This document shows positions 1 through 64,000 of a stretch of DNA of 64,000 nt, piece after piece. A model generated the notes under the pieces. That model ran no database searches, had not been told where the DNA came from, and saw nothing but the letters and a program-made list of their open reading frames with translations. Within the stretch, counting starts at the first letter, position 1. Each line of letters begins with the position of its first letter. This DNA comes from Candidatus Dormibacteria bacterium (GTDB taxonomy: Bacteria > Chloroflexota > Dormibacteria > DASZGP01). Location: contig JBHEMS010000014.1 in the NCBI GenBank assembly GCA_046262455.1, positions 4,730 to 68,729 on the forward strand, given 5' to 3'. The position numbers were made by a program, and so were the translations under genes.

Positions 1-695
1 TTCCTTCGAGTCCGATCGACCTGGCGCCGGGTGATCCACTTGAGCCGCCGGAAGGCCTTCACCGCGAGCCGCGGCTCGAACCGCAGGGTGAGGTCCAGGG
101 CGTATGGCTGGTCGGTCCATTCGCGCGCCGCGAAGGCAGCGGTCTTGCGGAAAACCGCCGTCCGGTACGGGAAGTCGCGCTCCAGTGCCCAGCCCTCCTC
201 GGCGCTGAGGAAGTCGCGGAGCAGGCGCACAGGGCCCAGCTGGGTGTCATCGATTACCAGCAACCCGCCGACACGGAGATGGGGGGCGATGTAGCGCCAG
301 TCGACCATCGGCGTGGGGAACCCGTGGCCGCCGTCGATCAGCGCCAGGTCAAGCGTGCTGTCGGTGAGCGTGGGCAGGAATTCCTCCGAGTCCTGGAGCG
401 CGAAGTCGAGGTGCTCGGTGCTGATGCCGTGCGCGGCGCAGAAGTTTTTGATCTTCTCCAGCGCCGGCCCGTTGGGCGAGACGCACGTGTGTCGCGCGCC
501 CTGCGCCGCAAAGACCACGGTGCTGTATCCCTCGCCGGTTTCCAGGGTCCTGTCGCCCGGCTTTACGGACGCTTCGATGAAGGCCAGCACGTCTTCGCGG
601 AGGTGCCAGGACACCGGTACGCCGTTGTCGAGGTGGAACGCGGGACGCTCCCGCAGGAGGTCGGCGAGGGTGTAGCCGGACGGCGTTTCAGGCAT
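1..695 (-). CDS. class I SAM-dependent methyltransferase (C-terminus lies outside window)
   Basis: Absent from the ORF track because there is no stop inside the window. My reverse translation from ATG at 695-693 gives MPETPSGYTLADLLRERPAFHL...RTLETGEGYSTVVFAAQG...LALIDGGHGFPTPMVDW...VGGLLVIDD. This shows SAM motif I plus downstream acidic motifs, with strong GC3 bias. Confidence 0.7.
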   Translation of the reverse strand, partial: MPETPSGYTLADLLRERPAFHLDNGVPVSWHLREDVLAFIEASVKPGDRTLETGEGYSTVVFAAQGARHTCVSPNGPALEKIKNFCAAHGISTEHLDFALQDSEEFLPTLTDSTLDLALIDGGHGFPTPMVDWRYIAPHLRVGGLLVIDDTQLGPVRLLRDFLSAEEGWALERDFPYRTAVFRKTAAFAAREWTDQPYALDLTLRFEPRLAVKAFRRLKWITRRQVDRTRR

Positions 696-921
696 GCTTT
701 TGAATCCTATGAGCCAGCCGCCGCGGTATCTCCTCGAGCCGACCCCGGAGGAGCGCGCCCTGGGCCTGGCGGCCGGTTCGCTGACGATGCTGGTGTGCCC
801 GGCGTGCCACGGCGACCTGGCACCCGCGGAGGCCGCGCTGACCTGCCCGCGCTGTGCCCTGCGCTACCCCGTCGAGGACGGCATCCCGGTGCTGCTGGCG
901 AGCCGGGCGGTCAGCCTCTAG
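694..921 (+). CDS. Trm112/YcaR-family zinc-ribbon protein
   Basis: MLVCPACHGDL...LTCPRCALRYPVEDGIPVLL fits the Trm112 (DUF343) CPxC...CxxC...GIPvLL signature. Alternative starts are the Met codons at 709 or 787. Confidence 0.8.
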   Translation: MLLNPMSQPPRYLLEPTPEERALGLAAGSLTMLVCPACHGDLAPAEAALTCPRCALRYPVEDGIPVLLASRAVSL

Positions 922-1736
922 GCCTGCTGCGGCAGCGCGCTCCTGACTGGTACCGCGCCCAGCGCGGTGGTCAACACCCCCGACCCCGACAGCCTGCCCG
1001 CCGCCACGGTGTGGACCGTGCGAGTGGGAACCGCGTGGGTGACCCCCGGCCCGAACGGAGTCAGGAACCGACCACCGCTCCAGGTCACCTCGAAACCCGC
1101 GACCTCGACCATCCGCCTCAGCCCGGCGAGGTTGGCGCGCCACCACTGGTCCCGGCCGGGGGCAAAGCGGGCGGCGGGGATGCCGCGGGCGAGCAGGTCG
1201 AGCACCGGGTCCAGGCACTCCACCAGGACCAGCTCCCCCGCGCAGACCTCGCGCATTCTCTCCAGGGCCCGCACAGGATCGCGCAGGTGCAGCAACAGGG
1301 CCCCGCAGAGGACCACGTCGAAGCGCCCGACGTCGGCAGGGTCGAGGTCGTACACCGATCGGTTGAGGCGCTCAACCCGGGACCCCAGCCGCTGCGCCGC
1401 CTCGGCGAAACCCGGTCCACGCTGCGAGCCCCAGGCCTGGACCTGCTCGGTCCCCCAGGACTCACTCCCGGGCGGCCAGTCAAGGTCCGCCGGGTCGTCG
1501 ATGTCGACCGCCACCACGCCCTCCGCGCCACGGCGTTCCATCTCGAAGGCCCAGAAGCCGTCGAAGGTGCCCACGTCAAGGCACAGCCCACCCTGCAGCG
1601 CCGCCGGCCACCTGACCTGTTCGGGAAGCGACCGGGTGTCGAAATATCCCGCCGTGGTGGTCCCGTCCGGGAGGTCGATGGTGTGGTACCAGCTGCGCTC
1701 GCGGATGACGGTCATCGGCGCCAGCCTACCAACCAA
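918..1736 (-). CDS. class I SAM-dependent methyltransferase (WYHTIDL-type)
   Basis: SWYHTIDLPDG...CLDVGTFDGFWAFEMERRGA (motif I)...VVLCGALLLHLRDP. It is a paralog of the gene at 16603-17415. The start may be the Met at 1715. Confidence 0.8.
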   Translation of the reverse strand: MVGRLAPMTVIRERSWYHTIDLPDGTTTAGYFDTRSLPEQVRWPAALQGGLCLDVGTFDGFWAFEMERRGAEGVVAVDIDDPADLDWPPGSESWGTEQVQAWGSQRGPGFAEAAQRLGSRVERLNRSVYDLDPADVGRFDVVLCGALLLHLRDPVRALERMREVCAGELVLVECLDPVLDLLARGIPAARFAPGRDQWWRANLAGLRRMVEVAGFEVTWSGGRFLTPFGPGVTHAVPTRTVHTVAAGRLSGSGVLTTALGAVPVRSALPQQA

Positions 1737-1764
1737 CCGGCAGAGGGCTTAGGATCGCTGCCGC

Positions 1765-2529
1765 TTGCTCAACGAATTTCTCGCCCTCTTCACCAGGAGG
1801 CCGGCAGCTGGCGGCCAGCCCGCGGGCGCGGCCGCTCCCGGTCCCGCCGCGACGCCGGCGGATGCGCGGATCATCGAGGCGGTCAGGCCCTTCTCGATGA
1901 CCGGGGATGCGCGGGTGCAGGCGCTGATCGACGCCGTGCGTTACACCGTGGCTCGGGGGTTGGACGGCGCGTTGGTGGAGTGCGGGGTGTGGCGCGGCGG
2001 CTCGATCATGGCCATGATCCTCACCCTCCAGGAGATGGGCATCGCGGACCGCGACATCTACCTGTACGACACCTTCGAGGGCATGACCCAACCGACTGAG
2101 AGGGACATCTCGGCGTACGACGCGCCCGCGTCGCAGACCTGGGGGGAGGCCGAGGCCGGCCGGCAGCAGGCCTGGTCGTACCTGTTCTCCGCCGAGCACA
2201 CCGGTGAGGCGGCGGTGCGCCAGCGGGTGCTGGCCACCGGCTACCCGGCGGAGCGCCTGCACTTCGTGGCGGGACGGGTGGAGGACACGATTCCCGCGGA
2301 CGCCCCGGGGCGGATAGCGCTGCTCCGCCTGGACACCGACTGGTACGAGTCGACGCGCCATGAGCTGGTCCACCTCTATCCGCGGCTCAGCACAGGGGGG
2401 GTGCTGATCGTTGACGACTACGGTCACTGGGACGGTTGCCGCCAGGCGGTGGACGAGTACTTCGCCGCCCACGGCCCGGTGCTGCTGGGCCGCGTGGACT
2501 ACGCCGCCAGGATGGCCGTCAAGCCCTGA
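1765..2529 (+). CDS. TylF/MycF/NovP-family sugar O-methyltransferase
   Basis: GALVECGVWRGGS...LYDTFEGM...LLRLDTDWYEST...GGVLIVDDYGHW is the characteristic macrocin-O-methyltransferase family signature. The start codon is TTG. Confidence 0.85.
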   Translation: MLNEFLALFTRRPAAGGQPAGAAAPGPAATPADARIIEAVRPFSMTGDARVQALIDAVRYTVARGLDGALVECGVWRGGSIMAMILTLQEMGIADRDIYLYDTFEGMTQPTERDISAYDAPASQTWGEAEAGRQQAWSYLFSAEHTGEAAVRQRVLATGYPAERLHFVAGRVEDTIPADAPGRIALLRLDTDWYESTRHELVHLYPRLSTGGVLIVDDYGHWDGCRQAVDEYFAAHGPVLLGRVDYAARMAVKP

Positions 2530-3355
2530 CCCGTCCGCCCCATGGCGTGGCGGCGAGGTGCTCCAGGTAGGCCGCGCGGTGGGGCGCGATGCAGTCCGGG
2601 TGCCACGGCTTACAGACGCCCGGGCCCTCGAAATGACGCAGCGCGGGGTGGCGGCGGGCGTCGTCCAGCGCGGCCGCGTCGAAGTACTCGCCGGCCCAGT
2701 CGAAATCCAGCATGGCGTTCATCACGTTCCAGCGCGGAGGCAGGGGCAGGCGCCGGCCACCCAGCACCAGGTTGAGCACGTCCTGGTCGGGCCACAGCAG
2801 GTCTGCGGCGCGTTCCCGGGCACAGCTGAGCAGCGCCTGCGAGCAGCCGTCGGCGCGCATCGCGGCGAGGTTCATCAGCAGCACCCCGCTGTTGAAGTAG
2901 CGCTGGCCCGCAGGCAGCCCCAGCTCCGCCGGGCGGGTCATCCGCTCGCGCTCGAAGACGTTGTCCACCGCGGCCAGGTAGAAGCTGTCGAGGTCCAGCG
3001 TGAACAGCGGCGCGGGGTCGTCCATGGCGATGACATCGGCGTCGAGGTACAGGACGCGGTTGACCTCCGGGAGGAGGTCGGGCAGCTGTAGGCGGTACCA
3101 CATGGTCCTGCTGATGTGGCCGAAGAGCGGCAGGCCGGCGACGGCGCTTTCGGGCAGGCGGTGGGTGGCGAGGGTGGCGCCCGCGCCCTCGACCATGCGT
3201 TTGAGCCGCCGGCGCGACCGCCACCCCAGGTCTGAGCCGTGCAGCAGGTGCAGCACAAGCTGGTTACCCCGTCGCTGGGCCAGGAGCGAGTGCGCCAGGG
3301 CGGCGACGTGGGGCACGTAGGCCTCGTCGACGGCGCACGCCACGTCGAGCCTCAA
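2519..3355 (-). CDS. glycosyltransferase family 8 (RfaJ/GspA-like)
   Basis: VLYLDADVIAMDD (DxD motif)...YFNSGVLLMNL...DQDVLN is the typical GT8 retaining-transferase pattern. Confidence 0.85.
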   Translation of the reverse strand: MRLDVACAVDEAYVPHVAALAHSLLAQRRGNQLVLHLLHGSDLGWRSRRRLKRMVEGAGATLATHRLPESAVAGLPLFGHISRTMWYRLQLPDLLPEVNRVLYLDADVIAMDDPAPLFTLDLDSFYLAAVDNVFERERMTRPAELGLPAGQRYFNSGVLLMNLAAMRADGCSQALLSCARERAADLLWPDQDVLNLVLGGRRLPLPPRWNVMNAMLDFDWAGEYFDAAALDDARRHPALRHFEGPGVCKPWHPDCIAPHRAAYLEHLAATPWGGRVRA

Positions 3356-5106
3356 GGAGGCGGCCGGAGCTCGAAGAGCTGGAACCGGTCATGGACGCTC
3401 AGCAGCTTGCGGAGAGCGCGGTCGTCATACGCCGGCTCGGTGTGGGTCAGCCGGTACCCCGCCGCAGCGAGGAGGGGGGCGAAATCACGCCGGGTGCCGT
3501 CAGCCTCCAGCGATAGCAGGTGGTCCGGTTCGTTGGGCACCAGCAGGAGGTTGGTGACGCGCAGGTCGCGCAACCTCTGCACCCACCAGGCGATGGCGTC
3601 GTGGGGACACTCCGAAAAACTGTGGATGTTCACCGCGAGGTCGAAGCTGCCCGGCGTCAGCACGTGGTGCTGGTCCAGACTCACCACGCGGGCCGGCGGG
3701 GTGACCCCGCGGTGAGCCAGGTAGAACTCGGACAGGAACGTGGCTTCGGGTATGGCGTCGATGCAGCAGTAGTCGGCGAGGTTGGGGAGCGCCTGGGTCA
3801 TGCGGTGAGCAAGGCGGCCATAACCGGCGCCAATGTCGAGGACGGCGAAACGGTCGCGCTGGCGCAGGCCCAGCCGGCGCTCGAGGAACGAGATCTCGTT
3901 GACCGACTGCAGCAGGTCGCGGCTGACCCTTGGGCGCCCGGGGAAGTCGAAGGTCCAGCAGCCGAATGCGCCGTCCTCGCCGAGCTTCGAGAGCAGGCCG
4001 TGGGGGTCGCGGGCGGCGACGTATTCGAGCAGCGCGAGGTATTTCCGCCGGGTGACCTCCGGCGCTTCGCGGTAATGCCAGGTGAACAGCGTCTCGCCGC
4101 GGAAATAGCGCAGGTCAAGGAAGGACCTGACGTTCTGGCTCTGCCAGCGTGAGGCCGCGACGGCCGGGATGTCCAGCCCGCCGTAGGCGGCGCGGATTTC
4201 CACGAGTCGGGGGTTTTCGTCCACCAGCGTTGTATCCGCGCCCGGCGGCAGGGGCACGCTGTCGTCGTAGAACCTGTCCAGGTGGTCGCCGTCCTCCTCG
4301 GTGCTGGCGACCGCAGCCGGGCCGGGGATGTCGTGCGCCGACAGCGCGGGGATCCCGGGCCGCAGCCGCCGCCACAACTTGACCAGCGCGTCATCGGCGG
4401 CGTCCAGCCGCAGGCACCAGGTGTCGAACCCCTCCTCCAGCACCGAGAACCCGGCGGCCAACACGTCACCCCGGGTGGCCGCGCGTTCCTCGGGGACAAG
4501 GTGGAAGTGCTCGTACGCCAGCAGGATGGGCGCCGGGGTGCCGGCGTCAAGAACCTGCCGCACGACCTCGGCGTCGTACCCCTCGACATCCACCAGGAGC
4601 AGGTCCACCCGACTCAGCTGATGTTTGCGCAACAGTGACGCCCAGGTCAGCGCGGGCACCTCGGTGACCACCACGCGGTCCTCGACGTCGGGGATCTCCC
4701 GGGCATGACCCACCACCTGCCGGCGCGAGAAGGACCCGATGCCGTCGTACCACGAGGGCAACCGGGCGCGGTCCGCCGGCGACGCCTCGGCGAGGTGGTG
4801 GAATGGCAGCACCCCGTCGTCTCTGGCGATAGCCGCGTTCTCCAGCCGGACCCGCTCCACCCCGGTGTAGTTGGCGCGCAGGCGCTCGAAGACGTACGGC
4901 AACGGCTCCACCATCACCCCTGACCACCCGGTTTCCAGGATCGCCTGGCGGAGGTGGTCGTGCTGCAGCCCATCGTTGGCCCCGACCTCGACGAAGGTCG
5001 CGCTGGGATAGGCGCGGGCGAAGGCCTGGACCAGGCGTGGCGCGGCCAGCCGGCGCCTGAAGCGCCACCGCTGGATTCGCCCGGCGAGGGCCGGAATAGC
5101 ATTCAT
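3352..5106 (-). CDS. two-domain methyltransferase: N-terminal FkbM-type plus C-terminal sugar-O-methyltransferase-like
   Basis: The N-terminal half has FVEVGANDGLQHDHL...LLLVDVEGYDAEV (FkbM/Methyltransf_21). The C-terminal half has AVLDIGAGYGRLAHRM...LAVNIHSFSECP (class I motif I and post-II). Confidence 0.8.
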   Translation of the reverse strand: MNAIPALAGRIQRWRFRRRLAAPRLVQAFARAYPSATFVEVGANDGLQHDHLRQAILETGWSGVMVEPLPYVFERLRANYTGVERVRLENAAIARDDGVLPFHHLAEASPADRARLPSWYDGIGSFSRRQVVGHAREIPDVEDRVVVTEVPALTWASLLRKHQLSRVDLLLVDVEGYDAEVVRQVLDAGTPAPILLAYEHFHLVPEERAATRGDVLAAGFSVLEEGFDTWCLRLDAADDALVKLWRRLRPGIPALSAHDIPGPAAVASTEEDGDHLDRFYDDSVPLPPGADTTLVDENPRLVEIRAAYGGLDIPAVAASRWQSQNVRSFLDLRYFRGETLFTWHYREAPEVTRRKYLALLEYVAARDPHGLLSKLGEDGAFGCWTFDFPGRPRVSRDLLQSVNEISFLERRLGLRQRDRFAVLDIGAGYGRLAHRMTQALPNLADYCCIDAIPEATFLSEFYLAHRGVTPPARVVSLDQHHVLTPGSFDLAVNIHSFSECPHDAIAWWVQRLRDLRVTNLLLVPNEPDHLLSLEADGTRRDFAPLLAAAGYRLTHTEPAYDDRALRKLLSVHDRFQLFELRPPP

Positions 5107-5152
5107 CGGTGATGCAGGCTACCGCCTATACCGGGCTGCGGCGCGCGATTTC

Positions 5153-6565
5153 TTGAGCGCCCAGAACATCCTGCTGGTGGTCTATGACACCACTCGGGCG
5201 GATGTCCTCGAGCCCTACGGCGCGGGTGAGGGCACCAGCCCCGCGCTGGCCCAGCTGGCCCGACGGGGAAGTGCGGTGCCCCGCGTCATGGCGCCGGCCT
5301 CCTGGACGGTGCCGAGCCACGCCGCGATGTTTGCCGGGCTGATGCCACGGAGCATGGGGCTGGGCCAGGCGCCGGGTGGCACGCCCCTGGGAGTGCGGCC
5401 GGCCCTCGAGGTCCACCGCGACCGGCTCCTTGCCGAGGTGCTGCGCCGCCAGGGGTTCGCCACCAGGGCCATCAGCGCCAACCTCTGGATAAGCGCGGGC
5501 AGCGGCTTTGACATCGGCTTCGAGGACTTCCGGGTCACCTCGGCGCGGCAGTACCGCGGATTTGACAGTAAAACCCGACGGGGGGCCGCGGAGTGGGCCC
5601 TGAGCGCGCTGCGGGCGCGGCTGGACGGCGGCGCGGCCGAGGTGGAGCGCGCGCTGCGGGAGTGGTCAGGTTCGGCCGGGACCCGTCCCTTCTTCTGGTT
5701 CGTGAATCTGATCGAGTGCCACTCGCCATACCTGCCCCCGCGGCCGTACAACGATCTCCGCCCGTGGTGGAGCGTGGCCGCCGGGATGGAGGCCCGCCGC
5801 CACCTGACCCTTGACGCGGTCTGGTCGGCGTGTGCCGGGGGTGTCCTGCCCTCACCGCCGGTGATCGCGCGGATGCGCCACCTCTACGCGCGCTCGGCAC
5901 GGCTGCTGGACGACTGGCTGGGGCGGGTGATGCAGCTGATGGACGCCGCCGGGGTGCTTGACGACACCCTGCTGGTGGTGACCTCGGACCACGGCGAAAA
6001 CCTCGGCGAGGGCGGGCTGATGGGCCACGCGTTCTCCCTCGACGACCGCTTGATCCACGTCCCGGTGGTGGCCGCCGGGCCGGGCGCCGAGGCGCTCGAG
6101 CGCGTGGGCAGCCTGGTGGACATCCCCTGGGCGCTGGCCACCGCGACCGACACCCGCGATCACCCCTGGCAGCCGCCGCGCGACGATGGCATCGCGGTGG
6201 CCCAGTTCGACGGCCTGGCGCCCGAGGACGACCCGCGGATACAGGGCCTGGTGGCGAGCTGGGGCCTGGACCCGGCTGCGGCCCGGGTGCTCAGCCAGGA
6301 CCAGACCTGCGCCACCGATGGGCAGCTCAAGCTGCTGCGGCGCGGGCCGGTCGAGACGCTTTTCGACCTGGCCGCCGACCCCCTGGAGCTGACCGCCCTG
6401 GACCCCGCAGACGCGGCCGACGGGGCGCGCGTGACGCGCCTCCGACAGGCGCTGGAGGCCGAGGGGATGGGTACCGCCCCGGTCCCCGCCGGGCCCCAAC
6501 CAGTGATCAGCGAGGAGGCGCGGCGAGACCTCGAGCGGAGGATGTCGATCCTCGGTTACATGTAG
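5153..6565 (+). CDS. alkaline-phosphatase-superfamily (sulfatase-fold) enzyme with a Thr nucleophile motif
   Basis: NILLVVYDTTRAD...SWTVPSHAAMFAG...ECHSPYLPP...VVTSDHGENLGEGGLMGH has the sulfatase-fold metal ligands. TVPSH stands in place of C/S-x-P-x-R. The start codon is TTG. Confidence 0.8.
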   Translation: MSAQNILLVVYDTTRADVLEPYGAGEGTSPALAQLARRGSAVPRVMAPASWTVPSHAAMFAGLMPRSMGLGQAPGGTPLGVRPALEVHRDRLLAEVLRRQGFATRAISANLWISAGSGFDIGFEDFRVTSARQYRGFDSKTRRGAAEWALSALRARLDGGAAEVERALREWSGSAGTRPFFWFVNLIECHSPYLPPRPYNDLRPWWSVAAGMEARRHLTLDAVWSACAGGVLPSPPVIARMRHLYARSARLLDDWLGRVMQLMDAAGVLDDTLLVVTSDHGENLGEGGLMGHAFSLDDRLIHVPVVAAGPGAEALERVGSLVDIPWALATATDTRDHPWQPPRDDGIAVAQFDGLAPEDDPRIQGLVASWGLDPAAARVLSQDQTCATDGQLKLLRRGPVETLFDLAADPLELTALDPADAADGARVTRLRQALEAEGMGTAPVPAGPQPVISEEARRDLERRMSILGYM

Positions 6566-6567
6566 CC

Positions 6568-7431
6568 CTAGCGCAGCATCCCCTCGACCAGGGGCACCTC
6601 CAGCACCTTGAGGTGGGCGATGGGACCATGACCGAAGTACCCCTCCTCCCCAAACAGCTCACCGTGGTCCGAGGTGACGATCAGCCAGGTGTTGGGCGGG
6701 AGAAGGTCGAAGAGCCGCTCGAAGACCGTGTCGACGTAGGTCAGGGCCCGCAGTTGCCGCCCCCTCAGGCGCGCCAGGCTGGCGTCGTCGAAGAACGGCG
6801 TTTCCTCACCATCGATGTGCAGCTTCTTCAGCACCCCGTGCAGCCCGGAGATCCGCGGCCACTCGGAGGGGTCCTCGCCGGGGATGGCGTACGGGTAGTG
6901 GGTCTCGCCGGCGTTGAGCAGGTGAAATGACGGCCGGTCGCCGAACCTAAGCCCATCCACCATCGCGTCGAGGTCGTTGTGGGTGGGCATCAACTCAAAG
7001 GTGTCGAAGCCGCGGTTGAACGGGGTTGCGGGGTTGAGCACCGGCATCGACACCATCGCGTGTGTGGTGTAGCCGAGGACGTCACGCAGGTAGAGCGGCA
7101 GGTACAGCGCCGGCAGCATCTGCTGGAAGCTCACACTGTCCACCTGCAGCCGGTCGGCAAAGCGGAGCAGGTCCTGCTTGTAATAGTCGGAGGCGTTGAC
7201 CTCAGCGGGGCTGGCGTGCGGCAGCAGGCCCATCATCAGGTTGTAGTGCGAGGGGGCGGTCCACGACGCGTAACTGAACCGCCGCGCCACCTCCCCGAGC
7301 CGTGAGAGGTTGGGCAGCCTGGCCGCCGTCCAGGTGTCGTAGCGCAGGCTGTCCAGCACCACGATGACCAGGTTGCGCGCACCGGGGGGCGGCTCCGGGC
7401 GCTGGAACTCGGTGGGAGCACCCGCCAGCAT
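6568..7431 (-). CDS. alkaline-phosphatase-superfamily enzyme (shorter paralog, Thr nucleophile motif)
   Basis: NLVIVVLDSLRYD...SWTAPSHYNLMMGLLP...IVTSDHGELFGEEGYFGHG shows the same T-x-P-S-H motif as the neighbouring gene. Confidence 0.75.
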   Translation of the reverse strand: MLAGAPTEFQRPEPPPGARNLVIVVLDSLRYDTWTAARLPNLSRLGEVARRFSYASWTAPSHYNLMMGLLPHASPAEVNASDYYKQDLLRFADRLQVDSVSFQQMLPALYLPLYLRDVLGYTTHAMVSMPVLNPATPFNRGFDTFELMPTHNDLDAMVDGLRFGDRPSFHLLNAGETHYPYAIPGEDPSEWPRISGLHGVLKKLHIDGEETPFFDDASLARLRGRQLRALTYVDTVFERLFDLLPPNTWLIVTSDHGELFGEEGYFGHGPIAHLKVLEVPLVEGMLR

Positions 7432-7481
7432 GCCGCGGAACCTACCATGCAGCCCTGTCCCCTGCTAGCGTTGGCGCCGCA

Positions 7482-8333
7482 ATGGCTGCGACGCGCCCTC
7501 ACGCCGCGCGGGCGCTCCCGGCTCTCGAGCTCGAGGCGGCGCCGCTTTCCAGGCGCCGCCTGCTGTCCGACCTCTGGGGCTACCGCGCCATCCTGCTGGA
7601 GCTCGCCAAGGTGGACTTCCGGCTGCGCTACAAGCGCGCCGCATTCGGGCTGATGTGGGCCGTGGGCTTACCGCTGCTGCAGGCCGCGGTGCTGGCGATC
7701 GTCTTCTCCCGGGCGATCCGGCTGAGCCCCCACCTGAGCCACGCCTACGCGGTCTACATCCTCAGCGGGGTGCTGGCGTGGAACTACCTGGCGCTCACCG
7801 TGAGCTCCTCGTCGACGGCCATCGTCGACGCCTCCGACCTCACCTCAAAGCTGTGGTTCCCGCGCTCCGTGCTGCCGCTGGTGCCGGTGCTGAGCAATCT
7901 CCCGGGGCTGCTCATATCGATGATCATCCTGCTCATCCTCACCCCGCTTTTGGGCGTGCCCCCGACGGCCCACCTGCTGCTGCTGGTGCCCGGCGTGTCC
8001 CTGCTGGTGACCTTCAGCGCGGTGCTCTCGCTGGTGCTCGCGGCGCTGCACGTCTACTTCCGCGACACCCGGTACTTCGTGCAGGCATCGCTGCTGCTGC
8101 TGTTCTATGCCACGCCAATCCTCTATCCACCGCGCCTGCTCAAAGAGGTGCGCTGGGTATTCGTGCTGAACCCCTTCACGGGGATCATCGCCACGTTCCA
8201 CGCCGCCACGGTGGGGGATGATGGCGAGCTGTTCCACGCACTGACCGTGACCCTCGCCGTGCTGGTCCTCCTGGTGGTGATCTTCGTCGAGGTCTATCGC
8301 CGCCACGACCGGCTCTTCGCGGACCGGCTGTGA
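7482..8333 (+). CDS. wzm: ABC-2 type polysaccharide exporter permease
   Basis: LLSDLWGYRAILLELAKVDFRLRYKRAAFGLMWAVGLPLLQ is the typical Wzm/TagG N-terminus. It is followed by six hydrophobic segments. Confidence 0.85.
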   Translation: MAATRPHAARALPALELEAAPLSRRRLLSDLWGYRAILLELAKVDFRLRYKRAAFGLMWAVGLPLLQAAVLAIVFSRAIRLSPHLSHAYAVYILSGVLAWNYLALTVSSSSTAIVDASDLTSKLWFPRSVLPLVPVLSNLPGLLISMIILLILTPLLGVPPTAHLLLLVPGVSLLVTFSAVLSLVLAALHVYFRDTRYFVQASLLLLFYATPILYPPRLLKEVRWVFVLNPFTGIIATFHAATVGDDGELFHALTVTLAVLVLLVVIFVEVYRRHDRLFADRL

Positions 8334-9574
8334 GCGTCGCGATCGCCGCCCGGGGGCTGGGCAAGCGTTACGTCAAGCTGGAGGAGGCGCCCGTGCTGGG
8401 CGGGTGGCTGCTCGGCATGGGGCGCGACCGGGAGAGCGACTTCTGGGCGCTGCGCGACGTGGATCTGGAGGTGATGCGCGGCGAGACGATCGGCCTGATC
8501 GGTCGCAATGGTTCGGGCAAGACAACGTTGCTGCGGATGATGGCGGGCATCAGCCAGCCCACCGAGGGCACCCTGCGGGTGGTCGGGCGGATCGCGCCGT
8601 TGATCTCGGTGGGCGTGGGCTTCCGTCCCGAGATGACCGGCCGTGAGAACGTGATCCTGAACGGGATGCTGCTGGGCCAGCCGCGTGAGGAGATGGAGCG
8701 GCGCCTGGCGGAGATCGTGGAGTTCGCGGAGCTGGAGGACTTCATCGACGTCCCTGTGAAGTTCTACTCGTCGGGGATGTTCCTGCGCCTGGGCTACAGC
8801 GTGGCGGTGCATGTCGACCCCGACATCCTGCTGGTGGACGAGGTGCTGGCGGTCGGCGACATCGGTTTCCAGCGCAAGTGCGTGGAGCGCATGGCTGAGC
8901 TCCAGGCCGCGGGCACCACCGTGGTGCTGGTGAGCCATGCGATGGGGGTGGTGCGGTCGGTGTGCTCACGGGTGGTGGTGATGGCGGGGGGCAAGGTGGA
9001 CTTCGTGGGGGACCCCAGCGCGGCGATCGCGCGCTATTTCGACTCCTTCACGGTCCCTGGCGCCGTGGCCCCCGGCGCGCTGGAGCGGCAGCAGGCCATC
9101 TCCGGAGACGGCCACGTGGTTGCCGGTGGCGTGACCGTCCTCGACCAGTCGCTGGACGCCGGGCTGCAGAGCGGCCGCGAGGTGACCCCGGGCGAGGCGA
9201 TCGTGGCGCGCATCCGGGTGCGGTTCGACGTCGCGACCGAGAGCCCGGTGATCGGTATCCAGGTGCTGAATGAGAGCGGCGAAAAGGTGTATGCGCAGTA
9301 CACCGAGCCGGGCCGGAAATACAGCCGCTTCGCGGCCGGCGAGGAGGTCGAGGTGATGGTGCGGTTGCGCTGTCACCTGGTTGGCGGCTGGTACCGGCTG
9401 GTGTTCTCGGTAACCACCACGGACGCCCGCCAGGTGCTGGCTGCGGACCTGGCCGGGATGACCTTCGGGGTGGCGCATACGCCCTTCTCCACCGGCGTAG
9501 CCGACCTCGAGGGCTCGATCGAGGTGGCTTCGGAGGTGATCTCGGGCTCTACACGGTCTTTTGAGCGAGCGTGA
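8330..9574 (+). CDS. wzt: polysaccharide ABC exporter ATP-binding protein with C-terminal Wzt_C-like domain
   Basis: Walker A GRNGSGKTT, signature YSSGM and Walker B ILLVDEV are present. A beta-rich extension of about 160 aa follows the NBD. The GTG start overlaps the wzm stop (GTGA). Confidence 0.9.
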   Translation: MSVAIAARGLGKRYVKLEEAPVLGGWLLGMGRDRESDFWALRDVDLEVMRGETIGLIGRNGSGKTTLLRMMAGISQPTEGTLRVVGRIAPLISVGVGFRPEMTGRENVILNGMLLGQPREEMERRLAEIVEFAELEDFIDVPVKFYSSGMFLRLGYSVAVHVDPDILLVDEVLAVGDIGFQRKCVERMAELQAAGTTVVLVSHAMGVVRSVCSRVVVMAGGKVDFVGDPSAAIARYFDSFTVPGAVAPGALERQQAISGDGHVVAGGVTVLDQSLDAGLQSGREVTPGEAIVARIRVRFDVATESPVIGIQVLNESGEKVYAQYTEPGRKYSRFAAGEEVEVMVRLRCHLVGGWYRLVFSVTTTDARQVLAADLAGMTFGVAHTPFSTGVADLEGSIEVASEVISGSTRSFERA

Positions 9575-10256
9575 AGCAGAAGAGGGTGCCTTCACCAACT
9601 CGCCTCGAAACCGTCATTCCACCATCGGCCAGGGCCTGCTCGAGGCGTTCTCGAGGCAGCGCCGAGCCCAGCCACGAAGGGTGCAGGCAGGTGGGCGGGC
9701 CGTTGGCGGTGGGCGCCTGACCCGCCCACCTCTCTGGGCGGTGCAGCGCAGGGTCGTCGCTGGCCTGGAACAGCGCCCAGCCGCCGGGGCGCAGCACCCG
9801 GCCCATGTCGCGGAGATATCCGCAGGTGACCTCGGGGTCGGGGATGTGCTGGAAGGTCACAAACGAGTACACCACGTCGGCGGTCGCGTCAGGGCAGCCC
9901 GCCAGGTCGACGCCGTTCCCCACCAGGAGTTCGATGTTGTCGATGCCCGCGAGCGCCTCGCGGGCCCCGGCGATCATCCCCGGGGACACATCGATGGCCA
10001 CCACCCGGGCGGCGCGCGACGCCAGCGCGCGGGTGATGCGACCTATCCCGCACCCGATCTCCAGCACCACCTGCGAGGGGTCGAGGCGCAGGTCGAACAG
10101 CGCCAGCGAGTCTTCCAGGGCCTGCTCCCCGGAGGCCCAGAACGCGGCCTCGTCGGGGTGGTCAAAATCGAGCGCGCTGTTGATGAACCACAGGGGGTTC
10201 TCCCGCGCGCGCTGGTCCCAGAACCCGGCCATCTCCCCGCCGGTGCCTTCGTTCAC
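9549..10256 (-). CDS. class I SAM-dependent methyltransferase
   Basis: VLEIGCGIGRITRALA (motif I)...VVAIDVSPGM...VVYSFVTFQHI. Confidence 0.8.
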   Translation of the reverse strand: MNEGTGGEMAGFWDQRARENPLWFINSALDFDHPDEAAFWASGEQALEDSLALFDLRLDPSQVVLEIGCGIGRITRALASRAARVVAIDVSPGMIAGAREALAGIDNIELLVGNGVDLAGCPDATADVVYSFVTFQHIPDPEVTCGYLRDMGRVLRPGGWALFQASDDPALHRPERWAGQAPTANGPPTCLHPSWLGSALPRERLEQALADGGMTVSRRVGEGTLFCFTLAQKTV

Positions 10257-11370
10257 CGCGAGATTATCGGGGCGTCCTGAGCTGGACCTGCTGTTCAGCC
10301 TGACCTACCAGTGGCCCGAGGTCCGGCGTGGGTCGGAACGGCTGGTGAGCGACCTGGGGCGGGTGCTCGGCGCGCGGGGTCACCGCGTGACGGTGGTGAG
10401 CGGGACGCGGGGCAGGGGGCGCCGCGAGGCGCCGGCGCCGGGCGTGCGCTCGGCGCTGGTGCCATTCACGCGGGCGCGCCTGGCCGGGCTGTCGGAACTG
10501 GAATCCGGCGCGACCCGCGCGCTGGTCGCGGGGCTCGCCCGCAACGCCGAGGTGTGCCACGCCTTCTACCCGTCGGACGGCTATGGCTTCCACCTCGCCA
10601 CACGGCTGCGGCGCCGCCCTCACGTGGTGAGCTGGCTGGGGATGCCCGACCGCGAGTGGTGGGAGGCGCACGAACCGCGCACCCACGGCTGGTTCCTGCG
10701 CTCCCTGGAGACGGCCGGCGCGATAACCGTGATGAGCGCGGCGGCCGCTGACGTGATGGCCCAGCAGTACGGGCGGCTGCCGTTGGTGCTGCCGCCCGGG
10801 GTTGACACCGCCGACTTCAGGCGACCGCGCGCCCGCCCCGGGCCGCCGGTGATCCTGTGCGCCGATGCCATCGACGACCCGCGGAAGCGCATCGACACCC
10901 TGCTGGCAGCGTTCGCCGTGCTCGCGGCGGAAGACCGCGAGGTGCGGCTGCTGCTGGTGGGCGATGGCGATCCCCGTGTCCTGCGGGAGCGCGTCGCCGG
11001 GCTGCGGGCGGGCCGCCTGGAGGGGGTGACCATCGCCCGCAGCGATGATGTCGCCGCGGCCTGTGCAGGCGCCGCCGTGGGGGTCCTGACAGGCGAACGC
11101 GAGGTGTTCGGCCTGGTCACCCTGGAGTTCCTGGCGGCGGGAATCCCGGCGGTCGTCCCGGAGACCGCGGGCAGCCGCATGTTGGTGCCCGCAGGCGCCG
11201 GGCTGGCCTATGACCCCACGGACGTCGCGGGATGCGCCGCGGCGCTGCGCGATGCGCTGAAGTTGGCGGCCGACCCGGCTACGGAGGACCGGTGCCGGGC
11301 CGCGGCTGCGCCCCACGACTGGAGCCTTCGGTTGGGCGACTACGAGCGCCTCTACGAGGGGCTTGGGTGA
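10243..11370 (+). CDS. GT4-family glycosyltransferase
   Basis: ELDLLFSLTYQWPEVRRGSERLVSDLGRVLGARGHRVTVVSG forms the GT4 N-domain, and EVFGLVTLEFLAAGIPAVV is the C-terminal E-x7-E region. GTG at 10243 is the nearest canonical start upstream of the conserved N-terminus; CTG at 10282 is an alternative. Confidence 0.75.
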   Translation: MPSFTARLSGRPELDLLFSLTYQWPEVRRGSERLVSDLGRVLGARGHRVTVVSGTRGRGRREAPAPGVRSALVPFTRARLAGLSELESGATRALVAGLARNAEVCHAFYPSDGYGFHLATRLRRRPHVVSWLGMPDREWWEAHEPRTHGWFLRSLETAGAITVMSAAAADVMAQQYGRLPLVLPPGVDTADFRRPRARPGPPVILCADAIDDPRKRIDTLLAAFAVLAAEDREVRLLLVGDGDPRVLRERVAGLRAGRLEGVTIARSDDVAAACAGAAVGVLTGEREVFGLVTLEFLAAGIPAVVPETAGSRMLVPAGAGLAYDPTDVAGCAAALRDALKLAADPATEDRCRAAAAPHDWSLRLGDYERLYEGLG

Positions 11371-12464
11371 TGAGCAGGGTGCGTGCGGCCTGGCACGGCG
11401 GGCCGACCGGGATGGCCCGACGCCACGCCGCGCTGGTCGCGCTCCTCGCGGGGCGCAGGCTTCGGGAGCGAGCCCCGTGGCCGGCCCGGCTGCTGGAGCT
11501 GGGCGCGGCGGGGAACTTCATCGCCACCTACCTGCGCGGCCGGCAGCGAGGCGCCGCCGAGATGGAGGTGCACCGCGCGCGCATGGGCCGCCTGCGGCCG
11601 GAGGTCCTGGAGCACTTCTATGTCCACGTGGTGGGCTCCATGGAGGCCGAGCTGGAGCACTTCCCGACGTACGATCGCCGCAAGCACGAGCAGCGCTACT
11701 ACCTAGTGGTGAAGGCGGTAATTCGACACCTGCCGGCCGGGGGTGTGCTGGCAGACGTCGGGTCGGCGTCGGGCCTGGTGCTGGACCGCGTCTCAGCCCG
11801 AGTGCCCTGCCGGACGGTGGGATTCGACCTCTCGATCTACGGCCTGCGTGCGCGCCGCGCACGACCGGGGACGCCGGTGCTGGCCCAGGCGGTGGTGGAG
11901 CACATCCCGATGCGCGACGCCTCGGCCGACGTGGTGGTGTTCAGCGAGGTCATCGAGCACCTGGTCGACGCCGCCGCGGGGATGGCGGAGGTGGCGCGGA
12001 TCACCCGGCCGGGTGGGGTCGTGGTTCTCACCACCAACAACGCCGGCGAGATGCCCACGCGGTCACCCGGCCACGACCCGCTGCAGTGGTGCGAACGGCT
12101 CCTCGGTCGCTGGTTTCCGGCGCTGATGGCGTTTCGCAACCTGACCTGGGATGAGCCCATCAACGACCCCGCCGACCCCCTGTCCCGGGAGGCGCCGACG
12201 TACGCCCCACACCGCCACTTCACCTACGCCGAGTTGCGCGACCTGGCCCACCAGTGCGGCCTGGAGGTGGAGCTCTCGCGAAGCTTCGAGTTCCCCGCGC
12301 CACAGTCGACGGCGGCGGTCTGGCTGAGGACGCTGACCGACCGGCACCCCGCCCTCGGTGACGCCCTGGCCGGCGGCTTCGAGTGGGCGGCCGGCCGGGT
12401 CCCGGGGCTAAGGCTGATGGGGACTCATCACCTGCTCGTGCTGCGGCGAGCGGACGCCCGATAA
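11370..12464 (+). CDS. class I SAM-dependent methyltransferase (Methyltransf_11-like)
   Basis: VLADVGSASGLV...VGFDLS...ADVVVFSEVIEHL...PGGVVVLTT. ATG at 11370 shares 1 nt with the upstream stop (TGATG). The longer ORF-track N-terminus is an Arg/Gly-rich artefact. Confidence 0.75.
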   Translation: MSRVRAAWHGGPTGMARRHAALVALLAGRRLRERAPWPARLLELGAAGNFIATYLRGRQRGAAEMEVHRARMGRLRPEVLEHFYVHVVGSMEAELEHFPTYDRRKHEQRYYLVVKAVIRHLPAGGVLADVGSASGLVLDRVSARVPCRTVGFDLSIYGLRARRARPGTPVLAQAVVEHIPMRDASADVVVFSEVIEHLVDAAAGMAEVARITRPGGVVVLTTNNAGEMPTRSPGHDPLQWCERLLGRWFPALMAFRNLTWDEPINDPADPLSREAPTYAPHRHFTYAELRDLAHQCGLEVELSRSFEFPAPQSTAAVWLRTLTDRHPALGDALAGGFEWAAGRVPGLRLMGTHHLLVLRRADAR

Positions 12465-12475
12465 GCTCGGGCGCT

Positions 12476-13438
12476 ATGGAAGAGAGGTTCGCCGTGGTGT
12501 CGGTCGTGGTGCCGACCTACCACCGGCCTGCCGCCTTGCGGGACTGTGTGGCTGCGGTGCTCCGGCAGGAGCTCCCGGCAGGGACTGAGCTGGAGGTGGC
12601 AATCGCGGTGAGCGACCCGGCGGCGGCCGCTGACCTCGAGGCGGCGATGGAGCTGGCCGCGGACCCGCGCGTCAGGGTGGCCACCGCGGAGCGACCAGGC
12701 CCGGCCGCAGCGCGCAACGCCGGCATTCGCGCGGCCCGGGGCGAGGCCCTGGCGTTCATCGATGACGATTGCCGGCCGCGCGCCGGCTGGCTGGAACAGG
12801 GGCTTCTGGCGCTGGCCGGCGCCGACCTGGTGCAGGGCCGCACCGTGGCCATGGATGGACGGCCCGGGCTGGCGCACGCGGTGAACGTCGCGCCCCTGAG
12901 CTGGCTCTGGGAGGGGTGCAACCTGTTCTGCCGCGCCGAGATCGCCCGCTCGCAGCAGTTCGACCAGGACTGGAACCCCACCGGGCGCGAAGGCGGCCAC
13001 TCGGGCGAGGACACCGAGTGGGGGTGGCGGGTGGTGCGCGCCGGGGCGCGCGCGGCGGCGGCGCCGGGCGCGGTGGTGGAGCACGAGGTGCGGTCCTGGA
13101 CCCTCCGCGAGGACCTCGCCTACCAGTTCGGCAGCCGGCACCTCCCGGCTCTCTTCCGCGTCGCCCCCGAGGCGCGCGGTCATTTCACCGGCGGCTACTT
13201 TTTGACCAAGCGGCACATCATGCTCGCCGGGGCCGCCACGCTGCTGACCGCCGGCGCGGCCGCAGCGGTGGCGGGGCAGCGGGGTCTCGGGCGCCTCGCG
13301 TTGGGGGCCGGGGCGGCGGTCTACCTGTCGGGGTTCCGGGGGGATGTCGAGGGTCTGCTGAGCTACGCCCTGGGCGATGCCGTACTGGTCGGCTCAGCGA
13401 TTTTGAACAGCGCGCGCTCGCGGAGGTTGGTCCTCTGA
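12476..13438 (+). CDS. GT2-family glycosyltransferase
   Basis: VSVVVPTYHRPAALRDCV...AARNAGIRAARGEALAFIDDDCRP is the GT-A fold signature including DxD. The start is Met at 12476. Confidence 0.85.
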   Translation: MEERFAVVSVVVPTYHRPAALRDCVAAVLRQELPAGTELEVAIAVSDPAAAADLEAAMELAADPRVRVATAERPGPAAARNAGIRAARGEALAFIDDDCRPRAGWLEQGLLALAGADLVQGRTVAMDGRPGLAHAVNVAPLSWLWEGCNLFCRAEIARSQQFDQDWNPTGREGGHSGEDTEWGWRVVRAGARAAAAPGAVVEHEVRSWTLREDLAYQFGSRHLPALFRVAPEARGHFTGGYFLTKRHIMLAGAATLLTAGAAAAVAGQRGLGRLALGAGAAVYLSGFRGDVEGLLSYALGDAVLVGSAILNSARSRRLVL

Positions 13439-14400
13439 CGCTGCCCGGGCTGGTCTCGGTGTTGGTGCCGACCTTTCATCGGCCGGGACTGCTTTCGGAG
13501 GCAGTCGAGGCCGTGCTGGCCCAGGAGCTCCCCGAGGGTGTGGCCCTGGAGACCATCATCTGCGTCAGCGACCCGTCGAACCCCGAGGATGTCGCGGCCG
13601 CGACCGCGCTGGCGGCCGACCCCCGCGTACGGGTCGCCCTGGGGCCGGCCCAGGGACCGGCGGGGTCCCGCAACGCCGGTATGCGCGAGGCGCGGGGGGA
13701 CGTGCTGGCGTTCACCGATGACGACTGCCGTCCCCGTCCCGAGTGGATCGCACGGGCCCTCGCAGCGCTGGAGGGGGCGGACATGGTGCAGGGTCTGACG
13801 CGACCCGCCGGGCCCGTACCGCCCTGGCACCACAGTGTCACCGCGGTCCCCCCGACCTGGCGGTGGGAGACATCCAACCTGGTCGTCACCCGGGAGATGG
13901 CGGAGCGGACCGGGCCGTTCTCAACCGAATTCTGGACCGGCGGGATGCCATACGGGGAAGACGTGGAGTGGGGGTGGCGCGCCGTGCGGCTGGGGGCGCG
14001 GGCCGCCTTCACCAGCGAGGCGGTGGTGGAGCACGCGGTGTCGCGCCGCGGCCCGCTGGCCACGCTTCGCTATTACGTGCTGCAGGGTCGATACGCGCAG
14101 GTCGTGGCGCGCGTCCCCGAGGCGCGGCAATCGCTGGCCGGGGGGACATGGATCGATCCCCGCCACCGGTTCATCGCCGCGGGACTGGCGGCGGCCATCA
14201 TCTCCGCGGGCCTCGCGACGACCGGGCGCGGGCGACCGGCGCGGGCGGCGGCGGGACTTGCCGGGGCGGCGATGCTCAGCGCCAACGCCGGGCTGATCCG
14301 CGGCGTCGGAGAGGGCATCGGAACACGGGCGATGCAGGAGGCGGCGCAGTTCGCCGGCTGTGTCTATGGGTCGATCCGCTGGCGCCGGCTGCTGCTCTAA
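13435..14400 (+). CDS. GT2-family glycosyltransferase (tandem paralog of 12476-13438)
   Basis: VSVLVPTFHRPGLLSEAV...GSRNAGMREARGDVLAFTDDDCRP. There is no ATG/GTG/TTG between the upstream stop and the conserved beta-1 strand. CTG at 13435 overlaps the upstream TGA (CTGA); GTG at 13459 is an alternative start. Confidence 0.72.
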   Translation: MTLPGLVSVLVPTFHRPGLLSEAVEAVLAQELPEGVALETIICVSDPSNPEDVAAATALAADPRVRVALGPAQGPAGSRNAGMREARGDVLAFTDDDCRPRPEWIARALAALEGADMVQGLTRPAGPVPPWHHSVTAVPPTWRWETSNLVVTREMAERTGPFSTEFWTGGMPYGEDVEWGWRAVRLGARAAFTSEAVVEHAVSRRGPLATLRYYVLQGRYAQVVARVPEARQSLAGGTWIDPRHRFIAAGLAAAIISAGLATTGRGRPARAAAGLAGAAMLSANAGLIRGVGEGIGTRAMQEAAQFAGCVYGSIRWRRLLL

Positions 14401-14402
14401 CG

Positions 14403-15638
14403 GTGCGACTGCTGGTGGTCAGTAACGCCTACTGGCCTAACTTCAACGGGGGGTTCGAGATCCTGTGCGAGGAGCACGTGGGCTGGCTGGTGGGCCGGGG
14501 TCACGAGGTCGTCGTGCTGACGGTGAAATCCAGCGTCGACGGCCCGGCGCCCGGGGTGGGGCGCCACGGGGAGCGCGTGGTCCGTGGACTGGAGTTCCGG
14601 TGGGCCGACTACCAGCACCGGCACCCGGGCCCCTTGACCAGCGTCCGCCAGGAGCTGGAACAGCGGCGCCTCGTCGAAGGCCTGCTGGCGAAATGGACGC
14701 CGGACGTCGCGGCGCTCTGGGGAATGGCCGGTGTGGGCAAGTCGCTGATCGCCGAGGTACAGGAGCGGGGCGTCCCGATGGTCGCGGTCATCGGTGAGCC
14801 CTGGCCCGTGTGGGACCTGGCCTCCGACCCATGGCTGCGGAAGTGGGTTGACGGTGGGACGCCACGCATCATCAGGAAGGTGCTTGCCCCGGTGGGCCGG
14901 CGGGTGGCGCCGATCCAGCTGGCGACCGCCCTCTCTGCGGTGACCCCGCTCTACGTCAGCGAGGACGTCCGGGTCATGTCCGAGGCGGGGGTGCCGGCGT
15001 GGAGTGGTCGCGGCACGCTGGTCCCCAACGGCATCAGGGGGGAGGCCTTTCCGGCGGTGCCGCGCGAAGCCCTGCCGGCCGTGCCGCGACTGCTTTACGC
15101 AGGGCGAGTGGAGCAACGCAAGGGGCTCCACACGGTGATCGAGGCGTTGGACCAGCTGCGTCGGGAGGGGGTCGAGACGGCGCTCACGATTGCGGGCTGG
15201 GAGCACGCGACCTATGCCGCTGATATCCGCGCCGCGGTGGCCCGCGCCGGGCTGGACGATGCGGTCACATGGCGCGGTCCGGTGACCCGCGCGGCGCTGG
15301 CGATGCTCTATGGCGCGCACGACGTGCTGCTTTTCCCCACCATCTGGCGCGAGCCATTCGGTTTAGTACCGCTGGAGGCCATGGCCACCGGCTGCGCGGT
15401 GCTCGCGACCGGCACCGGCGGCTCGGCCGATTACCTCCGCGACGAGCAGAATTGCCTGCTCTTCCCGGCGGAGTCAGCAACCGGCCTGGCGGGCGCGCTG
15501 ACCCGGCTGCGCGACGAGCCGGCGCTGCTGGCGCGGCTGCGCGAGGGCGGCCGCGCGACCGCGGCGGCGCACGACTTCGAGCACTACGCGGAGACGGTGG
15601 AGCACCACCTGTTGGTCGCGGGGGGACTGGCCGCATAG
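14403..15638 (+). CDS. GT4-family glycosyltransferase
   Basis: The GTG start gives (M)RLLVVSNAYWPNFNGGFEILCEEHVGWLVGRGHEVVVLT. The C-terminal region is REPFGLVPLEAMATGCAVLAT. Confidence 0.8.
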   Translation: MRLLVVSNAYWPNFNGGFEILCEEHVGWLVGRGHEVVVLTVKSSVDGPAPGVGRHGERVVRGLEFRWADYQHRHPGPLTSVRQELEQRRLVEGLLAKWTPDVAALWGMAGVGKSLIAEVQERGVPMVAVIGEPWPVWDLASDPWLRKWVDGGTPRIIRKVLAPVGRRVAPIQLATALSAVTPLYVSEDVRVMSEAGVPAWSGRGTLVPNGIRGEAFPAVPREALPAVPRLLYAGRVEQRKGLHTVIEALDQLRREGVETALTIAGWEHATYAADIRAAVARAGLDDAVTWRGPVTRAALAMLYGAHDVLLFPTIWREPFGLVPLEAMATGCAVLATGTGGSADYLRDEQNCLLFPAESATGLAGALTRLRDEPALLARLREGGRATAAAHDFEHYAETVEHHLLVAGGLAA

Positions 15639-15652
15639 GCCCGCGCGCATCG

Positions 15653-16600
15653 GTGATCGTCTGCACCTGCGACCGGCCCGCCGGGTTGGCGCGGACCATG
15701 CGGTCGATCCTTGCCGACCCCTCGGTGGTCGAGCGGGAACTGCTGGTGGTGGACAACGGCTCGGAGGCCAACACCGAGGCCGTCGCCGCCGCTGTGCACA
15801 CCTCAAATGAGGGCGCCCCGTTCGCGGTGCGGCTGTTGCGTCAGCCCATCCCCGGCAAGTCACATGCCCTCAACCTGGCCATGCGCGAGGCCGCCGGCGA
15901 CGCGCTGCTCTTCACCGACGACGACGTCGAGGTCGAGGCCGGTTGGGCCGACGCGCTGGTGGCGCCATTCGTCGACAGCGCGGTTGGCCTGGTTGGGGGG
16001 CGGACGCTGCCGGCGTGGCCCGCCCCGCCCCCGGCGTGGGTCAGCCCCAGGATCGCCCGGGCCCTTGGCGTACGGGACCTCGGCGAGTCCGCGGGGCCAC
16101 TGCAGGCGGAGGATGTGATCGGGGCCAACATGGCCGTCCGGGCCGCCGCGCTGCCCGGCAGGGGGGACGCTTTCGACACCCGGCTCGGACCCCGGGGGGC
16201 GGTGAAGATGGACTACGAGGAGGTGGCCCTGGCCGAACTCGTCGGGCGACGGCATCAGCTGCGATACGCCGCGGCCGCCGTGGTGCGCCACCATATCGAC
16301 CCCGCCCGGGTGGACCTCGAGTGGCTGCGACGCATGAGCTTCCAGCGCGGCTTCGGCTGGGTCCAGCACGAGATGGCGCTGGAGCTGGATGGACGCGTCT
16401 CATTGCTCACCGGGCTCTACCGGGCTGCGTTCTACTATCCACGTACCTTGCTGCTCCGGGTGCGCCACGATGACAGCCGCTTCGGCCCCCGGGAGGCGGA
16501 CCGCGAGCTCGAGGGTTTCCGCGCGGCGGGACGCTATGTCGGCAGGCTGCTGTACCGTTGGCCGCGCGTGGCCAGCTGGGCCGCGGGCCACCTGGCCTGA
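15653..16600 (+). CDS. GT2-family glycosyltransferase
   Basis: The GTG start gives (M)IVCTCDRPAGLARTMRSIL...LLVVDNGSEANT...ALLFTDDDVEV (DxD motif). Confidence 0.75.
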   Translation: MIVCTCDRPAGLARTMRSILADPSVVERELLVVDNGSEANTEAVAAAVHTSNEGAPFAVRLLRQPIPGKSHALNLAMREAAGDALLFTDDDVEVEAGWADALVAPFVDSAVGLVGGRTLPAWPAPPPAWVSPRIARALGVRDLGESAGPLQAEDVIGANMAVRAAALPGRGDAFDTRLGPRGAVKMDYEEVALAELVGRRHQLRYAAAAVVRHHIDPARVDLEWLRRMSFQRGFGWVQHEMALELDGRVSLLTGLYRAAFYYPRTLLLRVRHDDSRFGPREADRELEGFRAAGRYVGRLLYRWPRVASWAAGHLA

Positions 16601-16602
16601 CG

Positions 16603-17415
16603 GTGGACGCCAGGGAACTCCGGGCGGCGATCGACGCGGTGCCCGTCTGGTACCACACCATGGAGCTGGCCCCCGGCGTGGTGACGCCGGGGTGGTTCGA
16701 CCTGCGGCCCATCGTGGACCGGATGCCCTGGCCCGACCTGCACGGGAAGCGGTGCCTGGATGTCGGCACCTACGACGGCTTTTTGGCCTTCGAGATGGAG
16801 CGCCGGGGCGCGGCAGAGGTCGTCTGCCTCGACATCCCCGATCACCGGGACTGGGACTGGCCCCCGCTGGTGCGCACCGGGGCCGCAGACCGGTTGGCGC
16901 TGCTCACGGGGGAGGCCAAGGGGACCGGCTTTGATGTCGCCTACGGCGCCCTGAAATCGACCGTGCGCAAGGTGCCGATGTCGGCGTACGACATAAGCGA
17001 GCCGGCGCTGGGGCGCTTCGATTTCGTGGTCTGCGGCAGCCTTCTGCTTCACCTGCGCGACCCGCTTCGCGCGCTGGAGGCGATGCGCTCGGTATGCGAT
17101 GGCGAATTCCTCTCCGCGGAGCACGTCGACCTCGCGCTGAGTGTGCTCACCCGCAACGCCCCGGTGGCACGCATCAACGGCGCCGACGAGCTGCTGCACT
17201 GGTGGATCCCGACCGTGGCCGGGCACCGGCAGATGGTGCGCGCCGCGGGCTTCGACCTGCTGCGCTGGACGCGACCGTACGGCATCCCTTTCGGCCCCGC
17301 CCACCCCGCGCCGGGAAGCACGCCGCGGGACCGCGCGACACGACTTCTGCAGCGCGCCTACATGGGCAACTATGGGCTCCCGCACGCGGCCGTGCTCGCC
17401 CGGCCCGCGGTGTAG
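16603..17415 (+). CDS. class I SAM-dependent methyltransferase (paralog of 918-1736)
   Basis: VWYHTMELAPG...CLDVGTYDGFLAFEMERRGA...FVVCGSLLLHLRDP. The GTG start at 16603 lies just after the upstream stop; ATG at 16558 is an alternative. Confidence 0.75.
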   Translation: MDARELRAAIDAVPVWYHTMELAPGVVTPGWFDLRPIVDRMPWPDLHGKRCLDVGTYDGFLAFEMERRGAAEVVCLDIPDHRDWDWPPLVRTGAADRLALLTGEAKGTGFDVAYGALKSTVRKVPMSAYDISEPALGRFDFVVCGSLLLHLRDPLRALEAMRSVCDGEFLSAEHVDLALSVLTRNAPVARINGADELLHWWIPTVAGHRQMVRAAGFDLLRWTRPYGIPFGPAHPAPGSTPRDRATRLLQRAYMGNYGLPHAAVLARPAV

Positions 17416-18603
17416 ATGACGCGGGTCCTGTGGGTCACCGCCGAGCCACCTGATTTCTCCCGCTCAGGCGGCAGCATCCGCCAGGCGCAGCTACTGAGGG
17501 CGCTGGCAAAACGTGCCGACATCCACCTGCTGGTGGCAGGCCGGGTCCAGGACGAACATGTCCGCACCGGGCTGAGTGAAGTCACCGAGGTGGCGGCGCC
17601 GGGGGCGGATGTGCGACACAGCCGCACCTGGTGGCGGATGCAGCGACTGCGCGGCGCTCTGCTGGAGTCCGACCCGCACGAGGTGGTTGTCAGCCGCGCG
17701 GTGCGCGCGTCACTGGCGGCGGGACTGGCCGGCGTCGACGACCACGACATCACGATCGTCGAGCACACCTGGCTCGCGGGGCTGCTGGGCCGTGGCCGGG
17801 CGGGCGCGTGGATGATCGACCTGCAACAGCTCGCCCTCCGTCAGGCCGAGCAGGCGTTGCGCGCGGCGACCCGCCGGCGCACACGAGTCATCAACGCGCT
17901 CGAGGTGACACGGGCCCGGCGTCATGAGGCCTGGATCGCCGCGTCGTACGACCGGGTGTTCGTCGCGTCGGCGCAGGACCAGGCCAACTTCCCCGGGTCC
18001 TCGGTGGTGGTGCCCAACGGGGCGGACCTGGCCGCCTACCCGAAGGGTTGGCGCGCCGCCCCCGACCCCGACTCGATGCTCTTCGTGGGTCACCTGGCGT
18101 ACCTGCCCAACGTCGAAGGGTTGATATGGTTCTGCCACCGGGTGCTGCCGCTGGTGCGGGCCCGACGGCCGCGGGCGCAGCTGCAGGTCATCGGGCGCGA
18201 ACCGGTGCCGGAGGTGATGGCACTGGCCCGGCTGGCGGGTGTCTCGGTGGCGCCGGAGGCCCCCGAAATCCGCCCCTACCTGGCGGCGGCGGCGCTGGAG
18301 GTGGTGCCGCTGATGGTCGGCTCCGGCACCCGTCTCAAGGCGCTGGAGGCGCTGGCCGCCGGCGTGCCGCTGGTGGGGACAACCGTGGGCCTGGAGGGGC
18401 TCGACCTGGTGCACGGCGAGACGGCGATGATCGCCGACACCGCCGAGGACATGGCGGCGGCGGTCGTCCGCGTGCTGGAGGACCGCGCCACGGCAACCGG
18501 GCTGGCGAGCGCCGGCCGGACCCATGTCGAGGAGCGCTTTGGTTGGGAAACCATCGGCAAATCGTTTACCGACGCGGTGCTCGCCCCGGCTACCTCCAGG
18601 TGA
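17416..18603 (+). CDS. GT4/GT1-type glycosyltransferase
   Basis: MTRVLWVTAEPPDFSRSGGSIRQAQLLRAL at the N-terminus, and VVPLMVGSGTRLKALEALAAGVPLVGT at the C-terminus. Confidence 0.8.
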   Translation: MTRVLWVTAEPPDFSRSGGSIRQAQLLRALAKRADIHLLVAGRVQDEHVRTGLSEVTEVAAPGADVRHSRTWWRMQRLRGALLESDPHEVVVSRAVRASLAAGLAGVDDHDITIVEHTWLAGLLGRGRAGAWMIDLQQLALRQAEQALRAATRRRTRVINALEVTRARRHEAWIAASYDRVFVASAQDQANFPGSSVVVPNGADLAAYPKGWRAAPDPDSMLFVGHLAYLPNVEGLIWFCHRVLPLVRARRPRAQLQVIGREPVPEVMALARLAGVSVAPEAPEIRPYLAAAALEVVPLMVGSGTRLKALEALAAGVPLVGTTVGLEGLDLVHGETAMIADTAEDMAAAVVRVLEDRATATGLASAGRTHVEERFGWETIGKSFTDAVLAPATSR

Positions 18604-20134
18604 GCTTGGGCGACCGCGCCGCGCGCACCTCGTCGAGGCGCCCAACCGGGGTCTCATGCGGTGCGTGCTTGACGAACTCGGGGTCGCGCTGGACCTCATC
18701 CCAGATCTGCCGCATCGCGGCCACAAATGCGTCCAGTGTCTCGCGCGACTCGGTCTCGGTGGGCTCGACCATCAGTGACTCGGGAACAGTCAGCGGGAAG
18801 CTCACGGTGGGCGCGTAGAAGCCGTAGTCCAGGAGCCGTTTGGCGATGTCGATGTTGCGCACGCCAAGCTCCTTGGCCTTCCGGGTGGTGAGCACAAATT
18901 CATGGAGGCTGGGCTCGTCCGACGCCACCTCGAACACCGCCGCCAGCTGCACCTTGAGGTAGTTGGCGTTGAGCACCGCATCCTGGGCCACCTGCCGGAG
19001 CCCGTCACCGCCGTAGGCCCGCATGTAGGCGTAGGCCTTGACCAGCACGGCGAAGTTCCCGAAGAAGCTGCGCACCTTGCCGATGGTCTCCGGGCGATCC
19101 CAGTCCAGGCGGTAGGTGTGCGAATCGTCGCGCTCCACCGTCGGCACCGGCAGGTACTGCGCGAGCCGCGCCTTGACCCCGCAGGGGCCCGCGCCAGGGC
19201 CACCGCCGCCGTGGGGGGTGGAAAAGGTTTTGTGAAGATTGAGGTGGACGACGTCGAAGCCCATGTCTCCGGGCCGCGCGACACCCACCAGGGCGTTCAG
19301 GTTGGCGCCGTCGTAGTAGAGCAGCGCACCGTGCTCGTGGGCCAGGCGCGCGATGGTCTTGATGTCACGCTCGAACAGCCCCAGGGTGTTGGGGTTGGTG
19401 AGCATGATGGCGGCGACGTGGGGGCCGAGCTTGGCGCGGTAATCCTCGAGGTCGACGAGGCCGCGGGCGTCGGACTTCACGGTCACTGCCTTGAGGCCGG
19501 CGAGGGTGGCCGACGCGGGGTTGGTGCCGTGGGCTGAGTCCGGCACCAGGACGGTGTCGCGCTGCGAGCCCTCCCCCTTGGCCTCGTGGAAGGCCTGGAT
19601 GATGCGCAGCCCGGTCCACTCGCCGTGCGCCCCCGCGGCCGGCTGCAGGCTGATGCGGTCCATGCCGGTGATCTCGATCAGCCACCGCTCCAGCTCGTGG
19701 AGCAGCCGCAGCGCCCCCTGCACGGTGTCCACCGGCTGGTAGGGATGAAGGTGCGCGAAGCCGTCAAGTCGCACCAGCGCCTCGTTCACCGCGGGGTTGT
19801 ACTTCATGGTGCAGCTGCCCAGCGGGTAGAGGCCCTGCTGCAGCGAGAACGTTCGCCGGGCGAGGCGGCCGAAGTGGCGGAGCACCTCTGGCTCACTGGT
19901 GTTGGGGATGGCGGCCGGCTGTTGGCGCAGGACCCCCGCGGGAAGGACGGCGGTCAGGTCAAGGGCCGGCACGCCAGCCGCCGGCAGCTGGGGGCCATGG
20001 TGCGGGTGGCGGCGCAACTCGGTGAGCAGCGGCTCAGGGCCGGTGCCGCTGGCGTGGGCACGGGGGCCGGCGTGGCCCAGCAGCGCGCTCTCCGCGGGTG
20101 CGACGTCCTTCTGCGGCTCGATGTCGATGGTCAC
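18590..20134 (-). CDS. gcvPB: glycine dehydrogenase (decarboxylating) subunit 2
   Basis: LYPLGSCTMKYNP...HLNLHKTFSTPHGGGGPG contains the PLP-lysine region typical of GcvPB. Confidence 0.95.
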   Translation of the reverse strand: MTIDIEPQKDVAPAESALLGHAGPRAHASGTGPEPLLTELRRHPHHGPQLPAAGVPALDLTAVLPAGVLRQQPAAIPNTSEPEVLRHFGRLARRTFSLQQGLYPLGSCTMKYNPAVNEALVRLDGFAHLHPYQPVDTVQGALRLLHELERWLIEITGMDRISLQPAAGAHGEWTGLRIIQAFHEAKGEGSQRDTVLVPDSAHGTNPASATLAGLKAVTVKSDARGLVDLEDYRAKLGPHVAAIMLTNPNTLGLFERDIKTIARLAHEHGALLYYDGANLNALVGVARPGDMGFDVVHLNLHKTFSTPHGGGGPGAGPCGVKARLAQYLPVPTVERDDSHTYRLDWDRPETIGKVRSFFGNFAVLVKAYAYMRAYGGDGLRQVAQDAVLNANYLKVQLAAVFEVASDEPSLHEFVLTTRKAKELGVRNIDIAKRLLDYGFYAPTVSFPLTVPESLMVEPTETESRETLDAFVAAMRQIWDEVQRDPEFVKHAPHETPVGRLDEVRAARSPKLTWR

Positions 20135-21468
20135 GGCAACGCCTCCACGAAGGCGTCGAGCGACTCAGGGCTATTCATCTCCGTGACCGCCACCAGGATG
20201 CAGTCGGTGAGGTCGCGGTCGAAGCGGCCGAGGTCCACCCCACCGAGGATCCCCTGGTCCCGCAGCACCCCCAGCACCTGGTGCGTGGGCTTCTCGCAGC
20301 GCACCGCGAACTCCCACAGGAACGGGCTTTCAAAGGCCATGGAGTAGCCGGGCTTGGCGGCGATCATCGCGGCCAGGTGATGGGCGCGCGCGGCGCTGAC
20401 CTCGGCCACCCGGCGGAGACCCTTCTCGCCCATCACCGAGAGGTAGGCGGTGGCCCCGAGGGCGATCAGGGCCTGGTTGGTGCAGATGTTGCTGGTGGCC
20501 GACTCGCGGCGGATGTGCTGCTCGCGGGCCTGCAGGGTGAGGACGAAGCCGCGCTGACCGTCGCCGTCCACTGTCTCTCCCGCCAGCCGCCCGGGGATCT
20601 TGCGCAGCAGTTCGCCCGACGCTGCCAGGTAGCCGCAGTAGGGCCCTCCGTACCAGAGTGGGATGCCCAGCTGTTGACACTCGCCCACCGCGATGTCCGC
20701 GCCGTACTCCCCGGGCGGGGCCAGGACCGCCAGAGACACGGGGTCGGCGGAAACGATCGCCAGCGCGCCGTGTTGGTGGGCCAGCGCGGTCAGCGCGGGG
20801 CCGTCCTCCAGGCCCCCGAAGAAGTTGGGCTGCTGGAAGATGACCGCGGCGCTGTCATCGAGCGCGGCGGCCAGGGCCTCGATGTCGGCGGTGCCGCCGC
20901 TGGTCATCGGGGTGGCAGCGACCTCGAACCCGCGGCCCGCGCCATAGGTGCGCAGCACCGCCAGGTACTCGGGGTGGATGGTGCCGGCGACCACCACCCT
21001 CTGGCGGCCGGTGTGTACCACGGCCATCACCGCGGCCTCGGCCATGGCCGTCGCCGCCTCGTACATCGACGCGTTGGCCACGTCCATGGCGGTGAGTTCG
21101 GCAATCATCGACTGGAACTCGAAGATGGTCTGCAGCCAGCCCTGGCTGGCCTCCGCCTGGTAGGGCGTGTAGGCGGTGTAGAACTCGGGCCTGCTGATCA
21201 CCTGGCTCACCGCGGAAGGGATGAAACGCCGGTAGGCGCCGGCGCCGAGGAAGCTCTCCAGCCGGGTGAGGTCCTGGTTCTCGCGGGCCAGCTTGCTGAA
21301 GTACTCGGTGAGCTCCTGCTCGGACATCCCGCCGGGGAGTTCCAGGCGGTGGTCCAGGTCCGCTGGGAGGGACGCGAACAGCGCCTCCTGGGAGCCCGCC
21401 CCCACCACCTCGAGCATCGCCGCGCGGTCCTCGCCGGACAGCGGCAGGTAACGGTGCTGAAGCGTCAG
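20131..21468 (-). CDS. gcvPA: glycine dehydrogenase (decarboxylating) subunit 1
   Basis: HRYLPLSGEDRAAMLEVVG...FLGAGAY...TPYQAE matches the GcvPA N-terminus. The probable CTG start overlaps the gcvH TGA (CTGA). The ORF-track ATG at 21552 would overlap gcvH by 88 nt. Confidence 0.9.
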   Translation of the reverse strand: MTLQHRYLPLSGEDRAAMLEVVGAGSQEALFASLPADLDHRLELPGGMSEQELTEYFSKLARENQDLTRLESFLGAGAYRRFIPSAVSQVISRPEFYTAYTPYQAEASQGWLQTIFEFQSMIAELTAMDVANASMYEAATAMAEAAVMAVVHTGRQRVVVAGTIHPEYLAVLRTYGAGRGFEVAATPMTSGGTADIEALAAALDDSAAVIFQQPNFFGGLEDGPALTALAHQHGALAIVSADPVSLAVLAPPGEYGADIAVGECQQLGIPLWYGGPYCGYLAASGELLRKIPGRLAGETVDGDGQRGFVLTLQAREQHIRRESATSNICTNQALIALGATAYLSVMGEKGLRRVAEVSAARAHHLAAMIAAKPGYSMAFESPFLWEFAVRCEKPTHQVLGVLRDQGILGGVDLGRFDRDLTDCILVAVTEMNSPESLDAFVEALP

Positions 21469-21842
21469 AGGCCCTCCGTGAACCCGGTGTAGCCGGCCTC
21501 GTCGAGGAGCTCGCCCGAGAGCGGCTCGGTGAGCTCGACTTCCAGCATCCAACCCTCGCCGTAGCTGTCGCTGTTGACCAGTTCGGGAGTCTGCGTCAGC
21601 GCCGGGTTGGCCTGCTTGACCGTGCCGCTGACCGGTGAGTAGAGGTCCGAAGCGGCCTTGACCGATTCGATCACCCCGAACTTGCCGCCGGCGGCGACCT
21701 CGGTGCCGGGCTTGGGCAACTCCACGTAGATGACGTCACCCAGCTGCGCCTGCGCGTACTCGGTGATGCCGATGCGGGCGGAGTCCCCGTCCGCCGCCAC
21801 CCATTCATGGCTCCTGCTGAACTTGTACTTCGAAAGATCCAT
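21465..21842 (-). CDS. gcvH: glycine cleavage system H protein
   Basis: MDLSKYKFSRSHEWV...GITEYAQAQLGDVIYVELP...ESVKAASDLYSPVSG contains the lipoyl-lysine motif. The start is Met at 21842. Confidence 0.95.
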   Translation of the reverse strand: MDLSKYKFSRSHEWVAADGDSARIGITEYAQAQLGDVIYVELPKPGTEVAAGGKFGVIESVKAASDLYSPVSGTVKQANPALTQTPELVNSDSYGEGWMLEVELTEPLSGELLDEAGYTGFTEGL

Positions 21843-21849
21843 CCAGGGA

Positions 21850-22503
21850 TTATCGGTTCTGCGACCGCTGGGCCAGGCTGGCGGCGACAAAGTCATCAAG
21901 GTAGGGGTCCAGTTCCTCGGCGGACATCATGACCTGCTCCCGCGCCTGGACCCGGCCCTCCCACCAGTGGGTCAGGACGCGGTCGTCGGGCGACAGGCCG
22001 GCGGCGAACCGGGCGGGAAAGTGGGCCGTCGGGCGCCCCTGGAGGACGTGGTGCTTGAAGACGAAGCGCAGCCCCTCCCCATCGAGGTCCACCAGCCAGC
22101 GGTGGTGCCCCCAGCCGACCCAGGGGCCCTGGATCCCGTAGGTCTGCTCCTCCAGCCGTGACGGCACCTCGATGTAGCCGGCGCGCGCCACCCGGCTCAG
22201 CTCCTGGCAAACCCAGATGGGGTCGCGGATGTCCTCCAGGGTGTGTGAGCAGACGGCGAAGTCGAATGAGTCGTCGGCAAAGGGCAGGGGCGCGCGGTCG
22301 CAGATGTCCCGCGCCACCCACGTCGCCGCGGTGAACCGCTCGGGCAGCTCACCATCGCGGCCGAAGAGGCCGCGGGTTTGATAGGGCATGTGGTCGACCA
22401 CCCAGTCGGCGCGGGTCAGGGGCTTGGCCCAACCGCCGACGTCCAGCACCCGGGCGTCCGGCGGCACCTCGCGGAGGAGGCGGCGAAGGCTGCTCTCGAT
22501 CAC
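21850..22503 (-). CDS. class I methyltransferase-like protein inserted in the gcv operon
   Basis: ARVLDVGGWAKP...FDFAVCSHTLEDIRDP...ARAGYIEVP (motif I and post-II). The GTG start at 22503 lies just downstream of the gcvT stop. Confidence 0.65.
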   Translation of the reverse strand: MIESSLRRLLREVPPDARVLDVGGWAKPLTRADWVVDHMPYQTRGLFGRDGELPERFTAATWVARDICDRAPLPFADDSFDFAVCSHTLEDIRDPIWVCQELSRVARAGYIEVPSRLEEQTYGIQGPWVGWGHHRWLVDLDGEGLRFVFKHHVLQGRPTAHFPARFAAGLSPDDRVLTHWWEGRVQAREQVMMSAEELDPYLDDFVAASLAQRSQNR

Positions 22504-22525
22504 CGGGAGGTCGGGTGGCGGGAGG

Positions 22526-23626
22526 TCAGGCGCGCGGGCGCTTGTAGAAGGGCATCGGCACGCGCCGCGCGGCGACCGGCTCCCCACGGATCTCGACGGT
22601 GAGGGCCGGGGAGTCCACAGAGCCCCGCTCGACATAACCCATCGCCACCGCCCTGCCGAGAGTAAATGAAAACGTCCCCGACGTTACCTCGCCCACCTCG
22701 CGGCCCCCATCGCTGATGCGCTGGCCGTGCCGGGCGATCGCGCGGCCCTCCAGCCCCAGGCCGATCAACTGCCGTTTCAGCCCCTCATCCCGGACGCCCT
22801 GGAGGGCGTCGCGGCCAATGAAGTCGCCCTTGTCCAGCTTGACTGCCCAGCCCAGGCCGGCCTCCAGCGGGTTGGTGGTCTCGTCGATGTCCTGGCCGGA
22901 AAGCCGCATCGAGGCCTCGAGGCGCAGCGTGTCACGGGCGCCCAGGCCGCATGGCCGGATGCCCCGCGGCGCCCCCGCCTCAAGGATGAGGTCCCAGGCC
23001 TCTCCCGCACGATCCCAGGGCACGAATACCTCGAAGCCGTCCTCGCCGGTGTAGCCGGTCCGGCTCCAGCGTGCGGGGATGTCGCCCAGCCGGCCCTCGG
23101 CGTGGTGGTAGTAGCCGATGTCGTCAAGCGCCAGGTCGGTCAGCGGGCGCAGCACCTCGATGGCCCTGGGCCCCTGGACGGCGATCAGCCCGGTGCGCTC
23201 GGTGGCGTCATCAATCGGTTGGTCGCCGGCGGCAGCGCGGAAGTGGTCGAGGTCCTTGAGCCGCGTGCCGGCGTTGACCACCACCAGGAAGCGCTCGGCG
23301 GCAATGCGATAGACCAGCGCGTCGTCGATGACGCCGCCGGCCTGGTCGCAGACGATGTTGTAGCGCGCCTGGCCGTCGACGAGGTCGTCGAGGCGGTTGC
23401 TGAGGATGCGGTCCAGCGTCGCCTCGGCGCGCGGCCCATCGAGATGGAACTCGCCCATGTGCGAGACGTCGAACACCCCCACGCCCTGGCGAACGGCGAG
23501 GTGCTCCTCGCGCATCGAGGAGTACTGCAGCGGCATCATCCAGCCACCGAACTCGACCATCTGCCCACCGGCCGCGGCGTGGCGGTCGTAGAGCGGGGTC
23601 CGCAGCGCCTGGGTCGTCGTGGTCAC
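22526..23626 (-). CDS. gcvT: aminomethyltransferase (glycine cleavage T protein)
   Basis: TPLYDRHAAAGGQMVEFGGWMMPLQY...GVFDVSHMGEF...YTGEDGFE. The GTG start overlaps the upstream stop (GTGA). Confidence 0.95.
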   Translation of the reverse strand: MTTTTQALRTPLYDRHAAAGGQMVEFGGWMMPLQYSSMREEHLAVRQGVGVFDVSHMGEFHLDGPRAEATLDRILSNRLDDLVDGQARYNIVCDQAGGVIDDALVYRIAAERFLVVVNAGTRLKDLDHFRAAAGDQPIDDATERTGLIAVQGPRAIEVLRPLTDLALDDIGYYHHAEGRLGDIPARWSRTGYTGEDGFEVFVPWDRAGEAWDLILEAGAPRGIRPCGLGARDTLRLEASMRLSGQDIDETTNPLEAGLGWAVKLDKGDFIGRDALQGVRDEGLKRQLIGLGLEGRAIARHGQRISDGGREVGEVTSGTFSFTLGRAVAMGYVERGSVDSPALTVEIRGEPVAARRVPMPFYKRPRA

Positions 23627-24273
23627 TGGTCTGGCCCAGCCCCCTGGGGACGGCGACGGGGGTCCGGCGCCTCCTCCTCGTCGACGAAGTCGATCCCCAG
23701 GTTGTCGGCGTCGGCGTCGTCGAGGAAGGTGATGGTCGCCGCGTCGTTGCGCTCGCGCGCCAGGTCGAGCATCCGCTCGATCCGCTCCAAACGCCCCTCC
23801 TCCCAGCCCAGCAACTTCTCCATCTCCACCGGCGTCGCCTCGCGCCGGTTGGCGCGCCGGAACATCACCTGGGCGGTCTCCAGCGTCTTCACGTCGGTGA
23901 CGTCGGAGTCGAGCTCCTTCCTGGCGTCATCCTCGGCCTGGATCAGGGAGTCGATCTGGAGCCCGATGTGGAGACTGGCGAACTCGCGGAAACCACCCTG
24001 GCCGGTGTAGGCGCCGATGGCGTCGACCAGGCCCAGGGTGCCCTCCTGGTAGAGGTCGGAAAATTGCAGACCCTTGCCCAGGTGGCTGTCAGACTGGGCC
24101 ACGACCAGGTCGAGGTTGCGCTCCACCAGGGTGGTCACCGCACCGGCGTCGGGTCGCCGCGCGAGGAGGTCACGCTCCTCGTCGGCGGATAGGCGCCTGT
24201 AGGCCTTCGCCTGCCTGCGCAGCTCGGTTTCGAGCTGCTCCTCCCGCTCCCTGTGCAGTGGACCCTCCGTCAC
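23623..24273 (-). CDS. sigma-70-like protein with regions 1.2/2/3 only (no region 4)
   Basis: LVERNLDLVV...FSDLYQEGTLGLVDAIGAY resembles region 2.1-2.2. REATPVEMEKLLGWEEGRLERIERML resembles region 3. It ends at ...NLGIDFVDEEEA, where region 4 would normally begin. Confidence 0.7.
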   Translation of the reverse strand: MTEGPLHREREEQLETELRRQAKAYRRLSADEERDLLARRPDAGAVTTLVERNLDLVVAQSDSHLGKGLQFSDLYQEGTLGLVDAIGAYTGQGGFREFASLHIGLQIDSLIQAEDDARKELDSDVTDVKTLETAQVMFRRANRREATPVEMEKLLGWEEGRLERIERMLDLARERNDAATITFLDDADADNLGIDFVDEEEAPDPRRRPQGAGPDQ

Positions 24274-24309
24274 TCATGAATCATAGGAAGGGCGCCGTAC
24301 CATGGCGGT

Positions 24310-25623
24310 ATGGCACGCGCGCTTCGCGTGGTCCTGGCCGCTGTGCTCCTGGCTGCGGGCATCCTGTCTGGCGCCACGCCCGCGACCGCGACCCAGCCCA
24401 GGGTGACGCAGCTGAGGATCGACGGCGTGATCAACGTGTTCACCGCGGACTACATCGTCAACGGGCTGGACGCCGCCCGGAGGGATGGCGCCGAGCTGGT
24501 GGTCATCGGCATGGACACCCCGGGCGGGATCGACAGCTCGATGCGGCGGATCATCCAGGCGATCCTCGCCAGTCCCCTGCCGGTCGCGGTCTACGTCGGA
24601 CCCTCGGGCGCCCGGGCCGCCAGCGCCGGGCTCTACATCACCCAGGCGGCGGACATCGTCGCCATGGCCCCGGGCACCAACATCGGCTCAGCTCACCCGG
24701 TGTTCATCAGCGCCGGCGGCGCGGCCGGCGGGAGTGGCTCGAGCGTGGAGGACCAGAAGGTGCTCAACGACTCCGTCGCCTACATCCAGGGACTGGCGAC
24801 GCTGCACCATCGCAATGTCGAGTGGGCGACGGACGCGGTGAAGAACAGCGTCAACGTGCCCGCCGAGCAGGCGGTCACGCTGCATGTGGCGGACCGCCTG
24901 AGCCGCGACCTTCCGACGCTGCTGCGGGACATCGACGGCCAGCAGGTCAGCAAGCACGAGCGGTCGATCACCGTCCATTCCGCGAGCGCCCTGGTCGAGG
25001 TGCGGGACATGGGCTACGGCCAGGGGGTCCTCCACGCCCTCGCGGATCCCCAGGTCGCCTACCTCTTCTTGCTGCTGGCGATACTGGCGATCGGCTTCGA
25101 GATCACGCACCCGGGGGCGGTCCTGCCCGGCGTTATCGGGGTGATCGCAGCGGCCCTGGCCCTGGTGGCGTTCGAGAGCCTGCCCGTCAACCTCGCCGGC
25201 GTGGCGCTGGTGCTGTTCGCCCTGGTGCTGTTCGCGGTCGACATCCACGCCCCAAGCCACGGCGTGCTGACCGGCGGAGGGGTGCTGTCGCTGGCGCTGG
25301 GGTCATTCCTGGTGCTCGATGCCGGCGCGCCCTTCCTGGAACCGAACCTCTGGCTCGCGGTGCTACCGCCGCTGGCGGTGGGCCTGATGCTGGCATTCCT
25401 GGTCTCGCGCGCGATCGCCGCGCGGCGCAGGCCGATTGCCGTGGGGGCGTCGACCCTGCTTGGCGTCGAGGGCGAGGCTCGCGGCGACGTCGGGCCAGGA
25501 GGTGGCCTGGTGATGGTCGATGGCGCGCTGTGGCAGGCCAGCGCCCCGGTGACCCTGGGCCCGGGCACCCGGGTGCGCGTGCGGGCGGTCGATGGTCTTC
25601 GCCTGACGGTCGAACGGGCCTAA
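24310..25623 (+). CDS. NfeD-family membrane-bound ClpP-class serine protease
   Basis: An N-terminal signal or TM segment is followed by VVIGMDTPGGIDSSMRRIIQAI (ClpP/SppA fold). Several TM helices and a C-terminal NfeD OB-like segment (MVDGALWQASAP) follow. Confidence 0.85.
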   Translation: MARALRVVLAAVLLAAGILSGATPATATQPRVTQLRIDGVINVFTADYIVNGLDAARRDGAELVVIGMDTPGGIDSSMRRIIQAILASPLPVAVYVGPSGARAASAGLYITQAADIVAMAPGTNIGSAHPVFISAGGAAGGSGSSVEDQKVLNDSVAYIQGLATLHHRNVEWATDAVKNSVNVPAEQAVTLHVADRLSRDLPTLLRDIDGQQVSKHERSITVHSASALVEVRDMGYGQGVLHALADPQVAYLFLLLAILAIGFEITHPGAVLPGVIGVIAAALALVAFESLPVNLAGVALVLFALVLFAVDIHAPSHGVLTGGGVLSLALGSFLVLDAGAPFLEPNLWLAVLPPLAVGLMLAFLVSRAIAARRRPIAVGASTLLGVEGEARGDVGPGGGLVMVDGALWQASAPVTLGPGTRVRVRAVDGLRLTVERA

Positions 25624-25648
25624 CCGGCGCGTTAGTCAGCGCCGGGCG

Positions 25649-26743
25649 TTAGCGCGAGGCCAGCAGCGCGCGGTACACGTCCACCGTGAGCTCGGCGGAC
25701 TTCCTCCAGCTGTAGCGCGCCGCGGTCCTGGGCCCCCGGACGCGGAGGTCCGCTGCGAGGCGAGGGTCGTCGAGGACGCGGTCGATGGCGTCGGCCAGGG
25801 CGTTCACGTCACCCGGCGCATACAGGATCGCGCTGTCACCGACCAGCGTCGGCAGGTTGGCCGACCGGGCGGCGATGAGCGGCGCCCCGCACGCGAGGGC
25901 CTCCAGAGCAGTGAGCCCGAAGCCCTCGTGGCGCGAGGGCAACACCACCGCGGCGGCCCCGCGGTAGAGCGCCGCCAGCGTCTCGTCGGCGACGAAGCCA
26001 GCAACCAGCACCCGCACACCCAGTTCGGCAGCCGCGGCGGCCAGCCGTTCACTCTCAGTTCCCGTCGCGCCGGCGAAGAGCATCGGCGTGCCGGCATGAC
26101 GGCTCAGCTTCAGCGCGGCGAGAAGGCTGTCGAGGTCCTTGCGGGGATCGTGCGCCCGCGTGCTGCCGACCCACAGCAGGTAGCGGCCGTCCGGGGCCCC
26201 GGCGCGGTGGCGCCGGTCGCTGTCCTCATCCTCTGGCGCCTGCGCCCGGAACTCTTGCGCGACGGCCTCCGGGACGACGGTGACGCGAGCGGGGTCGAGG
26301 TCCAGGATGTTCACCGCCTCGTCCGCGGTGGCCTGGCTCACGGCGATGACCGCGCCGACTCGCCGCAGCCGGCGCCGCTGCATCGCGAGGTAGCGCCCGG
26401 TGACCCCGCCGCGCGGAGTCTCGGCGGCCCAGGGGATCACGTCATGGAGGGTCACAACCTGCCGCCGCAGCGGCCAAAAAAGGGCGGGGTCCGACGCCAG
26501 GCACTGGACCAGGTCCGCGCGATGTAGCCGGGCGGCCGGGCCGATGTATGGCTGCGCCCAGGCAAAGCGAACCGCCCAGCTCTCACGCGGGGGCGGACCC
26601 GGCGGCTGGACCGCGTGCAGGGCGACCTGGTCGTCGCGGCGAAGCTCGGTCAGCAGGGACGAGGCATAGCGTCCGATACCCGCAGTGGCCCGGCTGTCTC
26701 CCAGCGCGCTGGCGTCGGCGAGCACCCGGATCTTCCCTCCCAC
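25649..26743 (-). CDS. GT4-family glycosyltransferase
   Basis: GIGRYASSLLTEL at the N-terminus, and LPSRHEGFGLTALEALACGAPLIAA (E-x7-E region). Confidence 0.8.
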   Translation of the reverse strand: MGGKIRVLADASALGDSRATAGIGRYASSLLTELRRDDQVALHAVQPPGPPPRESWAVRFAWAQPYIGPAARLHRADLVQCLASDPALFWPLRRQVVTLHDVIPWAAETPRGGVTGRYLAMQRRRLRRVGAVIAVSQATADEAVNILDLDPARVTVVPEAVAQEFRAQAPEDEDSDRRHRAGAPDGRYLLWVGSTRAHDPRKDLDSLLAALKLSRHAGTPMLFAGATGTESERLAAAAAELGVRVLVAGFVADETLAALYRGAAAVVLPSRHEGFGLTALEALACGAPLIAARSANLPTLVGDSAILYAPGDVNALADAIDRVLDDPRLAADLRVRGPRTAARYSWRKSAELTVDVYRALLASR

Positions 26744-26754
26744 TGAGGGTCAGT

Positions 26755-27051
26755 CTAAGAAGGAATCTCCCGGAGGAAGCGTTTCTGGGCGTCGGGGAGG
26801 GACTCCGCCCTCACGCAGCTCTCGAACCCGTGGTGCTTGTGGGTGGCGTCGCAGAAGGGCTTGTTCTCCGAGAGCCCGCAGCGGCACAGCGCGGCGTGAC
26901 TGCCCGCCGGCACCGAGAGGATCGGCGTCCCCTCGGCGTCGACGATCTCCGCCGGGCCATAGACGCGGTTGGAGGCGTTGTCGCGGACGACGATCCTCGC
27001 ACCTGCCACGGCTCGACTATAGGCAGTGGCGTCAGCGGGCGATCTCTCCAT
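26755..27051 (-). CDS. CDGSH iron-sulfur domain protein
   Basis: ALCRCGLSENKPFCDATHK fits the CDGSH 2Fe-2S motif C-x-C-x2-S-x3-P-x-C-D-x-x-H. The start is Met at 27051 (MERSPAD). Confidence 0.75.
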   Translation of the reverse strand: MERSPADATAYSRAVAGARIVVRDNASNRVYGPAEIVDAEGTPILSVPAGSHAALCRCGLSENKPFCDATHKHHGFESCVRAESLPDAQKRFLREIPS

Positions 27052-27496
27052 GGCGGTGGATGCACACCCAGCGGTCACCCTGGCGGCGATAAATTGTCGT
27101 GGCCCGCAGTCGCATGGGCCCGCGCTCGCCGCCGTCGACCCGCACGGTACCCTCCTCGAAGCCGGCCAGGTAGGCGATGTCGCCGAACACCGCGCCACCC
27201 AGGGGGGTGAACTTCATCTCACCCTCCGATAGGCGCCCCGCGGCCATCGTCAGGCCGCCCTCAAGCACGTCCCAGCCGCGCCCGGAGATGTCGAACCCAC
27301 CGTGGAGGGTGAGTTCGCCGTCGTGGGCCCAGTTGTCCAGGGCAGGGTCGCCGTTGAAGAAGGAATTGTTGTTGGCCTGGTGGAAGCGGATCAACTCCGC
27401 GATCTCGGGCGAGGCGGTTGCCTCACTCATGGGCTGACCGATCACGGTAAACCCGGGAGCGGTCCCCGCGGTGGTCGTGAGCTGGTCGGTAGACAT
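27032..27496 (-). CDS. NTF2-fold protein (SnoaL/DUF4440-like)
   Basis: The size and the C-terminal ...TTIYRRQGDRWVCIHRH are typical of DUF4440/SnoaL-like proteins. Confidence 0.55.
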   Translation of the reverse strand: MSTDQLTTTAGTAPGFTVIGQPMSEATASPEIAELIRFHQANNNSFFNGDPALDNWAHDGELTLHGGFDISGRGWDVLEGGLTMAAGRLSEGEMKFTPLGGAVFGDIAYLAGFEEGTVRVDGGERGPMRLRATTIYRRQGDRWVCIHRHGEIAR

Positions 27497-27499
27497 CGC

Positions 27500-27865
27500 C
27501 TACGCCTCGCCCTGGTCGCCGGGCATAAGCAGGAACGCGCAGCCGACCACACCCAGCGCGGCTATGAGCCCGGCGCCACCGCGGGTGACCATGCTGCTGG
27601 CCAGGACGACACCCAGCGTGCCCTTGACTGCGCTGACCACCGACACAGTGATGCCGAGGGGCTTACCCCAGCCCCGCCCTAGCCAGAGCGCAACCGCGGC
27701 GGCTACGCCAAGCGGGATCAGCACCAGGCTGACGACGACCACCGGGGACGGCATCGGCAGCACCAGGGCACCGAGTTCGAAAACACTCAATCCGACCAGG
27801 ACGCCTGCCGCGATGGCGCGCGCCCCCGCGCGTCCGTTTGCCTGGACCACGTGATCTGTTGACAT
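27500..27865 (-). CDS. hypothetical membrane protein (about 4 TM)
   Basis: Met at 27865 is preceded by GAAGGAGG. The product is hydrophobic and Gly/Ala/Val-rich, with no recognisable family. Confidence 0.5.
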   Translation of the reverse strand: MSTDHVVQANGRAGARAIAAGVLVGLSVFELGALVLPMPSPVVVVSLVLIPLGVAAAVALWLGRGWGKPLGITVSVVSAVKGTLGVVLASSMVTRGGAGLIAALGVVGCAFLLMPGDQGEA

Positions 27866-27998
27866 GTGACCTCCTTCGGGGGCTTTCGCCTCCCGCTGTT
27901 TCTTTACGGTTTGTAATCTAACGTGAACTGGACAGCATGTCAAGTAGGACCCGAAAACACGTCGTCGTCGGGCTACGGGCACGTTGGAAGCTGCTTAC

Positions 27999-28026
27999 TG
28001 TTTCACCGTCAGGTCGCACGTGAAAC
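27999..28026. promoter_or_regulatory. split parS-like site: TGTTTCAC, 13-nt spacer, GTGAAAC
   Basis: The sequence is TGTTTCACCGTCAGGTCGCACGTGAAAC. It is a near-identical inverted copy of the site at 31703-31731. It lies 61 nt upstream of the SPFH start. Confidence 0.45.
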
Positions 28027-28087
28027 GTGCGCGGCGCATGCCATCCTCATCGTGAAAGGCGACAATTGAGGGGCTCAGGAGGCTGCT

Positions 28088-28960
28088 GTGTTTTTCGCCG
28101 TCGGAATCATCCTCATCGTCCTCGTGGTCCTGTTCTTCATGTCCGTTCGCGTGCTGCAGGAGTACGAGCGGGGGGTGGTCTTCCGGCTCGGCCGCCTCAT
28201 GCCCATCAAGGGCCCGGGCTTCGTGCTGATCATCCCCTTCGGGGTCGACCGTCTGGTCAAGATCGACCTCCGAACCGTGACGCTGGAAGTTCCGCCGAAG
28301 GAGGTCATCACCCGCGACAACGTGACCATCAAGGTCATCGCCGTCATCTACTTCAAGATCGTGGACCCGGGCCGCGCGGTGACCCAGGTCCTCAACTATG
28401 TCAACGCCACCTCGCAGATCGCCCAGACCACCCTGCGCTCGGTCCTCGGCGAGTCCACCCTCGACGAACTCCTGGCGGGCCGCGAGCAGGTGAATCAGCG
28501 CCTGCAGCTGATCATCGACGAGCACACCGAGCCGTGGGGGGTCAAGGTCAGCACCGTCGAGGTCAAGGACGTCGAGCTGCCGCAGACGATGCAGCGGGCG
28601 ATGGCCAAGGAGGCTGAGTCCGAGCGCGAGAAGCGGGCCAAGATCATCCACGCCCGCGGCGAGTTCGAGGCTTCACAGCAGTTGATGGAGGCCGCGGAGG
28701 TGATCGGCCGGGAGCCCGCGGCGCTGCAGCTGCGCTACCTCCAGACGCTGACGGAGATCGGCGTCGAGAAGAACACCACAATCATCTTCCCCCTGCCCGT
28801 CGACATCATCGACGCCCTCCTGGGCCTCAGCAGGCGCGCCGGGCGCGAGGCCGGCAGCGCAGGGGCGGCCGACCCGAGCCCGGACCCTGCCCCGAGCCCG
28901 GCTTCCGCCACGACCCTGCCCCCGGCTCGCAGGGCGCGACCGGCTCCCCCGCGCGACTGA
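28088..28960 (+). CDS. SPFH/band-7 (stomatin-like) protein
   Basis: An N-terminal TM segment is followed by VLQEYERGVVFRLGRL...TRDNVTI...ALQLRYLQTL. The GTG start is preceded by AGGAGG. Confidence 0.9.
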   Translation: MFFAVGIILIVLVVLFFMSVRVLQEYERGVVFRLGRLMPIKGPGFVLIIPFGVDRLVKIDLRTVTLEVPPKEVITRDNVTIKVIAVIYFKIVDPGRAVTQVLNYVNATSQIAQTTLRSVLGESTLDELLAGREQVNQRLQLIIDEHTEPWGVKVSTVEVKDVELPQTMQRAMAKEAESEREKRAKIIHARGEFEASQQLMEAAEVIGREPAALQLRYLQTLTEIGVEKNTTIIFPLPVDIIDALLGLSRRAGREAGSAGAADPSPDPAPSPASATTLPPARRARPAPPRD

Positions 28961-28970
28961 ACCCCCGCAC

Positions 28971-29990
28971 TTGAGCGTGGCGGCCTCGAGCGTCGACGTC
29001 GCCCAGCTCATTGAGCTCGCCCTGGCGCTGATCACGTTTTCGTTCATCCTGGTCGCCGCCAACCTTGGGGACAGCAGCTCGGCATGGCGGATCGTCGCCT
29101 TCTCCGGCGAGGTGGGCCTGTGCGCCGTCGTCGCCGCCCTCGCCGTGCTCAACATCATCACCGTCCTGGTCATCCCTGCCTCGGTGCAGGCGACCACCGG
29201 GCTACCGGCCAGCCGGGTGATCGGCGGCAACCTCCTGCAACTGGCAGGCGCGCTGGCCGCGCCGCTGGTCATGCTCCCGGCCATCCGGCGCCAGGTGGGC
29301 CGCCTGCTCAGGGACTTCCGCCCGGAGTCGGCCATCAACGCCGTGGGAGCCAGCATGTACGTGTTGGTGGTGACGCTGTTCCTGAGCCTGCAGTTCTCCA
29401 CCGACCAGCTCAAACAGATCAAGCAGAGCGGCGAGTCACCGTCCCTTCTGTACATCATCAGCACCAACCAGCTGCCCTTCCTGATCGTGGGCATCGTCGG
29501 GGTCGGCCTCTTCGTCCGCCGCTCCCCCGGCGAGGCGCTGAAGCGACTGGGCCTGGTCTGGCCCGGGTGGCGGTGGATCGGCGCGGGGGCGCTTGTCGCG
29601 GTGCTGCTGGTGTTCTTCGGTATCGCCTTCGACCAGTTGATCACCAAGCTCACCCCCGACCAGTCGAAGAGCATCAACGAGGCCAGCCAGCAGCTGCTCG
29701 CCAACGTGACCAGTCCGCTGGCGGCGGTCGCGCTGGCGCTGGCGGCGGGCATCGGCGAGGAGGTGCTCTTCCGCGGCGCCATTCAGCCCCGGCTGGGGAT
29801 CGTGGCGGCGGCGCTGATGTTCGCCGTGCTCCACACCCAGTACGCCATCAGCCTGGCCAGCCTGGAGATCTTCATCCTGGGCATCGCCCTCGGCTGGCTG
29901 CGGCAGCGCGGCAGCACGACGGCCGCGATCATCGCCCACTCCGGCTACGACCTGATCCTGCTGATGATCCCGTTTGTGCTGCACCACTGA
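28971..29990 (+). CDS. CPBP-family intramembrane glutamic endopeptidase
   Basis: The multi-TM protein carries GIGEEVLFRGAIQPRL (EExxxR), MFAVLH (FxxxH) and IIAHSGYD motifs. Confidence 0.8.
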   Translation: MSVAASSVDVAQLIELALALITFSFILVAANLGDSSSAWRIVAFSGEVGLCAVVAALAVLNIITVLVIPASVQATTGLPASRVIGGNLLQLAGALAAPLVMLPAIRRQVGRLLRDFRPESAINAVGASMYVLVVTLFLSLQFSTDQLKQIKQSGESPSLLYIISTNQLPFLIVGIVGVGLFVRRSPGEALKRLGLVWPGWRWIGAGALVAVLLVFFGIAFDQLITKLTPDQSKSINEASQQLLANVTSPLAAVALALAAGIGEEVLFRGAIQPRLGIVAAALMFAVLHTQYAISLASLEIFILGIALGWLRQRGSTTAAIIAHSGYDLILLMIPFVLHH

Positions 29991-30817
29991 TGGCGGTGAT
30001 CTGCGCGATCACCAACCAGAAGGGCGGGGTTGGCAAGAGCACGACCGCGGTCAACGTGGCGGCGTACGCCGCCGGCTGGGGCAGGCGCATCCTGCTGGTC
30101 GACCTCGATCCACAGGGCAACGCCAGCAGCGGTCTGGGGCTGCGCCGCGACCCGGAACGTTTCAGTGTTTACAACGTCGTGGTGGACGGCCAGCCGGCAG
30201 CAGAGGCCGTCGTGCCCACGACGGTGGCAGGCCTATCGATCCTGCCCTCTGACCTCGACCTGGCGGGGTCCGAGATCGAGTTGATCAGCATGCCGCGCCG
30301 CGAGAACCGGCTGGCATACGCGCTGGAGGCGGTGGCCGGTGACTACGACATCGTCATCGTCGATTGCCCGCCGTCCCTGGGGCTGCTGACGATCAACGCG
30401 CTGGTGGCCGCGACGCATCTGGTGATCCCCATCCAATGCGAGTTCTATGCCCTGGAGGGCCTGGCCCACCTGACGCAGACCCTCGACCTGGTGCGCAGGT
30501 CGTCGAACCCGGCGCTGGAGGTACTGGGGATCGTGATGACCCTGTACGACGGCCGCACGACGCTGAGCGCCCAGGTCGTGGCGGAGGTCCGCCGGGGGTA
30601 CCCCGAGCTCATCTTCGAGACCGTCATACCCCGCAACGTGCGCCTGAGTGAGGCACCGAGCTACGGGCAGAGCATCGCCCAGTACGACCCGCGGTCGCGC
30701 GGCGGGCGAGCATACGAAGCACTGACCAGGGAGATCCTCGGGCGGCTGACGCCGGTCGCGGAGCCGCAGCACGCCGGCGGAACGCCCGCCGTGCACCACG
30801 GACAGGAGGAGACCTGA
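29990..30817 (+). CDS. parA: chromosome partitioning ATPase ParA/Soj
   Basis: MAVICAITNQKGGVGKSTTAVNVAA contains the deviant Walker A motif, followed by LLVDLDPQGNAS. The ATG overlaps the upstream stop (TGATG). Confidence 0.92.
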   Translation: MAVICAITNQKGGVGKSTTAVNVAAYAAGWGRRILLVDLDPQGNASSGLGLRRDPERFSVYNVVVDGQPAAEAVVPTTVAGLSILPSDLDLAGSEIELISMPRRENRLAYALEAVAGDYDIVIVDCPPSLGLLTINALVAATHLVIPIQCEFYALEGLAHLTQTLDLVRRSSNPALEVLGIVMTLYDGRTTLSAQVVAEVRRGYPELIFETVIPRNVRLSEAPSYGQSIAQYDPRSRGGRAYEALTREILGRLTPVAEPQHAGGTPAVHHGQEET

Positions 30818-31698
30818 TGGGGAACCAGCGACACGGTGGGTTGGGACGGGGCCTGGGCGCGATCATCCCCGGCGGTCAGTTGACGGCGCGCGCCGCGGGG
30901 GTGGCGACATTGCCGGTGGACGCCATAGAGGCCAACCCCGACCAGCCACGGCAGACGTTCAACGACGCGGAGATGGACGGCCTGGTCAACTCCGTCCGGG
31001 AGCACGGGGTGCTCCAGCCCCTGGTGGTGACGCGGCACGGCGGCGGCTACCGGCTGATCGCCGGCGAGCGGCGGCTGCGTGCCGCGCGCACGGCGGGGCT
31101 CACCGAGGTGCCGGTGGTCGTTCGCGACGAGGCCCACCCGGTGGAGTCACTGGCGCTGGCCCTGATCGAGAACATCCAGCGCCACGACCTCAACGCGCTG
31201 GAGGAGGCGGAGGCGTTCCGCCGCCTCCTCGAGGAGTTCGAGCTCAGCCACGAGGCCATCGGACGCCAGGTGGGCAAGAGCCGCACATACGTGACCAACG
31301 CCCTGCGCCTGCTGGGTCTCGTGACCGCGGTGCAGGGAGCGCTGCTGAGGGGCGCCATCAGCGCTGGCCACGCGCGCGCCATCGCCGGCGTCCCGGAGGC
31401 ACTCCAGGAGGACGCGCTGCGTCGCGTCCTCAAGGCCGAGCTCAACGTTCGTGACACCGAGGCGCTGGCGCGAGAGATGGCCACTTCCGGGACCGCGACC
31501 AAGAGGCGCCAGCGCGCTGCGCGCGGTCAGGACCCCGACACGCGCGACCTGGAGTCCAAGTTCCGGGACGCACTGCAGTCGCGGGTCAGCCTGAGCCGGG
31601 GCCGTAAGGGCGGAAAGCTGGTGATCCAGTTCGCGTCCGACGAAGAGCTGGACGGCCTCTACCGCCTCCTGGTTCTGGGAGAGCGCCCCGCATTCTGA
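30817..31698 (+). CDS. parB: chromosome partitioning protein ParB/Spo0J
   Basis: GLGRGLGAIIP...QPRQTF...LIAGERRLRAA...ENIQRHDLNALEEAEAF (ParB boxes) plus an HTH. Confidence 0.92.
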   Translation: MGNQRHGGLGRGLGAIIPGGQLTARAAGVATLPVDAIEANPDQPRQTFNDAEMDGLVNSVREHGVLQPLVVTRHGGGYRLIAGERRLRAARTAGLTEVPVVVRDEAHPVESLALALIENIQRHDLNALEEAEAFRRLLEEFELSHEAIGRQVGKSRTYVTNALRLLGLVTAVQGALLRGAISAGHARAIAGVPEALQEDALRRVLKAELNVRDTEALAREMATSGTATKRRQRAARGQDPDTRDLESKFRDALQSRVSLSRGRKGGKLVIQFASDEELDGLYRLLVLGERPAF

Positions 31699-31702
31699 GC
31701 GA

Positions 31703-31731
31703 TGTTTCACGTGCCACCTGACGGTGAAACA
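31703..31731. promoter_or_regulatory. split parS-like site: TGTTTCAC, 13-nt spacer, GTGAAACA
   Basis: The sequence is TGTTTCACGTGCCACCTGACGGTGAAACA, starting 4 nt after the parB stop. Removing the 13-nt spacer gives the canonical TGTTTCACGTGAAACA. Confidence 0.45.
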
Positions 31732-31785
31732 GCACACAGTCGGCGGCGCAAGCCGTGAGGGGGTGGTAGCGTCGCCGAACGGGAT

Positions 31786-32172
31786 TTGGTGGGAGGAAGC
31801 GTCGTAACTGAAGCGAGCAGGCGGCATCGGGATCCAATAGACCGCCGGGTCGCCCTTGTGGGCTGCGTGCTTGGCGCTGCAGGAGTCCTCTTCTACGTTT
31901 GGCTCTTTGGTAGCGCGATCATTTTCAAGGGGGTAGAGATTCCCTCACCGCTGTACCGGCCCGTCGGCATCCTATCCTGGGCCAGTCCGCTCGCCAGCGT
32001 CATCCTGGGCATCGCCGTCGCGGCCCGAACGAGAGGCGGCTCAGGGCTGGCGTGGCTGTCTATCATGCTCGGGTGCATTGGCACGGGCATCTTCGTTTTT
32101 CTCCTCTTTGCGTCGGGGACATGGATGACAGACCCCTGCCAGTTTCTTGGTTTCTGTGATCCGCCGAGATGA
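31786..32172 (+). CDS. small membrane protein with conserved C-terminal WMTDPCQFLGFC
   Basis: It has 2-3 hydrophobic helices and is a paralog of 32285-32587. It sits in a lower-GC patch and the start is uncertain (TTG/GTG). Confidence 0.5.
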   Translation: MVGGSVVTEASRRHRDPIDRRVALVGCVLGAAGVLFYVWLFGSAIIFKGVEIPSPLYRPVGILSWASPLASVILGIAVAARTRGGSGLAWLSIMLGCIGTGIFVFLLFASGTWMTDPCQFLGFCDPPR

Positions 32173-32284
32173 TGTCGGGGTCAATATCGACTGCCCGCCC
32201 GCATAGCCGAGAAGGTGCGCAATCGCTGAAACGAGCGGCCGGCACCGAGTTCCGGTAGCCCGCCGCCTCGCGATCCTGGGCTGC

Positions 32285-32587
32285 GTGCTTGGCGCCGAGC
32301 CGCTTCTGTACGACGCGTGGGCAGTCGCGGACGCACTATTCAAGGGGCCAAGCGTCTCCGCGCCCGTGTATCGACTCTCCGAAGTAGTGGCCTGGATTCT
32401 CCCCCTCACCGCTGTAATCCTGGGCATCGCCGTCGTGGTGCGAACGAGAGGTGCCTCAGGACTGGCGTGGCTGGCAATCCTGCTCGGGTCTATGGGGATT
32501 GGCATCTTCGTACTTTCCCTGTTTGCGTTTGGGATCTGGATGACGGACCCCTGCCAGTGGCTTGGTTTCTGTGCTCAGCCTGGGTAA
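32285..32587 (+). CDS. small membrane protein paralog (C-terminal WMTDPCQWLGFC)
   Basis: It aligns with 31786-32172 over ...AVILGIAVVVRTRGASGLAWLAILLGSMGIGIFVLSLFAFGIWMTDPCQWLGFC. The nucleotide homology extends upstream of the GTG start, but that stretch has no canonical start codon. Confidence 0.45.
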   Translation: MLGAEPLLYDAWAVADALFKGPSVSAPVYRLSEVVAWILPLTAVILGIAVVVRTRGASGLAWLAILLGSMGIGIFVLSLFAFGIWMTDPCQWLGFCAQPG

Positions 32588-32723
32588 TGTCCAGGTCGGT
32601 CGACGCGCGAGCTATGCGAGGGCGACTGGGGGCCGTTGGGCCCGATGTCACCTACTTTTAGCGCTTTAGTTCTAGAACCCTTGTGCTAGTAGCAGTGAAA
32701 CACTGCTGTGGGATGATCCATCG

Positions 32724-33101
32724 GTGGCGACCGACCCTGGCGGCCCAAGCGAGTTCGACCTTGGCTTCCTCCTCGGCATTCTCTGCGGCGAGGGGCACTT
32801 TGGCGGCGATGGGCGCCAGCCGGAGATCACGCTGCGGATGCACACCCGCCACGAGCGCATGTTCCGCTGGCTGCAGGAGACCTTCCCGGGTGGGCGACTC
32901 TACGGCCCCTATCACCACGGCGGCCGCAGCTACTACCAGTGGATGGCGCGGGGCGAGTACCTCCGCAAGCAACTGGCACCCCTGATCGCCGGCCGGTTGG
33001 AGCAGCTTGACGACCACGCGGCCCAGCGCTTCCTGGCGATGTGCGCGAACTACGGCATCAGCACCGATCAGATCGGCGACGGCGCGAACCGTGCGGGTTA
33101 G
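32724..33101 (+). CDS. free-standing single-motif LAGLIDADG-like protein (I-CreI-type fold predicted)
   Basis: FDLGFLLGILCGEGHFGG resembles the LAGLIDADG helix with an acidic GEG. The order of downstream elements (ERMFRWLQETF, GRLYGPY, EYLRKQLAPLIAGRL) parallels I-CreI. Confidence 0.55.
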   Translation: MATDPGGPSEFDLGFLLGILCGEGHFGGDGRQPEITLRMHTRHERMFRWLQETFPGGRLYGPYHHGGRSYYQWMARGEYLRKQLAPLIAGRLEQLDDHAAQRFLAMCANYGISTDQIGDGANRAG

Positions 33102-33144
33102 AATCCGCCTCGTGCCTCTGCTGCGGCTGCGCCGCGCCTGAACG

Positions 33145-33732
33145 ATGTCCAGCTACCCATCCCTGACGACCTTCCCGCCGGCTGAAAAGCCCCCCAAGTC
33201 GTGGCTGCGCGACTTCATCGAGGTCGTTCTCCTGGCGCTCGCCCTGTTCGTCATCATCAGCTTCGCCGTGCAGACCATCCACGTGATGGGGCCGAGCATG
33301 GAAAACACGCTGCAGAACAACGACTTCCTGATCGCCAGCAAGATCAGCTACCGGCTGCATGAGCCCGAGCGCGGCGACATCATCATCTTCAAGCCGAGCA
33401 TCGACGCCCAGCACGACTACATCAAGAGGATCATCGCGAAGCCCGGCGACCGGATCCGCATCGCCCACGCGCAGGTGTTCATCAATGACCGCCAACTCTC
33501 GGAACCGTACCTGCCCGAGCCGTGGACCTGGTCGGACACCTGGAACCAGGGCAACGATGACACCGTCCCGCCCGGGCAGTACTTCGTCATGGGGGACAAC
33601 CGCAACCACTCCACCGACTCGCGCTTCCTGGGCTACCAGCGCAAGGACGCGTTCCTCGGCAAGGCCTGGGTGCGGATATGGCCGCTCAGCACTCTGACCG
33701 TCTTCCACCCGATCTCGAACTTCAAGAACTAG
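33145..33732 (+). CDS. lepB: signal peptidase I
   Basis: VMGPSMENTL (catalytic Ser), GDIIIFKP, YIKRIIAKPGDRI (catalytic Lys box) and FVMGDNRNHSTDSR. Confidence 0.92.
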   Translation: MSSYPSLTTFPPAEKPPKSWLRDFIEVVLLALALFVIISFAVQTIHVMGPSMENTLQNNDFLIASKISYRLHEPERGDIIIFKPSIDAQHDYIKRIIAKPGDRIRIAHAQVFINDRQLSEPYLPEPWTWSDTWNQGNDDTVPPGQYFVMGDNRNHSTDSRFLGYQRKDAFLGKAWVRIWPLSTLTVFHPISNFKN

Positions 33733-33757
33733 CCGCTCACGCGCGGGATCTCTCCTC

Positions 33758-34072
33758 AGGGCTCTCGGGCGGGGCCTGCCGCCCGGGGGACACGTCACCC
33801 GGCTCCGCCATCGGTCAGGGCCCGGTCCGGGGGGTCCCCCGGGCACCGCTGCGCTTGCGTGAGCGCGCGACACGCGAACCTCGTCCGGGCTGTTGCGGCC
33901 CAGCGCTGTCGCCTCACTCAATGGGAGCGCTTGGAGGGCCGCCCAGTCCTCCGTCGGGCCCGCGTATCGGGAGCGCTTGGGAGTCGTGGGTGCCCGAGGA
34001 ACCCCCCGGCCGACGGCGCGGCGGCTATGGACCGGGCGGACGTGTCCCCCAGGCGCCACCCACCCCCGGGGG
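33758..34072. repeat. palindromic repeat element, long copy (MITE/REP-like)
   Basis: It equals the reverse complement of 36123-36270 plus an internal segment of about 160 bp (about 33843-34002). Internal inverted repeats are GGGGGACACGTC (33785-33796) and GACGTGTCCCCC (34039-34050). Confidence 0.7.
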
Positions 34073-34216
34073 GCCGAAAGGGCGGGCGAGCGGGGCGCTA
34101 ACGAGCCCGGGGTACGATCTTCAATAGTTGAACGGGCAGCGGTATGCAGCCATCGCAAGTACGTCGAGGAATGCGATCATCGAGTTGTTCGAGGCGGGCC
34201 GCCCGCGGCTGGCCGC

Positions 34217-35077
34217 ATGACAGGTTCCTGGCTCCGCGACGACCGACGTCCGACTTTGCAGTGGGCAATTGAGCGGGCGGTAGAAAAAGTGCTCGGCACC
34301 AGCCTCACGAGTGCAGAACGCATCCACGGCGGGCTCAGGAGTGAGGTGTATCTCATCGACACCCTCAAAGGCGATCAGCTGGTGGCTCGCGCTGCTCGTC
34401 GGGCCGCCGCCCAATTCCAAGGCGAGAGATGGGCCATTGACCAGGCCCTCTCACAGGGTCTTCCAATGGCGGCCGTCCGCCACATCGCGCACTTCGAGGA
34501 CCCGGCGACCGGTGGTCCGGTGTCCGTGTGCATCCAGGACCGGCTCGAAGGCATCAGCCTCGACCGGTTGGCTGCCGGAGAGACTGATGCAAAGGTAGTT
34601 GCGGCGGCGGTGGCCGAGGCCGGAGCTGCCATAGCCCGGCTGCATACGATCGAGACAGTGGGGTTCGGACCCATCAACCATGAGGGCTTCGGGGCCGACG
34701 CGAGCTACGTTGACGGAGTCTGCGCCAGGATTGCGGCTACTCCGCCAGGAAGGGAGGTCGCCCGATCCCTACCTTTCGATCCCGTGATTGTTGATGACGC
34801 CAAACAAATCGTCCTCACCGCGATGCGACTCCGCAGTGATGTTCCGCCCCGCTTGTTGCATGGCGACTTCAAGCCTGCCCACGTATTCATCGCGGATGGC
34901 CGGGTTACAGGTCTCATCGACCTGGAGCTCTGTTGCTCTGGCGATCCGCTGGACGACTTCGCGATCTGGGACTACTGGTTCCGTGGCCAGGTCCCGACCG
35001 AGCAGCTCTGGGCCGGCTACGGGATTACGTCGGACGAGGAGCGTGCGGCGATGGATATCCGGCTGAGGGTCGGCTGA
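34217..35077 (+). CDS. aminoglycoside-phosphotransferase-family (APH/choline-kinase fold) kinase, C-terminally truncated by an 11-bp duplication
   Basis: LLHGDFKPAHVFI...TGLIDLELCCSGDPLDDF contains the Brenner motif HGDxxxxN-like and a DxE/D region. The stop at 35075-35077 is created by the tandem repeat at 35061-35082. This is a possible pseudogene. Confidence 0.72.
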   Translation: MTGSWLRDDRRPTLQWAIERAVEKVLGTSLTSAERIHGGLRSEVYLIDTLKGDQLVARAARRAAAQFQGERWAIDQALSQGLPMAAVRHIAHFEDPATGGPVSVCIQDRLEGISLDRLAAGETDAKVVAAAVAEAGAAIARLHTIETVGFGPINHEGFGADASYVDGVCARIAATPPGREVARSLPFDPVIVDDAKQIVLTAMRLRSDVPPRLLHGDFKPAHVFIADGRVTGLIDLELCCSGDPLDDFAIWDYWFRGQVPTEQLWAGYGITSDEERAAMDIRLRVG

Positions 35078-35082
35078 GGGTC
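35061..35082. repeat. perfect 11-bp tandem duplication (GGCTGAGGGTC x2)
   Basis: Read directly: ...atggatatcc GGCTGAGGGTC GGCTGAGGGTC ggcagact... Both copies encode RLRVG, but in different frames. Confidence 0.95.
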
Positions 35083-35281
35083 GGCAGACTACGGCTGGGT
35101 CTCTTCTACGTGCGCACCTGGAAAGATATCGGCGCTGACTGGACCTCCTGGCCCGTCGTGGCCGAGAAGCTGAGGATCGACGTCGCCAGCTAAACTGCAG
35201 CGCCCATCGCCCCGGTCCGAGCTTGGGGATGCTAGGAGCCGGCAGCCTTATCATGAGGGCTCGTTTCTGGAGGGATTGAAA

Positions 35282-35524
35282 ATGAGCGATGCCGCTGACC
35301 CGGTTAACGTCCGTGCTGGTCACGAGGTCACGCCATCCGAGGCTGGTATACCGAAAGTCGCGAACGTGCCAGTTGCGGGCTTTCCGCAGCAGATCACGAT
35401 CAGCGCCGGCACCGCCTTCAAGGCTGGCTTCTTCGCATTTTGGGGCTTCCTCGTCGCAGCGCTTGTGCCGTGGCTTCTCGTGTTGGTGCTTGGTGGCGCG
35501 CTTCTCTCCGTACGCCCGCACTGA
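35282..35524 (+). CDS. hypothetical small membrane protein
   Basis: The ATG is preceded by GGAGGG. The C-terminal half is hydrophobic (FFAFWGFLVAALVPWLLVLVLGGALL). No family was recognised. Confidence 0.45.
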   Translation: MSDAADPVNVRAGHEVTPSEAGIPKVANVPVAGFPQQITISAGTAFKAGFFAFWGFLVAALVPWLLVLVLGGALLSVRPH

Positions 35525-35623
35525 TTCCGGTGGCCACTCCCGGCCCGCGATCCATGGATCGCCTCGCCTCCGCCCGTATTGTTGCTATAGGTGGCGGGAA
35601 CACCGCACGTAAGGAGATTTGGC

Positions 35624-36100
35624 ATGGCTGTTGATGTGAAGGCGACGATCGAGGTTGGGCAGGAAGCGCCCGACTTCACCCTGGTGGCAGACAGCGGGGA
35701 GAAGTGGACGCTCTCGGAGCACCGCGACAAGAAGGTGGTGCTGGTGTTCTACCCGCTGTCGTTCAGCGGGATCTGCACCAAGGAACTGCACGTCCTTACC
35801 GGCGATGCCGAGAAGTTCGCCGGCGCCGACGCCGAGGTGGTGGGCATCTCCATCGACAGCAAGTACGTGCAGGCCGCCTTCAAGCGCGATGAGAACCTCA
35901 AGGTCACCCTGCTCGCCGACTTCGCCCCGCGCGGCGCGGTGGCGCAGAAGTACGGCGTCTTCATCGAGGAGCTGGGCATCGCCAACCGCGGCACCTTCGT
36001 CATCGACCGCGAGGGCAAGGTCGCCCACGTCGTGGTCACCTCGGTCGGCGAAGCCCGCGACCCCGAGGAGTACCTCTCAGCGCTGCAGGTCTGTAGCTGA
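35624..36100 (+). CDS. peroxiredoxin (AhpC/TSA family, AhpE/Bcp-like)
   Basis: GQEAPDFTL...KKVVLVFYPLSFSGICTKEL contains the peroxidatic Cys motif. The ATG at 35624 is preceded by AAGGAG. Confidence 0.88.
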   Translation: MAVDVKATIEVGQEAPDFTLVADSGEKWTLSEHRDKKVVLVFYPLSFSGICTKELHVLTGDAEKFAGADAEVVGISIDSKYVQAAFKRDENLKVTLLADFAPRGAVAQKYGVFIEELGIANRGTFVIDREGKVAHVVVTSVGEARDPEEYLSALQVCS

Positions 36101-36122
36101 CCGCGGGCGCGCCGCCGTCGCT

Positions 36123-36270
36123 CCCCGGGGGGTGGGTGGCGCCCGGGGGACACGTCCGCCCGGTCCATAGCCGCCGCGCATTCGGCCGGGGGACCCACCG
36201 GACCGGCCGCTGACCGATGGCGGAGCCGGGTGACGTGTCCCCCGGGTGCCAGGCCCCGCCCGAGAGCCCT
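36123..36270. repeat. palindromic repeat element, short inverted copy
   Basis: It is the reverse complement of the outer parts of 33758-34072. Internal inverted repeats are at 36145-36156 and 36232-36243. It lies between the convergent peroxiredoxin and ndk genes. Confidence 0.7.
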
Positions 36271-36306
36271 CCCAAGTGCGCGCCCGCGATCAGTTAAGGC
36301 TGGGGC

Positions 36307-36762
36307 TCAGCCCTCGAGGATCCACCGCTCCACGTCGCGGCTGTACTCCAGCACCTCGTCGGGCGCAAAGAAGATCTCGATCTCCCGGGCCGCGCTCTCG
36401 ACGGAGTCAGAGCCGTGCACCAGGTTCATCCCGATCGTCAGGCCGAAGTCACCGCGGATGGTCCCCGGCGCCGACTTGGCGGGGTCGGTCACGCCCATCA
36501 TGCCGCGCACGTTGGCGACGGCGTTGGGGCCCGACAGGACCATCGCCACCAGCGGACCGGAGGTGATGAAGTCGGAGAGGCCCTGGAAGAAGGGCTTCTC
36601 GGTGTGCTCGGCGTAGTGCCGCCGGGCCAGCGCCTCGTCGGCCCTCATCAGCTTGAGCCCGTGGACGCGCAGTCCCCTGCGCTCCAGGCGTCCGATGATC
36701 TCCCCGACCAACCCCCGCTGCACGCCGTCCGGCTTGACCAGTACCAGTGTTTGCTCACTCAT
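36307..36762 (-). CDS. ndk: nucleoside diphosphate kinase
   Basis: MSEQTLVLVKPDGVQRGLVGEIIGRLE...NLVHGSDS contains the catalytic His. The start is Met at 36762. Confidence 0.93.
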   Translation of the reverse strand: MSEQTLVLVKPDGVQRGLVGEIIGRLERRGLRVHGLKLMRADEALARRHYAEHTEKPFFQGLSDFITSGPLVAMVLSGPNAVANVRGMMGVTDPAKSAPGTIRGDFGLTIGMNLVHGSDSVESAAREIEIFFAPDEVLEYSRDVERWILEG

Positions 36763-36766
36763 TTGT

Positions 36767-38062
36767 TCAGCTCCAGTTGATGAGGTCCGCCAGCCGGTCC
36801 TCGTTCTTGAGCGGCCCGATCGCCGCGAGTCGCATCGGCTGCTCCGCGAATGTCTCGCGCGCCAGCCTGGTGACATCCTCCGCGGTGACCCTGTCGAGGG
36901 CCCCGAGGGTCTCTTCCATCTCGATGATCCGGCCGGTCAGCAGCTCCTGGCCGCCAAGCCAGGTGGACACCGCGCCGGTGCTTTCCAGCCGCAGGACCAT
37001 CCGTCCCTTGAGGTAGGCGCGGGCCTTTTCCAGCTCGTCGTGGCCGACGGGCTCCTCGGCGATGCGGTGCAGCTCGTGCATCACCGCCCTGACGGCGTCC
37101 TCGGCGCGGTTGGGGTCGGTGCCGATGTACACGCCGGCCGAGCCGGTGTCCGCCATCTTGCCCGCCCAGGAGTGGACGTCGTAGCAGAGCCCGAGCTTCT
37201 CCCGGACCTCCAGGAACAGGCGCGAGCTCATGCCCTCGCCAAGCACGGTGTTCATCACGTCGATGGCGTAGCGGTCGGGGTGGAAGTAGTCGATGCACCG
37301 CGTGCCGAGGACCAGGTTGACCTGCTCGGTCGGACGCTTGACCAGCTGGGCCACGGAGCCCGAGGCCAGCGGTGAGGCCGCGGGGAAGCTGGCGCGCTCG
37401 CCGCGGCGCCAGCCGTCGAGGTAGGGGGCGGTGACGTGCAGCGCCTCCTGGGTGTCGACATTGCCGGCGATAACCACCACCAGGTTCTGGGCCGTGTAGT
37501 GCGTCGCCAGGTGCGCCCGCATCTTCGCGCCGTTGACGCCGGGCAGGTTCTCCTCGGTGCCCGCGATGTCCACGCCAAGCGGGTGGTCGGGCCAGAGCAT
37601 CTCCTCGAAGACCGTGTGGACGTGGTCCCCCGGCGAGTCGCGGTACATCCGCAGCTCCTCGATGATGACCTCGCGCTCCTTGTCGACCTCGGGCTCCTCC
37701 ATGAGGGGATGGAGCACCATGTCGCAGAGGACCTCCACCGCCTCCTTGAGACGATCGCCGCCGACCCGGGCCCAGTACATCGTGGCCTCCTTGTCGGTGG
37801 CCGCGTTGAGCTCGCCGCCGATGCCCTCGATGGCCTCGGCGATCTCCCTCGAGCCTGGGTATGCGTCCGACCCCTTGAAGAGCATGTGCTCGACGAAGTG
37901 GCTGATGCCCGCCGCCTCCGCGGTCTCGTAACGCGAGCCGACCCTGAACATCAGGGCGACGCTCACAGAGGCCCTGGCGGCCATTGGCGCGGTGATCACG
38001 CGGGCGCCGGAATCAAGGACCTCCAGGGTGTGACCCGAGGCCACCATTTCGCTGGAGGGCAT
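36767..38062 (-). CDS. M16-family (pitrilysin-like) zinc peptidase
   Basis: GISHFVEHMLFKGS carries the inverted HxxEH zinc motif, and the length of about 430 aa fits. Confidence 0.88.
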   Translation of the reverse strand: MPSSEMVASGHTLEVLDSGARVITAPMAARASVSVALMFRVGSRYETAEAAGISHFVEHMLFKGSDAYPGSREIAEAIEGIGGELNAATDKEATMYWARVGGDRLKEAVEVLCDMVLHPLMEEPEVDKEREVIIEELRMYRDSPGDHVHTVFEEMLWPDHPLGVDIAGTEENLPGVNGAKMRAHLATHYTAQNLVVVIAGNVDTQEALHVTAPYLDGWRRGERASFPAASPLASGSVAQLVKRPTEQVNLVLGTRCIDYFHPDRYAIDVMNTVLGEGMSSRLFLEVREKLGLCYDVHSWAGKMADTGSAGVYIGTDPNRAEDAVRAVMHELHRIAEEPVGHDELEKARAYLKGRMVLRLESTGAVSTWLGGQELLTGRIIEMEETLGALDRVTAEDVTRLARETFAEQPMRLAAIGPLKNEDRLADLINWS

Positions 38063-38081
38063 CGGAACTTACTATACCGGC

Positions 38082-38396
38082 GTGCCCTCTTCGCGCCCCG
38101 CGCCCCAAAACGCCAACCGTGAAGCCATCGCCGCGCTTCGTGATGACGCTGAGCAGGTGGCCCTCAGGCTGTCTGGGGACGATATCGACTCGGACCTCCA
38201 GGAGCTCGGCGAGCACCTGGCGCGGCTGGAAGCCAGCTGCGACGACCTGGCCAAAGCCAGCCGGGGGACCTGGAAGACGCGCCTGACCGCGTCCCGAAAG
38301 CACTTCCACGAGGCTCGCGACCTCCTCGACGACGGCGAACCGGCTGACGCCGTGGCGCTGGAGGTGATGGCCGGGCGGGAGGGTCTCCGCAACTAG
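38082..38396 (+). CDS. hypothetical acidic helical protein
   Basis: GC3 bias is good across the frame. No family was recognised. The start codon is GTG. Confidence 0.4.
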   Translation: MPSSRPAPQNANREAIAALRDDAEQVALRLSGDDIDSDLQELGEHLARLEASCDDLAKASRGTWKTRLTASRKHFHEARDLLDDGEPADAVALEVMAGREGLRN

Positions 38397-38399
38397 CGC

Positions 38400-39056
38400 C
38401 TACGCCGAGCCGGTCACCTCGCCCTTCCGGAAGGCGCCCCAGCGCGCGGTGACGTCGCCCACGTCATCGAGGGTGGTGGGGCGGACCCAGCGTCCCTCCT
38501 GGTAGCGCAGCCCGGCGGCGATCGCCACCCGCCGGCGGAACTCCCAGTTGGCCGAGCCGTTGCCCTCGGCGATGCGACGATGACCCTGGAACTGCAGGTA
38601 GTGGTAGGGACCCTGCGTGCGCCAGTAGTCGGCCACCGTGCCAACCCCGGCGACCTCCGTCATCTCCTCGGAGTGGATGACGTCCTCCAGCGCCGGCAGG
38701 GCCACCGGCATGACGTGCAGGTGGGCGTGGAACACCGTCTGGCCGGCCCCGCCGTTCTCCCACAGCAGTGGTTCGACCCCGTACGCCCGGTGGACGAAGT
38801 CCATGGCCACCGCGGACAGCTCCTCCAACTCGGCCAAAACCTCGGGAGGCGCCGCGCCATAGGCGGGCAGGTGCTCCCGGCTGACCAGCAGCAGGTGGCC
38901 GGGCACCACGGGGAAGAGGTCGGGGATGAGGTGCACGTCGCGCCCCTCCAGCAGGGGCGCGGGTTCCTTGCTGCGGTCGCAGAAGACGCAACCGCTAACC
39001 GCGCCCGCGGCCGCCCCCGTAACCACCGCGGCCGCCGCCACCACCGAAGCCGCCAC
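38400..39056 (-). CDS. HIT-family protein with C-terminal extension
   Basis: CVFCDR...IPDLFPVVPGHLLLVSREH...VFHAHLHVMP contains the histidine triad. The start is uncertain because the annotated 5' end overlaps the jag 3' tail. Confidence 0.7.
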   Translation of the reverse strand: MAASVVAAAAVVTGAAAGAVSGCVFCDRSKEPAPLLEGRDVHLIPDLFPVVPGHLLLVSREHLPAYGAAPPEVLAELEELSAVAMDFVHRAYGVEPLLWENGGAGQTVFHAHLHVMPVALPALEDVIHSEEMTEVAGVGTVADYWRTQGPYHYLQFQGHRRIAEGNGSANWEFRRRVAIAAGLRYQEGRWVRPTTLDDVGDVTARWGAFRKGEVTGSA

Positions 39057-39780
39057 GACCGCCGCCGCCGCCGCCGAAGCCGCCCCGGCGCGGGCCGCGG
39101 TCGCCGCCGTCCATGGTCCGCCGGTTACCGTAGTTGACGATTTCGTCGCGACGAGGGTTGAGCGGGCTGATGACCACCCGGCGGTCGGGCTCCTCGCCCT
39201 CGCTCTCGGTGGTGACGTCGGGGTCGTCGGCGAGCGCGGTGTGCACCGCGCGGCGCTCGAACGGCATCATCGGCTCGAGGCCGATGCGCTCCTGGTTCTG
39301 CTTGGCGCGGTCGGCGACGCGCAGGGCCAGGTCCCGCACCGAGTCCTCGCGGCGGGCACGGTACCGCTCGATGTCCAGGACCACCGGTTCGGCCTCCGGC
39401 ATCTCCCGTCGCACCATGTTGTTGAGCAGCAGCTGCAGCGCCCGCAGGGTGTCGCCGCGCCAGCCGATCAGCGCGCCGAGGTCGGCGCCCCGGATGTCGA
39501 TGATCGCGGGGCCCTCGTCACGGTCGTCGAGGCGGTGCTCGACGCTGGCCTCGATACCCATGCGCTCCAGGACCTCGACCAGCAGGCGCTCGGCCACCAG
39601 GGCGTGCTCCCGCAGCACGGTGACGCGGATCTTCGCCTCTGCGCCGCCCATTCCCAGGACGCCGCCACTGGGCTCCTGGAGAACCTCGACCTCGACCCGC
39701 TCGGGGGGAACGTCCAGCTGCTTGAGGGCGCCGTCCAGCGCCTCTTCGATGGTCTTGCCGGTGGTTTCGATTGAAGGCAT
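38995..39780 (-). CDS. jag: Jag/KhpB RNA-binding protein (Jag_N-KH-R3H) with RGG-rich C-terminal tail
   Basis: MPSIETTGKTIEEALDGALKQLDV (Jag_N), a KH-like middle region and R3H (RRAVHTALADD). The tail is GGDRGPRRGGFGGGGGGRGGFGGGGGRGGYGGGRGRG. Confidence 0.85.
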   Translation of the reverse strand: MPSIETTGKTIEEALDGALKQLDVPPERVEVEVLQEPSGGVLGMGGAEAKIRVTVLREHALVAERLLVEVLERMGIEASVEHRLDDRDEGPAIIDIRGADLGALIGWRGDTLRALQLLLNNMVRREMPEAEPVVLDIERYRARREDSVRDLALRVADRAKQNQERIGLEPMMPFERRAVHTALADDPDVTTESEGEEPDRRVVISPLNPRRDEIVNYGNRRTMDGGDRGPRRGGFGGGGGGRGGFGGGGGRGGYGGGRGRG

Positions 39781-39838
39781 CGTCTCTCCCTGCTCATTGC
39801 CCGGGGCGAGAGCCCTGGGCGCGTTGTCGTTGTCGCGC

Positions 39839-40825
39839 CTAGCGGCGCCGGCGCTTGCCCCCGGATGTCTGTTTGCGGCCGGCGCCGTTGCGACCGTTGG
39901 TGGCGCCGTTGCCGTTGCCGTTGCCGTTGCCGATGATGTCGGCCTCGCCCTTCACATCGCTGCCGGCGCTGCGCCCGCGGCCGTTGCCGTTGCCGTTGCC
40001 TTTCCCGTTACTTGCCGCGGGGGGCGGCGGGCTCGCCTTGGTGCCGAGGATCGGCAGCTGGCCCCAGCCGTTGACGAAGTACTGCTGCCCGATCGAGAAG
40101 AGGTTGCTGATGACCCAGTACAGGACCAGCCCCTGGCCGATGTTGGGGTTGAACGCGAAATAGACGATGACCGCGGGCATGATCAGGCTCATCGTCGAGG
40201 TCATCTGGGCCATCTGCGCGGCCTGGGAGTCGTCCCCGGGGGCGGCCGGCGGTTGAGCCATCATCTTGGACTGCACGAAGGTTGTGAGCCCGGCGAACGC
40301 CGGCAGGATCCAGGTGATGGGGTCGTTGTAGTGGGCCGGCTTGGTGAGGTTGTGAATCCACAGGAAGTGAGGGTCCACGTGCGCGTGGAAGTTGTAGATC
40401 GACTGGTAGAGGCCGATCAGGATCGGCAGCTGGGCCAGCGTCGGCAGGCAGCCCGCCAGGCCGCCGAGGGGGTTGATGCCGTGCTCCTTGTAGAGCGCCA
40501 TCATCTCGGTGTTGAGCTTGGCGGGGTCCCCCTTGTACTTCTTGCGCAGGGCGGCCAGCTCGGGAGCGACCTTTCGCTGCTCGGCCTGGGTCTTCTTGGA
40601 CATCGTCAGCTGCTTCTGGTACAGCGGGAATAGCGCCAGCTTGATCACGATGGTGAGGGCGATGATCGACAGCCCGTAGGCCCCCACCGCCTGCAGCGGG
40701 CCGAGCCCGTTGAACGCGCTGTAGAGGTTGCTGAGGACGAAGGTGAAGGGGATCTTCAGCAGCCCGATGGCGTCGCCGATGGGCTTGAGGAACCCGAAGG
40801 GGTTGGAGGCGGCGATCACGCGCAT
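39839..40825 (-). CDS. yidC: membrane protein insertase YidC with Asn/Gly-repeat basic tail
   Basis: PLYQKQLTMSKK...MMALYKEHGINPLGGLAGCLPTLAQLPILIGLY is the YidC/Oxa1 core. The C-terminus is NGKGNGNGNGRGR...GNGNGNGNGATNGRNGAGRKQTSGGKRRRR. Confidence 0.9.
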   Translation of the reverse strand: MRVIAASNPFGFLKPIGDAIGLLKIPFTFVLSNLYSAFNGLGPLQAVGAYGLSIIALTIVIKLALFPLYQKQLTMSKKTQAEQRKVAPELAALRKKYKGDPAKLNTEMMALYKEHGINPLGGLAGCLPTLAQLPILIGLYQSIYNFHAHVDPHFLWIHNLTKPAHYNDPITWILPAFAGLTTFVQSKMMAQPPAAPGDDSQAAQMAQMTSTMSLIMPAVIVYFAFNPNIGQGLVLYWVISNLFSIGQQYFVNGWGQLPILGTKASPPPPAASNGKGNGNGNGRGRSAGSDVKGEADIIGNGNGNGNGATNGRNGAGRKQTSGGKRRRR

Positions 40826-40831
40826 GCCAAA

Positions 40832-41047
40832 TCAGGGCACCGGGTCATAGCCCCCCGCGGTGAACGGGTTGCAGCGGGCGATCCGCCACAGCGTGAGCTT
40901 CCAGCCTTTGAAGAATCCATATTTGTGGATGGCCTCGTAGCCGTAACGGGAGCAGCTCGGGTGGTAGCGGCAGCCGCCGATGACGCCAAAGACGGGCCCG
41001 AGGGTGAGCTGCCAGGCCCGGATCAAGATTAGGGACACACGGGCCAT
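40832..41047 (-). CDS. yidD: membrane protein insertion efficiency factor YidD
   Basis: CRYHPSCSRYGYEAIHKYGFFKGWKLTLWRIARCNPF is the YidD signature. Confidence 0.9.
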   Translation of the reverse strand: MARVSLILIRAWQLTLGPVFGVIGGCRYHPSCSRYGYEAIHKYGFFKGWKLTLWRIARCNPFTAGGYDPVP

Positions 41048-41054
41048 CGAGGTC

Positions 41055-41387
41055 TCACAAGCCTAACACCTGGGTCGCCAGGGCCCTGAACTCGGCTTCG
41101 AGTTGGGGGAAGGGCGCGGTTGCCGCCACGGGTCGAGCCACCACGACCAGATCGACGCCCCTGGTGCTGTCCGCCAGCAGCGGCCGCGTCACATCCCGAA
41201 GACGGCGCTTGACCAGGTTGCGCTCGACCGAGCCGCCGACCTTTGTCGAGATCGAGAAGCCGATGCGCGGGTGGCCCAGGGTGTTGTCCGCCCAGTGCAG
41301 CACCATCAGCTTGCCGTGACGTGCCTGGCGGGAGGAGTAGACGTGACGAAAATCGATGCCACGCCGGAGGCGGAGGCGGGGGATCAT
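41055..41387 (-). CDS. rnpA: ribonuclease P protein component
   Basis: LRRGIDFRHVYSSRQARHGKLMVLH...GFSISTKVGGSVERNLVKRRLR contains the RNR motif, and it sits in the rpmH-rnpA-yidD-yidC context. Confidence 0.88.
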   Translation of the reverse strand: MIPRLRLRRGIDFRHVYSSRQARHGKLMVLHWADNTLGHPRIGFSISTKVGGSVERNLVKRRLRDVTRPLLADSTRGVDLVVVARPVAATAPFPQLEAEFRALATQVLGL

Positions 41388-41411
41388 CCCCGAGCCGCCG
41401 TGGAGCCCCTG

Positions 41412-41629
41412 CTAGTGGCCTGTAACGGCGGGATCGGGTACAGCCCGCCAGGGGCCGAACGCCCGGCCGCTCAGATCGTCGGTGCCAAGGCGCGGGTGGC
41501 GATAGGAGGAGCGCAGCAGCGCTGCGTAACGACGAAGCGCCGGGCCCCGCAACGCTGGCATCAGGGCCGAAGGCCCCCGGCGAAAATGAGCGGCCGGATG
41601 GACCCGATCCCGTCGTTATAGGCCACTAG
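41412..41629. repeat. 218-bp inverted-repeat / highly structured element filling the rpmH-rnpA spacer
   Basis: Outer arms 41412-41439 and 41602-41629 are complementary at 26 of 28 positions. An inner perfect 11-bp stem pairs 41463-41473 with 41587-41597. Further small hairpins lie inside. Confidence 0.55.
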
Positions 41630-41781
41630 GGAAGGAGCTTGCGGCCGCCGGGGGTCAGGCGCTTGCGACCCTTGAGGCGGCGCGCCTTGATCACGCGGAT
41701 CCCGCCGGGGGTGTCCATCCGGGACAGGAACCCGTGGGTGCGGCGGCGGTGAAGTTTCTTGGGCTGGAACGTTCGTTTCAT
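41626..41781 (-). CDS. rpmH: 50S ribosomal protein L34
   Basis: It is below the ORF-track size cutoff. My translation is [51 protein letters not shown] (51 aa). Confidence 0.93.
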
Positions 41782-41832
41782 GGGCCGGACGAGTATAGCC
41801 AAGCGCCGTTCAACAAGGGCCCGCGGCAGCAG

Positions 41833-43299
41833 TCAGGCGCGTCTTCTATCGGGATGTAACTGCAAAGCCGCATACAACGTTGGAACAACGACCGCCAGCA
41901 GGAGCGGATCCACGATGAATTGGAAGCGGTTGTTCTCGCCAGCGTCGAGCAGGTTCCCCACAGTCATCACGTATGCGACGGTGAGAAATGCAAATGCTGC
42001 CACGAGCCGGACCCCGATCTCGGTGGTCCGATCAAGTGCTCGCCTCGCCAGCAATGCAAGCCCAGCCGTGAACGACATCACCAGGATGGGACTCACCTCG
42101 CTGAGTCTCAGTGCGACCGCCGCGATACTGGCCGGCGGCTCGACTCGGTCCGCAGGGTCGCGTACCTGGAGAAGCGCCCGATGGAACACCTTCGAAGGGC
42201 CACGCGCGGCCCTGACGTTGGACGCCGAAAAGTACTGGTATTCGTCCGGGGGCCTGAAGAACGTTGTCCAGGCCTGGGTCTCAGCCCGCACATAGGTCAT
42301 CGGATAGGCCCGGAATGCTGTAAGGCCGTCCTGAACGTACTGATCGCAGGTCCTTGGGAAGTCGATGTGGTTGGGGTTCACGGAGCCGGTGCTCTTGAGA
42401 CGCTGATCGAGAATTGGGACTCCCGTGCGGTGGGTGCTGAGAAGACCCGCCTCCGCGGGGGAGAGAAAGAAGGGCCAAACCGAAGCATGCGCAGAGATCG
42501 CTCGCCTGAGCCGGAGATCGTTGAATTCGGCGGCGGTCAACTGACCGGTCGTCATGATGTAGACACTGGCTCCGACACAGGTCGTCGACGAAAAGTGCCC
42601 GACCGTCACCAGGTTCTTGGCGTATAGGCCAACAGCTAGCAGCAGGGCGACAGCCGTGTACGCCAGAAGCCGCTTGCCAACAGCCGGATGCATCAGCGCG
42701 AGTACGCCGATCGCCACAACCATCCAGGTCCAGTGAAAGAGGCTGCGCGTGAGGACGATTGCGCACAGGGATAGTCCGAAGCCCGCCGCCCAGAAGCGGG
42801 CACGACGACGGGCGAAGCGCAGTAGACAAAGGGCCCCCGCAACCAGGACACACGTCACCAGGTAGTCCGGGTAGAGCCAGGTTTCGTAAAGAATCGCCGG
42901 TGGGCTGATGACCAGCCCGACCGCAAGGATCGCGCTCACATTCCGCGGAGCGCCGAGTTCCGCGGACAATCGGAAAACCAGCAGACCCAGAGACAGCCCC
43001 GCAGCCATGAATAGCGCGTGCAGCCAGGTCCCCGCCTGGCCAGGCGCGTTCAGCGCCGCTCCAACGGCGAGATCGAACAGGGGCGGATCGGCGTGGACGA
43101 AGAAGACGGTCCGCAGCAAGTCCGTTCGAAGCAGTATCGGGTCCGGGTATTGCCAGAAGGTGGTCAGCGGGGCCATGTCGAATTGGACGCCCAACACTCG
43201 GTACACGCACCGCGAACCGACGAAGATCGCAGCAATTAGCCAGGAGTGTTTGTGGTCCCCGAGGAGCCGCGCGACCGTCCTCCGGACTGATGGGCTCAC
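41833..43299 (-). CDS. polytopic membrane protein, GT-C-fold (PMT_2/ArnT-like) glycosyltransferase candidate
   Basis: It has about 10 or more hydrophobic helices. The first loop carries HADPPLFDL, resembling the (D/E)xHPPL motif of GT39/GT83-type enzymes. GC is visibly lower than in neighbouring genes. Confidence 0.5.
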   Translation of the reverse strand: MSPSVRRTVARLLGDHKHSWLIAAIFVGSRCVYRVLGVQFDMAPLTTFWQYPDPILLRTDLLRTVFFVHADPPLFDLAVGAALNAPGQAGTWLHALFMAAGLSLGLLVFRLSAELGAPRNVSAILAVGLVISPPAILYETWLYPDYLVTCVLVAGALCLLRFARRRARFWAAGFGLSLCAIVLTRSLFHWTWMVVAIGVLALMHPAVGKRLLAYTAVALLLAVGLYAKNLVTVGHFSSTTCVGASVYIMTTGQLTAAEFNDLRLRRAISAHASVWPFFLSPAEAGLLSTHRTGVPILDQRLKSTGSVNPNHIDFPRTCDQYVQDGLTAFRAYPMTYVRAETQAWTTFFRPPDEYQYFSASNVRAARGPSKVFHRALLQVRDPADRVEPPASIAAVALRLSEVSPILVMSFTAGLALLARRALDRTTEIGVRLVAAFAFLTVAYVMTVGNLLDAGENNRFQFIVDPLLLAVVVPTLYAALQLHPDRRRA

Positions 43300-43477
43300 C
43301 GCTGCATGCTAAGCGCTTCGGCCGAGGCCCTGGGCTCCGTAGATCCCGAGTTTGCGATGTGCCCAGGACCGTTTGGACGGCTGCAGCGCGAACGGATTTT
43401 CGCCCCTTGCAGGCCCCCGGATGCATGGCTATGCTTCACCGGCCCCAGGGGGCCTGGAACGCGGAGGGATGAACAGA

Positions 43478-43541
43478 TTGTCCACAGCCGATGCGGCCTG
43501 GTGAGTTCAGTTTTCCACCCCTGTGGAGCGATTGTGGATAA
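43478..43541. promoter_or_regulatory. DnaA-box cluster upstream of dnaA
   Basis: TTGTCCACA (43478-43486), TTTTCCACC (43511-43519), GCTCCACAG on the minus strand (43521-43529) and a perfect TTATCCACA on the minus strand (43533-43541). Confidence 0.5.
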
Positions 43542-43571
43542 GTTGGAGCGGGGGTTAGCAGCGGTTTTGAA

Positions 43572-44924
43572 GTGCAGGAAGTAAACGCGGAGAACATCTG
43601 GCAGGCGGCCCAGGAGGAGTGGCGCTACCAGATCGCCAAGCCCAGCTACGAGGCCTGGCTGAAAAACACCCGGCTGATCTCATTGGACGGCCGCTCGTTC
43701 CACATCGGCGTGCCCACCAAGCTGGCCAAGGACTGGCTCGAGGACCGCTACCAGGCGCTGATCAAGGAGACCCTCAGCGCCATCATGTCCGGCGACGTCG
43801 AGCTCACCTTTGAGGTCACCGAGCAACGCCACCTGGAGCAGGTCTACGAGGAGATCGTCGACGACCCGCCGGTCATGGACGAGCCTGAGTACGACCCCCA
43901 CTCCAGCCAGCTGAACCCCAAGTTCACCTTCGACTCGTTTGTCCCCGGGCACCACTCACGCTTCGCGCACGCTGCCGCGCGGGCCGTGGCCGACGCCCCA
44001 GGCGACGCCTACAACCCGCTCTTCATGTACGGCGGAGTGGGCCTTGGCAAAACCCACCTGATGCACGCCATCGGGCACGCGGTGCTGAAGAAATCGCGCC
44101 GGCGCAAGGTCGCGTACGTGACCAGCGAGCGGTTCATGAACGAGATGATCGAGTCGATCCGCCGTAACTCGATGAACGACTTCCGCAAGCGCTATCGCAA
44201 CTGCGACGTCCTGCTCATCGACGATATCCAGTTCCTGGCCGGCAAGGACCGCACCCAGGAGGAGTTCTTCCACACCTTTAACGCGCTGCACGAGCTGAAC
44301 CGCCACATCGTCATCAGCTCCGACCGGCCGCCCAAAGAGATCCCGACCCTGGAGGACCGCCTGCGGTCGCGCTTCGAGGGCGGCCTCATCGCCGACATCC
44401 AGCCCCCGGATTTCGAGACGCGCGTCGCAATCCTGAGGTCCAAGGTCGGGCCGCACAACCGGCTGGTGCCGGAGGATGTGCTGTCGTTCATCGCCCACAA
44501 GATCCAGCGCAACATCCGTGAGCTGGAGGGGGCCCTGATCCGCGTGCTGGCCTACGCCTCGGTGACCCACCAGCCGATGACCACCGAGTCGGCGGCGCGC
44601 ATCCTCGAGGACATCCTGCCCACGGCCGACACGCGCTCACTCTCCGTCGACAGCATCAAGAAGGTGGTCGCCAACTTCTATGGCATCTCCATCGAGGAGA
44701 TGTGCGGCAAGCGCCGCGACCGCCACATCGTCTTCCCCCGCCAGGTCGCCATGTTCATCATCCGCGAGGAGACCGCCTCCTCACTACCGTCCATCGGGCA
44801 GGCCTTTGGGGGCCGCGACCACACCACCGTCCTGCACTCCTACGAGAAGATCGTCCAGGACTGCCAGGACGACCCGCGGGTCAGCTCCGAGGTCGCCAAG
44901 ATCCGCGAGCTCCTCTACCACTGA
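43572..44924 (+). CDS. dnaA: chromosomal replication initiator protein DnaA
   Basis: NPLFMYGGVGLGKTHLMHAIG (AAA+ Walker A), LLIDDIQFL, and the C-terminal domain IV motif FGGRDHTTVLHSYEKI. Confidence 0.97.
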   Translation: MQEVNAENIWQAAQEEWRYQIAKPSYEAWLKNTRLISLDGRSFHIGVPTKLAKDWLEDRYQALIKETLSAIMSGDVELTFEVTEQRHLEQVYEEIVDDPPVMDEPEYDPHSSQLNPKFTFDSFVPGHHSRFAHAAARAVADAPGDAYNPLFMYGGVGLGKTHLMHAIGHAVLKKSRRRKVAYVTSERFMNEMIESIRRNSMNDFRKRYRNCDVLLIDDIQFLAGKDRTQEEFFHTFNALHELNRHIVISSDRPPKEIPTLEDRLRSRFEGGLIADIQPPDFETRVAILRSKVGPHNRLVPEDVLSFIAHKIQRNIRELEGALIRVLAYASVTHQPMTTESAARILEDILPTADTRSLSVDSIKKVVANFYGISIEEMCGKRRDRHIVFPRQVAMFIIREETASSLPSIGQAFGGRDHTTVLHSYEKIVQDCQDDPRVSSEVAKIRELLYH

Positions 44925-45217
44925 AACCTGGGGTGAAAGGCGTGGCCGACCATGTTCCCGCAACTGATAGCGGTGTGCACATGACCCGCCCACAGGGCAC
45001 GCTGTTGGAAAAGTCGGACAACCTGTGGGGGCGGCTGACAAGTCTCCTGGAGGACGTTGTTGTTCGCCCGCGGGCCGATTTCGTCCACAGGACCACGACC
45101 TATAATTCGACCCAGTTTGGAATACGGGAGGACGGCTTTTCCGCGTTGTTCACCGCCCTACTCCGGCTACGAACAATTAATCTGCAGGCGGTAACCAACG
45201 GGGATGGGGTGTAACTC
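44925..45217. promoter_or_regulatory. dnaA-dnaN intergenic region with weak DnaA-box-like sites and short AT-rich patches (possible oriC part)
   Basis: TCGTCCACA (45081-45089), TTGTTCACC (45146-45154), TATAATT (45101-45107) and ACAATTAATC (45173-45182). Only one site is within 1 mismatch of the consensus. Confidence 0.3.
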
Positions 45218-46363
45218 ATGAAGCTGACGTGTTCGCCTGACGCACTGAGCCAGGCACTCCAGGTTGTCTCCCGGGCGGTGAGCCCCAGGACCACTTTGCC
45301 GATCCTCAACAACGTCCTGCTGGAGACGTCGGAGAAAGGGCTGCGTCTGACTGGCACCAACCTCGAGATCGGCATCGTCAACCACGTCGACGCCGAGGTC
45401 CACTCGGAGGGCTCGGTCACCCTGCCCGCCAGGCTGCTCACGGAGTTCGTCGCCCAGCTGAAAGAGAAGACGATGGACATCGAGCTGGACACCAAGACGC
45501 AGACGCTCAATGTCAACTGTGGCCCGTACCACAACGTCAAGATCAAGGGCATCGACGCGTCGGAGTTCCCGGCGCTGCCCGCCCGCGAGGAGGGGCTGCG
45601 CGTCCAGTTGCAGCAGTCCGATCTGCTGCCGGCCATCGAGCAGACGGTTGTCGCGGCCAGCAGCGACGAGGGGCGCCCCGTCCTCACCGGCGTGTACACC
45701 CAGTTGGGTCCCGAGACGCTGACGCTGGCCGCCACCGACGGGCATCGCCTCGCGGTGAAGACCCTGAGCGCCGCGTCGGCCGACGGCTCGGCGGGGGCGG
45801 AACCTGGAGCCGACGGCGCCGACTCGGTCATCATCCCGGCGCGGGCGCTGCAGGAGCTGGCGCGCGTGCTCAAGGGGGACGGGACCGTGGAGATGGCGAT
45901 GGGCCGCTCCCGCAACCACGTCTTCTTTAAGGCTGAGGGCGTCGAGGTGATGTCCCGCCTGATCGAGGGCACGTACCCCAACTACTCGCAGGTCATCCCG
46001 CCAGAGCCGGCCAACACCACCATCACGCTGACCACCAAGGAGCTGCACGAGCGCGCCCGGGCGGTGGCGATCTTCGCCCGCGACAGCGCCAACGTGGTGC
46101 GGATCAAGACCGAGGCCGGCGAAATCTCCATCTCCGCGACCACCAGCGAGGTCGGCTCGAGCGAAGCGTCCGTCAGCGCCGAGATCGAGGGGGCGGACAT
46201 CCAGATCGCCTTCAACTCGCGCTACCTACTAGACGTCCTGGGGCTGCTGGGGTCGGACAAGTGCGTGCTGAGCTTCAACGGCCCCCTGAGCCCGGGAGTC
46301 GTCCGGCCCGCCGGGAAGGATGACTACACGTACGTCATCATGCCCGTTCGCGTTGCTATGTAG
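45218..46363 (+). CDS. dnaN: DNA polymerase III beta sliding clamp
   Basis: MKLTCSPDALSQALQVVSRAVSPRTTLPILNNVLLE...TLAATDGHRLA...YVIMPVR. Confidence 0.97.
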   Translation: MKLTCSPDALSQALQVVSRAVSPRTTLPILNNVLLETSEKGLRLTGTNLEIGIVNHVDAEVHSEGSVTLPARLLTEFVAQLKEKTMDIELDTKTQTLNVNCGPYHNVKIKGIDASEFPALPAREEGLRVQLQQSDLLPAIEQTVVAASSDEGRPVLTGVYTQLGPETLTLAATDGHRLAVKTLSAASADGSAGAEPGADGADSVIIPARALQELARVLKGDGTVEMAMGRSRNHVFFKAEGVEVMSRLIEGTYPNYSQVIPPEPANTTITLTTKELHERARAVAIFARDSANVVRIKTEAGEISISATTSEVGSSEASVSAEIEGADIQIAFNSRYLLDVLGLLGSDKCVLSFNGPLSPGVVRPAGKDDYTYVIMPVRVAM

Positions 46364-46371
46364 CTGCGACC

Positions 46372-46507
46372 GTCGGGCCGGCGCATGCCGCTCCAGGTTC
46401 AGCGGCCTGAGGGCCTAGCTTGTGGCCCGCCGGTGGCTTTGTCAGCGGCTGATTACGCGGATACGGGCCAGTCGCTATTCACCTGGAGCGGCATGCGCCG
46501 GCCCGAC
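46372..46507. repeat. perfect 27-bp inverted repeat with 82-nt spacer between dnaN and recF
   Basis: Arm 46372-46398 (GTCGGGCCGGCGCATGCCGCTCCAGGT) is the exact reverse complement of 46481-46507. It starts 9 nt after the dnaN stop. Confidence 0.85.
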
Positions 46508-46623
46508 CTTTCGCCCACCTCGCGGACCGCTCTCGAAGGGGGGTTCGATGATGGATCTAGCTGAGGGGACTCACAGGTGGGGCGTACAATTGTTCGCATG
46601 AGCGTGCTGGGGGGCGCGCGGGC

Positions 46624-47733
46624 TTGCTGACTTCTATCAGCCTCTTCGCGTTTCGGAATTACATGAAGGAAGCGGTGGCGCTCGAGCCGGGCGTCAACTT
46701 GTTCCTGGGGGCCAACGCGCAGGGGAAGACGAACCTGCTGGAGGCGATCTACGTGGCGGCCACGTCGCGGTCGCCGCGGGCTTCGGTGCTGGCCGAGATG
46801 GTGATGTGGGAGCAGGTTGGCGGGCGGGTGGTGATGGAGTTCAGCAATGGCGGCGAGGCCCGCAGCATCGAGGTGCAGCTGGAGCGGGACCCGGGGAGCA
46901 CGCGGACGCGGCGCACCATTCGCCTGGACGAGCGGCCGGCGTCTCCGGCCAAGGTCAGCGGCCTGGTGCGCACGGTGCTGTTCCACCCGGAGGAGATGGT
47001 GCTGTTGCGTGGGTCCGGCGAGGGGCGGCGCAGGCTGCTGAACGGCGTGCTGACCCAGCTGGACCCGGCGTACTCGGAGAACCTTGGTCGCTACACGCGG
47101 CTGCTGGAGCAGCGCAACCAGCTGCTCAAGCGTGTGGCCGACGACCTCGAGCCGCCGTCGGCGCTGGACTGGTGGACCGATGAGCTGAGCCGTGTGGGCG
47201 GGGAGATCATGGACCGCCGCTTGATGTTCATGGAGGACATCGGGGGGCGCATCTCGCGTCGGTATAGCGAGGTGGCGCCGGGGGAGAACCTTGACGTGGC
47301 GTACGCTCCGAGCCTGGATCCCGGCGACGACGCGGCGGCCGCTATGGCGGCGACCCTGCGGGCCCGACAGCGCGAGGAGCTGGCCCGCGGCGTCACCGTG
47401 GCCGGGCCCCACCGCGACGACCTGGAATTCCGCCTGGGCGGCGTCTCGGCGGCGGCGCATGCGTCGCAGGGACAGCAGCGCACCGCCATCCTGGCCTTCA
47501 AGCTGGCGGAGGTGGAGGTCCTGGGCGCCGGCGGCCAGGCGCCGATCCTGCTGCTGGATGACGTCATGTCGGAACTCGACGCGCCGCGACGCGAGGCACT
47601 GCTTGCGGCGGTCGAGGAGTCGCCGCAGTCGGTGATCACCTCGGCCGAGAGCCGCTACTTCCCGGAGAACTTCGCGCGCCGCGTGAACACCCGCGAGGTT
47701 TCCGCGGGCGCGGTGCGGGAGTGGACGGCGTGA
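46624..47733 (+). CDS. recF: DNA replication/repair protein RecF
   Basis: FRNY...LEPGVNLFLGANAQGKTNLLEAIY (Walker A), SQGQQRT (signature) and LLLDDVMSELD (Walker B). The start codon is TTG. Confidence 0.93.
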   Translation: MLTSISLFAFRNYMKEAVALEPGVNLFLGANAQGKTNLLEAIYVAATSRSPRASVLAEMVMWEQVGGRVVMEFSNGGEARSIEVQLERDPGSTRTRRTIRLDERPASPAKVSGLVRTVLFHPEEMVLLRGSGEGRRRLLNGVLTQLDPAYSENLGRYTRLLEQRNQLLKRVADDLEPPSALDWWTDELSRVGGEIMDRRLMFMEDIGGRISRRYSEVAPGENLDVAYAPSLDPGDDAAAAMAATLRARQREELARGVTVAGPHRDDLEFRLGGVSAAAHASQGQQRTAILAFKLAEVEVLGAGGQAPILLLDDVMSELDAPRREALLAAVEESPQSVITSAESRYFPENFARRVNTREVSAGAVREWTA

Positions 47734-48107
47734 CCGAGCGCAAGCCGCCGCGCACCGACGCGCCGGTGTTCGATTCGCTGCCGCGCGCGCGCCGAGTGGC
47801 GCGGGGCAACGACGGCCCGCAGCCCATCGGCGAGTTGATCATGCCGATGATGGCCAGGCTGGGACTCAAGACCCGCGCGCGCCACCTCCAGGTGATGAGC
47901 GCCTGGCCGGGCGTGGTGGGTGAGGCCGTCGCCGCCGGCGCGCACCCCACCAGCTACAACCGCGGGCGCGTCACCGTCGAGACCGACAGCCCCGCGCTGG
48001 GGCACCAGCTGCACCTGCAGCGCCAGCTGATCATCGACAGGCTGAACGAGGTCATCGGCGACACGGTGGTCACCGACATGCGCTTCAAGATGGGCCCGAC
48101 GCCGTGA
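47721..48107 (+). CDS. DUF721 (DciA-like) protein
   Basis: WPGVVGEAVAAGAHPTSYNRGRVTVETDSPALGHQLHLQRQLIIDRLN is typical of DUF721. It sits in the conserved position after recF. Confidence 0.75.
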   Translation: MDGVTERKPPRTDAPVFDSLPRARRVARGNDGPQPIGELIMPMMARLGLKTRARHLQVMSAWPGVVGEAVAAGAHPTSYNRGRVTVETDSPALGHQLHLQRQLIIDRLNEVIGDTVVTDMRFKMGPTP

Positions 48108-50980
48108 GCGAGACCACCGCGCAGGCGCCGACCGGGCTGAACGCCCAGCAGCAGGAGGCCTGCGACCACCTCTCGGGGCAGTTGATGGTGCTCGCCGGGC
48201 CGGGAACCGGGAAGACCCGCGTCATCACCCACCGCTTCCTCAACCTGCTCAACGCCGGCGTGGGGACCGACAGCATCGCCGTCTTCACCTTCACCGTGAA
48301 GGCCGCGTCGGAGATGGAGTCGCGCATCAGTGCCCTCTGCCAGACAGGCTTCCAGGAACTTTTCGTCAGCACCTTCCATGCGTTCGCGCTGCGTTTCCTG
48401 CAGCAGGAGGGCCATCGCCTGCCGATCCCCCGGCCCTTCCGCATCGCCGCTGACGTCGAGCGCTGGCAGTTGATGTGCCGGGTGCTGGAGCGGTTCCGAC
48501 CCGACCAGCTCTATCGACTCCCCCGGCCCCGTGACGTCGCCCCCGACCTGCTCAAGCTGCTGGAGCGGGCCAAGCAGGAGATGGCGGGGCCCGAGGACTA
48601 CCACCGGATCGCCTCCGACATGGTGATGGAGCGGCGGCTGGGGTCGGAGGTGCAGATCCAGGTTGCCGCGGTTTACGCCGCCTACCAGGAGGAGTTGACG
48701 CAGGCAGGGCTAATGGACTTTGACGACACCATCTACTGGAGCGTGCGACTGCTCGAGCGCGACCCGGAGGTGCTCAACCGATGGCGCGCGCGGCTGACGC
48801 ACGTCATGGTCGACGAGTTCCAGGACACCAACTTCTCGCAGCTCCGCCTGGTCGAGATGCTAGCTGGCGAGGAGGGCAACGTCGCCGTCGTCGGGGATGA
48901 CGACCAGTCGATCTACAAGTTTCGCGGTGCGTCGGTGGCCAACCTGCGGCGTTTCCGCCAGGTCTACCCCGCCCTGCGCATCGTCCGCCTGGAGACCAAC
49001 TACCGTTCGACGACGCCGATCATCGCCGCGGCCAACCGGATGGTCAGCCAGAACGCGGAGCGCGTCAGGAAGGAGGTGACGTCGGACCGCGATGGCACTG
49101 CGGTGCGGATGTACCTCGCGCCCGACGCCGCGCACGAGGTGGCTTGGACGGTGGAGCGCATCGCCGAGCTGCTGGAGAAGGGAGCCGAACCCGCCGGTGA
49201 GATCGCCGTGCTGGTGCGCACCAACGCGCAGCTGCGGCCCTTCACCCGGGCCCTGCAGCGCGCGGGCATCCCCTACCAGCTGTCGGGGGGACGCGGCTTC
49301 CTCGACCAGCCCGAGATCAAGGACCTGCGGGCGCTACTGCGGTGGGCGGTCGACCCCGGCGACACCCAGGCCGCCGCCCGCGTGCTGGGGATGCCCGGCG
49401 TCGAGGTACCGGGTGAGGACATCCTCGCCCTGACCCGCAAGACCGACCGCGAGGGCATCGACCTGGAGGACGCCGCGCGGTTCGTGGTGCAGGCCGGCGC
49501 GGAGACCGACGACGCGCACGCCGAGGTGGTGGAGCGCCTGCGCGGCGCGCTGGACCTGGTGAGGCAGGTGCGCAACCAGGCACTGCGCGACCGCGCCGAC
49601 GAGGTCGTCTACACCGCGCTTGAGCGCACCCGCTACGTCGACCTGCTGTCGTACCCATCGGAGATCCAGCGACGCCAGGCCGGCGCCAACATCGACAAGT
49701 TCGTCGACATGGCACAGACCTTTTGCGAGGGGGCCGGGGATGACGGCGCCACCCTGGCCGGCTTCATGGACCACCTCGACGCCATCGAGGCGTCGGCATC
49801 CGTGTCGGGATCGGCGCAGTCAATTCCGCCCATCGACACCGGCCGCGACGCGGTCAACCTGATGACCGTGCACCAGGCCAAGGGATTGGAGTTCGGCGCC
49901 GTATTCTGCCCCGGGCTGGTCGAGGACCGCTTCCCCTATCGCAGCCAGGGAGAGGCGCTGCCCCTGCCCACCGAGTTGATCATCGAGGAGGTTTCGAACC
50001 GCGACCCCCGTATCGCCGAGGAGCGCCGGCTGTGCTACGTGGCGGTGACGCGCGCGCGGCACCATCTCTTGCTCAGCGCCGCCGAGCGGTACGACGGGAT
50101 GAAGAAGTGGAAGCCCTCCCGTTTCATGGCGGACATGGGCTTCTTACCTGCCCCGGATGGCACAACGGTTGAGCCGCTGGCGAAAGAGGAGGACCCCACG
50201 GTCGAGCTGCCGCCGGCACCGATCGCGCAGTCCGCGTTGCCGCTGGACCACCCGCAGGCGCCCGAACTGGTTGTCAGTTACAGCCAGCTGGAGGCCTACC
50301 AGACGTGTCCCCGCGCCTACCAGTACCGCTACATCTACAGCCTGCCCACCCGTCCCAGCGCGGAGCAACAGTTCGGCGTCGCGGTGCACCAGGCCCTGAG
50401 CATCATTCTCCAGGAGGCGACCGACGGTCAGCCGGCGCTGGAGCGCGCCACCCAGGTCTTTGACGCGGCGTTCGCCACGGAGCGTTTCTGCGACCCCGTC
50501 AACCTCGACCTCTGGCAGGCGCGGGGCCACGACTTCATCGCCGCGCTGCACCGTCGCGGTCGCCTCGACGGGCGGGCGCTGCACGTGCCCCCGGAGCAGG
50601 CGTTCAACCTCAGCCTGCCGGGGTTCCGGCTCAAGGGCCGCATCGACCGCATCGACCGTGCGAAGAACGGCTTCCGCGTCATCGACTACAAGACCGGCGA
50701 CGTGAAGGATGAGTGGCAGCTGGAGCGCGACCTGCAGCTGGGGCTCTACGCGATCGCCGCGGAACAGGTCTTCAACCTGCGGCCGGTGACCTTGGCGATG
50801 TGCTACCTCGAGGACGCGATCGAGATCGACGTGCTCAAGACGACCTCACAGCTCCAGGCCGACCAGGAGCGCGCCGCCGACCTGGCGGCGGGGATCGTGG
50901 CCGGGGAGTTCACTCCCCAGCCGTCACCGTGGAAGTGCGCGCGGTGCGACTTCCGCCTGGTCTGCGACGCCGCGACCTGA
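48104..50980 (+). CDS. UvrD/PcrA-type SF1 helicase fused to a C-terminal PD-(D/E)XK (RecB/Cas4-like) nuclease with a Cys cluster
   Basis: LAGPGTGKTRVIT (Walker A) and VMVDEFQDTN (motif II). The C-terminus has GRIDRIDR...VIDYKTGD...QLGLYA and CARCDFRLVC. Confidence 0.85.
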   Translation: MSETTAQAPTGLNAQQQEACDHLSGQLMVLAGPGTGKTRVITHRFLNLLNAGVGTDSIAVFTFTVKAASEMESRISALCQTGFQELFVSTFHAFALRFLQQEGHRLPIPRPFRIAADVERWQLMCRVLERFRPDQLYRLPRPRDVAPDLLKLLERAKQEMAGPEDYHRIASDMVMERRLGSEVQIQVAAVYAAYQEELTQAGLMDFDDTIYWSVRLLERDPEVLNRWRARLTHVMVDEFQDTNFSQLRLVEMLAGEEGNVAVVGDDDQSIYKFRGASVANLRRFRQVYPALRIVRLETNYRSTTPIIAAANRMVSQNAERVRKEVTSDRDGTAVRMYLAPDAAHEVAWTVERIAELLEKGAEPAGEIAVLVRTNAQLRPFTRALQRAGIPYQLSGGRGFLDQPEIKDLRALLRWAVDPGDTQAAARVLGMPGVEVPGEDILALTRKTDREGIDLEDAARFVVQAGAETDDAHAEVVERLRGALDLVRQVRNQALRDRADEVVYTALERTRYVDLLSYPSEIQRRQAGANIDKFVDMAQTFCEGAGDDGATLAGFMDHLDAIEASASVSGSAQSIPPIDTGRDAVNLMTVHQAKGLEFGAVFCPGLVEDRFPYRSQGEALPLPTELIIEEVSNRDPRIAEERRLCYVAVTRARHHLLLSAAERYDGMKKWKPSRFMADMGFLPAPDGTTVEPLAKEEDPTVELPPAPIAQSALPLDHPQAPELVVSYSQLEAYQTCPRAYQYRYIYSLPTRPSAEQQFGVAVHQALSIILQEATDGQPALERATQVFDAAFATERFCDPVNLDLWQARGHDFIAALHRRGRLDGRALHVPPEQAFNLSLPGFRLKGRIDRIDRAKNGFRVIDYKTGDVKDEWQLERDLQLGLYAIAAEQVFNLRPVTLAMCYLEDAIEIDVLKTTSQLQADQERAADLAAGIVAGEFTPQPSPWKCARCDFRLVCDAAT

Positions 50981-50992
50981 CCGCGGGTACGC

Positions 50993-52174
50993 CTAGTCGA
51001 GGTCCTCGTGCGGGAGGTTGGGGTCGATCGTGGCCGCCACCAATTCCCCGATCTCGCCGCTGGAGTCCTTGCTGGCCACTTTCTCAGCACGGCCGCGCAT
51101 CCGGTCGAACGCATTGCGGTCGTTGATCATTTGCTCGCGCACCGCCTTGACCAACTTGCGGGGGCTGGGCGTGAAGAACCCCACCCCCTGCTCCTCGACG
51201 AAGCGTACGTTGCCCTCCTCCTGGCCGGGGACGAATCCGGTGAGGAAGATCGGCAGCCCGCTGACCAGGGCCTCGGTGATGGTGCCCGGCCCGGCCTTGG
51301 TGACGATTGCGTCGGCGGCGCGCATCAACTCCGGCATGTTGTCGACATAACCCAGGACGTGCACCCTGCCCTTCCACTTTCGCTTCTGGAGCCGGTGCTG
51401 CTCCTTGGCGTTGCGGCCGCAGACCACCACCAGTTGCAGTCCCAGGCCCGCGTTGTCGAGGGACTTCGCAAACGCCCCCAGGCGCCCGGCGCCCTCGCCA
51501 CCGGCGGCCATCAGGAGGGTCGCGTCGTCGGGGTCAAAGCTCAGGCGGCCGCGCGCCTCGCGACGTTCCTCGCGGGTGGCCGGGCCGGTGAAGTTGGGGT
51601 TGACGGGTAACCCCTCGACGTGGACCTTGCGCGGGTCCAGGCCGCGCTTGATGCAGTAGCGGCGAGCCTCGGTGGACGGGACGACCACCAGGTCGGCCCG
51701 GCGCGTCAGCCAGAACCTGTGCAGGTCGACCATGTCGGTTACCACGGTGATGAACGGGATGGTCATCGCCAGCTCGTCCAGCACCTCAATGGTGACGTGG
51801 TTGGTCAGCGGGTGGAACGACACGATGCCGTCGGGTCGCATCTCTTGGATGTGCATCCGCAGGCCGGGACGAACCTGCCGGCCGAAGATGCGGATCGCCA
51901 ACCGCATGACGGCGCGGTTGTTGGTGGCATGGAAGAGGAAGCCGTAGGTGCGCGGCAGGTGCTTGAGCATGAAGTTGTAGCGGTACACGATCCAGCCCAG
52001 CAGCGGCCCGCCCCCCTGGACGAAGGGGTCGAGCAGCTGGACGTCGAAATGGCCGGGGTACTGGAGTTCCAGCGCGCGGGCCACCGCACTGGCGGAGGCG
52101 CGGTGGCCGCCGCCGGTGTCAGAGAAGAGGAACAGGATCCGGGGCCGCACTTCGGTGCGTAGGATACCTAGCAT
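50993..52174 (-). CDS. MGDG-synthase-like (GT28, UgtP-type) glycolipid glycosyltransferase
   Basis: RILFLFSDTGGGHRASASAVARAL is the MGDG_synth N-terminal signature, and the C-terminus has TKAGPGTITEALVSGLPIFL. The start was chosen at Met 52174; GTG about 27 nt downstream is an alternative. Confidence 0.8.
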   Translation of the reverse strand: MLGILRTEVRPRILFLFSDTGGGHRASASAVARALELQYPGHFDVQLLDPFVQGGGPLLGWIVYRYNFMLKHLPRTYGFLFHATNNRAVMRLAIRIFGRQVRPGLRMHIQEMRPDGIVSFHPLTNHVTIEVLDELAMTIPFITVVTDMVDLHRFWLTRRADLVVVPSTEARRYCIKRGLDPRKVHVEGLPVNPNFTGPATREERREARGRLSFDPDDATLLMAAGGEGAGRLGAFAKSLDNAGLGLQLVVVCGRNAKEQHRLQKRKWKGRVHVLGYVDNMPELMRAADAIVTKAGPGTITEALVSGLPIFLTGFVPGQEEGNVRFVEEQGVGFFTPSPRKLVKAVREQMINDRNAFDRMRGRAEKVASKDSSGEIGELVAATIDPNLPHEDLD

Positions 52175-53225
52175 GAGTTCCGCGGCCGGACCGCTGAGCG
52201 CCGGCCGCCGCCTGGGCGTGGGTGAAATCACCGTCCAGGTGCACAGCGAGGCGTCGGGCTTCGACGACCTCCGGGCCGCGTGGGAAGACCTCGAGACGCG
52301 TTCGGCGGAAGACAACATCTTCATGACCCATCACTGGCAGCACTCCTGGTGGCGCGAGCTTGGCGCCCCCGGCATGGAGCTCCACCTGATGGCCTTCCGT
52401 CACGGCGACAGGCTGGTCGGGCTGGGTTCTGCGTACACCGAGCGGGCGGGCGGTTTCCCGGTGCTGCGCTTCGGGGGTGGCCTGGAAGTCACCGACTACA
52501 CCGGGTTTTTGGTCGAGGGCGGCTACCAGGAGGCCGTCGGGCGCGCGTTCCTGGAGCACTGCCTGGAGTCACCGGCGCTGGTGCTCGACCTGCATTTTCT
52601 GCGCGCCGACGGCGTCACGCTGGCCGCCCTGACGCAGGCCGCCCGCGACATGGACCGCCGCTACAACATCGAGAAGGAGGAGGTCAGCCCGCGCATCCTG
52701 CTCCCCGGGGACTTTGAGGCCTACCTCGGCAGCCTCAACAAAAAGGACCGTCACGAGCTCCGGCGCAAGCGGCGCCGTTTGGAAGAGGCCGGTGGCTGGA
52801 CCGTGCATGACTCCACCGACGAGACTGTCGAAGCCGACCTCGACACGTTCTTTCAACTGCACGCCGCCAGCACGCGGGCCAAGGCCGACTTCCTGACGCC
52901 CGATATCCAGCGCTTCTTCAGGCATATCTGCCACCACCTTTTGGAAGAAGGTTGGCTTTCGCTGAGGCTGCTCATTCACCAGGGTCGCGCGGTGGCCGCC
53001 GTGCTCGGCTTCGTCTACCGCGACAAGCTGCTGCTGTACAACTCGGGCTACGAGCCCGGCATGCTCAGCCTGAGCCCGGGGCTGGTCCTCATGAGTGAGG
53101 AGATCCGCCTGGCGATGGAGGCGGGACTCAGCGAGGTCGACTTCCTCCGCGGGGACGAGAAGTACAAGTACGACCTGGGCGCCACCGATGTCGACCTGGT
53201 CCACCTGACGGTCGAACTGGCCTAA
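52173..53225 (+). CDS. GNAT-fold acetyltransferase (CelD/BcsL / FemAB-like, Acetyltransf_6)
   Basis: It has a FemAB-like size. WQHSWWRELG...LSLNKKDRHELRRKRRRLEE...LLLYNSGYEP...VDFLRGDEKYKYDLGA matches CelD-family conserved blocks. Confidence 0.7.
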   Translation: MSSAAGPLSAGRRLGVGEITVQVHSEASGFDDLRAAWEDLETRSAEDNIFMTHHWQHSWWRELGAPGMELHLMAFRHGDRLVGLGSAYTERAGGFPVLRFGGGLEVTDYTGFLVEGGYQEAVGRAFLEHCLESPALVLDLHFLRADGVTLAALTQAARDMDRRYNIEKEEVSPRILLPGDFEAYLGSLNKKDRHELRRKRRRLEEAGGWTVHDSTDETVEADLDTFFQLHAASTRAKADFLTPDIQRFFRHICHHLLEEGWLSLRLLIHQGRAVAAVLGFVYRDKLLLYNSGYEPGMLSLSPGLVLMSEEIRLAMEAGLSEVDFLRGDEKYKYDLGATDVDLVHLTVELA

Positions 53226-53286
53226 CCCTCCGGGGACGCGCGCCCTGCTGGCATAAGTCCCCCGCGGGTAGTGTTTTGACCAGGGT

Positions 53287-54579
53287 ATGAGCGAATTCCG
53301 GGGAGTCGAGCCGAGGACCATTGCGGTGATCGCCGCGCATTCCTGCCCGTACAGCGAGGTGGGTGGCGCGGAGAACGGCGGCATGTCGGTCTACATCCGC
53401 TCGGTGACCGAGGCCCTGGCGCGCCGCGGCCTGCGAAGCGTGATCTTCACGCGCAAGGAGTACGCCGCGGCCCCCAGTGACCTCGACGTGCCCGACGGGT
53501 GCCACCTGGTCCACGTCAGTGCAGGGCCGGAGACCGTGCTCGACAAGGCGGGCCTCTTCTACCACCTGCCGGAGTTCGCGGCCGCCGTCAAGCAGTGGAC
53601 GCGGGACAACGGCGTCGACTTCGACCTGGTCCACAGCCATTACTGGCTGAGCGGTTGGGTGGGGCGGAGGCTCAGTCAGTCCTGGGGCGTGCCGTGGTTG
53701 CACATGGCTCACACCCTGGGCCGCGTCAAGGACCGCGACAGACCGGAGGGTGCCAACCGCGAGAGCGACCAGCGGATCGCGGTGGAATTGGAGATCGCCC
53801 GCAGCTGCAACCGCCTGGTGGCCCCAACCGCCAGGGAGATTGACGACCTCGCCTACCTCTATGGCGCGGACCGCGGGTGTATCGATGAGGTTCCGCTGGG
53901 CGTCGACCTCGAGCGCTTTCACCCCACCGACCCGGCCGCCCTGCGTGCTCGCCTCGGGCTGGCCGCGGGCGAGCAGGTCATCCTGTTCACCGGCCGGCTG
54001 GAGCGCCTGAAGGGCGTCGAGACCGTCATCCGCGCCCTGCCGCTGTTGCCCCGCGAGGCGGCGCCGCGCCGCCTGCTGATCGCGGGGGCGGACAGCGGCA
54101 ACGGCGTGCATGAGGCCGGCGCTTTCTCCAGCGAGCGCGACCGCCTGGAGTCCCTGGCACGGGAGCTGGGCGTCGGCGCGGAGGTGACGTTCCTGGGCGC
54201 CGTGGACCACCAGGATCTCCCGCAGTACTACAGCCTGGCCGACGTCTGCGCGGTGCCGTCGTACAGCGAGTCCTTCGGGCTGGTCGCCCTCGAGGCGCAG
54301 GCCTGCGGCACCCCGGTCGTGGCCTCGCGCGTCGGCGGCCTCGCCCAGGTCGTTGAGGACGGCCGGACCGGCTTCACCATCCGGGACCACGACCCCGCGG
54401 TCTACGCCGAGCGTCTTGGGCTTCTGTTAGCGGATGACGAGCTCCGCGCGAGCATGGGCGCGGCCGCGATCCAGCTGGCCCACGGTTACACGTGGGAGGC
54501 CACCGCGAGCCTTCTGGAGGCGGTCTACCGCTCCACCGTGCAGAGCTATGGCGACGCCCTGGGGTCCCTGCTGGGCTGA
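53287..54579 (+). CDS. GT4 retaining glycosyltransferase, MshA-like (D-inositol-3-phosphate glycosyltransferase family)
   Basis: GGAENGGMSVYIRSVTEALARRG...VHSHYWLSGWVG...HMAHTLGRVK...PSYSESFGLVALEAQACGTPVVAS closely parallels mycobacterial MshA blocks. Confidence 0.78.
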   Translation: MSEFRGVEPRTIAVIAAHSCPYSEVGGAENGGMSVYIRSVTEALARRGLRSVIFTRKEYAAAPSDLDVPDGCHLVHVSAGPETVLDKAGLFYHLPEFAAAVKQWTRDNGVDFDLVHSHYWLSGWVGRRLSQSWGVPWLHMAHTLGRVKDRDRPEGANRESDQRIAVELEIARSCNRLVAPTAREIDDLAYLYGADRGCIDEVPLGVDLERFHPTDPAALRARLGLAAGEQVILFTGRLERLKGVETVIRALPLLPREAAPRRLLIAGADSGNGVHEAGAFSSERDRLESLARELGVGAEVTFLGAVDHQDLPQYYSLADVCAVPSYSESFGLVALEAQACGTPVVASRVGGLAQVVEDGRTGFTIRDHDPAVYAERLGLLLADDELRASMGAAAIQLAHGYTWEATASLLEAVYRSTVQSYGDALGSLLG

Positions 54580-54606
54580 ACCGACCCGGCTGGTACGCTC
54601 GGACCG

Positions 54607-55338
54607 ATGCGCCCGCCGACCGCGATCTGCTTCGACATGGGGTACACGCTGCTGGAGCATGTGCCAACCGGTCCAGAGCTGTACCGACGGGCACTGAGCT
54701 CGCTGGGGCACGACTTCGAGCTGTCGCTGGTCGAAGCGGCCCACGGCCCGGCCCGCGAACTCTACGTCCGGGCCACCCGGGAGGGAAGGGACTTCGAGTC
54801 CTCGATGGAGATGGCCCGGGAGTTCTGGACGGAGTACAACCTGCTGGTGCTCGGCGGCCTCGGGATCGAGGGTGAGAGGCTGACCGAGCTGGTCGAGGCC
54901 GTGTACACCCGGGCGTGGAGCCCGGATGCCTGGCAGCCATTCCCCGATGCGCTCCCCACGCTCGACGAACTCCGGCGGATGGGCATACGCATGGCCATCG
55001 TCTCCAACTTCGTCGACACCCTGCCCGAGGTTTGCCGGAGCCACGGCCTGACCGAGTACTTCGAGGTCATCGTTGCCTCCGTGGATGCGGGCGCCATGAA
55101 ACCCGACAAGCGGATCTGGGACGTGGCGCTGCGTCGCATGGGCGTCGACCCCGGGAGTGCGTGGCACGTCGGCGACAACTACTGGGCCGACGTCATGGGT
55201 GCGCGGGCGGCCGGGATTCACCCGGTATTCCTGGACCGTGGCGGCATCCTGCCCCGTGCCGATTGTGCGCACATCTCGAACCTCGACGAACTGCTGGTCA
55301 TGCTCCGCGCGGTGGAGGGCGCAGAGGAGGCGGCGTGA
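54607..55338 (+). CDS. HAD-superfamily (subfamily IA) phosphatase/hydrolase
   Basis: ICFDMGYTLL (motif I DxG/DxT variant), IVSNF (motif II) and KPDKRIW...HVGDNYWADVMGARAAG (motifs III/IV). Confidence 0.83.
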   Translation: MRPPTAICFDMGYTLLEHVPTGPELYRRALSSLGHDFELSLVEAAHGPARELYVRATREGRDFESSMEMAREFWTEYNLLVLGGLGIEGERLTELVEAVYTRAWSPDAWQPFPDALPTLDELRRMGIRMAIVSNFVDTLPEVCRSHGLTEYFEVIVASVDAGAMKPDKRIWDVALRRMGVDPGSAWHVGDNYWADVMGARAAGIHPVFLDRGGILPRADCAHISNLDELLVMLRAVEGAEEAA

Positions 55339-56249
55339 CACCCGCCACCCCGGAGTCCGCCACCGGGTCGCTACCCGAGGCTCTCAGCGAATTCATCAAG
55401 GCCAACTCCGGCCGCGGGCTCGACGCCGTCGCCCTGCGCATCGTCGATGCCGGGGGAGGGCCGGTGATCACCGGCCAGGTGCTCACCCGGAGGCAGGGCA
55501 CCGACGTCGAGAGGCTCGCCCGGTCCCACGGGGCCCAGCTCGACATACGCGTGGTCGCCGACCCCCACGCCGGGCTTGAGGACGGCTGGTGCGACATCGC
55601 CGTCGACGTGCTCGACCTGTGGCGAGTGCCCGAGCGCGCCGGGGAGGAGATGGGACGGCAGACGCAGTACATGGCCGCCGACGGCCCGCTGCGCCGGCTC
55701 GGCCGGGTTGGACAGTGGGTGCTGGTCCAGGGCCCCGACCTGGCAATGGGCTGGGCGGCCGCCGCCGACCTGCGGGACGCCGCGCCGCGCTCCGGCAACC
55801 CCTGGGCCGAGATTTCGCGTGCGGTCGAGGGGGAGGCGTGCGGGCCGGCCGGCGGGCAGGACGGCGCGACGGCGGAGGCCCTGGTGCAGCGGGCCCGCGC
55901 CGAGCTCGAGGTGGCGTATGTGTGGGGCGGGACCACGCACGCCGGCTTTGACTGCTCGGGTCTGATGCTGCGGATGTTCCACGATGTGACCGGCGTGCTC
56001 CTGCCCCGCCACACAGGAGACCAGCGCCGGGTGGGCCGCCGGGTGGTCGCCGGCGAGGTCGCCACCGGCGACCTGCTCTTCGCCACGCCTCGCGGCCAGA
56101 AGATCGGCCACGTCCTCCTGGTGACCTCGGCGCACGCCGTTCTCCATGCCTGTCGCACCGAGCAGCGGGTCATCGAGGAGAGCTTCGAAGACAACGCCGC
56201 GCGCTACCAGCCCCAGGGGTGGCGGCGGCCGGTTAGCCTGTCGCGATGA
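55335..56249 (+). CDS. NlpC/P60 (C40) family peptidase with an uncharacterised N-terminal region of about 190 aa
   Basis: YVWGGTTHAGFDCSGLMLRMF carries the catalytic Cys, followed by GDLLF...GHVLLV (His). The GTG start overlaps the HAD stop (GTGA). Confidence 0.8.
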   Translation: MTPATPESATGSLPEALSEFIKANSGRGLDAVALRIVDAGGGPVITGQVLTRRQGTDVERLARSHGAQLDIRVVADPHAGLEDGWCDIAVDVLDLWRVPERAGEEMGRQTQYMAADGPLRRLGRVGQWVLVQGPDLAMGWAAAADLRDAAPRSGNPWAEISRAVEGEACGPAGGQDGATAEALVQRARAELEVAYVWGGTTHAGFDCSGLMLRMFHDVTGVLLPRHTGDQRRVGRRVVAGEVATGDLLFATPRGQKIGHVLLVTSAHAVLHACRTEQRVIEESFEDNAARYQPQGWRRPVSLSR

Positions 56250-57829
56250 CACCGGCGGCCGGCGACACCCTGAACATCGGGGATCGCATCGACTCCTGGG
56301 CGGACCTCTTCGCGCTGCGCGAGGCTGCCGTACACGTGGTGGGCGCCGGGAGCGTGGAGGGCGCGCATCTGCTGCTCTTCCTGGCCGCCCATGGCTTCAC
56401 GCGGCTAGTGGGCCACGACTTCAGCACCCCGGGGGCGTTCCCGCGCGCGTTCAAGCGGGTGCACGTGGGCTGGCGGATGGAGCAGCGGCAGGAGATGCTC
56501 GACCGACTCCTGTCAGCGGTGGACATGCGCTATCGCGACCGGTACCTCGAGGGTGTCGACGACGCGGACGCCATCGCCGTCACCCAGGGTTGGTACCTCT
56601 ACGACAACAACCGCCGCCTCGCCGAGAGCGACGACCTGCAGCGTCGCTTCTTCAGCCTGGTCCAGCTGTACCTCGGGCTGGCCCCGGGCCCCGTGATCGG
56701 TGTGACCGGCAGCCAGGGCAAGTCGACGACCACCCGGTTGCTGCGCGACATCCTGGTTGGGGCCGGGCGTCAGGTCATCTACGCCGGCAATGACCGCCAC
56801 GGGCAGCAGGCGCTCGACCTGCTGGAGAAGGCAGGCGGCCAGACGCACCTTGTGCTGGAGATCAGCAACCGCCATCTCAAGATGCTGCACCGCAGCCCGG
56901 GAGTGGCCGTGGTGACCAACGTCTACGCCAACCACCTCGAGGAGCACGGCGGCTGGGACGGATATGTCGCGGCCAAGGCCAACCTCGTTCGCTACCAACG
57001 GGAGGGTGATATCGCGATACTCAACGCCGACCTGCCGGTGACCCGGGAGATGGCCGCGCTGACCCCGGCCCGGACGTATTGGTTCGGCGAGTCGGTGGCG
57101 GATGCCACCGGAGGGCGCGATTCCTCGGCGGCCGCCGGCGCCCTGGAGGTGGGCGCCTCGAAGATCACCGGCGTCGCTGCCGAGGGCTTGCCCGGAGCTG
57201 AGCAGTTCGCCGCCTTCGAGCTGCGGCTGGCGGAGATCCCGGTTGCCGGGCGGCACAACGCCCTCAACGTCGCGGCGGCGGCGGCGGCCGCCCTGGCGAT
57301 GGGGGTTGGGCGGGGCAATGTCTACGACGCGGTGCGCAAGTTCAAGGGGCTGAAGCACCGCATCCAGTTCATCTGGTCGAGTGATGGCGTCAAGTACTAC
57401 GACGACCTCAACAGCACCACTCCCACGGCGACAGAGGTCGCGTTACGCACGCTGGAGGGCGAGGTGATCTGGATCTTCGGCGGTGAGGACAAGGGACTCG
57501 ACAGCACCGCCCTTGCAGACACCGCCAGCCGGCGGGTGCGGTGCGCCCTGGCGCTGCCGGGAGGGGGCACCGAGGCGATTGTCCGCAACCTCGTGGCAAA
57601 AGGGGTTGACGTCGAGCGTGTCGACGATTTCAGCGCGGCGGTGCGCCGGGCGGTTGAGCTGGCCACGCCCGGCGACGCGGTCCTGCTGTCCCCGGCCTGC
57701 CCGGGATTCTTCACGCTTTACTACGTTGGGGTGGACGAGGACACCGGCTTCAAAAAGCAGGTCCGGGAGGCGACCCTCCCTATTTCTCCTCCTGCTCGTA
57801 AACCTCGAAAGTCAGGGGATCCTGGCTGA
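56246..57829 (+). CDS. Mur ligase family protein, MurD-like, outside any dcw context
   Basis: VIGVTGSQGKSTTT (P-loop), GRHNALNVAAAAAAALAMGV, FKGLKHRIQF and LSPACPGF. The N-terminal Rossmann-like region carries insertions. The ATG overlaps the upstream stop (ATGA). Confidence 0.78.
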   Translation: MTPAAGDTLNIGDRIDSWADLFALREAAVHVVGAGSVEGAHLLLFLAAHGFTRLVGHDFSTPGAFPRAFKRVHVGWRMEQRQEMLDRLLSAVDMRYRDRYLEGVDDADAIAVTQGWYLYDNNRRLAESDDLQRRFFSLVQLYLGLAPGPVIGVTGSQGKSTTTRLLRDILVGAGRQVIYAGNDRHGQQALDLLEKAGGQTHLVLEISNRHLKMLHRSPGVAVVTNVYANHLEEHGGWDGYVAAKANLVRYQREGDIAILNADLPVTREMAALTPARTYWFGESVADATGGRDSSAAAGALEVGASKITGVAAEGLPGAEQFAAFELRLAEIPVAGRHNALNVAAAAAAALAMGVGRGNVYDAVRKFKGLKHRIQFIWSSDGVKYYDDLNSTTPTATEVALRTLEGEVIWIFGGEDKGLDSTALADTASRRVRCALALPGGGTEAIVRNLVAKGVDVERVDDFSAAVRRAVELATPGDAVLLSPACPGFFTLYYVGVDEDTGFKKQVREATLPISPPARKPRKSGDPG

Positions 57830-57929
57830 TCACCTCGAGGTCAGCGCCACAGCCCTCGCACACGATGATCTCGCCCAACTGGGGTTGCTCATCGGGGACC
57901 TCGGCATTGCAATCGGGACAGACTGCCAT
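57780..57929 (-). CDS. LysW-like zinc-ribbon amino-group carrier protein (49 aa)
   Basis: MAVCPDCNAEVPDEQPQLGEIIVCEGCGADLEVISQDPLTFEVYEQEEK aligns along its length with Thermus LysW (MVGTCPECGAEL...LGELVVCEDCGAELEV...EDWGE). The start is Met at 57929. The 3' end overlaps the MurD-like gene by 50 nt. Confidence 0.78.
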   Translation of the reverse strand: MAVCPDCNAEVPDEQPQLGEIIVCEGCGADLEVISQDPLTFEVYEQEEK

Positions 57930-57947
57930 GACGACGATTTTAGATCG

Positions 57948-58889
57948 ATGAGCGCGACATCCACAGGACAAACGCCGCTCGAGGACGCCGGCACCCTGGC
58001 GTCGTGGGCCGGCCTGGACCGACTCTGGCTCAAACGCGAAGACCTCAACCCCACCGGTTCGCACAAGGACCGTGGCGCTGAGCGCCAGGTGGCCGCCTGT
58101 CTGCAGCGGGGACAGCGGGTAGCCGTGATCTCCTCGTCCGGCAACGCCGCCCTGGCCGCGGCTGCCCAGAGCTCGGCCCGCGGCGTCACGCTCGTGGCCC
58201 TCCTCTCACCGCTGACCGAGCCCGCCAAGGTGGCCGCGATCCGTGCCGCCGGCGCGCGTGTCGTGGTGACAACCAAGCCGATCAACTTCACCATCCGCCT
58301 GCAGCGCGTCTGTGGATGGCCTGACCTGCGACCGTCGCAGTCGCCGGAGGCACTGGCGGGTTTTGCGGGGCTCGGTACCGAGCTTGCCGCGCAGCTGCCG
58401 GATGGCACAAGCCTCATCGGGTATGCCAGCAGCGGGACCACCTTCCAGGCCGTCGGCGGGGCCTTGCGGGATGCCGGGCGGCGGCTCCCCCTCCACCCCG
58501 TGCAGGGCGGGCTGGTCAACGGCCTGAGCCGGGAGTTCGGGCGCGCGGGGGACGGCCGGCGCAGCATGGTGGGCGACCTCGGGGTGAAGGTTACGGCGCG
58601 GGCCGCGGAGGTCCTTGCGCTGGTGCGGGACAGTGGTGGCCAGGCGTGGTGGGTTGATGACGGCGCCATCGTCGAGGCCAGGGACGCGCTCACCGCCGCG
58701 GGGCACGCGGTGGCCCCGGAGTGCTGGGCCGCGCTGGCCGGGCTTCGCCTCGCCGCGCGTGAGGCGGGCATCCGCGAGGCCTGCCTGCTGCTGACCGGGA
58801 GGGCGCTGCCGCCTGGCGAGCACGACGTACTGCCGCCGCCCCTTGAGACGTTCGCGGACGTGGTGGACAGCCTGGCGGATCTGCGCTGA
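57948..58889 (+). CDS. fold-type II PLP-dependent enzyme (ThrC/CysK-like)
   Basis: LWLKREDLNPTGSHKDRG contains the PLP lysine, followed by ISSSGNAALAAA and SGTTFQAVG (Gly-rich phosphate loop). The start is Met at 57948, 18 nt from the lysW-like start. Confidence 0.8.
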   Translation: MSATSTGQTPLEDAGTLASWAGLDRLWLKREDLNPTGSHKDRGAERQVAACLQRGQRVAVISSSGNAALAAAAQSSARGVTLVALLSPLTEPAKVAAIRAAGARVVVTTKPINFTIRLQRVCGWPDLRPSQSPEALAGFAGLGTELAAQLPDGTSLIGYASSGTTFQAVGGALRDAGRRLPLHPVQGGLVNGLSREFGRAGDGRRSMVGDLGVKVTARAAEVLALVRDSGGQAWWVDDGAIVEARDALTAAGHAVAPECWAALAGLRLAAREAGIREACLLLTGRALPPGEHDVLPPPLETFADVVDSLADLR

Positions 58890-60265
58890 TGGTGCGAGCA
58901 CTTGCATCCGCCGCGAAGCTTGCCCAGGACCACCTCGACGGCCTCGGGCTCCGCCCGGTGGTGGTGGCCCACGACATCTGGCTGGCGGCCGGTCTCCAGC
59001 GCGCCCTGCCCTCGACCGCCCTCGCCTGCATCTCAGCCTGCGATGCCGTGCGCGTCCTGCGGGCGCGGGGCACGGACGTCTTCTGCCTGTCGGAACAAAT
59101 CGGCCCGGAGGTGACTGCCGGGATGTCGTCGCTCGACCTCCTGCAGCACCCGGAGACGGCGGCATTCTTCCGCCGGCTGGGGCCAACCGCGGTGCTGTCG
59201 TTCAAACCGTCGGAGCGCATCGGCACCGCGATCACCGCGCTGGGTGGCCGGCTGCTATCCGCGCCGAGCAGCGCCGCCCGCGCCTACGAGAACAAGCTCG
59301 CTTTCATCGGCGCCGCCGAGCGGGCCGGTGTCCCCCGGCCACGGTGGGAGGCTCGCACACTGCCTCTGGATTTCGCGTCGCTGGCCGCCGACCTTGGCAG
59401 CCCACTGGTGATCCAGGGCCCGCGGGGAAACGCCGGCCAACGTACATGGCTGGTGCATGACCAGGAGCAGCTCGAGGCCATCTCAGGGCGCGAGCGTACC
59501 GGCAACGTGCGCGTGGCCGAGTACGTCGAGGGAATGCCCTTCACAGCCTCCGGCGTGTCGTTCTCGTCGCCCGGGACAGGTCTGGATGGACGCCGCCTGG
59601 CCGCGGTCGTCGAGCCGTGCCGGCAGGTGACGGGGGTGGATTGGCTCACGCCGGAGCGCCTGGGTTCGTGCGGCAACGCGTGGGGCGAACCATCCCTGGA
59701 AGCCCACAGGCCGGAAATCACGCGCTGCGTCAGGGCGCTGGGCGCCGACCTTGCGGCAAACAACTACCACGGGGTGTTTGGTGTCGACTTCGTCCTCGCC
59801 GAGGACGGGCCGTTGGTCATCGAGGTCAACCCCAGGATGGTGGCCTCGCTGCCACTCGCGACCGAGCTGGAGGTGGAGGCGGGTCGCGCGCCGCTGGAGT
59901 TACTGCACCTGCTGGAGTTGCTGGACGCCGACCTCGACCTGCTTGATGTCGATGAGGGCGAGACGCCCATGGGAGTCGCCACACAGCTCATCGTGCACCG
60001 GCTGCCCGGTGACGCGGATGAGCGACCGCAGAGTGGCATATATCGCCTGCAGTCGGGGAGGATATCCCGCGTCGGCGACGGTGCCGGTCTGGAGGATCTG
60101 CGGCGAGATGACGACCTGCTCCTGCTCACCCGTAAGCGTGGAGAACCGGTGACCGATCGGAAGGAATTCGCGCGCGCATACGCGCGCTCGGCGCTGGGCG
60201 AAAATGCTCCAGGGTTACGTCAGCTGGTCAGCGAAATGCGCGCCGGTACCCTTTCGGCCCAGTAG
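58889..60265 (+). CDS. ATP-grasp ligase with N-terminal pre-ATP-grasp domain
   Basis: ARAYENKLAFIGAAERAGVPRP...LVIQGPRGNAGQRTWLV...VAEYVEG...GVFGVDFVLAEDGPLVIEVNPRM. The ATG overlaps the upstream stop (TGATG). Confidence 0.8.
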   Translation: MVRALASAAKLAQDHLDGLGLRPVVVAHDIWLAAGLQRALPSTALACISACDAVRVLRARGTDVFCLSEQIGPEVTAGMSSLDLLQHPETAAFFRRLGPTAVLSFKPSERIGTAITALGGRLLSAPSSAARAYENKLAFIGAAERAGVPRPRWEARTLPLDFASLAADLGSPLVIQGPRGNAGQRTWLVHDQEQLEAISGRERTGNVRVAEYVEGMPFTASGVSFSSPGTGLDGRRLAAVVEPCRQVTGVDWLTPERLGSCGNAWGEPSLEAHRPEITRCVRALGADLAANNYHGVFGVDFVLAEDGPLVIEVNPRMVASLPLATELEVEAGRAPLELLHLLELLDADLDLLDVDEGETPMGVATQLIVHRLPGDADERPQSGIYRLQSGRISRVGDGAGLEDLRRDDDLLLLTRKRGEPVTDRKEFARAYARSALGENAPGLRQLVSEMRAGTLSAQ

Positions 60266-61386
60266 CCGTCGACCTGCTTCCCCAGGTCTGGGCACACCAA
60301 ATCGGCGAGCGGACGCAGGGATTGGCGCACCGATTTGCTGTTGAGCGTCGCCAGCAGGTGCGTTTCCTCAGCCGCCGCGAGGGGCCGCGCACCTGGGATG
60401 GATGCGGCCAGGGGCACACGCAAATCGCCAAGCACCTCGGCAAGGTCGCATCTCGCCGGGACATTGTTGGCGACCAGCCAGAGCTTGTTGCGATGACCAA
60501 GGCTGCGTAGTACCGAGACCCCGCGGTAGAGGTCGTACACCCCGGCGGCCGTCGGCGTGAAGACGTAGTAAATATCGTCAACCGTCTCGAGGAGAAAGCT
60601 GTTCAAGGCATCGACGCCCGTGCCGAGGTCCATGACGACGACGTCAAAGCCTGTCTCGTCGAGGTGAGTGTTGACGCGGGCCACCATCTCCGGGAGCCCT
60701 TCGGTGGCGGCACCGGTTGGCGGTGGCAATAGCACCCGTGCCCCGCTCTCGTGGCGGAGCAGCACACGCTCCACGCTGGCATCGTCGACGTCGCGACCTG
60801 TCAGGTCTGCCGCGGTCGGTCCGTCAAGGCCGAGGCGGATGCAGGTGGTCGAGGCCCGCACGTCCAGGTCCAGCAGGGCGACCCGAAGGGAAGCTGCGCC
60901 CCAGCAACCCGATGCCAGCCCACCCGCGACCTCGGCGGCCAGCGTGGACCTGCCCGTACCACCGCGCATCGAGAAGAATGCAACGCGTCGTGCTCGCCGG
61001 CCCGGATAACGGCGCAGGGGCACGATGCGCGCGGACGGGACGACCGCAACGTCATCGCCGGTGTCATCGCCGGTTGACGCGACTGCCAGCACCACGGGGC
61101 TCGCGACTGTGACCGGGGGCGAGCTTCGCGGACGAAGTCGGTAGGCAGCGTAGAGAAAAATCCAGCGGTCGAGGGGTCGGCCCGCAACGCTGCCCCACGC
61201 CATCGCGGCGCCAACGGCCAGCAACAGCAGGCCTGGCGGGACGCGGATGAAGAGCGGCAGGCGGCTCGAAAGGATGCCCCAACCGGCCATCGAGAAAACC
61301 ACCAGGTACACAAGGTGCGGCGCGGTGAGTCCCAACGCCACGCGATCCTCCGCGTCGAGTCCCTGGGGGGCACGCCGTCCGTCCAT
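60220..61386 (-). CDS. fusion of a PrgI-like two-TM N-terminal module with a MinD/ParA-family P-loop domain carrying a Lys-to-Arg Walker A
   Basis: The N-terminus (LDAEDRVALGLTAPHLVYLVVFSMAGWGI...GRPLDRWIFLYAAYRLRPR) resembles actinobacterial PrgI-family proteins. VAFFSMRGGTGRSTLAAEVA stands where xKGGxGKT/S is expected, followed by VVVMDLGTG. Confidence 0.6.
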   Translation of the reverse strand: MDGRRAPQGLDAEDRVALGLTAPHLVYLVVFSMAGWGILSSRLPLFIRVPPGLLLLAVGAAMAWGSVAGRPLDRWIFLYAAYRLRPRSSPPVTVASPVVLAVASTGDDTGDDVAVVPSARIVPLRRYPGRRARRVAFFSMRGGTGRSTLAAEVAGGLASGCWGAASLRVALLDLDVRASTTCIRLGLDGPTAADLTGRDVDDASVERVLLRHESGARVLLPPPTGAATEGLPEMVARVNTHLDETGFDVVVMDLGTGVDALNSFLLETVDDIYYVFTPTAAGVYDLYRGVSVLRSLGHRNKLWLVANNVPARCDLAEVLGDLRVPLAASIPGARPLAAAEETHLLATLNSKSVRQSLRPLADLVCPDLGKQVDGYWAERVPARISLTS

Positions 61387-61560
61387 GTCGCAACCATGAC
61401 CTCTCAAATTCCGCGGTGACTTTTCAGGCGGGGCGATAATCGTCAGGAAATTCCGCGGACATTGCGAGGACGAATTGCGGTCACGCGTCAACCCCGCGTG
61501 ACAATATTTGGCCGAAACCGATATGCTGGCGAAAATCCGCCAATCGGAGGACGCCACCAC

Positions 61561-62172
61561 ATGGCCGAGCAAACACCCAACACGGGGGCCGCATCGCCCA
61601 CACCGAAGCGTGCGACCACCAGACGCCGCAGCAGCACGGCAAAACGCGCCGGCGCCTCCGCGACGGCGAAGCCCGCGACCACGCGTAAGCGCGCTGCAGC
61701 CAAACGCACAACGGCAAAGGCCGCCACAGCAAAACGCACAACGGCAAAGCGCACAACGGCAAAGCGCGCCGCCGCAAAACGCACCACCGCAAAGCGCACA
61801 ACGGCAAAACGCGCCACCGCCGCCGCGACGAGCACAACCAAGCGCGCCACCAAGAAGCGGTCCACCACACGCAAGGCGTCAACGGCGCGCAAGAGCACGT
61901 CCAGCGCCACCGCCAAGCGGCGTGGCCGTCCGCCGGGTTCCCGCAACCGCGCCGCGGCGAGCACCAATCCCGCTGACGCGATGAGCAAGCGCATATCGGA
62001 GTTGATCAACGAAAACAGGACGCTCAAGGCTCGTGTCAATGAGCTGGAGTCCGGTTGGAAGAAGATCGAGCATGCGCTCGGCAGCAACGTCAGCAAGGCC
62101 AAGCGCACCGTGCGTCGGGGCGCCAGGGCCGCGACCAAGAAGGTTGAGGAAGCGATCAACGCCGTAACCTGA
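61561..62172 (+). CDS. basic repeat protein: AKRTT repeats, an AT-hook (RRGRPPG) and a C-terminal coiled coil
   Basis: The ATG is preceded by GGAGG. The product has 8 AKRTT-type pentapeptide repeats, KRRGRPPGSRN and a heptad-like ISELINENRTLKARVNELESGWKKIEHAL. Confidence 0.7.
   Translation: MAEQTPNTGAASPTPKRATTRRRSSTAKRAGASATAKPATTRKRAAAKRTTAKAATAKRTTAKRTTAKRAAAKRTTAKRTTAKRATAAATSTTKRATKKRSTTRKASTARKSTSSATAKRRGRPPGSRNRAAASTNPADAMSKRISELINENRTLKARVNELESGWKKIEHALGSNVSKAKRTVRRGARAATKKVEEAINAVT
61700..61819. repeat. eight tandem 15-bp units (CAAARCGCACAACGG-like) inside the basic-protein gene
   Basis: Read directly: the units start at 61700, 61715, 61730, 61745, 61760, 61775, 61790 and 61805. 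Confidence 0.85.
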
Positions 62173-62187
62173 GCCGGCGTTTGAAAG

Positions 62188-62217
62188 AGGGTCGGCGCCA
62201 GCGCGCCGGCCCTTTTT
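62188..62217 (+). terminator. rho-independent terminator candidate
   Basis: GGGTCGGCGCcagcGCGCCGGCCC forms a stem with one mismatch, followed by TTTTT. It lies 16 nt after the stop at 62172. Confidence 0.6.
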
Positions 62218-62256
62218 CTCTTTCTAGCCCCCCGCTCCAGGCCCACCCGTGTCGTC

Positions 62257-62276
62257 ATAACGCAATGCGTTATAAT
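62257..62276 (+). promoter_or_regulatory. 17-bp perfect palindrome overlapping a consensus TATAAT box
   Basis: ATAACGCAATGCGTTAT (62257-62273) overlaps TATAAT (62271-62276). It lies about 40 nt upstream of the ATG at 62317, which has a GGAGG RBS. Confidence 0.4.
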
Positions 62277-62316
62277 CTCCCAGGGCGCGGGAGCAGAAGC
62301 AACCCGGAGGAATCAG

Positions 62317-62820
62317 ATGTTCAGCGCACCGCACGGTGACCGCAGCGCCCGACTCTCCGGCGAACTGTTCGCCGTGATTGAGCGGCAGGCGTGGGACCGG
62401 CTGCTCGAAATTTCCGCCCCGGATGTTGCCGTCGAGGTCCACGCGCATCCCACGGTGCTATCCAGCCGTAACGAGCACATCTGGCGGTCGCGAAGCCTGC
62501 GTGGCCGGGAGGAGGTTCGGGCGTACCTCGGCGAGCTCCACCACGCGGTCCCCGCCCTTGCGCTGCAGCCGCGAGGCAAGGCCTGGCGCGAGGGGCACGA
62601 GGTGGTCCGTGTGGACTGTGCCGGGGTCGATGGCGCCGGCTCTCCCTTTGACGCGGTGACCGACTTCGCCATCTGGGAGGCGGACGGGATGGTGGTCCGC
62701 GTGGAGGCGGAGATCGGCGACCTGGCGATCGGCACAGACGTCATTCGGCGCACCGATGGCGACCCCCGGCGGTACTTCGAGTCCTTCCTGGGCCGGCCGG
62801 AGGGCAGGCTTCCCGGTTAA
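62317..62820 (+). CDS. hypothetical protein, possibly NTF2/SnoaL-like fold
   Basis: It has a good RBS and GC3 bias. The family assignment rests only on size and pattern and is weak. Confidence 0.5.
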   Translation: MFSAPHGDRSARLSGELFAVIERQAWDRLLEISAPDVAVEVHAHPTVLSSRNEHIWRSRSLRGREEVRAYLGELHHAVPALALQPRGKAWREGHEVVRVDCAGVDGAGSPFDAVTDFAIWEADGMVVRVEAEIGDLAIGTDVIRRTDGDPRRYFESFLGRPEGRLPG

Positions 62821-62829
62821 ATTGAGAAG

Positions 62830-62888
62830 CCCCGCTCCGGGGGGAGCGGGGCCTCTGGTGATGATCGGTCGGGACCCCGATGATCACC
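62830..62888. terminator. two consecutive hairpins between convergent genes (bidirectional terminator candidate)
   Basis: The first is CCCCGCTCC-GGGG-GGAGCGGGG (62830-62851). The second is GGTGATGATCGG...CCGATGATCACC (62857-62888, one mismatch). Confidence 0.45.
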
Positions 62889-62917
62889 ATTGCGGAGCCG
62901 TGAGGCTCAACGCTTAG

Positions 62918-63061
62918 CTAGATACGCCTCCGTGTGCCGTAGAAGCCGAAGCCACCGGCGAACAGGGCCAGCACGATGCAGATCACGCCGAGCATCGTGA
63001 AGCCCATCACGAGGAAGATAATCCCGAGCAGGAGAAGCAGTCCGCCTCCACCGTAGAACAT
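62918..63061 (-). CDS. unannotated 47-aa hydrophobic peptide
   Basis: It is below the ORF-track cutoff. My translation is MFYGGGGLLLLLGIIFLVMGFTMLGVICIVLALFAGGFGFYGTRRRI. The ATG is preceded by AGGAGGT at a spacing of about 6 nt. Confidence 0.5.
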   Translation of the reverse strand: MFYGGGGLLLLLGIIFLVMGFTMLGVICIVLALFAGGFGFYGTRRRI

Positions 63062-63153
63062 CTTTTACCTCCTATCGTTTGGAGCCACCCGTCAGGGCAG
63101 CCAGCACATAACTTGATAGTTACTATATCACCTGTTTTGCCAAAGTCAATGCA

Positions 63154-63669
63154 ATGATCGAACCAAATTTTGCGGCGCCTGAGGCGCCCAGGCTGGTCGT
63201 CATCCGCAGCCGCCGCCGCCGCCGCACGATCAGCGCTCGCCGGCGTGGGGGGGTGATCGAGGTGACCGTTCCCGCGGGCATGTCGCTCACCGAGGAGGCC
63301 CTGTGGGTCGAGCGGATGCGGAAGCGGATCATGCGCGCCGAGACCGGGCCCAGTGACGCCGACCTCGCGCGTCGCGCGGAGGCCCTGTCGCGCCGGTACT
63401 TCGGCGGCGAGCTCAAGCCCACCTCCGTTCGGTGGTCAGAGCAGCAGCAGTCCCGCTGGGGCAGCTGCACCGTCGATACCGGGGCTATTCGCCTCAGTGC
63501 CCGGATGCAGGGCTTCCCCGCCTTTGTCGTGGACTACGTGTTGGTCCACGAGCTGGCGCACCTGCGCTACCGCAGCCACGGCGAGCGATTCTGGGCCCTG
63601 GTGAACCGGTACGCCCTGACCGAGCGGGCCCGCGGCTACCTTCTCGCCAAGGGCGGGGAGGCGGACTAG
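63154..63669 (+). CDS. YgjP/DUF45 (M48/SprT-like) metal-dependent hydrolase
   Basis: RWGSCTVDTGAIRLSARM...VDYVLVHELAHLRYRSHGERFWALV contains the HExxH motif in the typical DUF45 context. Confidence 0.85.
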   Translation: MIEPNFAAPEAPRLVVIRSRRRRRTISARRRGGVIEVTVPAGMSLTEEALWVERMRKRIMRAETGPSDADLARRAEALSRRYFGGELKPTSVRWSEQQQSRWGSCTVDTGAIRLSARMQGFPAFVVDYVLVHELAHLRYRSHGERFWALVNRYALTERARGYLLAKGGEAD

Positions 63670-63675
63670 CCCGCT

Positions 63676-64000
63676 CTAGCTCTCCAAGCCCACAGCGTCG
63701 CGGACGGCGGCGGCCGCTTTGTCCAGGCGCCCCTTCACGGTGTCGAGGTCGGCGCCGAACGCGGCGGTGGTCACCCTGGCCACGCCAAGGTTGACCAGTC
63801 GCTCCAGGGACTCGGGTGTGGGCTTGGCCCCGACGGTCACTTCGACGGTGCCCGGGTCGCGGCCCGCATCCTCGGCGGTTTGGCGCATCAGCTGGACCAG
63901 GTGCTCGACCTCGTCCAGCGTCGGCGGCGCGGGGAAGAAGCCATCACCCAGGCGGCCGGCCCGCCTGGCGGCGGCCTCACTGTGACCGCCAATGATGATG
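63676..64000 (-). CDS. LLM-class (luciferase-like) F420-dependent oxidoreductase, N-terminus outside window
   Basis: Reverse translation from the window edge gives IIIGGHSEAAARRAGRLGDGFFP...MRQTAEDAGRDPGTVEVTV, the typical C-terminal third of LLM oxidoreductases. Confidence 0.72.
   Translation of the reverse strand, partial: IIIGGHSEAAARRAGRLGDGFFPAPPTLDEVEHLVQLMRQTAEDAGRDPGTVEVTVGAKPTPESLERLVNLGVARVTTAAFGADLDTVKGRLDKAAAAVRDAVGLES

What the first reader, a model, noticed from the sequence alone, without database searches (positions are those of the whole stretch)
55335..60265. Orphan LysW-like carrier protein with ATP-grasp, ThrC-like PLP enzyme, MurD-like ligase and NlpC/P60 peptidase: candidate new amino-group-carrier pathway
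**Seen in the sequence:**
- A 49-aa zinc-ribbon ORF (57780-57929, minus strand) aligns over its whole length with LysW.
- Its start lies 18 nt, divergently, from a fold-type II PLP enzyme (57948-58889).
- That PLP gene is translationally coupled (TGATG) to a 458-aa ATP-grasp ligase (58889-60265).
- The carrier gene's 3' end overlaps by 50 nt the end of a MurD-like acyl-phosphate-forming ligase (56246-57829).
- The MurD-like gene is itself coupled (ATGA, GTGA) to an NlpC/P60 peptidase.
- No LysY, LysZ, LysJ or LysK homologs are in the window.

**Established:** LysW and ArgW carry 2-aminoadipate or glutamate on a C-terminal Glu gamma-carboxyl after ligation by the RimK-type ATP-grasp LysX. In Streptomyces, amino-group carrier proteins have been co-opted for non-proteinogenic amino acid biosynthesis.

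**Inference:** a carrier protein sits with two different carboxylate-amine ligases, a PLP enzyme able to do beta/gamma replacement chemistry, and a gamma-glutamyl-type peptidase that could release product. This gene set does not match the known Lys/Arg/DADH clusters, so it may encode a new carrier-tethered pathway.
Basis: partly seen in the sequence, partly recalled or inferred. Interest (0 to 1): 0.8.

Follow-up and report, generated by a model that had tools for sequence, protein, structure and literature searches.

The report
LysW-like carrier in cell-wall module
A tiny zinc-ribbon protein related to the lysine-pathway carrier LysW, but ending in -Glu-Glu-Lys, always travels with four enzymes. 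In one group of bacteria this set sits exactly where the cell-wall gene murD normally lies, so it is probably an undescribed carrier-based step in making the D-glutamate part of the peptidoglycan precursor.

Summary
In detail: every ORF, junction and family call at 55335-60265 checks out. The window is a Candidatus Dormibacteria MAG.

The small protein has a true LysW fold. However, its tail is an invariant ...EEK, not the canonical EDWGE, and it scores below the lysW cut-off.

The set carrier + ThrC-like PLP enzyme + biotin-carboxylase/PurD-like ATP-grasp + NlpC/P60 peptidase, usually with a MurD-derived ligase, recurs in Dormibacterota, Anaerolineae, Caldilineae and a low-GC lineage. Gene fusions link NlpC/P60 to the Mur ligase, and the PLP enzyme to the ATP-grasp.

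In a metagenome sample, 26 of 26 EEK-tailed loci carried module genes and 0 of 41 EDWGE loci did. LysX/Z/J/K homologues showed the opposite pattern.

In 16 of 16 long low-GC loci the module sits inside the dcw cluster between mraY and ftsW, where murD normally is, and no murD is seen there. The MurD-like ligase keeps the residues that bind the D-Glu alpha-carboxylate but has replaced the gamma-carboxylate site.

Best reading, which is inferred: a reverse-polarity carrier holds Glu on the tail lysine. [quoted passage not shown]

The parts
57780..57929 (-). 49-aa LysW-fold zinc-ribbon carrier of the EEK subfamily (CxxC...CxxC, very acidic, one Lys).
   Evidence: - Pfam Zn_ribbon_LysW scores 47.5 bits.
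- PDB 3wwl LysW matches at E=1e-12.
- It scores below the TIGR01206 cut-off.
- 42 close homologues were found.
- It is present in every module locus.
57783..57806 (-). Codons of the C-terminal tail EVYEQEEK. The family-defining element is the invariant ...E-E-K, and Lys49 is the proposed attachment site.
   Evidence: - The tail is identical in 40 of 42 close homologues. The other two read EVYEEEEK and ETYEQEEK.
- ...EEK is kept in Anaerolineae, Caldilineae, a second Dormibacterota class, L005, L056 and the low-GC lineages. Four loci read ...VIEEKG.
56246..57829 (+). 527-aa MurD-derived Mur ligase with an altered amine-substrate pocket.
   Evidence: - TIGR01087 scores 233.7 against 211.95.
- PDB MurD structures match at 5e-37.
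- The ATP, Mg and carbamyl-Lys motifs and the T321/K348 equivalents are kept. The S415 motif is replaced, SPACxS(F/L)D becoming SPACP(G/Y/F)F.
- It is fused to NlpC/P60 in Anaerolineae.
55335..56249 (+). 304-aa cytoplasmic-looking NlpC/P60 cysteine peptidase (DCSG...GHV...H) with an N-terminal extension.
   Evidence: - Pfam NLPC_P60 scores 71.5 bits.
- PDB relatives include gamma-D-Glu-diamino-acid endopeptidases (3h41, 2evr, 3pvq).
- The Anaerolineae fusion carries an SH3_16 domain.
- A divergent counterpart exists in the low-GC loci.
57948..58889 (+). 313-aa fold-type II PLP enzyme, ThrC-like (GSHK PLP lysine, SSSGNAA loop).
   Evidence: - Pfam PALP scores 137.8 bits.
- The best PDB matches are threonine synthases, at 1e-24 to 1e-29 with the family profile.
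- It lies far below all curated cut-offs.
- It is fused to the ATP-grasp in L016 and L020.
58889..60265 (+). 458-aa ATP-grasp ligase of the biotin-carboxylase/PurD/PurK structural type. It shares a start/stop overlap with the PLP gene.
   Evidence: - Pfam ATP-grasp_3.
- NCBIfam best match is PRK06524 at 79 bits against 684, with a weak BesA match.
- The AF2 model has pLDDT 90.5.
- Foldseek TM scores are 0.5-0.6 to biotin carboxylase, PurD and PurK.
57930..57947 (.). 18-nt A+T-rich gap (GACGACGATTTTAGATCG) between the divergent start codons of the carrier and PLP genes. No Shine-Dalgarno motif is evident.
   Evidence: - Sequence read directly.
- No sigma-70-like site was found in 57500-58300.
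57759..57780 (.). G+C-rich hairpin with T-runs on both strands. It lies just 3' of the carrier stop codon and inside the ligase ORF. Possibly the carrier's terminator.
   Evidence: Terminator-like scan: 2 found against 0.3 expected.
50993..55338 (.). Lineage-specific neighbours: GT28/MGDG-synthase-like (50993-52324, minus strand), FemAB-like GNAT (52116-53225, plus), MshA-like GT4 (53287-54579, plus) and HAD phosphatase (54607-55338, plus; overlaps the NlpC/P60 start).
   Evidence: - Pfam and NCBIfam calls.
- These genes are syntenic only in the close Dormibacteria class: L001, L003, L004 and L007-L016 (L002 and L009 keep only part of the set).
- They are absent from all other lineages.

Best explanation
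**What it is.** The locus encodes a five-part, carrier-protein-dependent module that belongs to peptidoglycan precursor synthesis. It most likely supplies and installs the D-glutamate at position 2 of the stem peptide, which is the MurD step.

**Proposed cycle**
1. The ATP-grasp ligase activates the gamma-carboxyl of L-Glu. It joins it to the epsilon-amino group of the invariant tail lysine of the LysW-fold carrier. This is the reverse polarity of LysW, which tethers the substrate's alpha-amino group on its own C-terminal Glu.
2. The tethered Glu still has a free alpha-amino and alpha-carboxyl group, so the coupled ThrC-like PLP enzyme can act on it. The most likely reaction is epimerisation to D-Glu.
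3. The MurD-derived ligase joins UDP-MurNAc-L-Ala to the alpha-amino group of the tethered D-Glu.
4. The NlpC/P60 peptidase cuts the gamma-D-glutamyl-lysine bond. [quoted passage not shown] In the simpler variant the peptidase frees D-Glu itself.

**Shown by comparative evidence**
- The module exists as a conserved unit.
- It is strictly linked to the EEK tail.
- The gene fusions exist.
- In low-GC lineages it lies in the dcw cluster at the murD position.
- The gamma-carboxylate site of the ligase is remodelled.

**Inferred**
- The identity of the tethered amino acid.
- The lysine side chain as attachment point.
- The reaction of the PLP enzyme.
- The order of steps.
For: **Module conservation**
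- Every locus with enough flank, in Dormibacterota (two depth classes), Anaerolineae, Caldilineae and L005, holds Mur ligase, carrier, PLP enzyme and ATP-grasp together. NlpC/P60 is next to them in most.
- No other flanking family is shared across lineages.

**Fusions**
- NlpC/P60 (with SH3_16) is fused to the Mur ligase in L017 and in P0185, P0188 and P0189.
- The PLP enzyme is fused to the ATP-grasp in L016 and L020.

**Tail**
- All carriers end in ...EEK or ...EEKG.
- The Lys-Gly variants argue for a side-chain group rather than the terminal carboxylate.

**Natural control**
- Among 71 LysW-like metagenome loci, all 26 EEK loci carry module genes. None of the 41 EDWGE loci do.
- 25 EDWGE loci and 0 EEK loci carry LysX/Z/J/K homologues. 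L105 is a canonical example.

**dcw context**
- In 16 of 16 low-GC EEK loci longer than 5 kb the order is MurE - Fem-like - MurC - (MurB) - MurA - (MurF) - MraY - NlpC/P60-like - carrier - PLP - ATP-grasp - FtsW - MurG - FtsA - FtsZ.
- No MurD is present in these clusters.

**Ligase pocket**
- In E. coli MurD, Lys348 and Thr321 bind the alpha-type carboxylate. Ser415 and Phe422 bind the second, gamma-type carboxylate (PMC3527612).
- All module ligases keep the T321 and K348 equivalents but replace the S415 motif.
- Their N-domain resembles that of the dcw-located MurD P0230. This suggests the UDP-MurNAc-L-Ala side is unchanged.

**Other components**
- NlpC/P60 relatives in the PDB are gamma-D-Glu-diamino-acid endopeptidases.
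- The ATP-grasp weakly matches BesA, a ligase that joins L-glutamate to L-propargylglycine.
- PLP chemistry needs a free alpha-amino group, which a LysW-type tether would block. This point rests on established enzymology.
Against: - There is no biochemical evidence. Neither the tethered residue nor the PLP reaction has been observed.
- The PLP enzyme is closest to threonine synthases, not to the fold-type II racemases.
- In Dormibacterota and Anaerolineae the module is not near dcw genes.
- I could not determine whether these genomes also have a canonical murD, murI or dat.
- The low-GC dcw clusters contain no Mur ligase of the module type. There the joining step must be done by an enzyme encoded elsewhere, or the module only makes free D-Glu.
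- ddl is also missing from those clusters, so absence from the cluster is not proof of absence from the genome.
- In close Dormibacteria the module is co-transcribed with HAD, GT4 and Fem-like genes whose role the model does not explain.
Confidence: 0.45

Rival explanations
1. The module is a carrier-tethered pathway for a small non-proteinogenic amino acid or peptide, unrelated to peptidoglycan. One or both ligases act on the carrier's C-terminal carboxylates, the PLP enzyme does beta/gamma-replacement, and NlpC/P60 releases the product.
For: - The module lies outside dcw in Dormibacterota and Anaerolineae.
- The PLP enzyme is ThrC-like with a rebuilt phosphate site, which is compatible with replacement chemistry.
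- Precedents exist for amino-acid products built on carriers, such as DADH systems and pearlins.
Against: - The module is embedded at the murD position of dcw clusters in 16 of 16 long low-GC loci.
- The ligase's N-domain and alpha-carboxylate site are MurD-like.
- A tether on a carrier carboxylate would block the alpha-amino group that PLP needs.
- The Lys-Gly tails show that the terminal carboxylate is not conserved.
Confidence: 0.2
2. The module works in peptidoglycan peptide recycling or editing. NlpC/P60 cleaves L-Ala-gamma-D-Glu-Lys fragments and the MurD-like ligase re-uses the pieces. The carrier, PLP enzyme and ATP-grasp process the released amino acids.
For: - NlpC/P60 relatives include cytoplasmic recycling enzymes of the YkfC / dipeptidyl-peptidase VI type.
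- SH3_16 is the SH3 domain of that peptidase type.
- A hydrolase-ligase fusion suits a salvage shunt.
Against: - Recycling genes are not normally placed between mraY and ftsW in place of murD.
- It does not explain a dedicated carrier with an invariant tail, or the ATP-grasp-PLP fusion.
Confidence: 0.1
3. The system post-translationally modifies the small protein itself. Examples would be a cyclic removal and re-addition of the terminal residue, as in tubulin -EEY tyrosination, or an ATP-grasp-made Lys-Glu lactam as in graspetides. The modified protein would be the functional end product.
For: - The acidic -EEK tail resembles substrates of RimK- and TTL-type ATP-grasp enzymes. The comparison rests on general knowledge.
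- A peptidase and a ligase occur together and are sometimes fused.
Against: - The ATP-grasp is not of the RimK type.
- It gives no role to a PLP enzyme or a MurD-derived ligase.
- It does not explain the dcw position.
Confidence: 0.08
4. The protein is the ordinary LysW of the alpha-aminoadipate lysine pathway and merely lies next to unrelated genes.
For: - NCBI and JGI annotate it as LysW.
- The globular domain is about 60% identical to Thermus LysW.
Against: - The tail lacks EDWGE and ends in Lys.
- It scores below the TIGR01206 cut-off.
- 0 of 26 EEK loci carry LysX/Z/J/K homologues, against 25 of 41 EDWGE loci.
- The link to the four enzymes holds across phyla.
Confidence: 0.02

Closest known systems
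LysW / ArgW amino-group carrier proteins (AmCP) of lysine, arginine and DADH biosynthesis
   Same: - The zinc-ribbon globular fold is homologous (E=1e-12 to PDB 3wwl).
- Both are very acidic.
- In both, a short flexible C-terminal tail is the obvious business end.
- Both are encoded with ATP-dependent ligases and a releasing peptidase.
   Different: - The tail is ...EEK(G), not EDWGE, and is 4 residues shorter than the Thermus tail.
- There are no LysX, LysZ, LysJ or LysK partners.
- The partner ligase is not RimK type.
- The proposed tether has the opposite polarity: the substrate carboxyl on the carrier lysine.
- The pathway context is the cell wall, not amino-acid biosynthesis.
- All AmCP systems listed in PMC11726168 use aminotransferases; none is present here.
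[quoted passage not shown]
   Same: - A MurD paralogue works with an ATP-dependent epimerisation of a tethered glutamate.
- It occurs in organisms lacking a D-Glu-forming enzyme.
- It concerns the same step of the pathway.
   Different: - In MurD2/MurL the tether is UDP-MurNAc-L-Ala itself and the epimerase (MurL) needs no cofactor domain.
- Here a separate protein carrier, a PLP enzyme, an ATP-grasp and a peptidase are involved.
- No MurL homologue was looked for.
[quoted passage not shown]
   Same: - It has three domains, the P-loop, the Mg and carbamyl-Lys motifs, and the T321/K348 equivalents.
- It passes the TIGR01087 cut-off.
   Different: - The gamma-carboxylate motif SPACxS(F/L)D is replaced by SPACP(G/Y/F)F.
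- DSxxT becomes DLNSTT.
- It is not in a dcw cluster in this genome.
- It is fused to a peptidase in Anaerolineae.
YkfC / dipeptidyl-peptidase VI type NlpC/P60 gamma-D-glutamyl-L-diamino-acid endopeptidases
   Same: - It has an NlpC/P60 catalytic domain with Cys-His-His.
- No signal peptide is evident.
- The fused Anaerolineae form has an SH3_16 domain.
   Different: - Sequence similarity is limited to the catalytic domain (E about 1e-9).
- The proposed bond is a gamma-Glu-epsilon-Lys isopeptide on a protein.
- The low-GC counterpart is too divergent for Pfam.
CysO-CysM-Mec+ (protein-bound cysteine synthesis) and pearlin scaffolds such as TglA
   Same: - A small protein or peptide C-terminus serves as a handle.
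- An amino acid is made or modified on that handle by a fold-type II PLP enzyme (CysM) or other enzymes.
- It is then released by a dedicated peptidase.
- The CysO comparison rests on general knowledge. Pearlins: PMC9303977, which appeared in the search list.
   Different: - The carrier fold is different (ubiquitin-like protein or linear peptide).
- The activation chemistry is different (adenylation/thiocarboxylate or aminoacyl-tRNA).
- The products are different.

Membership tests
LysW/ArgW amino-group carrier protein | Homologous zinc-ribbon globular domain (CxxC...CxxC). | tested here: met
   Pfam PF21344 scores 47.5 against 27. PDB 3wwl matches at E=1e-12 over residues 2-47.
LysW/ArgW amino-group carrier protein | C-terminal EDWGE-type tail ending in the Glu whose gamma-carboxyl carries the substrate. 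| tested here: not met
   The tail is EVYEQEEK, and every family member ends in ...EEK or ...EEKG. The 41 EDWGE proteins form a separate group.
LysW/ArgW amino-group carrier protein | Reaches the curated equivalog score (TIGR01206). | tested here: not met
   48.3 bits against a cut-off of 53.2. NF041070 scores 29.8 against 75.
LysW/ArgW amino-group carrier protein | Encoded with, or co-occurring with, LysX (RimK-type ligase), LysZ, LysY, LysJ and LysK. | tested here: not met
   - No LysX/Z/J/K homologue is found in the window, in 57 module loci or in 26 EEK metagenome loci.
- 25 of 41 EDWGE loci have them.
LysW/ArgW amino-group carrier protein | Covalent isopeptide between the carrier and the substrate alpha-amino group. 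| not testable with these tools
   This needs mass spectrometry of the loaded carrier.
[quoted passage not shown] | Curated equivalog score and three-domain Mur ligase architecture with ATP, Mg and carbamyl-Lys motifs. | tested here: met
   TIGR01087 scores 233.7 against 211.95. GKST, E157, H183, K198, HN and R302 equivalents are present.
[quoted passage not shown] | D-Glu alpha-carboxylate binders Thr321 and Lys348. | tested here: met
   NSTT and GGxDK are conserved in all module ligases. The residue roles come from PMC3527612.
[quoted passage not shown] | D-Glu gamma-carboxylate binders Ser415 / Phe422 (motif SPACxS(F/L)D..F). | tested here: not met
   Ser415 aligns with Gly487. The motif reads SPACP(G/Y/F)F(F/Y) in all high-GC module ligases aligned (the outlier L056 reads SPAGAYFQ), whereas dcw-located MurDs keep S(F/Y)D.
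[quoted passage not shown] | Location in the dcw cluster between mraY and ftsW. | tested here: not met
   No dcw gene is found in the window or within 10 kb in any high-GC locus. The canonical examples L055 and L057 show the expected context.
Threonine synthase (ThrC) | Fold-type II PLP enzyme with Schiff-base Lys and closest similarity to ThrC. | tested here: met
   GSHK is present. The family profile matches PDB ThrC structures at 9e-30 to 1e-24.
Threonine synthase (ThrC) | Curated score, and the residues that bind the phosphate of O-phosphohomoserine (GNT Thr; N-S...R of the NSxNPxR motif). | tested here: not met
   - The best NCBIfam ThrC models score 69-130 bits against cut-offs of 300 or more.
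- GNT is GNA here, and the aligned NS..R reads PS..A.
- The assignment of those residues to phosphate binding is from memory of the Thermus ThrC structures.
LysX / RimK-type ATP-grasp ligase | Membership of the RimK family by HMM and by structure. | tested here: not met
   - rimK_fam scores 30.7 against 143.4, and LysX_arch 19.5 against 275.6.
- The top 50 Foldseek hits of the AF2 model (pLDDT 90.5) are biotin carboxylase, PurD and PurK.
NlpC/P60 cysteine peptidase | Catalytic domain above the Pfam cut-off, with the Cys-His-His triad. | tested here: met
   PF00877 scores 71.5 against 23. FDCSG, GHV and LHA are invariant in alignment A8.

The most novel reading that the evidence does not exclude
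Bacteria of at least three distant lineages (Dormibacterota, Anaerolineae/Caldilineae and a low-GC, possibly CPR-like group) make and install the D-glutamate of peptidoglycan by a third, previously unknown route. A LysW-fold protein acts with reversed polarity: it holds L-Glu by its gamma-carboxyl on a conserved tail lysine. [quoted passage not shown] This would replace glutamate racemase, and in some lineages it occupies the genomic slot of murD.
Probability: 0.35. Interest if true: 0.9.

Novelty: new variant of a known kind. Interest (0 to 1): 0.8.

Why it matters
- **Cell-wall biochemistry.** The cytoplasmic steps of peptidoglycan synthesis are textbook biochemistry and antibiotic targets. 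Only one alternative to the MurI/MurD pair (MurD2/MurL) is described in the literature I could search. A carrier-protein route would be a second alternative, in abundant but poorly known soil and groundwater lineages.
- **Carrier proteins.** It would extend LysW-type carriers from amino-acid biosynthesis to wall synthesis. It would also show that the fold can work with the opposite tether polarity.
- **Annotation.** These proteins are currently named 'LysW' and 'MurD' in public annotation, and the ligase passes the TIGR01087 cut-off. Genome surveys of lysine pathways and of dcw genes therefore miscount them.
- **A simple rule.** The tail motif (EEK versus EDWGE) separated the two carrier classes cleanly in every locus examined here.

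Tried and rejected
**Calls that gave nothing**
- Looking up the window's own ATP-grasp product found nothing on record, because of a start-codon difference.
I judged a single-sequence model not worth a job.
The narrower A6 worked.
- The listing of cluster members gave no organism names for canonical MurDs. I could therefore not tell whether L057 (67.6% GC, dcw MurD) comes from a module-bearing lineage.

**Literature**
- Searches were run for LysW/AmCP with Mur ligase or ATP-grasp, amidoligases with NlpC, scaffold peptides, Dormibacterota peptidoglycan, and MurL or D-glutamate in CPR.
- None found a description of this module.

**Ideas considered and dropped**
- The MshA-like GT4 + HAD + GNAT neighbours make this a low-molecular-weight-thiol cluster. 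These genes are confined to one Dormibacteria class.
- The divergent N-domain of the ligase means loss of UDP binding. The same long N-domain occurs in a dcw-located MurD.
- Cyanophycin-like polymerisation by ATP-grasp plus Mur ligase. Nothing supports it.
- The PLP enzyme plus ATP-grasp act as alanine racemase / Ddl analogues. This explains neither the carrier nor the peptidase, and there is no Ddl similarity.

Full report
**1. The observation**

- The window has about 70% G+C. Its ATP-grasp protein is identical to one from a Candidatus Dormibacteria MAG.
  - HAD 54607-55338 and NlpC/P60 55335-56249 share GTGA.
  - NlpC/P60 and the Mur ligase (56246-57829) share ATGA.
  - The 49-aa ORF lies at 57780-57929 on the minus strand and overlaps the ligase's 3' end by 50 nt.
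  - Its start lies 18 nt from the start of the PLP gene (57948-58889).
  - The PLP gene's TGA overlaps the ATG of the ATP-grasp gene (58889-60265).
- Pfam and NCBIfam confirm each family.
- The small protein matches Thermus LysW at E=1e-12. However, it misses the curated lysW cut-off (48.3 against 53.2), and its tail is different.

**2. The small protein defines its own subfamily**

- 42 close homologues, all 48-51 aa when full length, keep the four cysteines. Forty of them keep the tail EVYEQEEK exactly; the other two differ by one residue.
- In locus L003 the gene does not overlap the ligase gene, yet the tail is unchanged. The tail is therefore not a by-product of the overlap.
- In more distant loci the tail varies, but it always ends in EEK:
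  - DFYEDEEK in L005;
  - LFEEEEK in Anaerolineae and Caldilineae;
  - PFEDEEK or PFVDEEK in a second Dormibacterota class;
  - LIEEEK in L056.
- A profile search of 1.84 billion representatives gave 873 hits. Among the best 150, 107 proteins are 110 aa or shorter. Of these, 24 end in EEK and 28 in WGE.
- The protein is thus a LysW-fold protein that fails the defining tail feature of LysW.

**3. The gene set is a conserved module**

- Close Dormibacteria loci, with ATP-grasp identity down to 46%, keep nine genes in order.
- A scan of 185,579 species genomes with an ATP-grasp alignment gave 48 loci.
- Every locus with enough flank holds Mur ligase, carrier, PLP enzyme and ATP-grasp together. 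NlpC/P60 lies beside them in most.
- The GT28, Fem-like, GT4 and HAD genes are confined to the close Dormibacteria. No other flanking family is shared by all lineages.
- The carrier gene is co-directional with the enzymes in Anaerolineae, Caldilineae and L005. It is inverted in Dormibacterota.
- Two kinds of fusion tie the enzymes into pairs:
  - SH3_16-NlpC/P60-Mur ligase, in 860-905-aa proteins of Anaerolineae;
  - PLP enzyme-ATP-grasp, in L016 and L020.

**4. What the enzymes are and are not**

*ATP-grasp*
- It has no close solved relative.
- Its AF2 model (pLDDT 90.5) resembles biotin carboxylase, PurD and PurK at TM 0.5-0.6.
- It is far below the RimK and LysX cut-offs. It has a weak match to BesA, the L-propargylglycine--L-glutamate ligase.

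*PLP enzyme*
- It is closest to threonine synthases.
- It scores at most 130 bits against cut-offs of 300 or more.
- In the alignment, GNT reads GNA and the NS..R motif reads PS..A. These are residues I recall as binding the substrate phosphate in ThrC.
- The SSSGN loop is invariant.

*Ligase*
- It passes the murD cut-off, and databases name it MurD.
- It keeps the ATP, Mg and carbamyl-lysine motifs.
- It keeps the equivalents of Thr321 and Lys348, but Ser415 aligns with Gly. The conserved SPACxS(F/L)D motif reads SPACP(G/Y/F)F in all high-GC module ligases aligned.
- In E. coli MurD, Lys348 and Thr321 bind the carboxylate next to the nitrogen. Ser415 and Phe422 bind the distal carboxylate (PMC3527612).
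- Its long N-domain is shared with P0230, a MurD that sits next to ftsW in a dcw cluster. The nucleotide-substrate side therefore looks unchanged.

*NlpC/P60*
- It has the catalytic Cys-His-His.
- No signal sequence is evident.
- Its PDB relatives include gamma-D-Glu-diamino-acid endopeptidases.

**5. The turn: a natural control and a dcw context**

- A metagenome scan with EEK-type carriers returned 71 LysW-like loci. They split cleanly:
  - 41 have EDWGE tails and none has a module gene;
  - 26 have EEK(G) tails or adjoining module genes. These are the 24 found by script, L085 read by hand (tail LLEEEK), and the 1.1-kb fragment L087, whose carrier tail could not be read. All 26 have module genes.
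- LysX, LysZ, LysJ and LysK homologues occur in 25 EDWGE loci and in no EEK locus. L105 is a textbook example.
- The EEK loci of this sample have 36-47% G+C.
- In all 16 that exceed 5 kb (15 counted, plus L085), the module lies inside the division and cell-wall cluster.
  - The order is MurE - Fem/ATE-like - MurC - (MurB) - MurA - (MurF) - MraY - a 180-250-aa protein - carrier (opposite strand) - PLP enzyme - ATP-grasp - FtsW - MurG - FtsA - FtsZ.
- The 180-250-aa protein has GxDCSG, GDLIR..H and HSS motifs. It aligns with the module NlpC/P60 profile with the catalytic residues in register (hhalign probability 67%, E=5e-5; weak Pfam hit).
- MurD is the only Mur ligase missing from these clusters, and the module occupies its usual slot.

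**6. Mechanism**

The pieces fit one scheme:
- A PLP enzyme needs a free alpha-amino group. A LysW-type tether would block that group. A tether through the substrate's side-chain carboxyl onto a carrier lysine would not. This would explain why the terminal residue changed from Glu to Lys.
- The Lys-Gly tails of four loci show that the terminal carboxylate is not what is conserved.
- An ATP-grasp that activates a Glu carboxyl group could load the carrier; BesA, which ligates L-glutamate, is the weak precedent.
- The fused or coupled PLP enzyme acts on the tethered Glu, most plausibly inverting it.
- The ligase has an intact alpha-carboxylate site and a rebuilt gamma-carboxylate site. That is what one expects for an enzyme accepting D-Glu whose gamma-carboxyl is occupied.

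My confidence, in layers:
- that this is a distinct, conserved carrier module: about 0.9;
- that it serves peptidoglycan precursor synthesis at the D-Glu / MurD step: about 0.45-0.6;
- that the detailed cycle is right: about 0.3-0.35.

**7. Weak points**

- Nothing is biochemical.
- The PLP enzyme is not specifically racemase-like.
- In the high-GC lineages the module is not near dcw genes.
- I could not search whole genomes for murI, dat or a second murD.
- The low-GC clusters hold no module-type Mur ligase. There the coupling enzyme must lie elsewhere, or the module only yields free D-Glu. ddl is missing from those clusters too.
- The taxonomy of the low-GC lineage is unknown. CPR is a guess from the compact gene order.

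**8. Comparison and novelty**

- The known LysW-type systems are lysine, arginine/ornithine, DADH and the Serratia cluster (PMC11726168). All use LysX-type loading and aminotransferases.
- The only known alternative for installing D-Glu is MurD2/MurL (PMC8788868). It epimerises Glu on the nucleotide precursor without a protein carrier.
- Six literature searches found no description of the present module.
- I file it as a new variant of a known kind, the LysW-fold carrier systems, with a real chance of being a new route in cell-wall synthesis.

Noticed in passing
window 56246-57829; P0116-P0224: [quoted passage not shown] The carrier is named 'lysine biosynthesis protein LysW'. Surveys of dcw genes or of lysine pathways in Chloroflexota and Dormibacterota will miscount both.
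   Followed up: partly
window 57930-57947 and 57759-57780: - The divergent carrier and PLP genes are separated by only 18 A+T-rich nt. No Shine-Dalgarno or sigma-70-like site is evident, so the transcripts may be leaderless or the promoters may lie inside the neighbouring ORFs.
- A hairpin with T-runs on both strands lies just after the carrier's stop, inside the ligase ORF.
- The carrier gene is also inverted relative to the dcw genes in the low-GC loci.
   Followed up: partly
window 61462-62172 (+): A 236-aa ORF is rich in Lys, Ala, Thr and Arg, with about 7 copies of a 15-nt unit (TAKRT-type repeats, 61701-61820) and a C-terminal coiled-coil-like end. It looks like a histone-H1/AlgP-like basic repeat protein.
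   Followed up: partly
window 60220-61572 (-); L003 9361-13730; L004 9403-13868: The ORF is a ParA/MinD/CpaE-like ATPase with a weak PrgI-like N-terminal part. In more distant Dormibacteria the same position is followed by T2SSE/T2SSF (Tad-pilus-like) genes. These genes are missing in the window and in L001.
   Followed up: no
window 50993-55338; L079 12498-13103; L072 13975-14760: Aminoacyl-tRNA-transferase-like genes lie near the module in both the Dormibacteria and the low-GC dcw clusters. In Dormibacteria this is a FemAB-like Acetyltransf_6 gene, and in the low-GC clusters an ATE_C-like gene next to MurE. In Dormibacteria a GT28 (MurG-related fold), an MshA-like GT4 and a HAD phosphatase are co-linear, and the HAD stop overlaps the NlpC/P60 start.
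   Followed up: partly
P0241; other proteins: - One EEK-type carrier is a tandem duplication (103 aa, two zinc ribbons, tail LIEEEK).
- The same profile search shows further LysW-fold families with long poly-acidic tails (e.g. ...DDEDDEDDGWD, ...EDDWDWEDEEDEE). These belong to neither the EDWGE nor the EEK class and are of unknown function.
   Followed up: no
L056 (JGI 3300018065, 41% G+C) 7001-15470: This is a dispersed version of the module. A module-type Mur ligase, an EEK carrier (tail LIEEEK) and a PLP enzyme lie within 7 kb. They are separated by many small ORFs without Pfam matches, and no NlpC/P60 was detected.
   Followed up: partly
L038 1904-6182 and L025-L053: In the second Dormibacterota class the module is preceded by MoxR-type AAA and VWA genes. 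A conserved 293-aa protein without Pfam match overlaps the NlpC/P60 start. A GrpB-family gene follows in L038; a conserved downstream ORF follows across the class.
   Followed up: no
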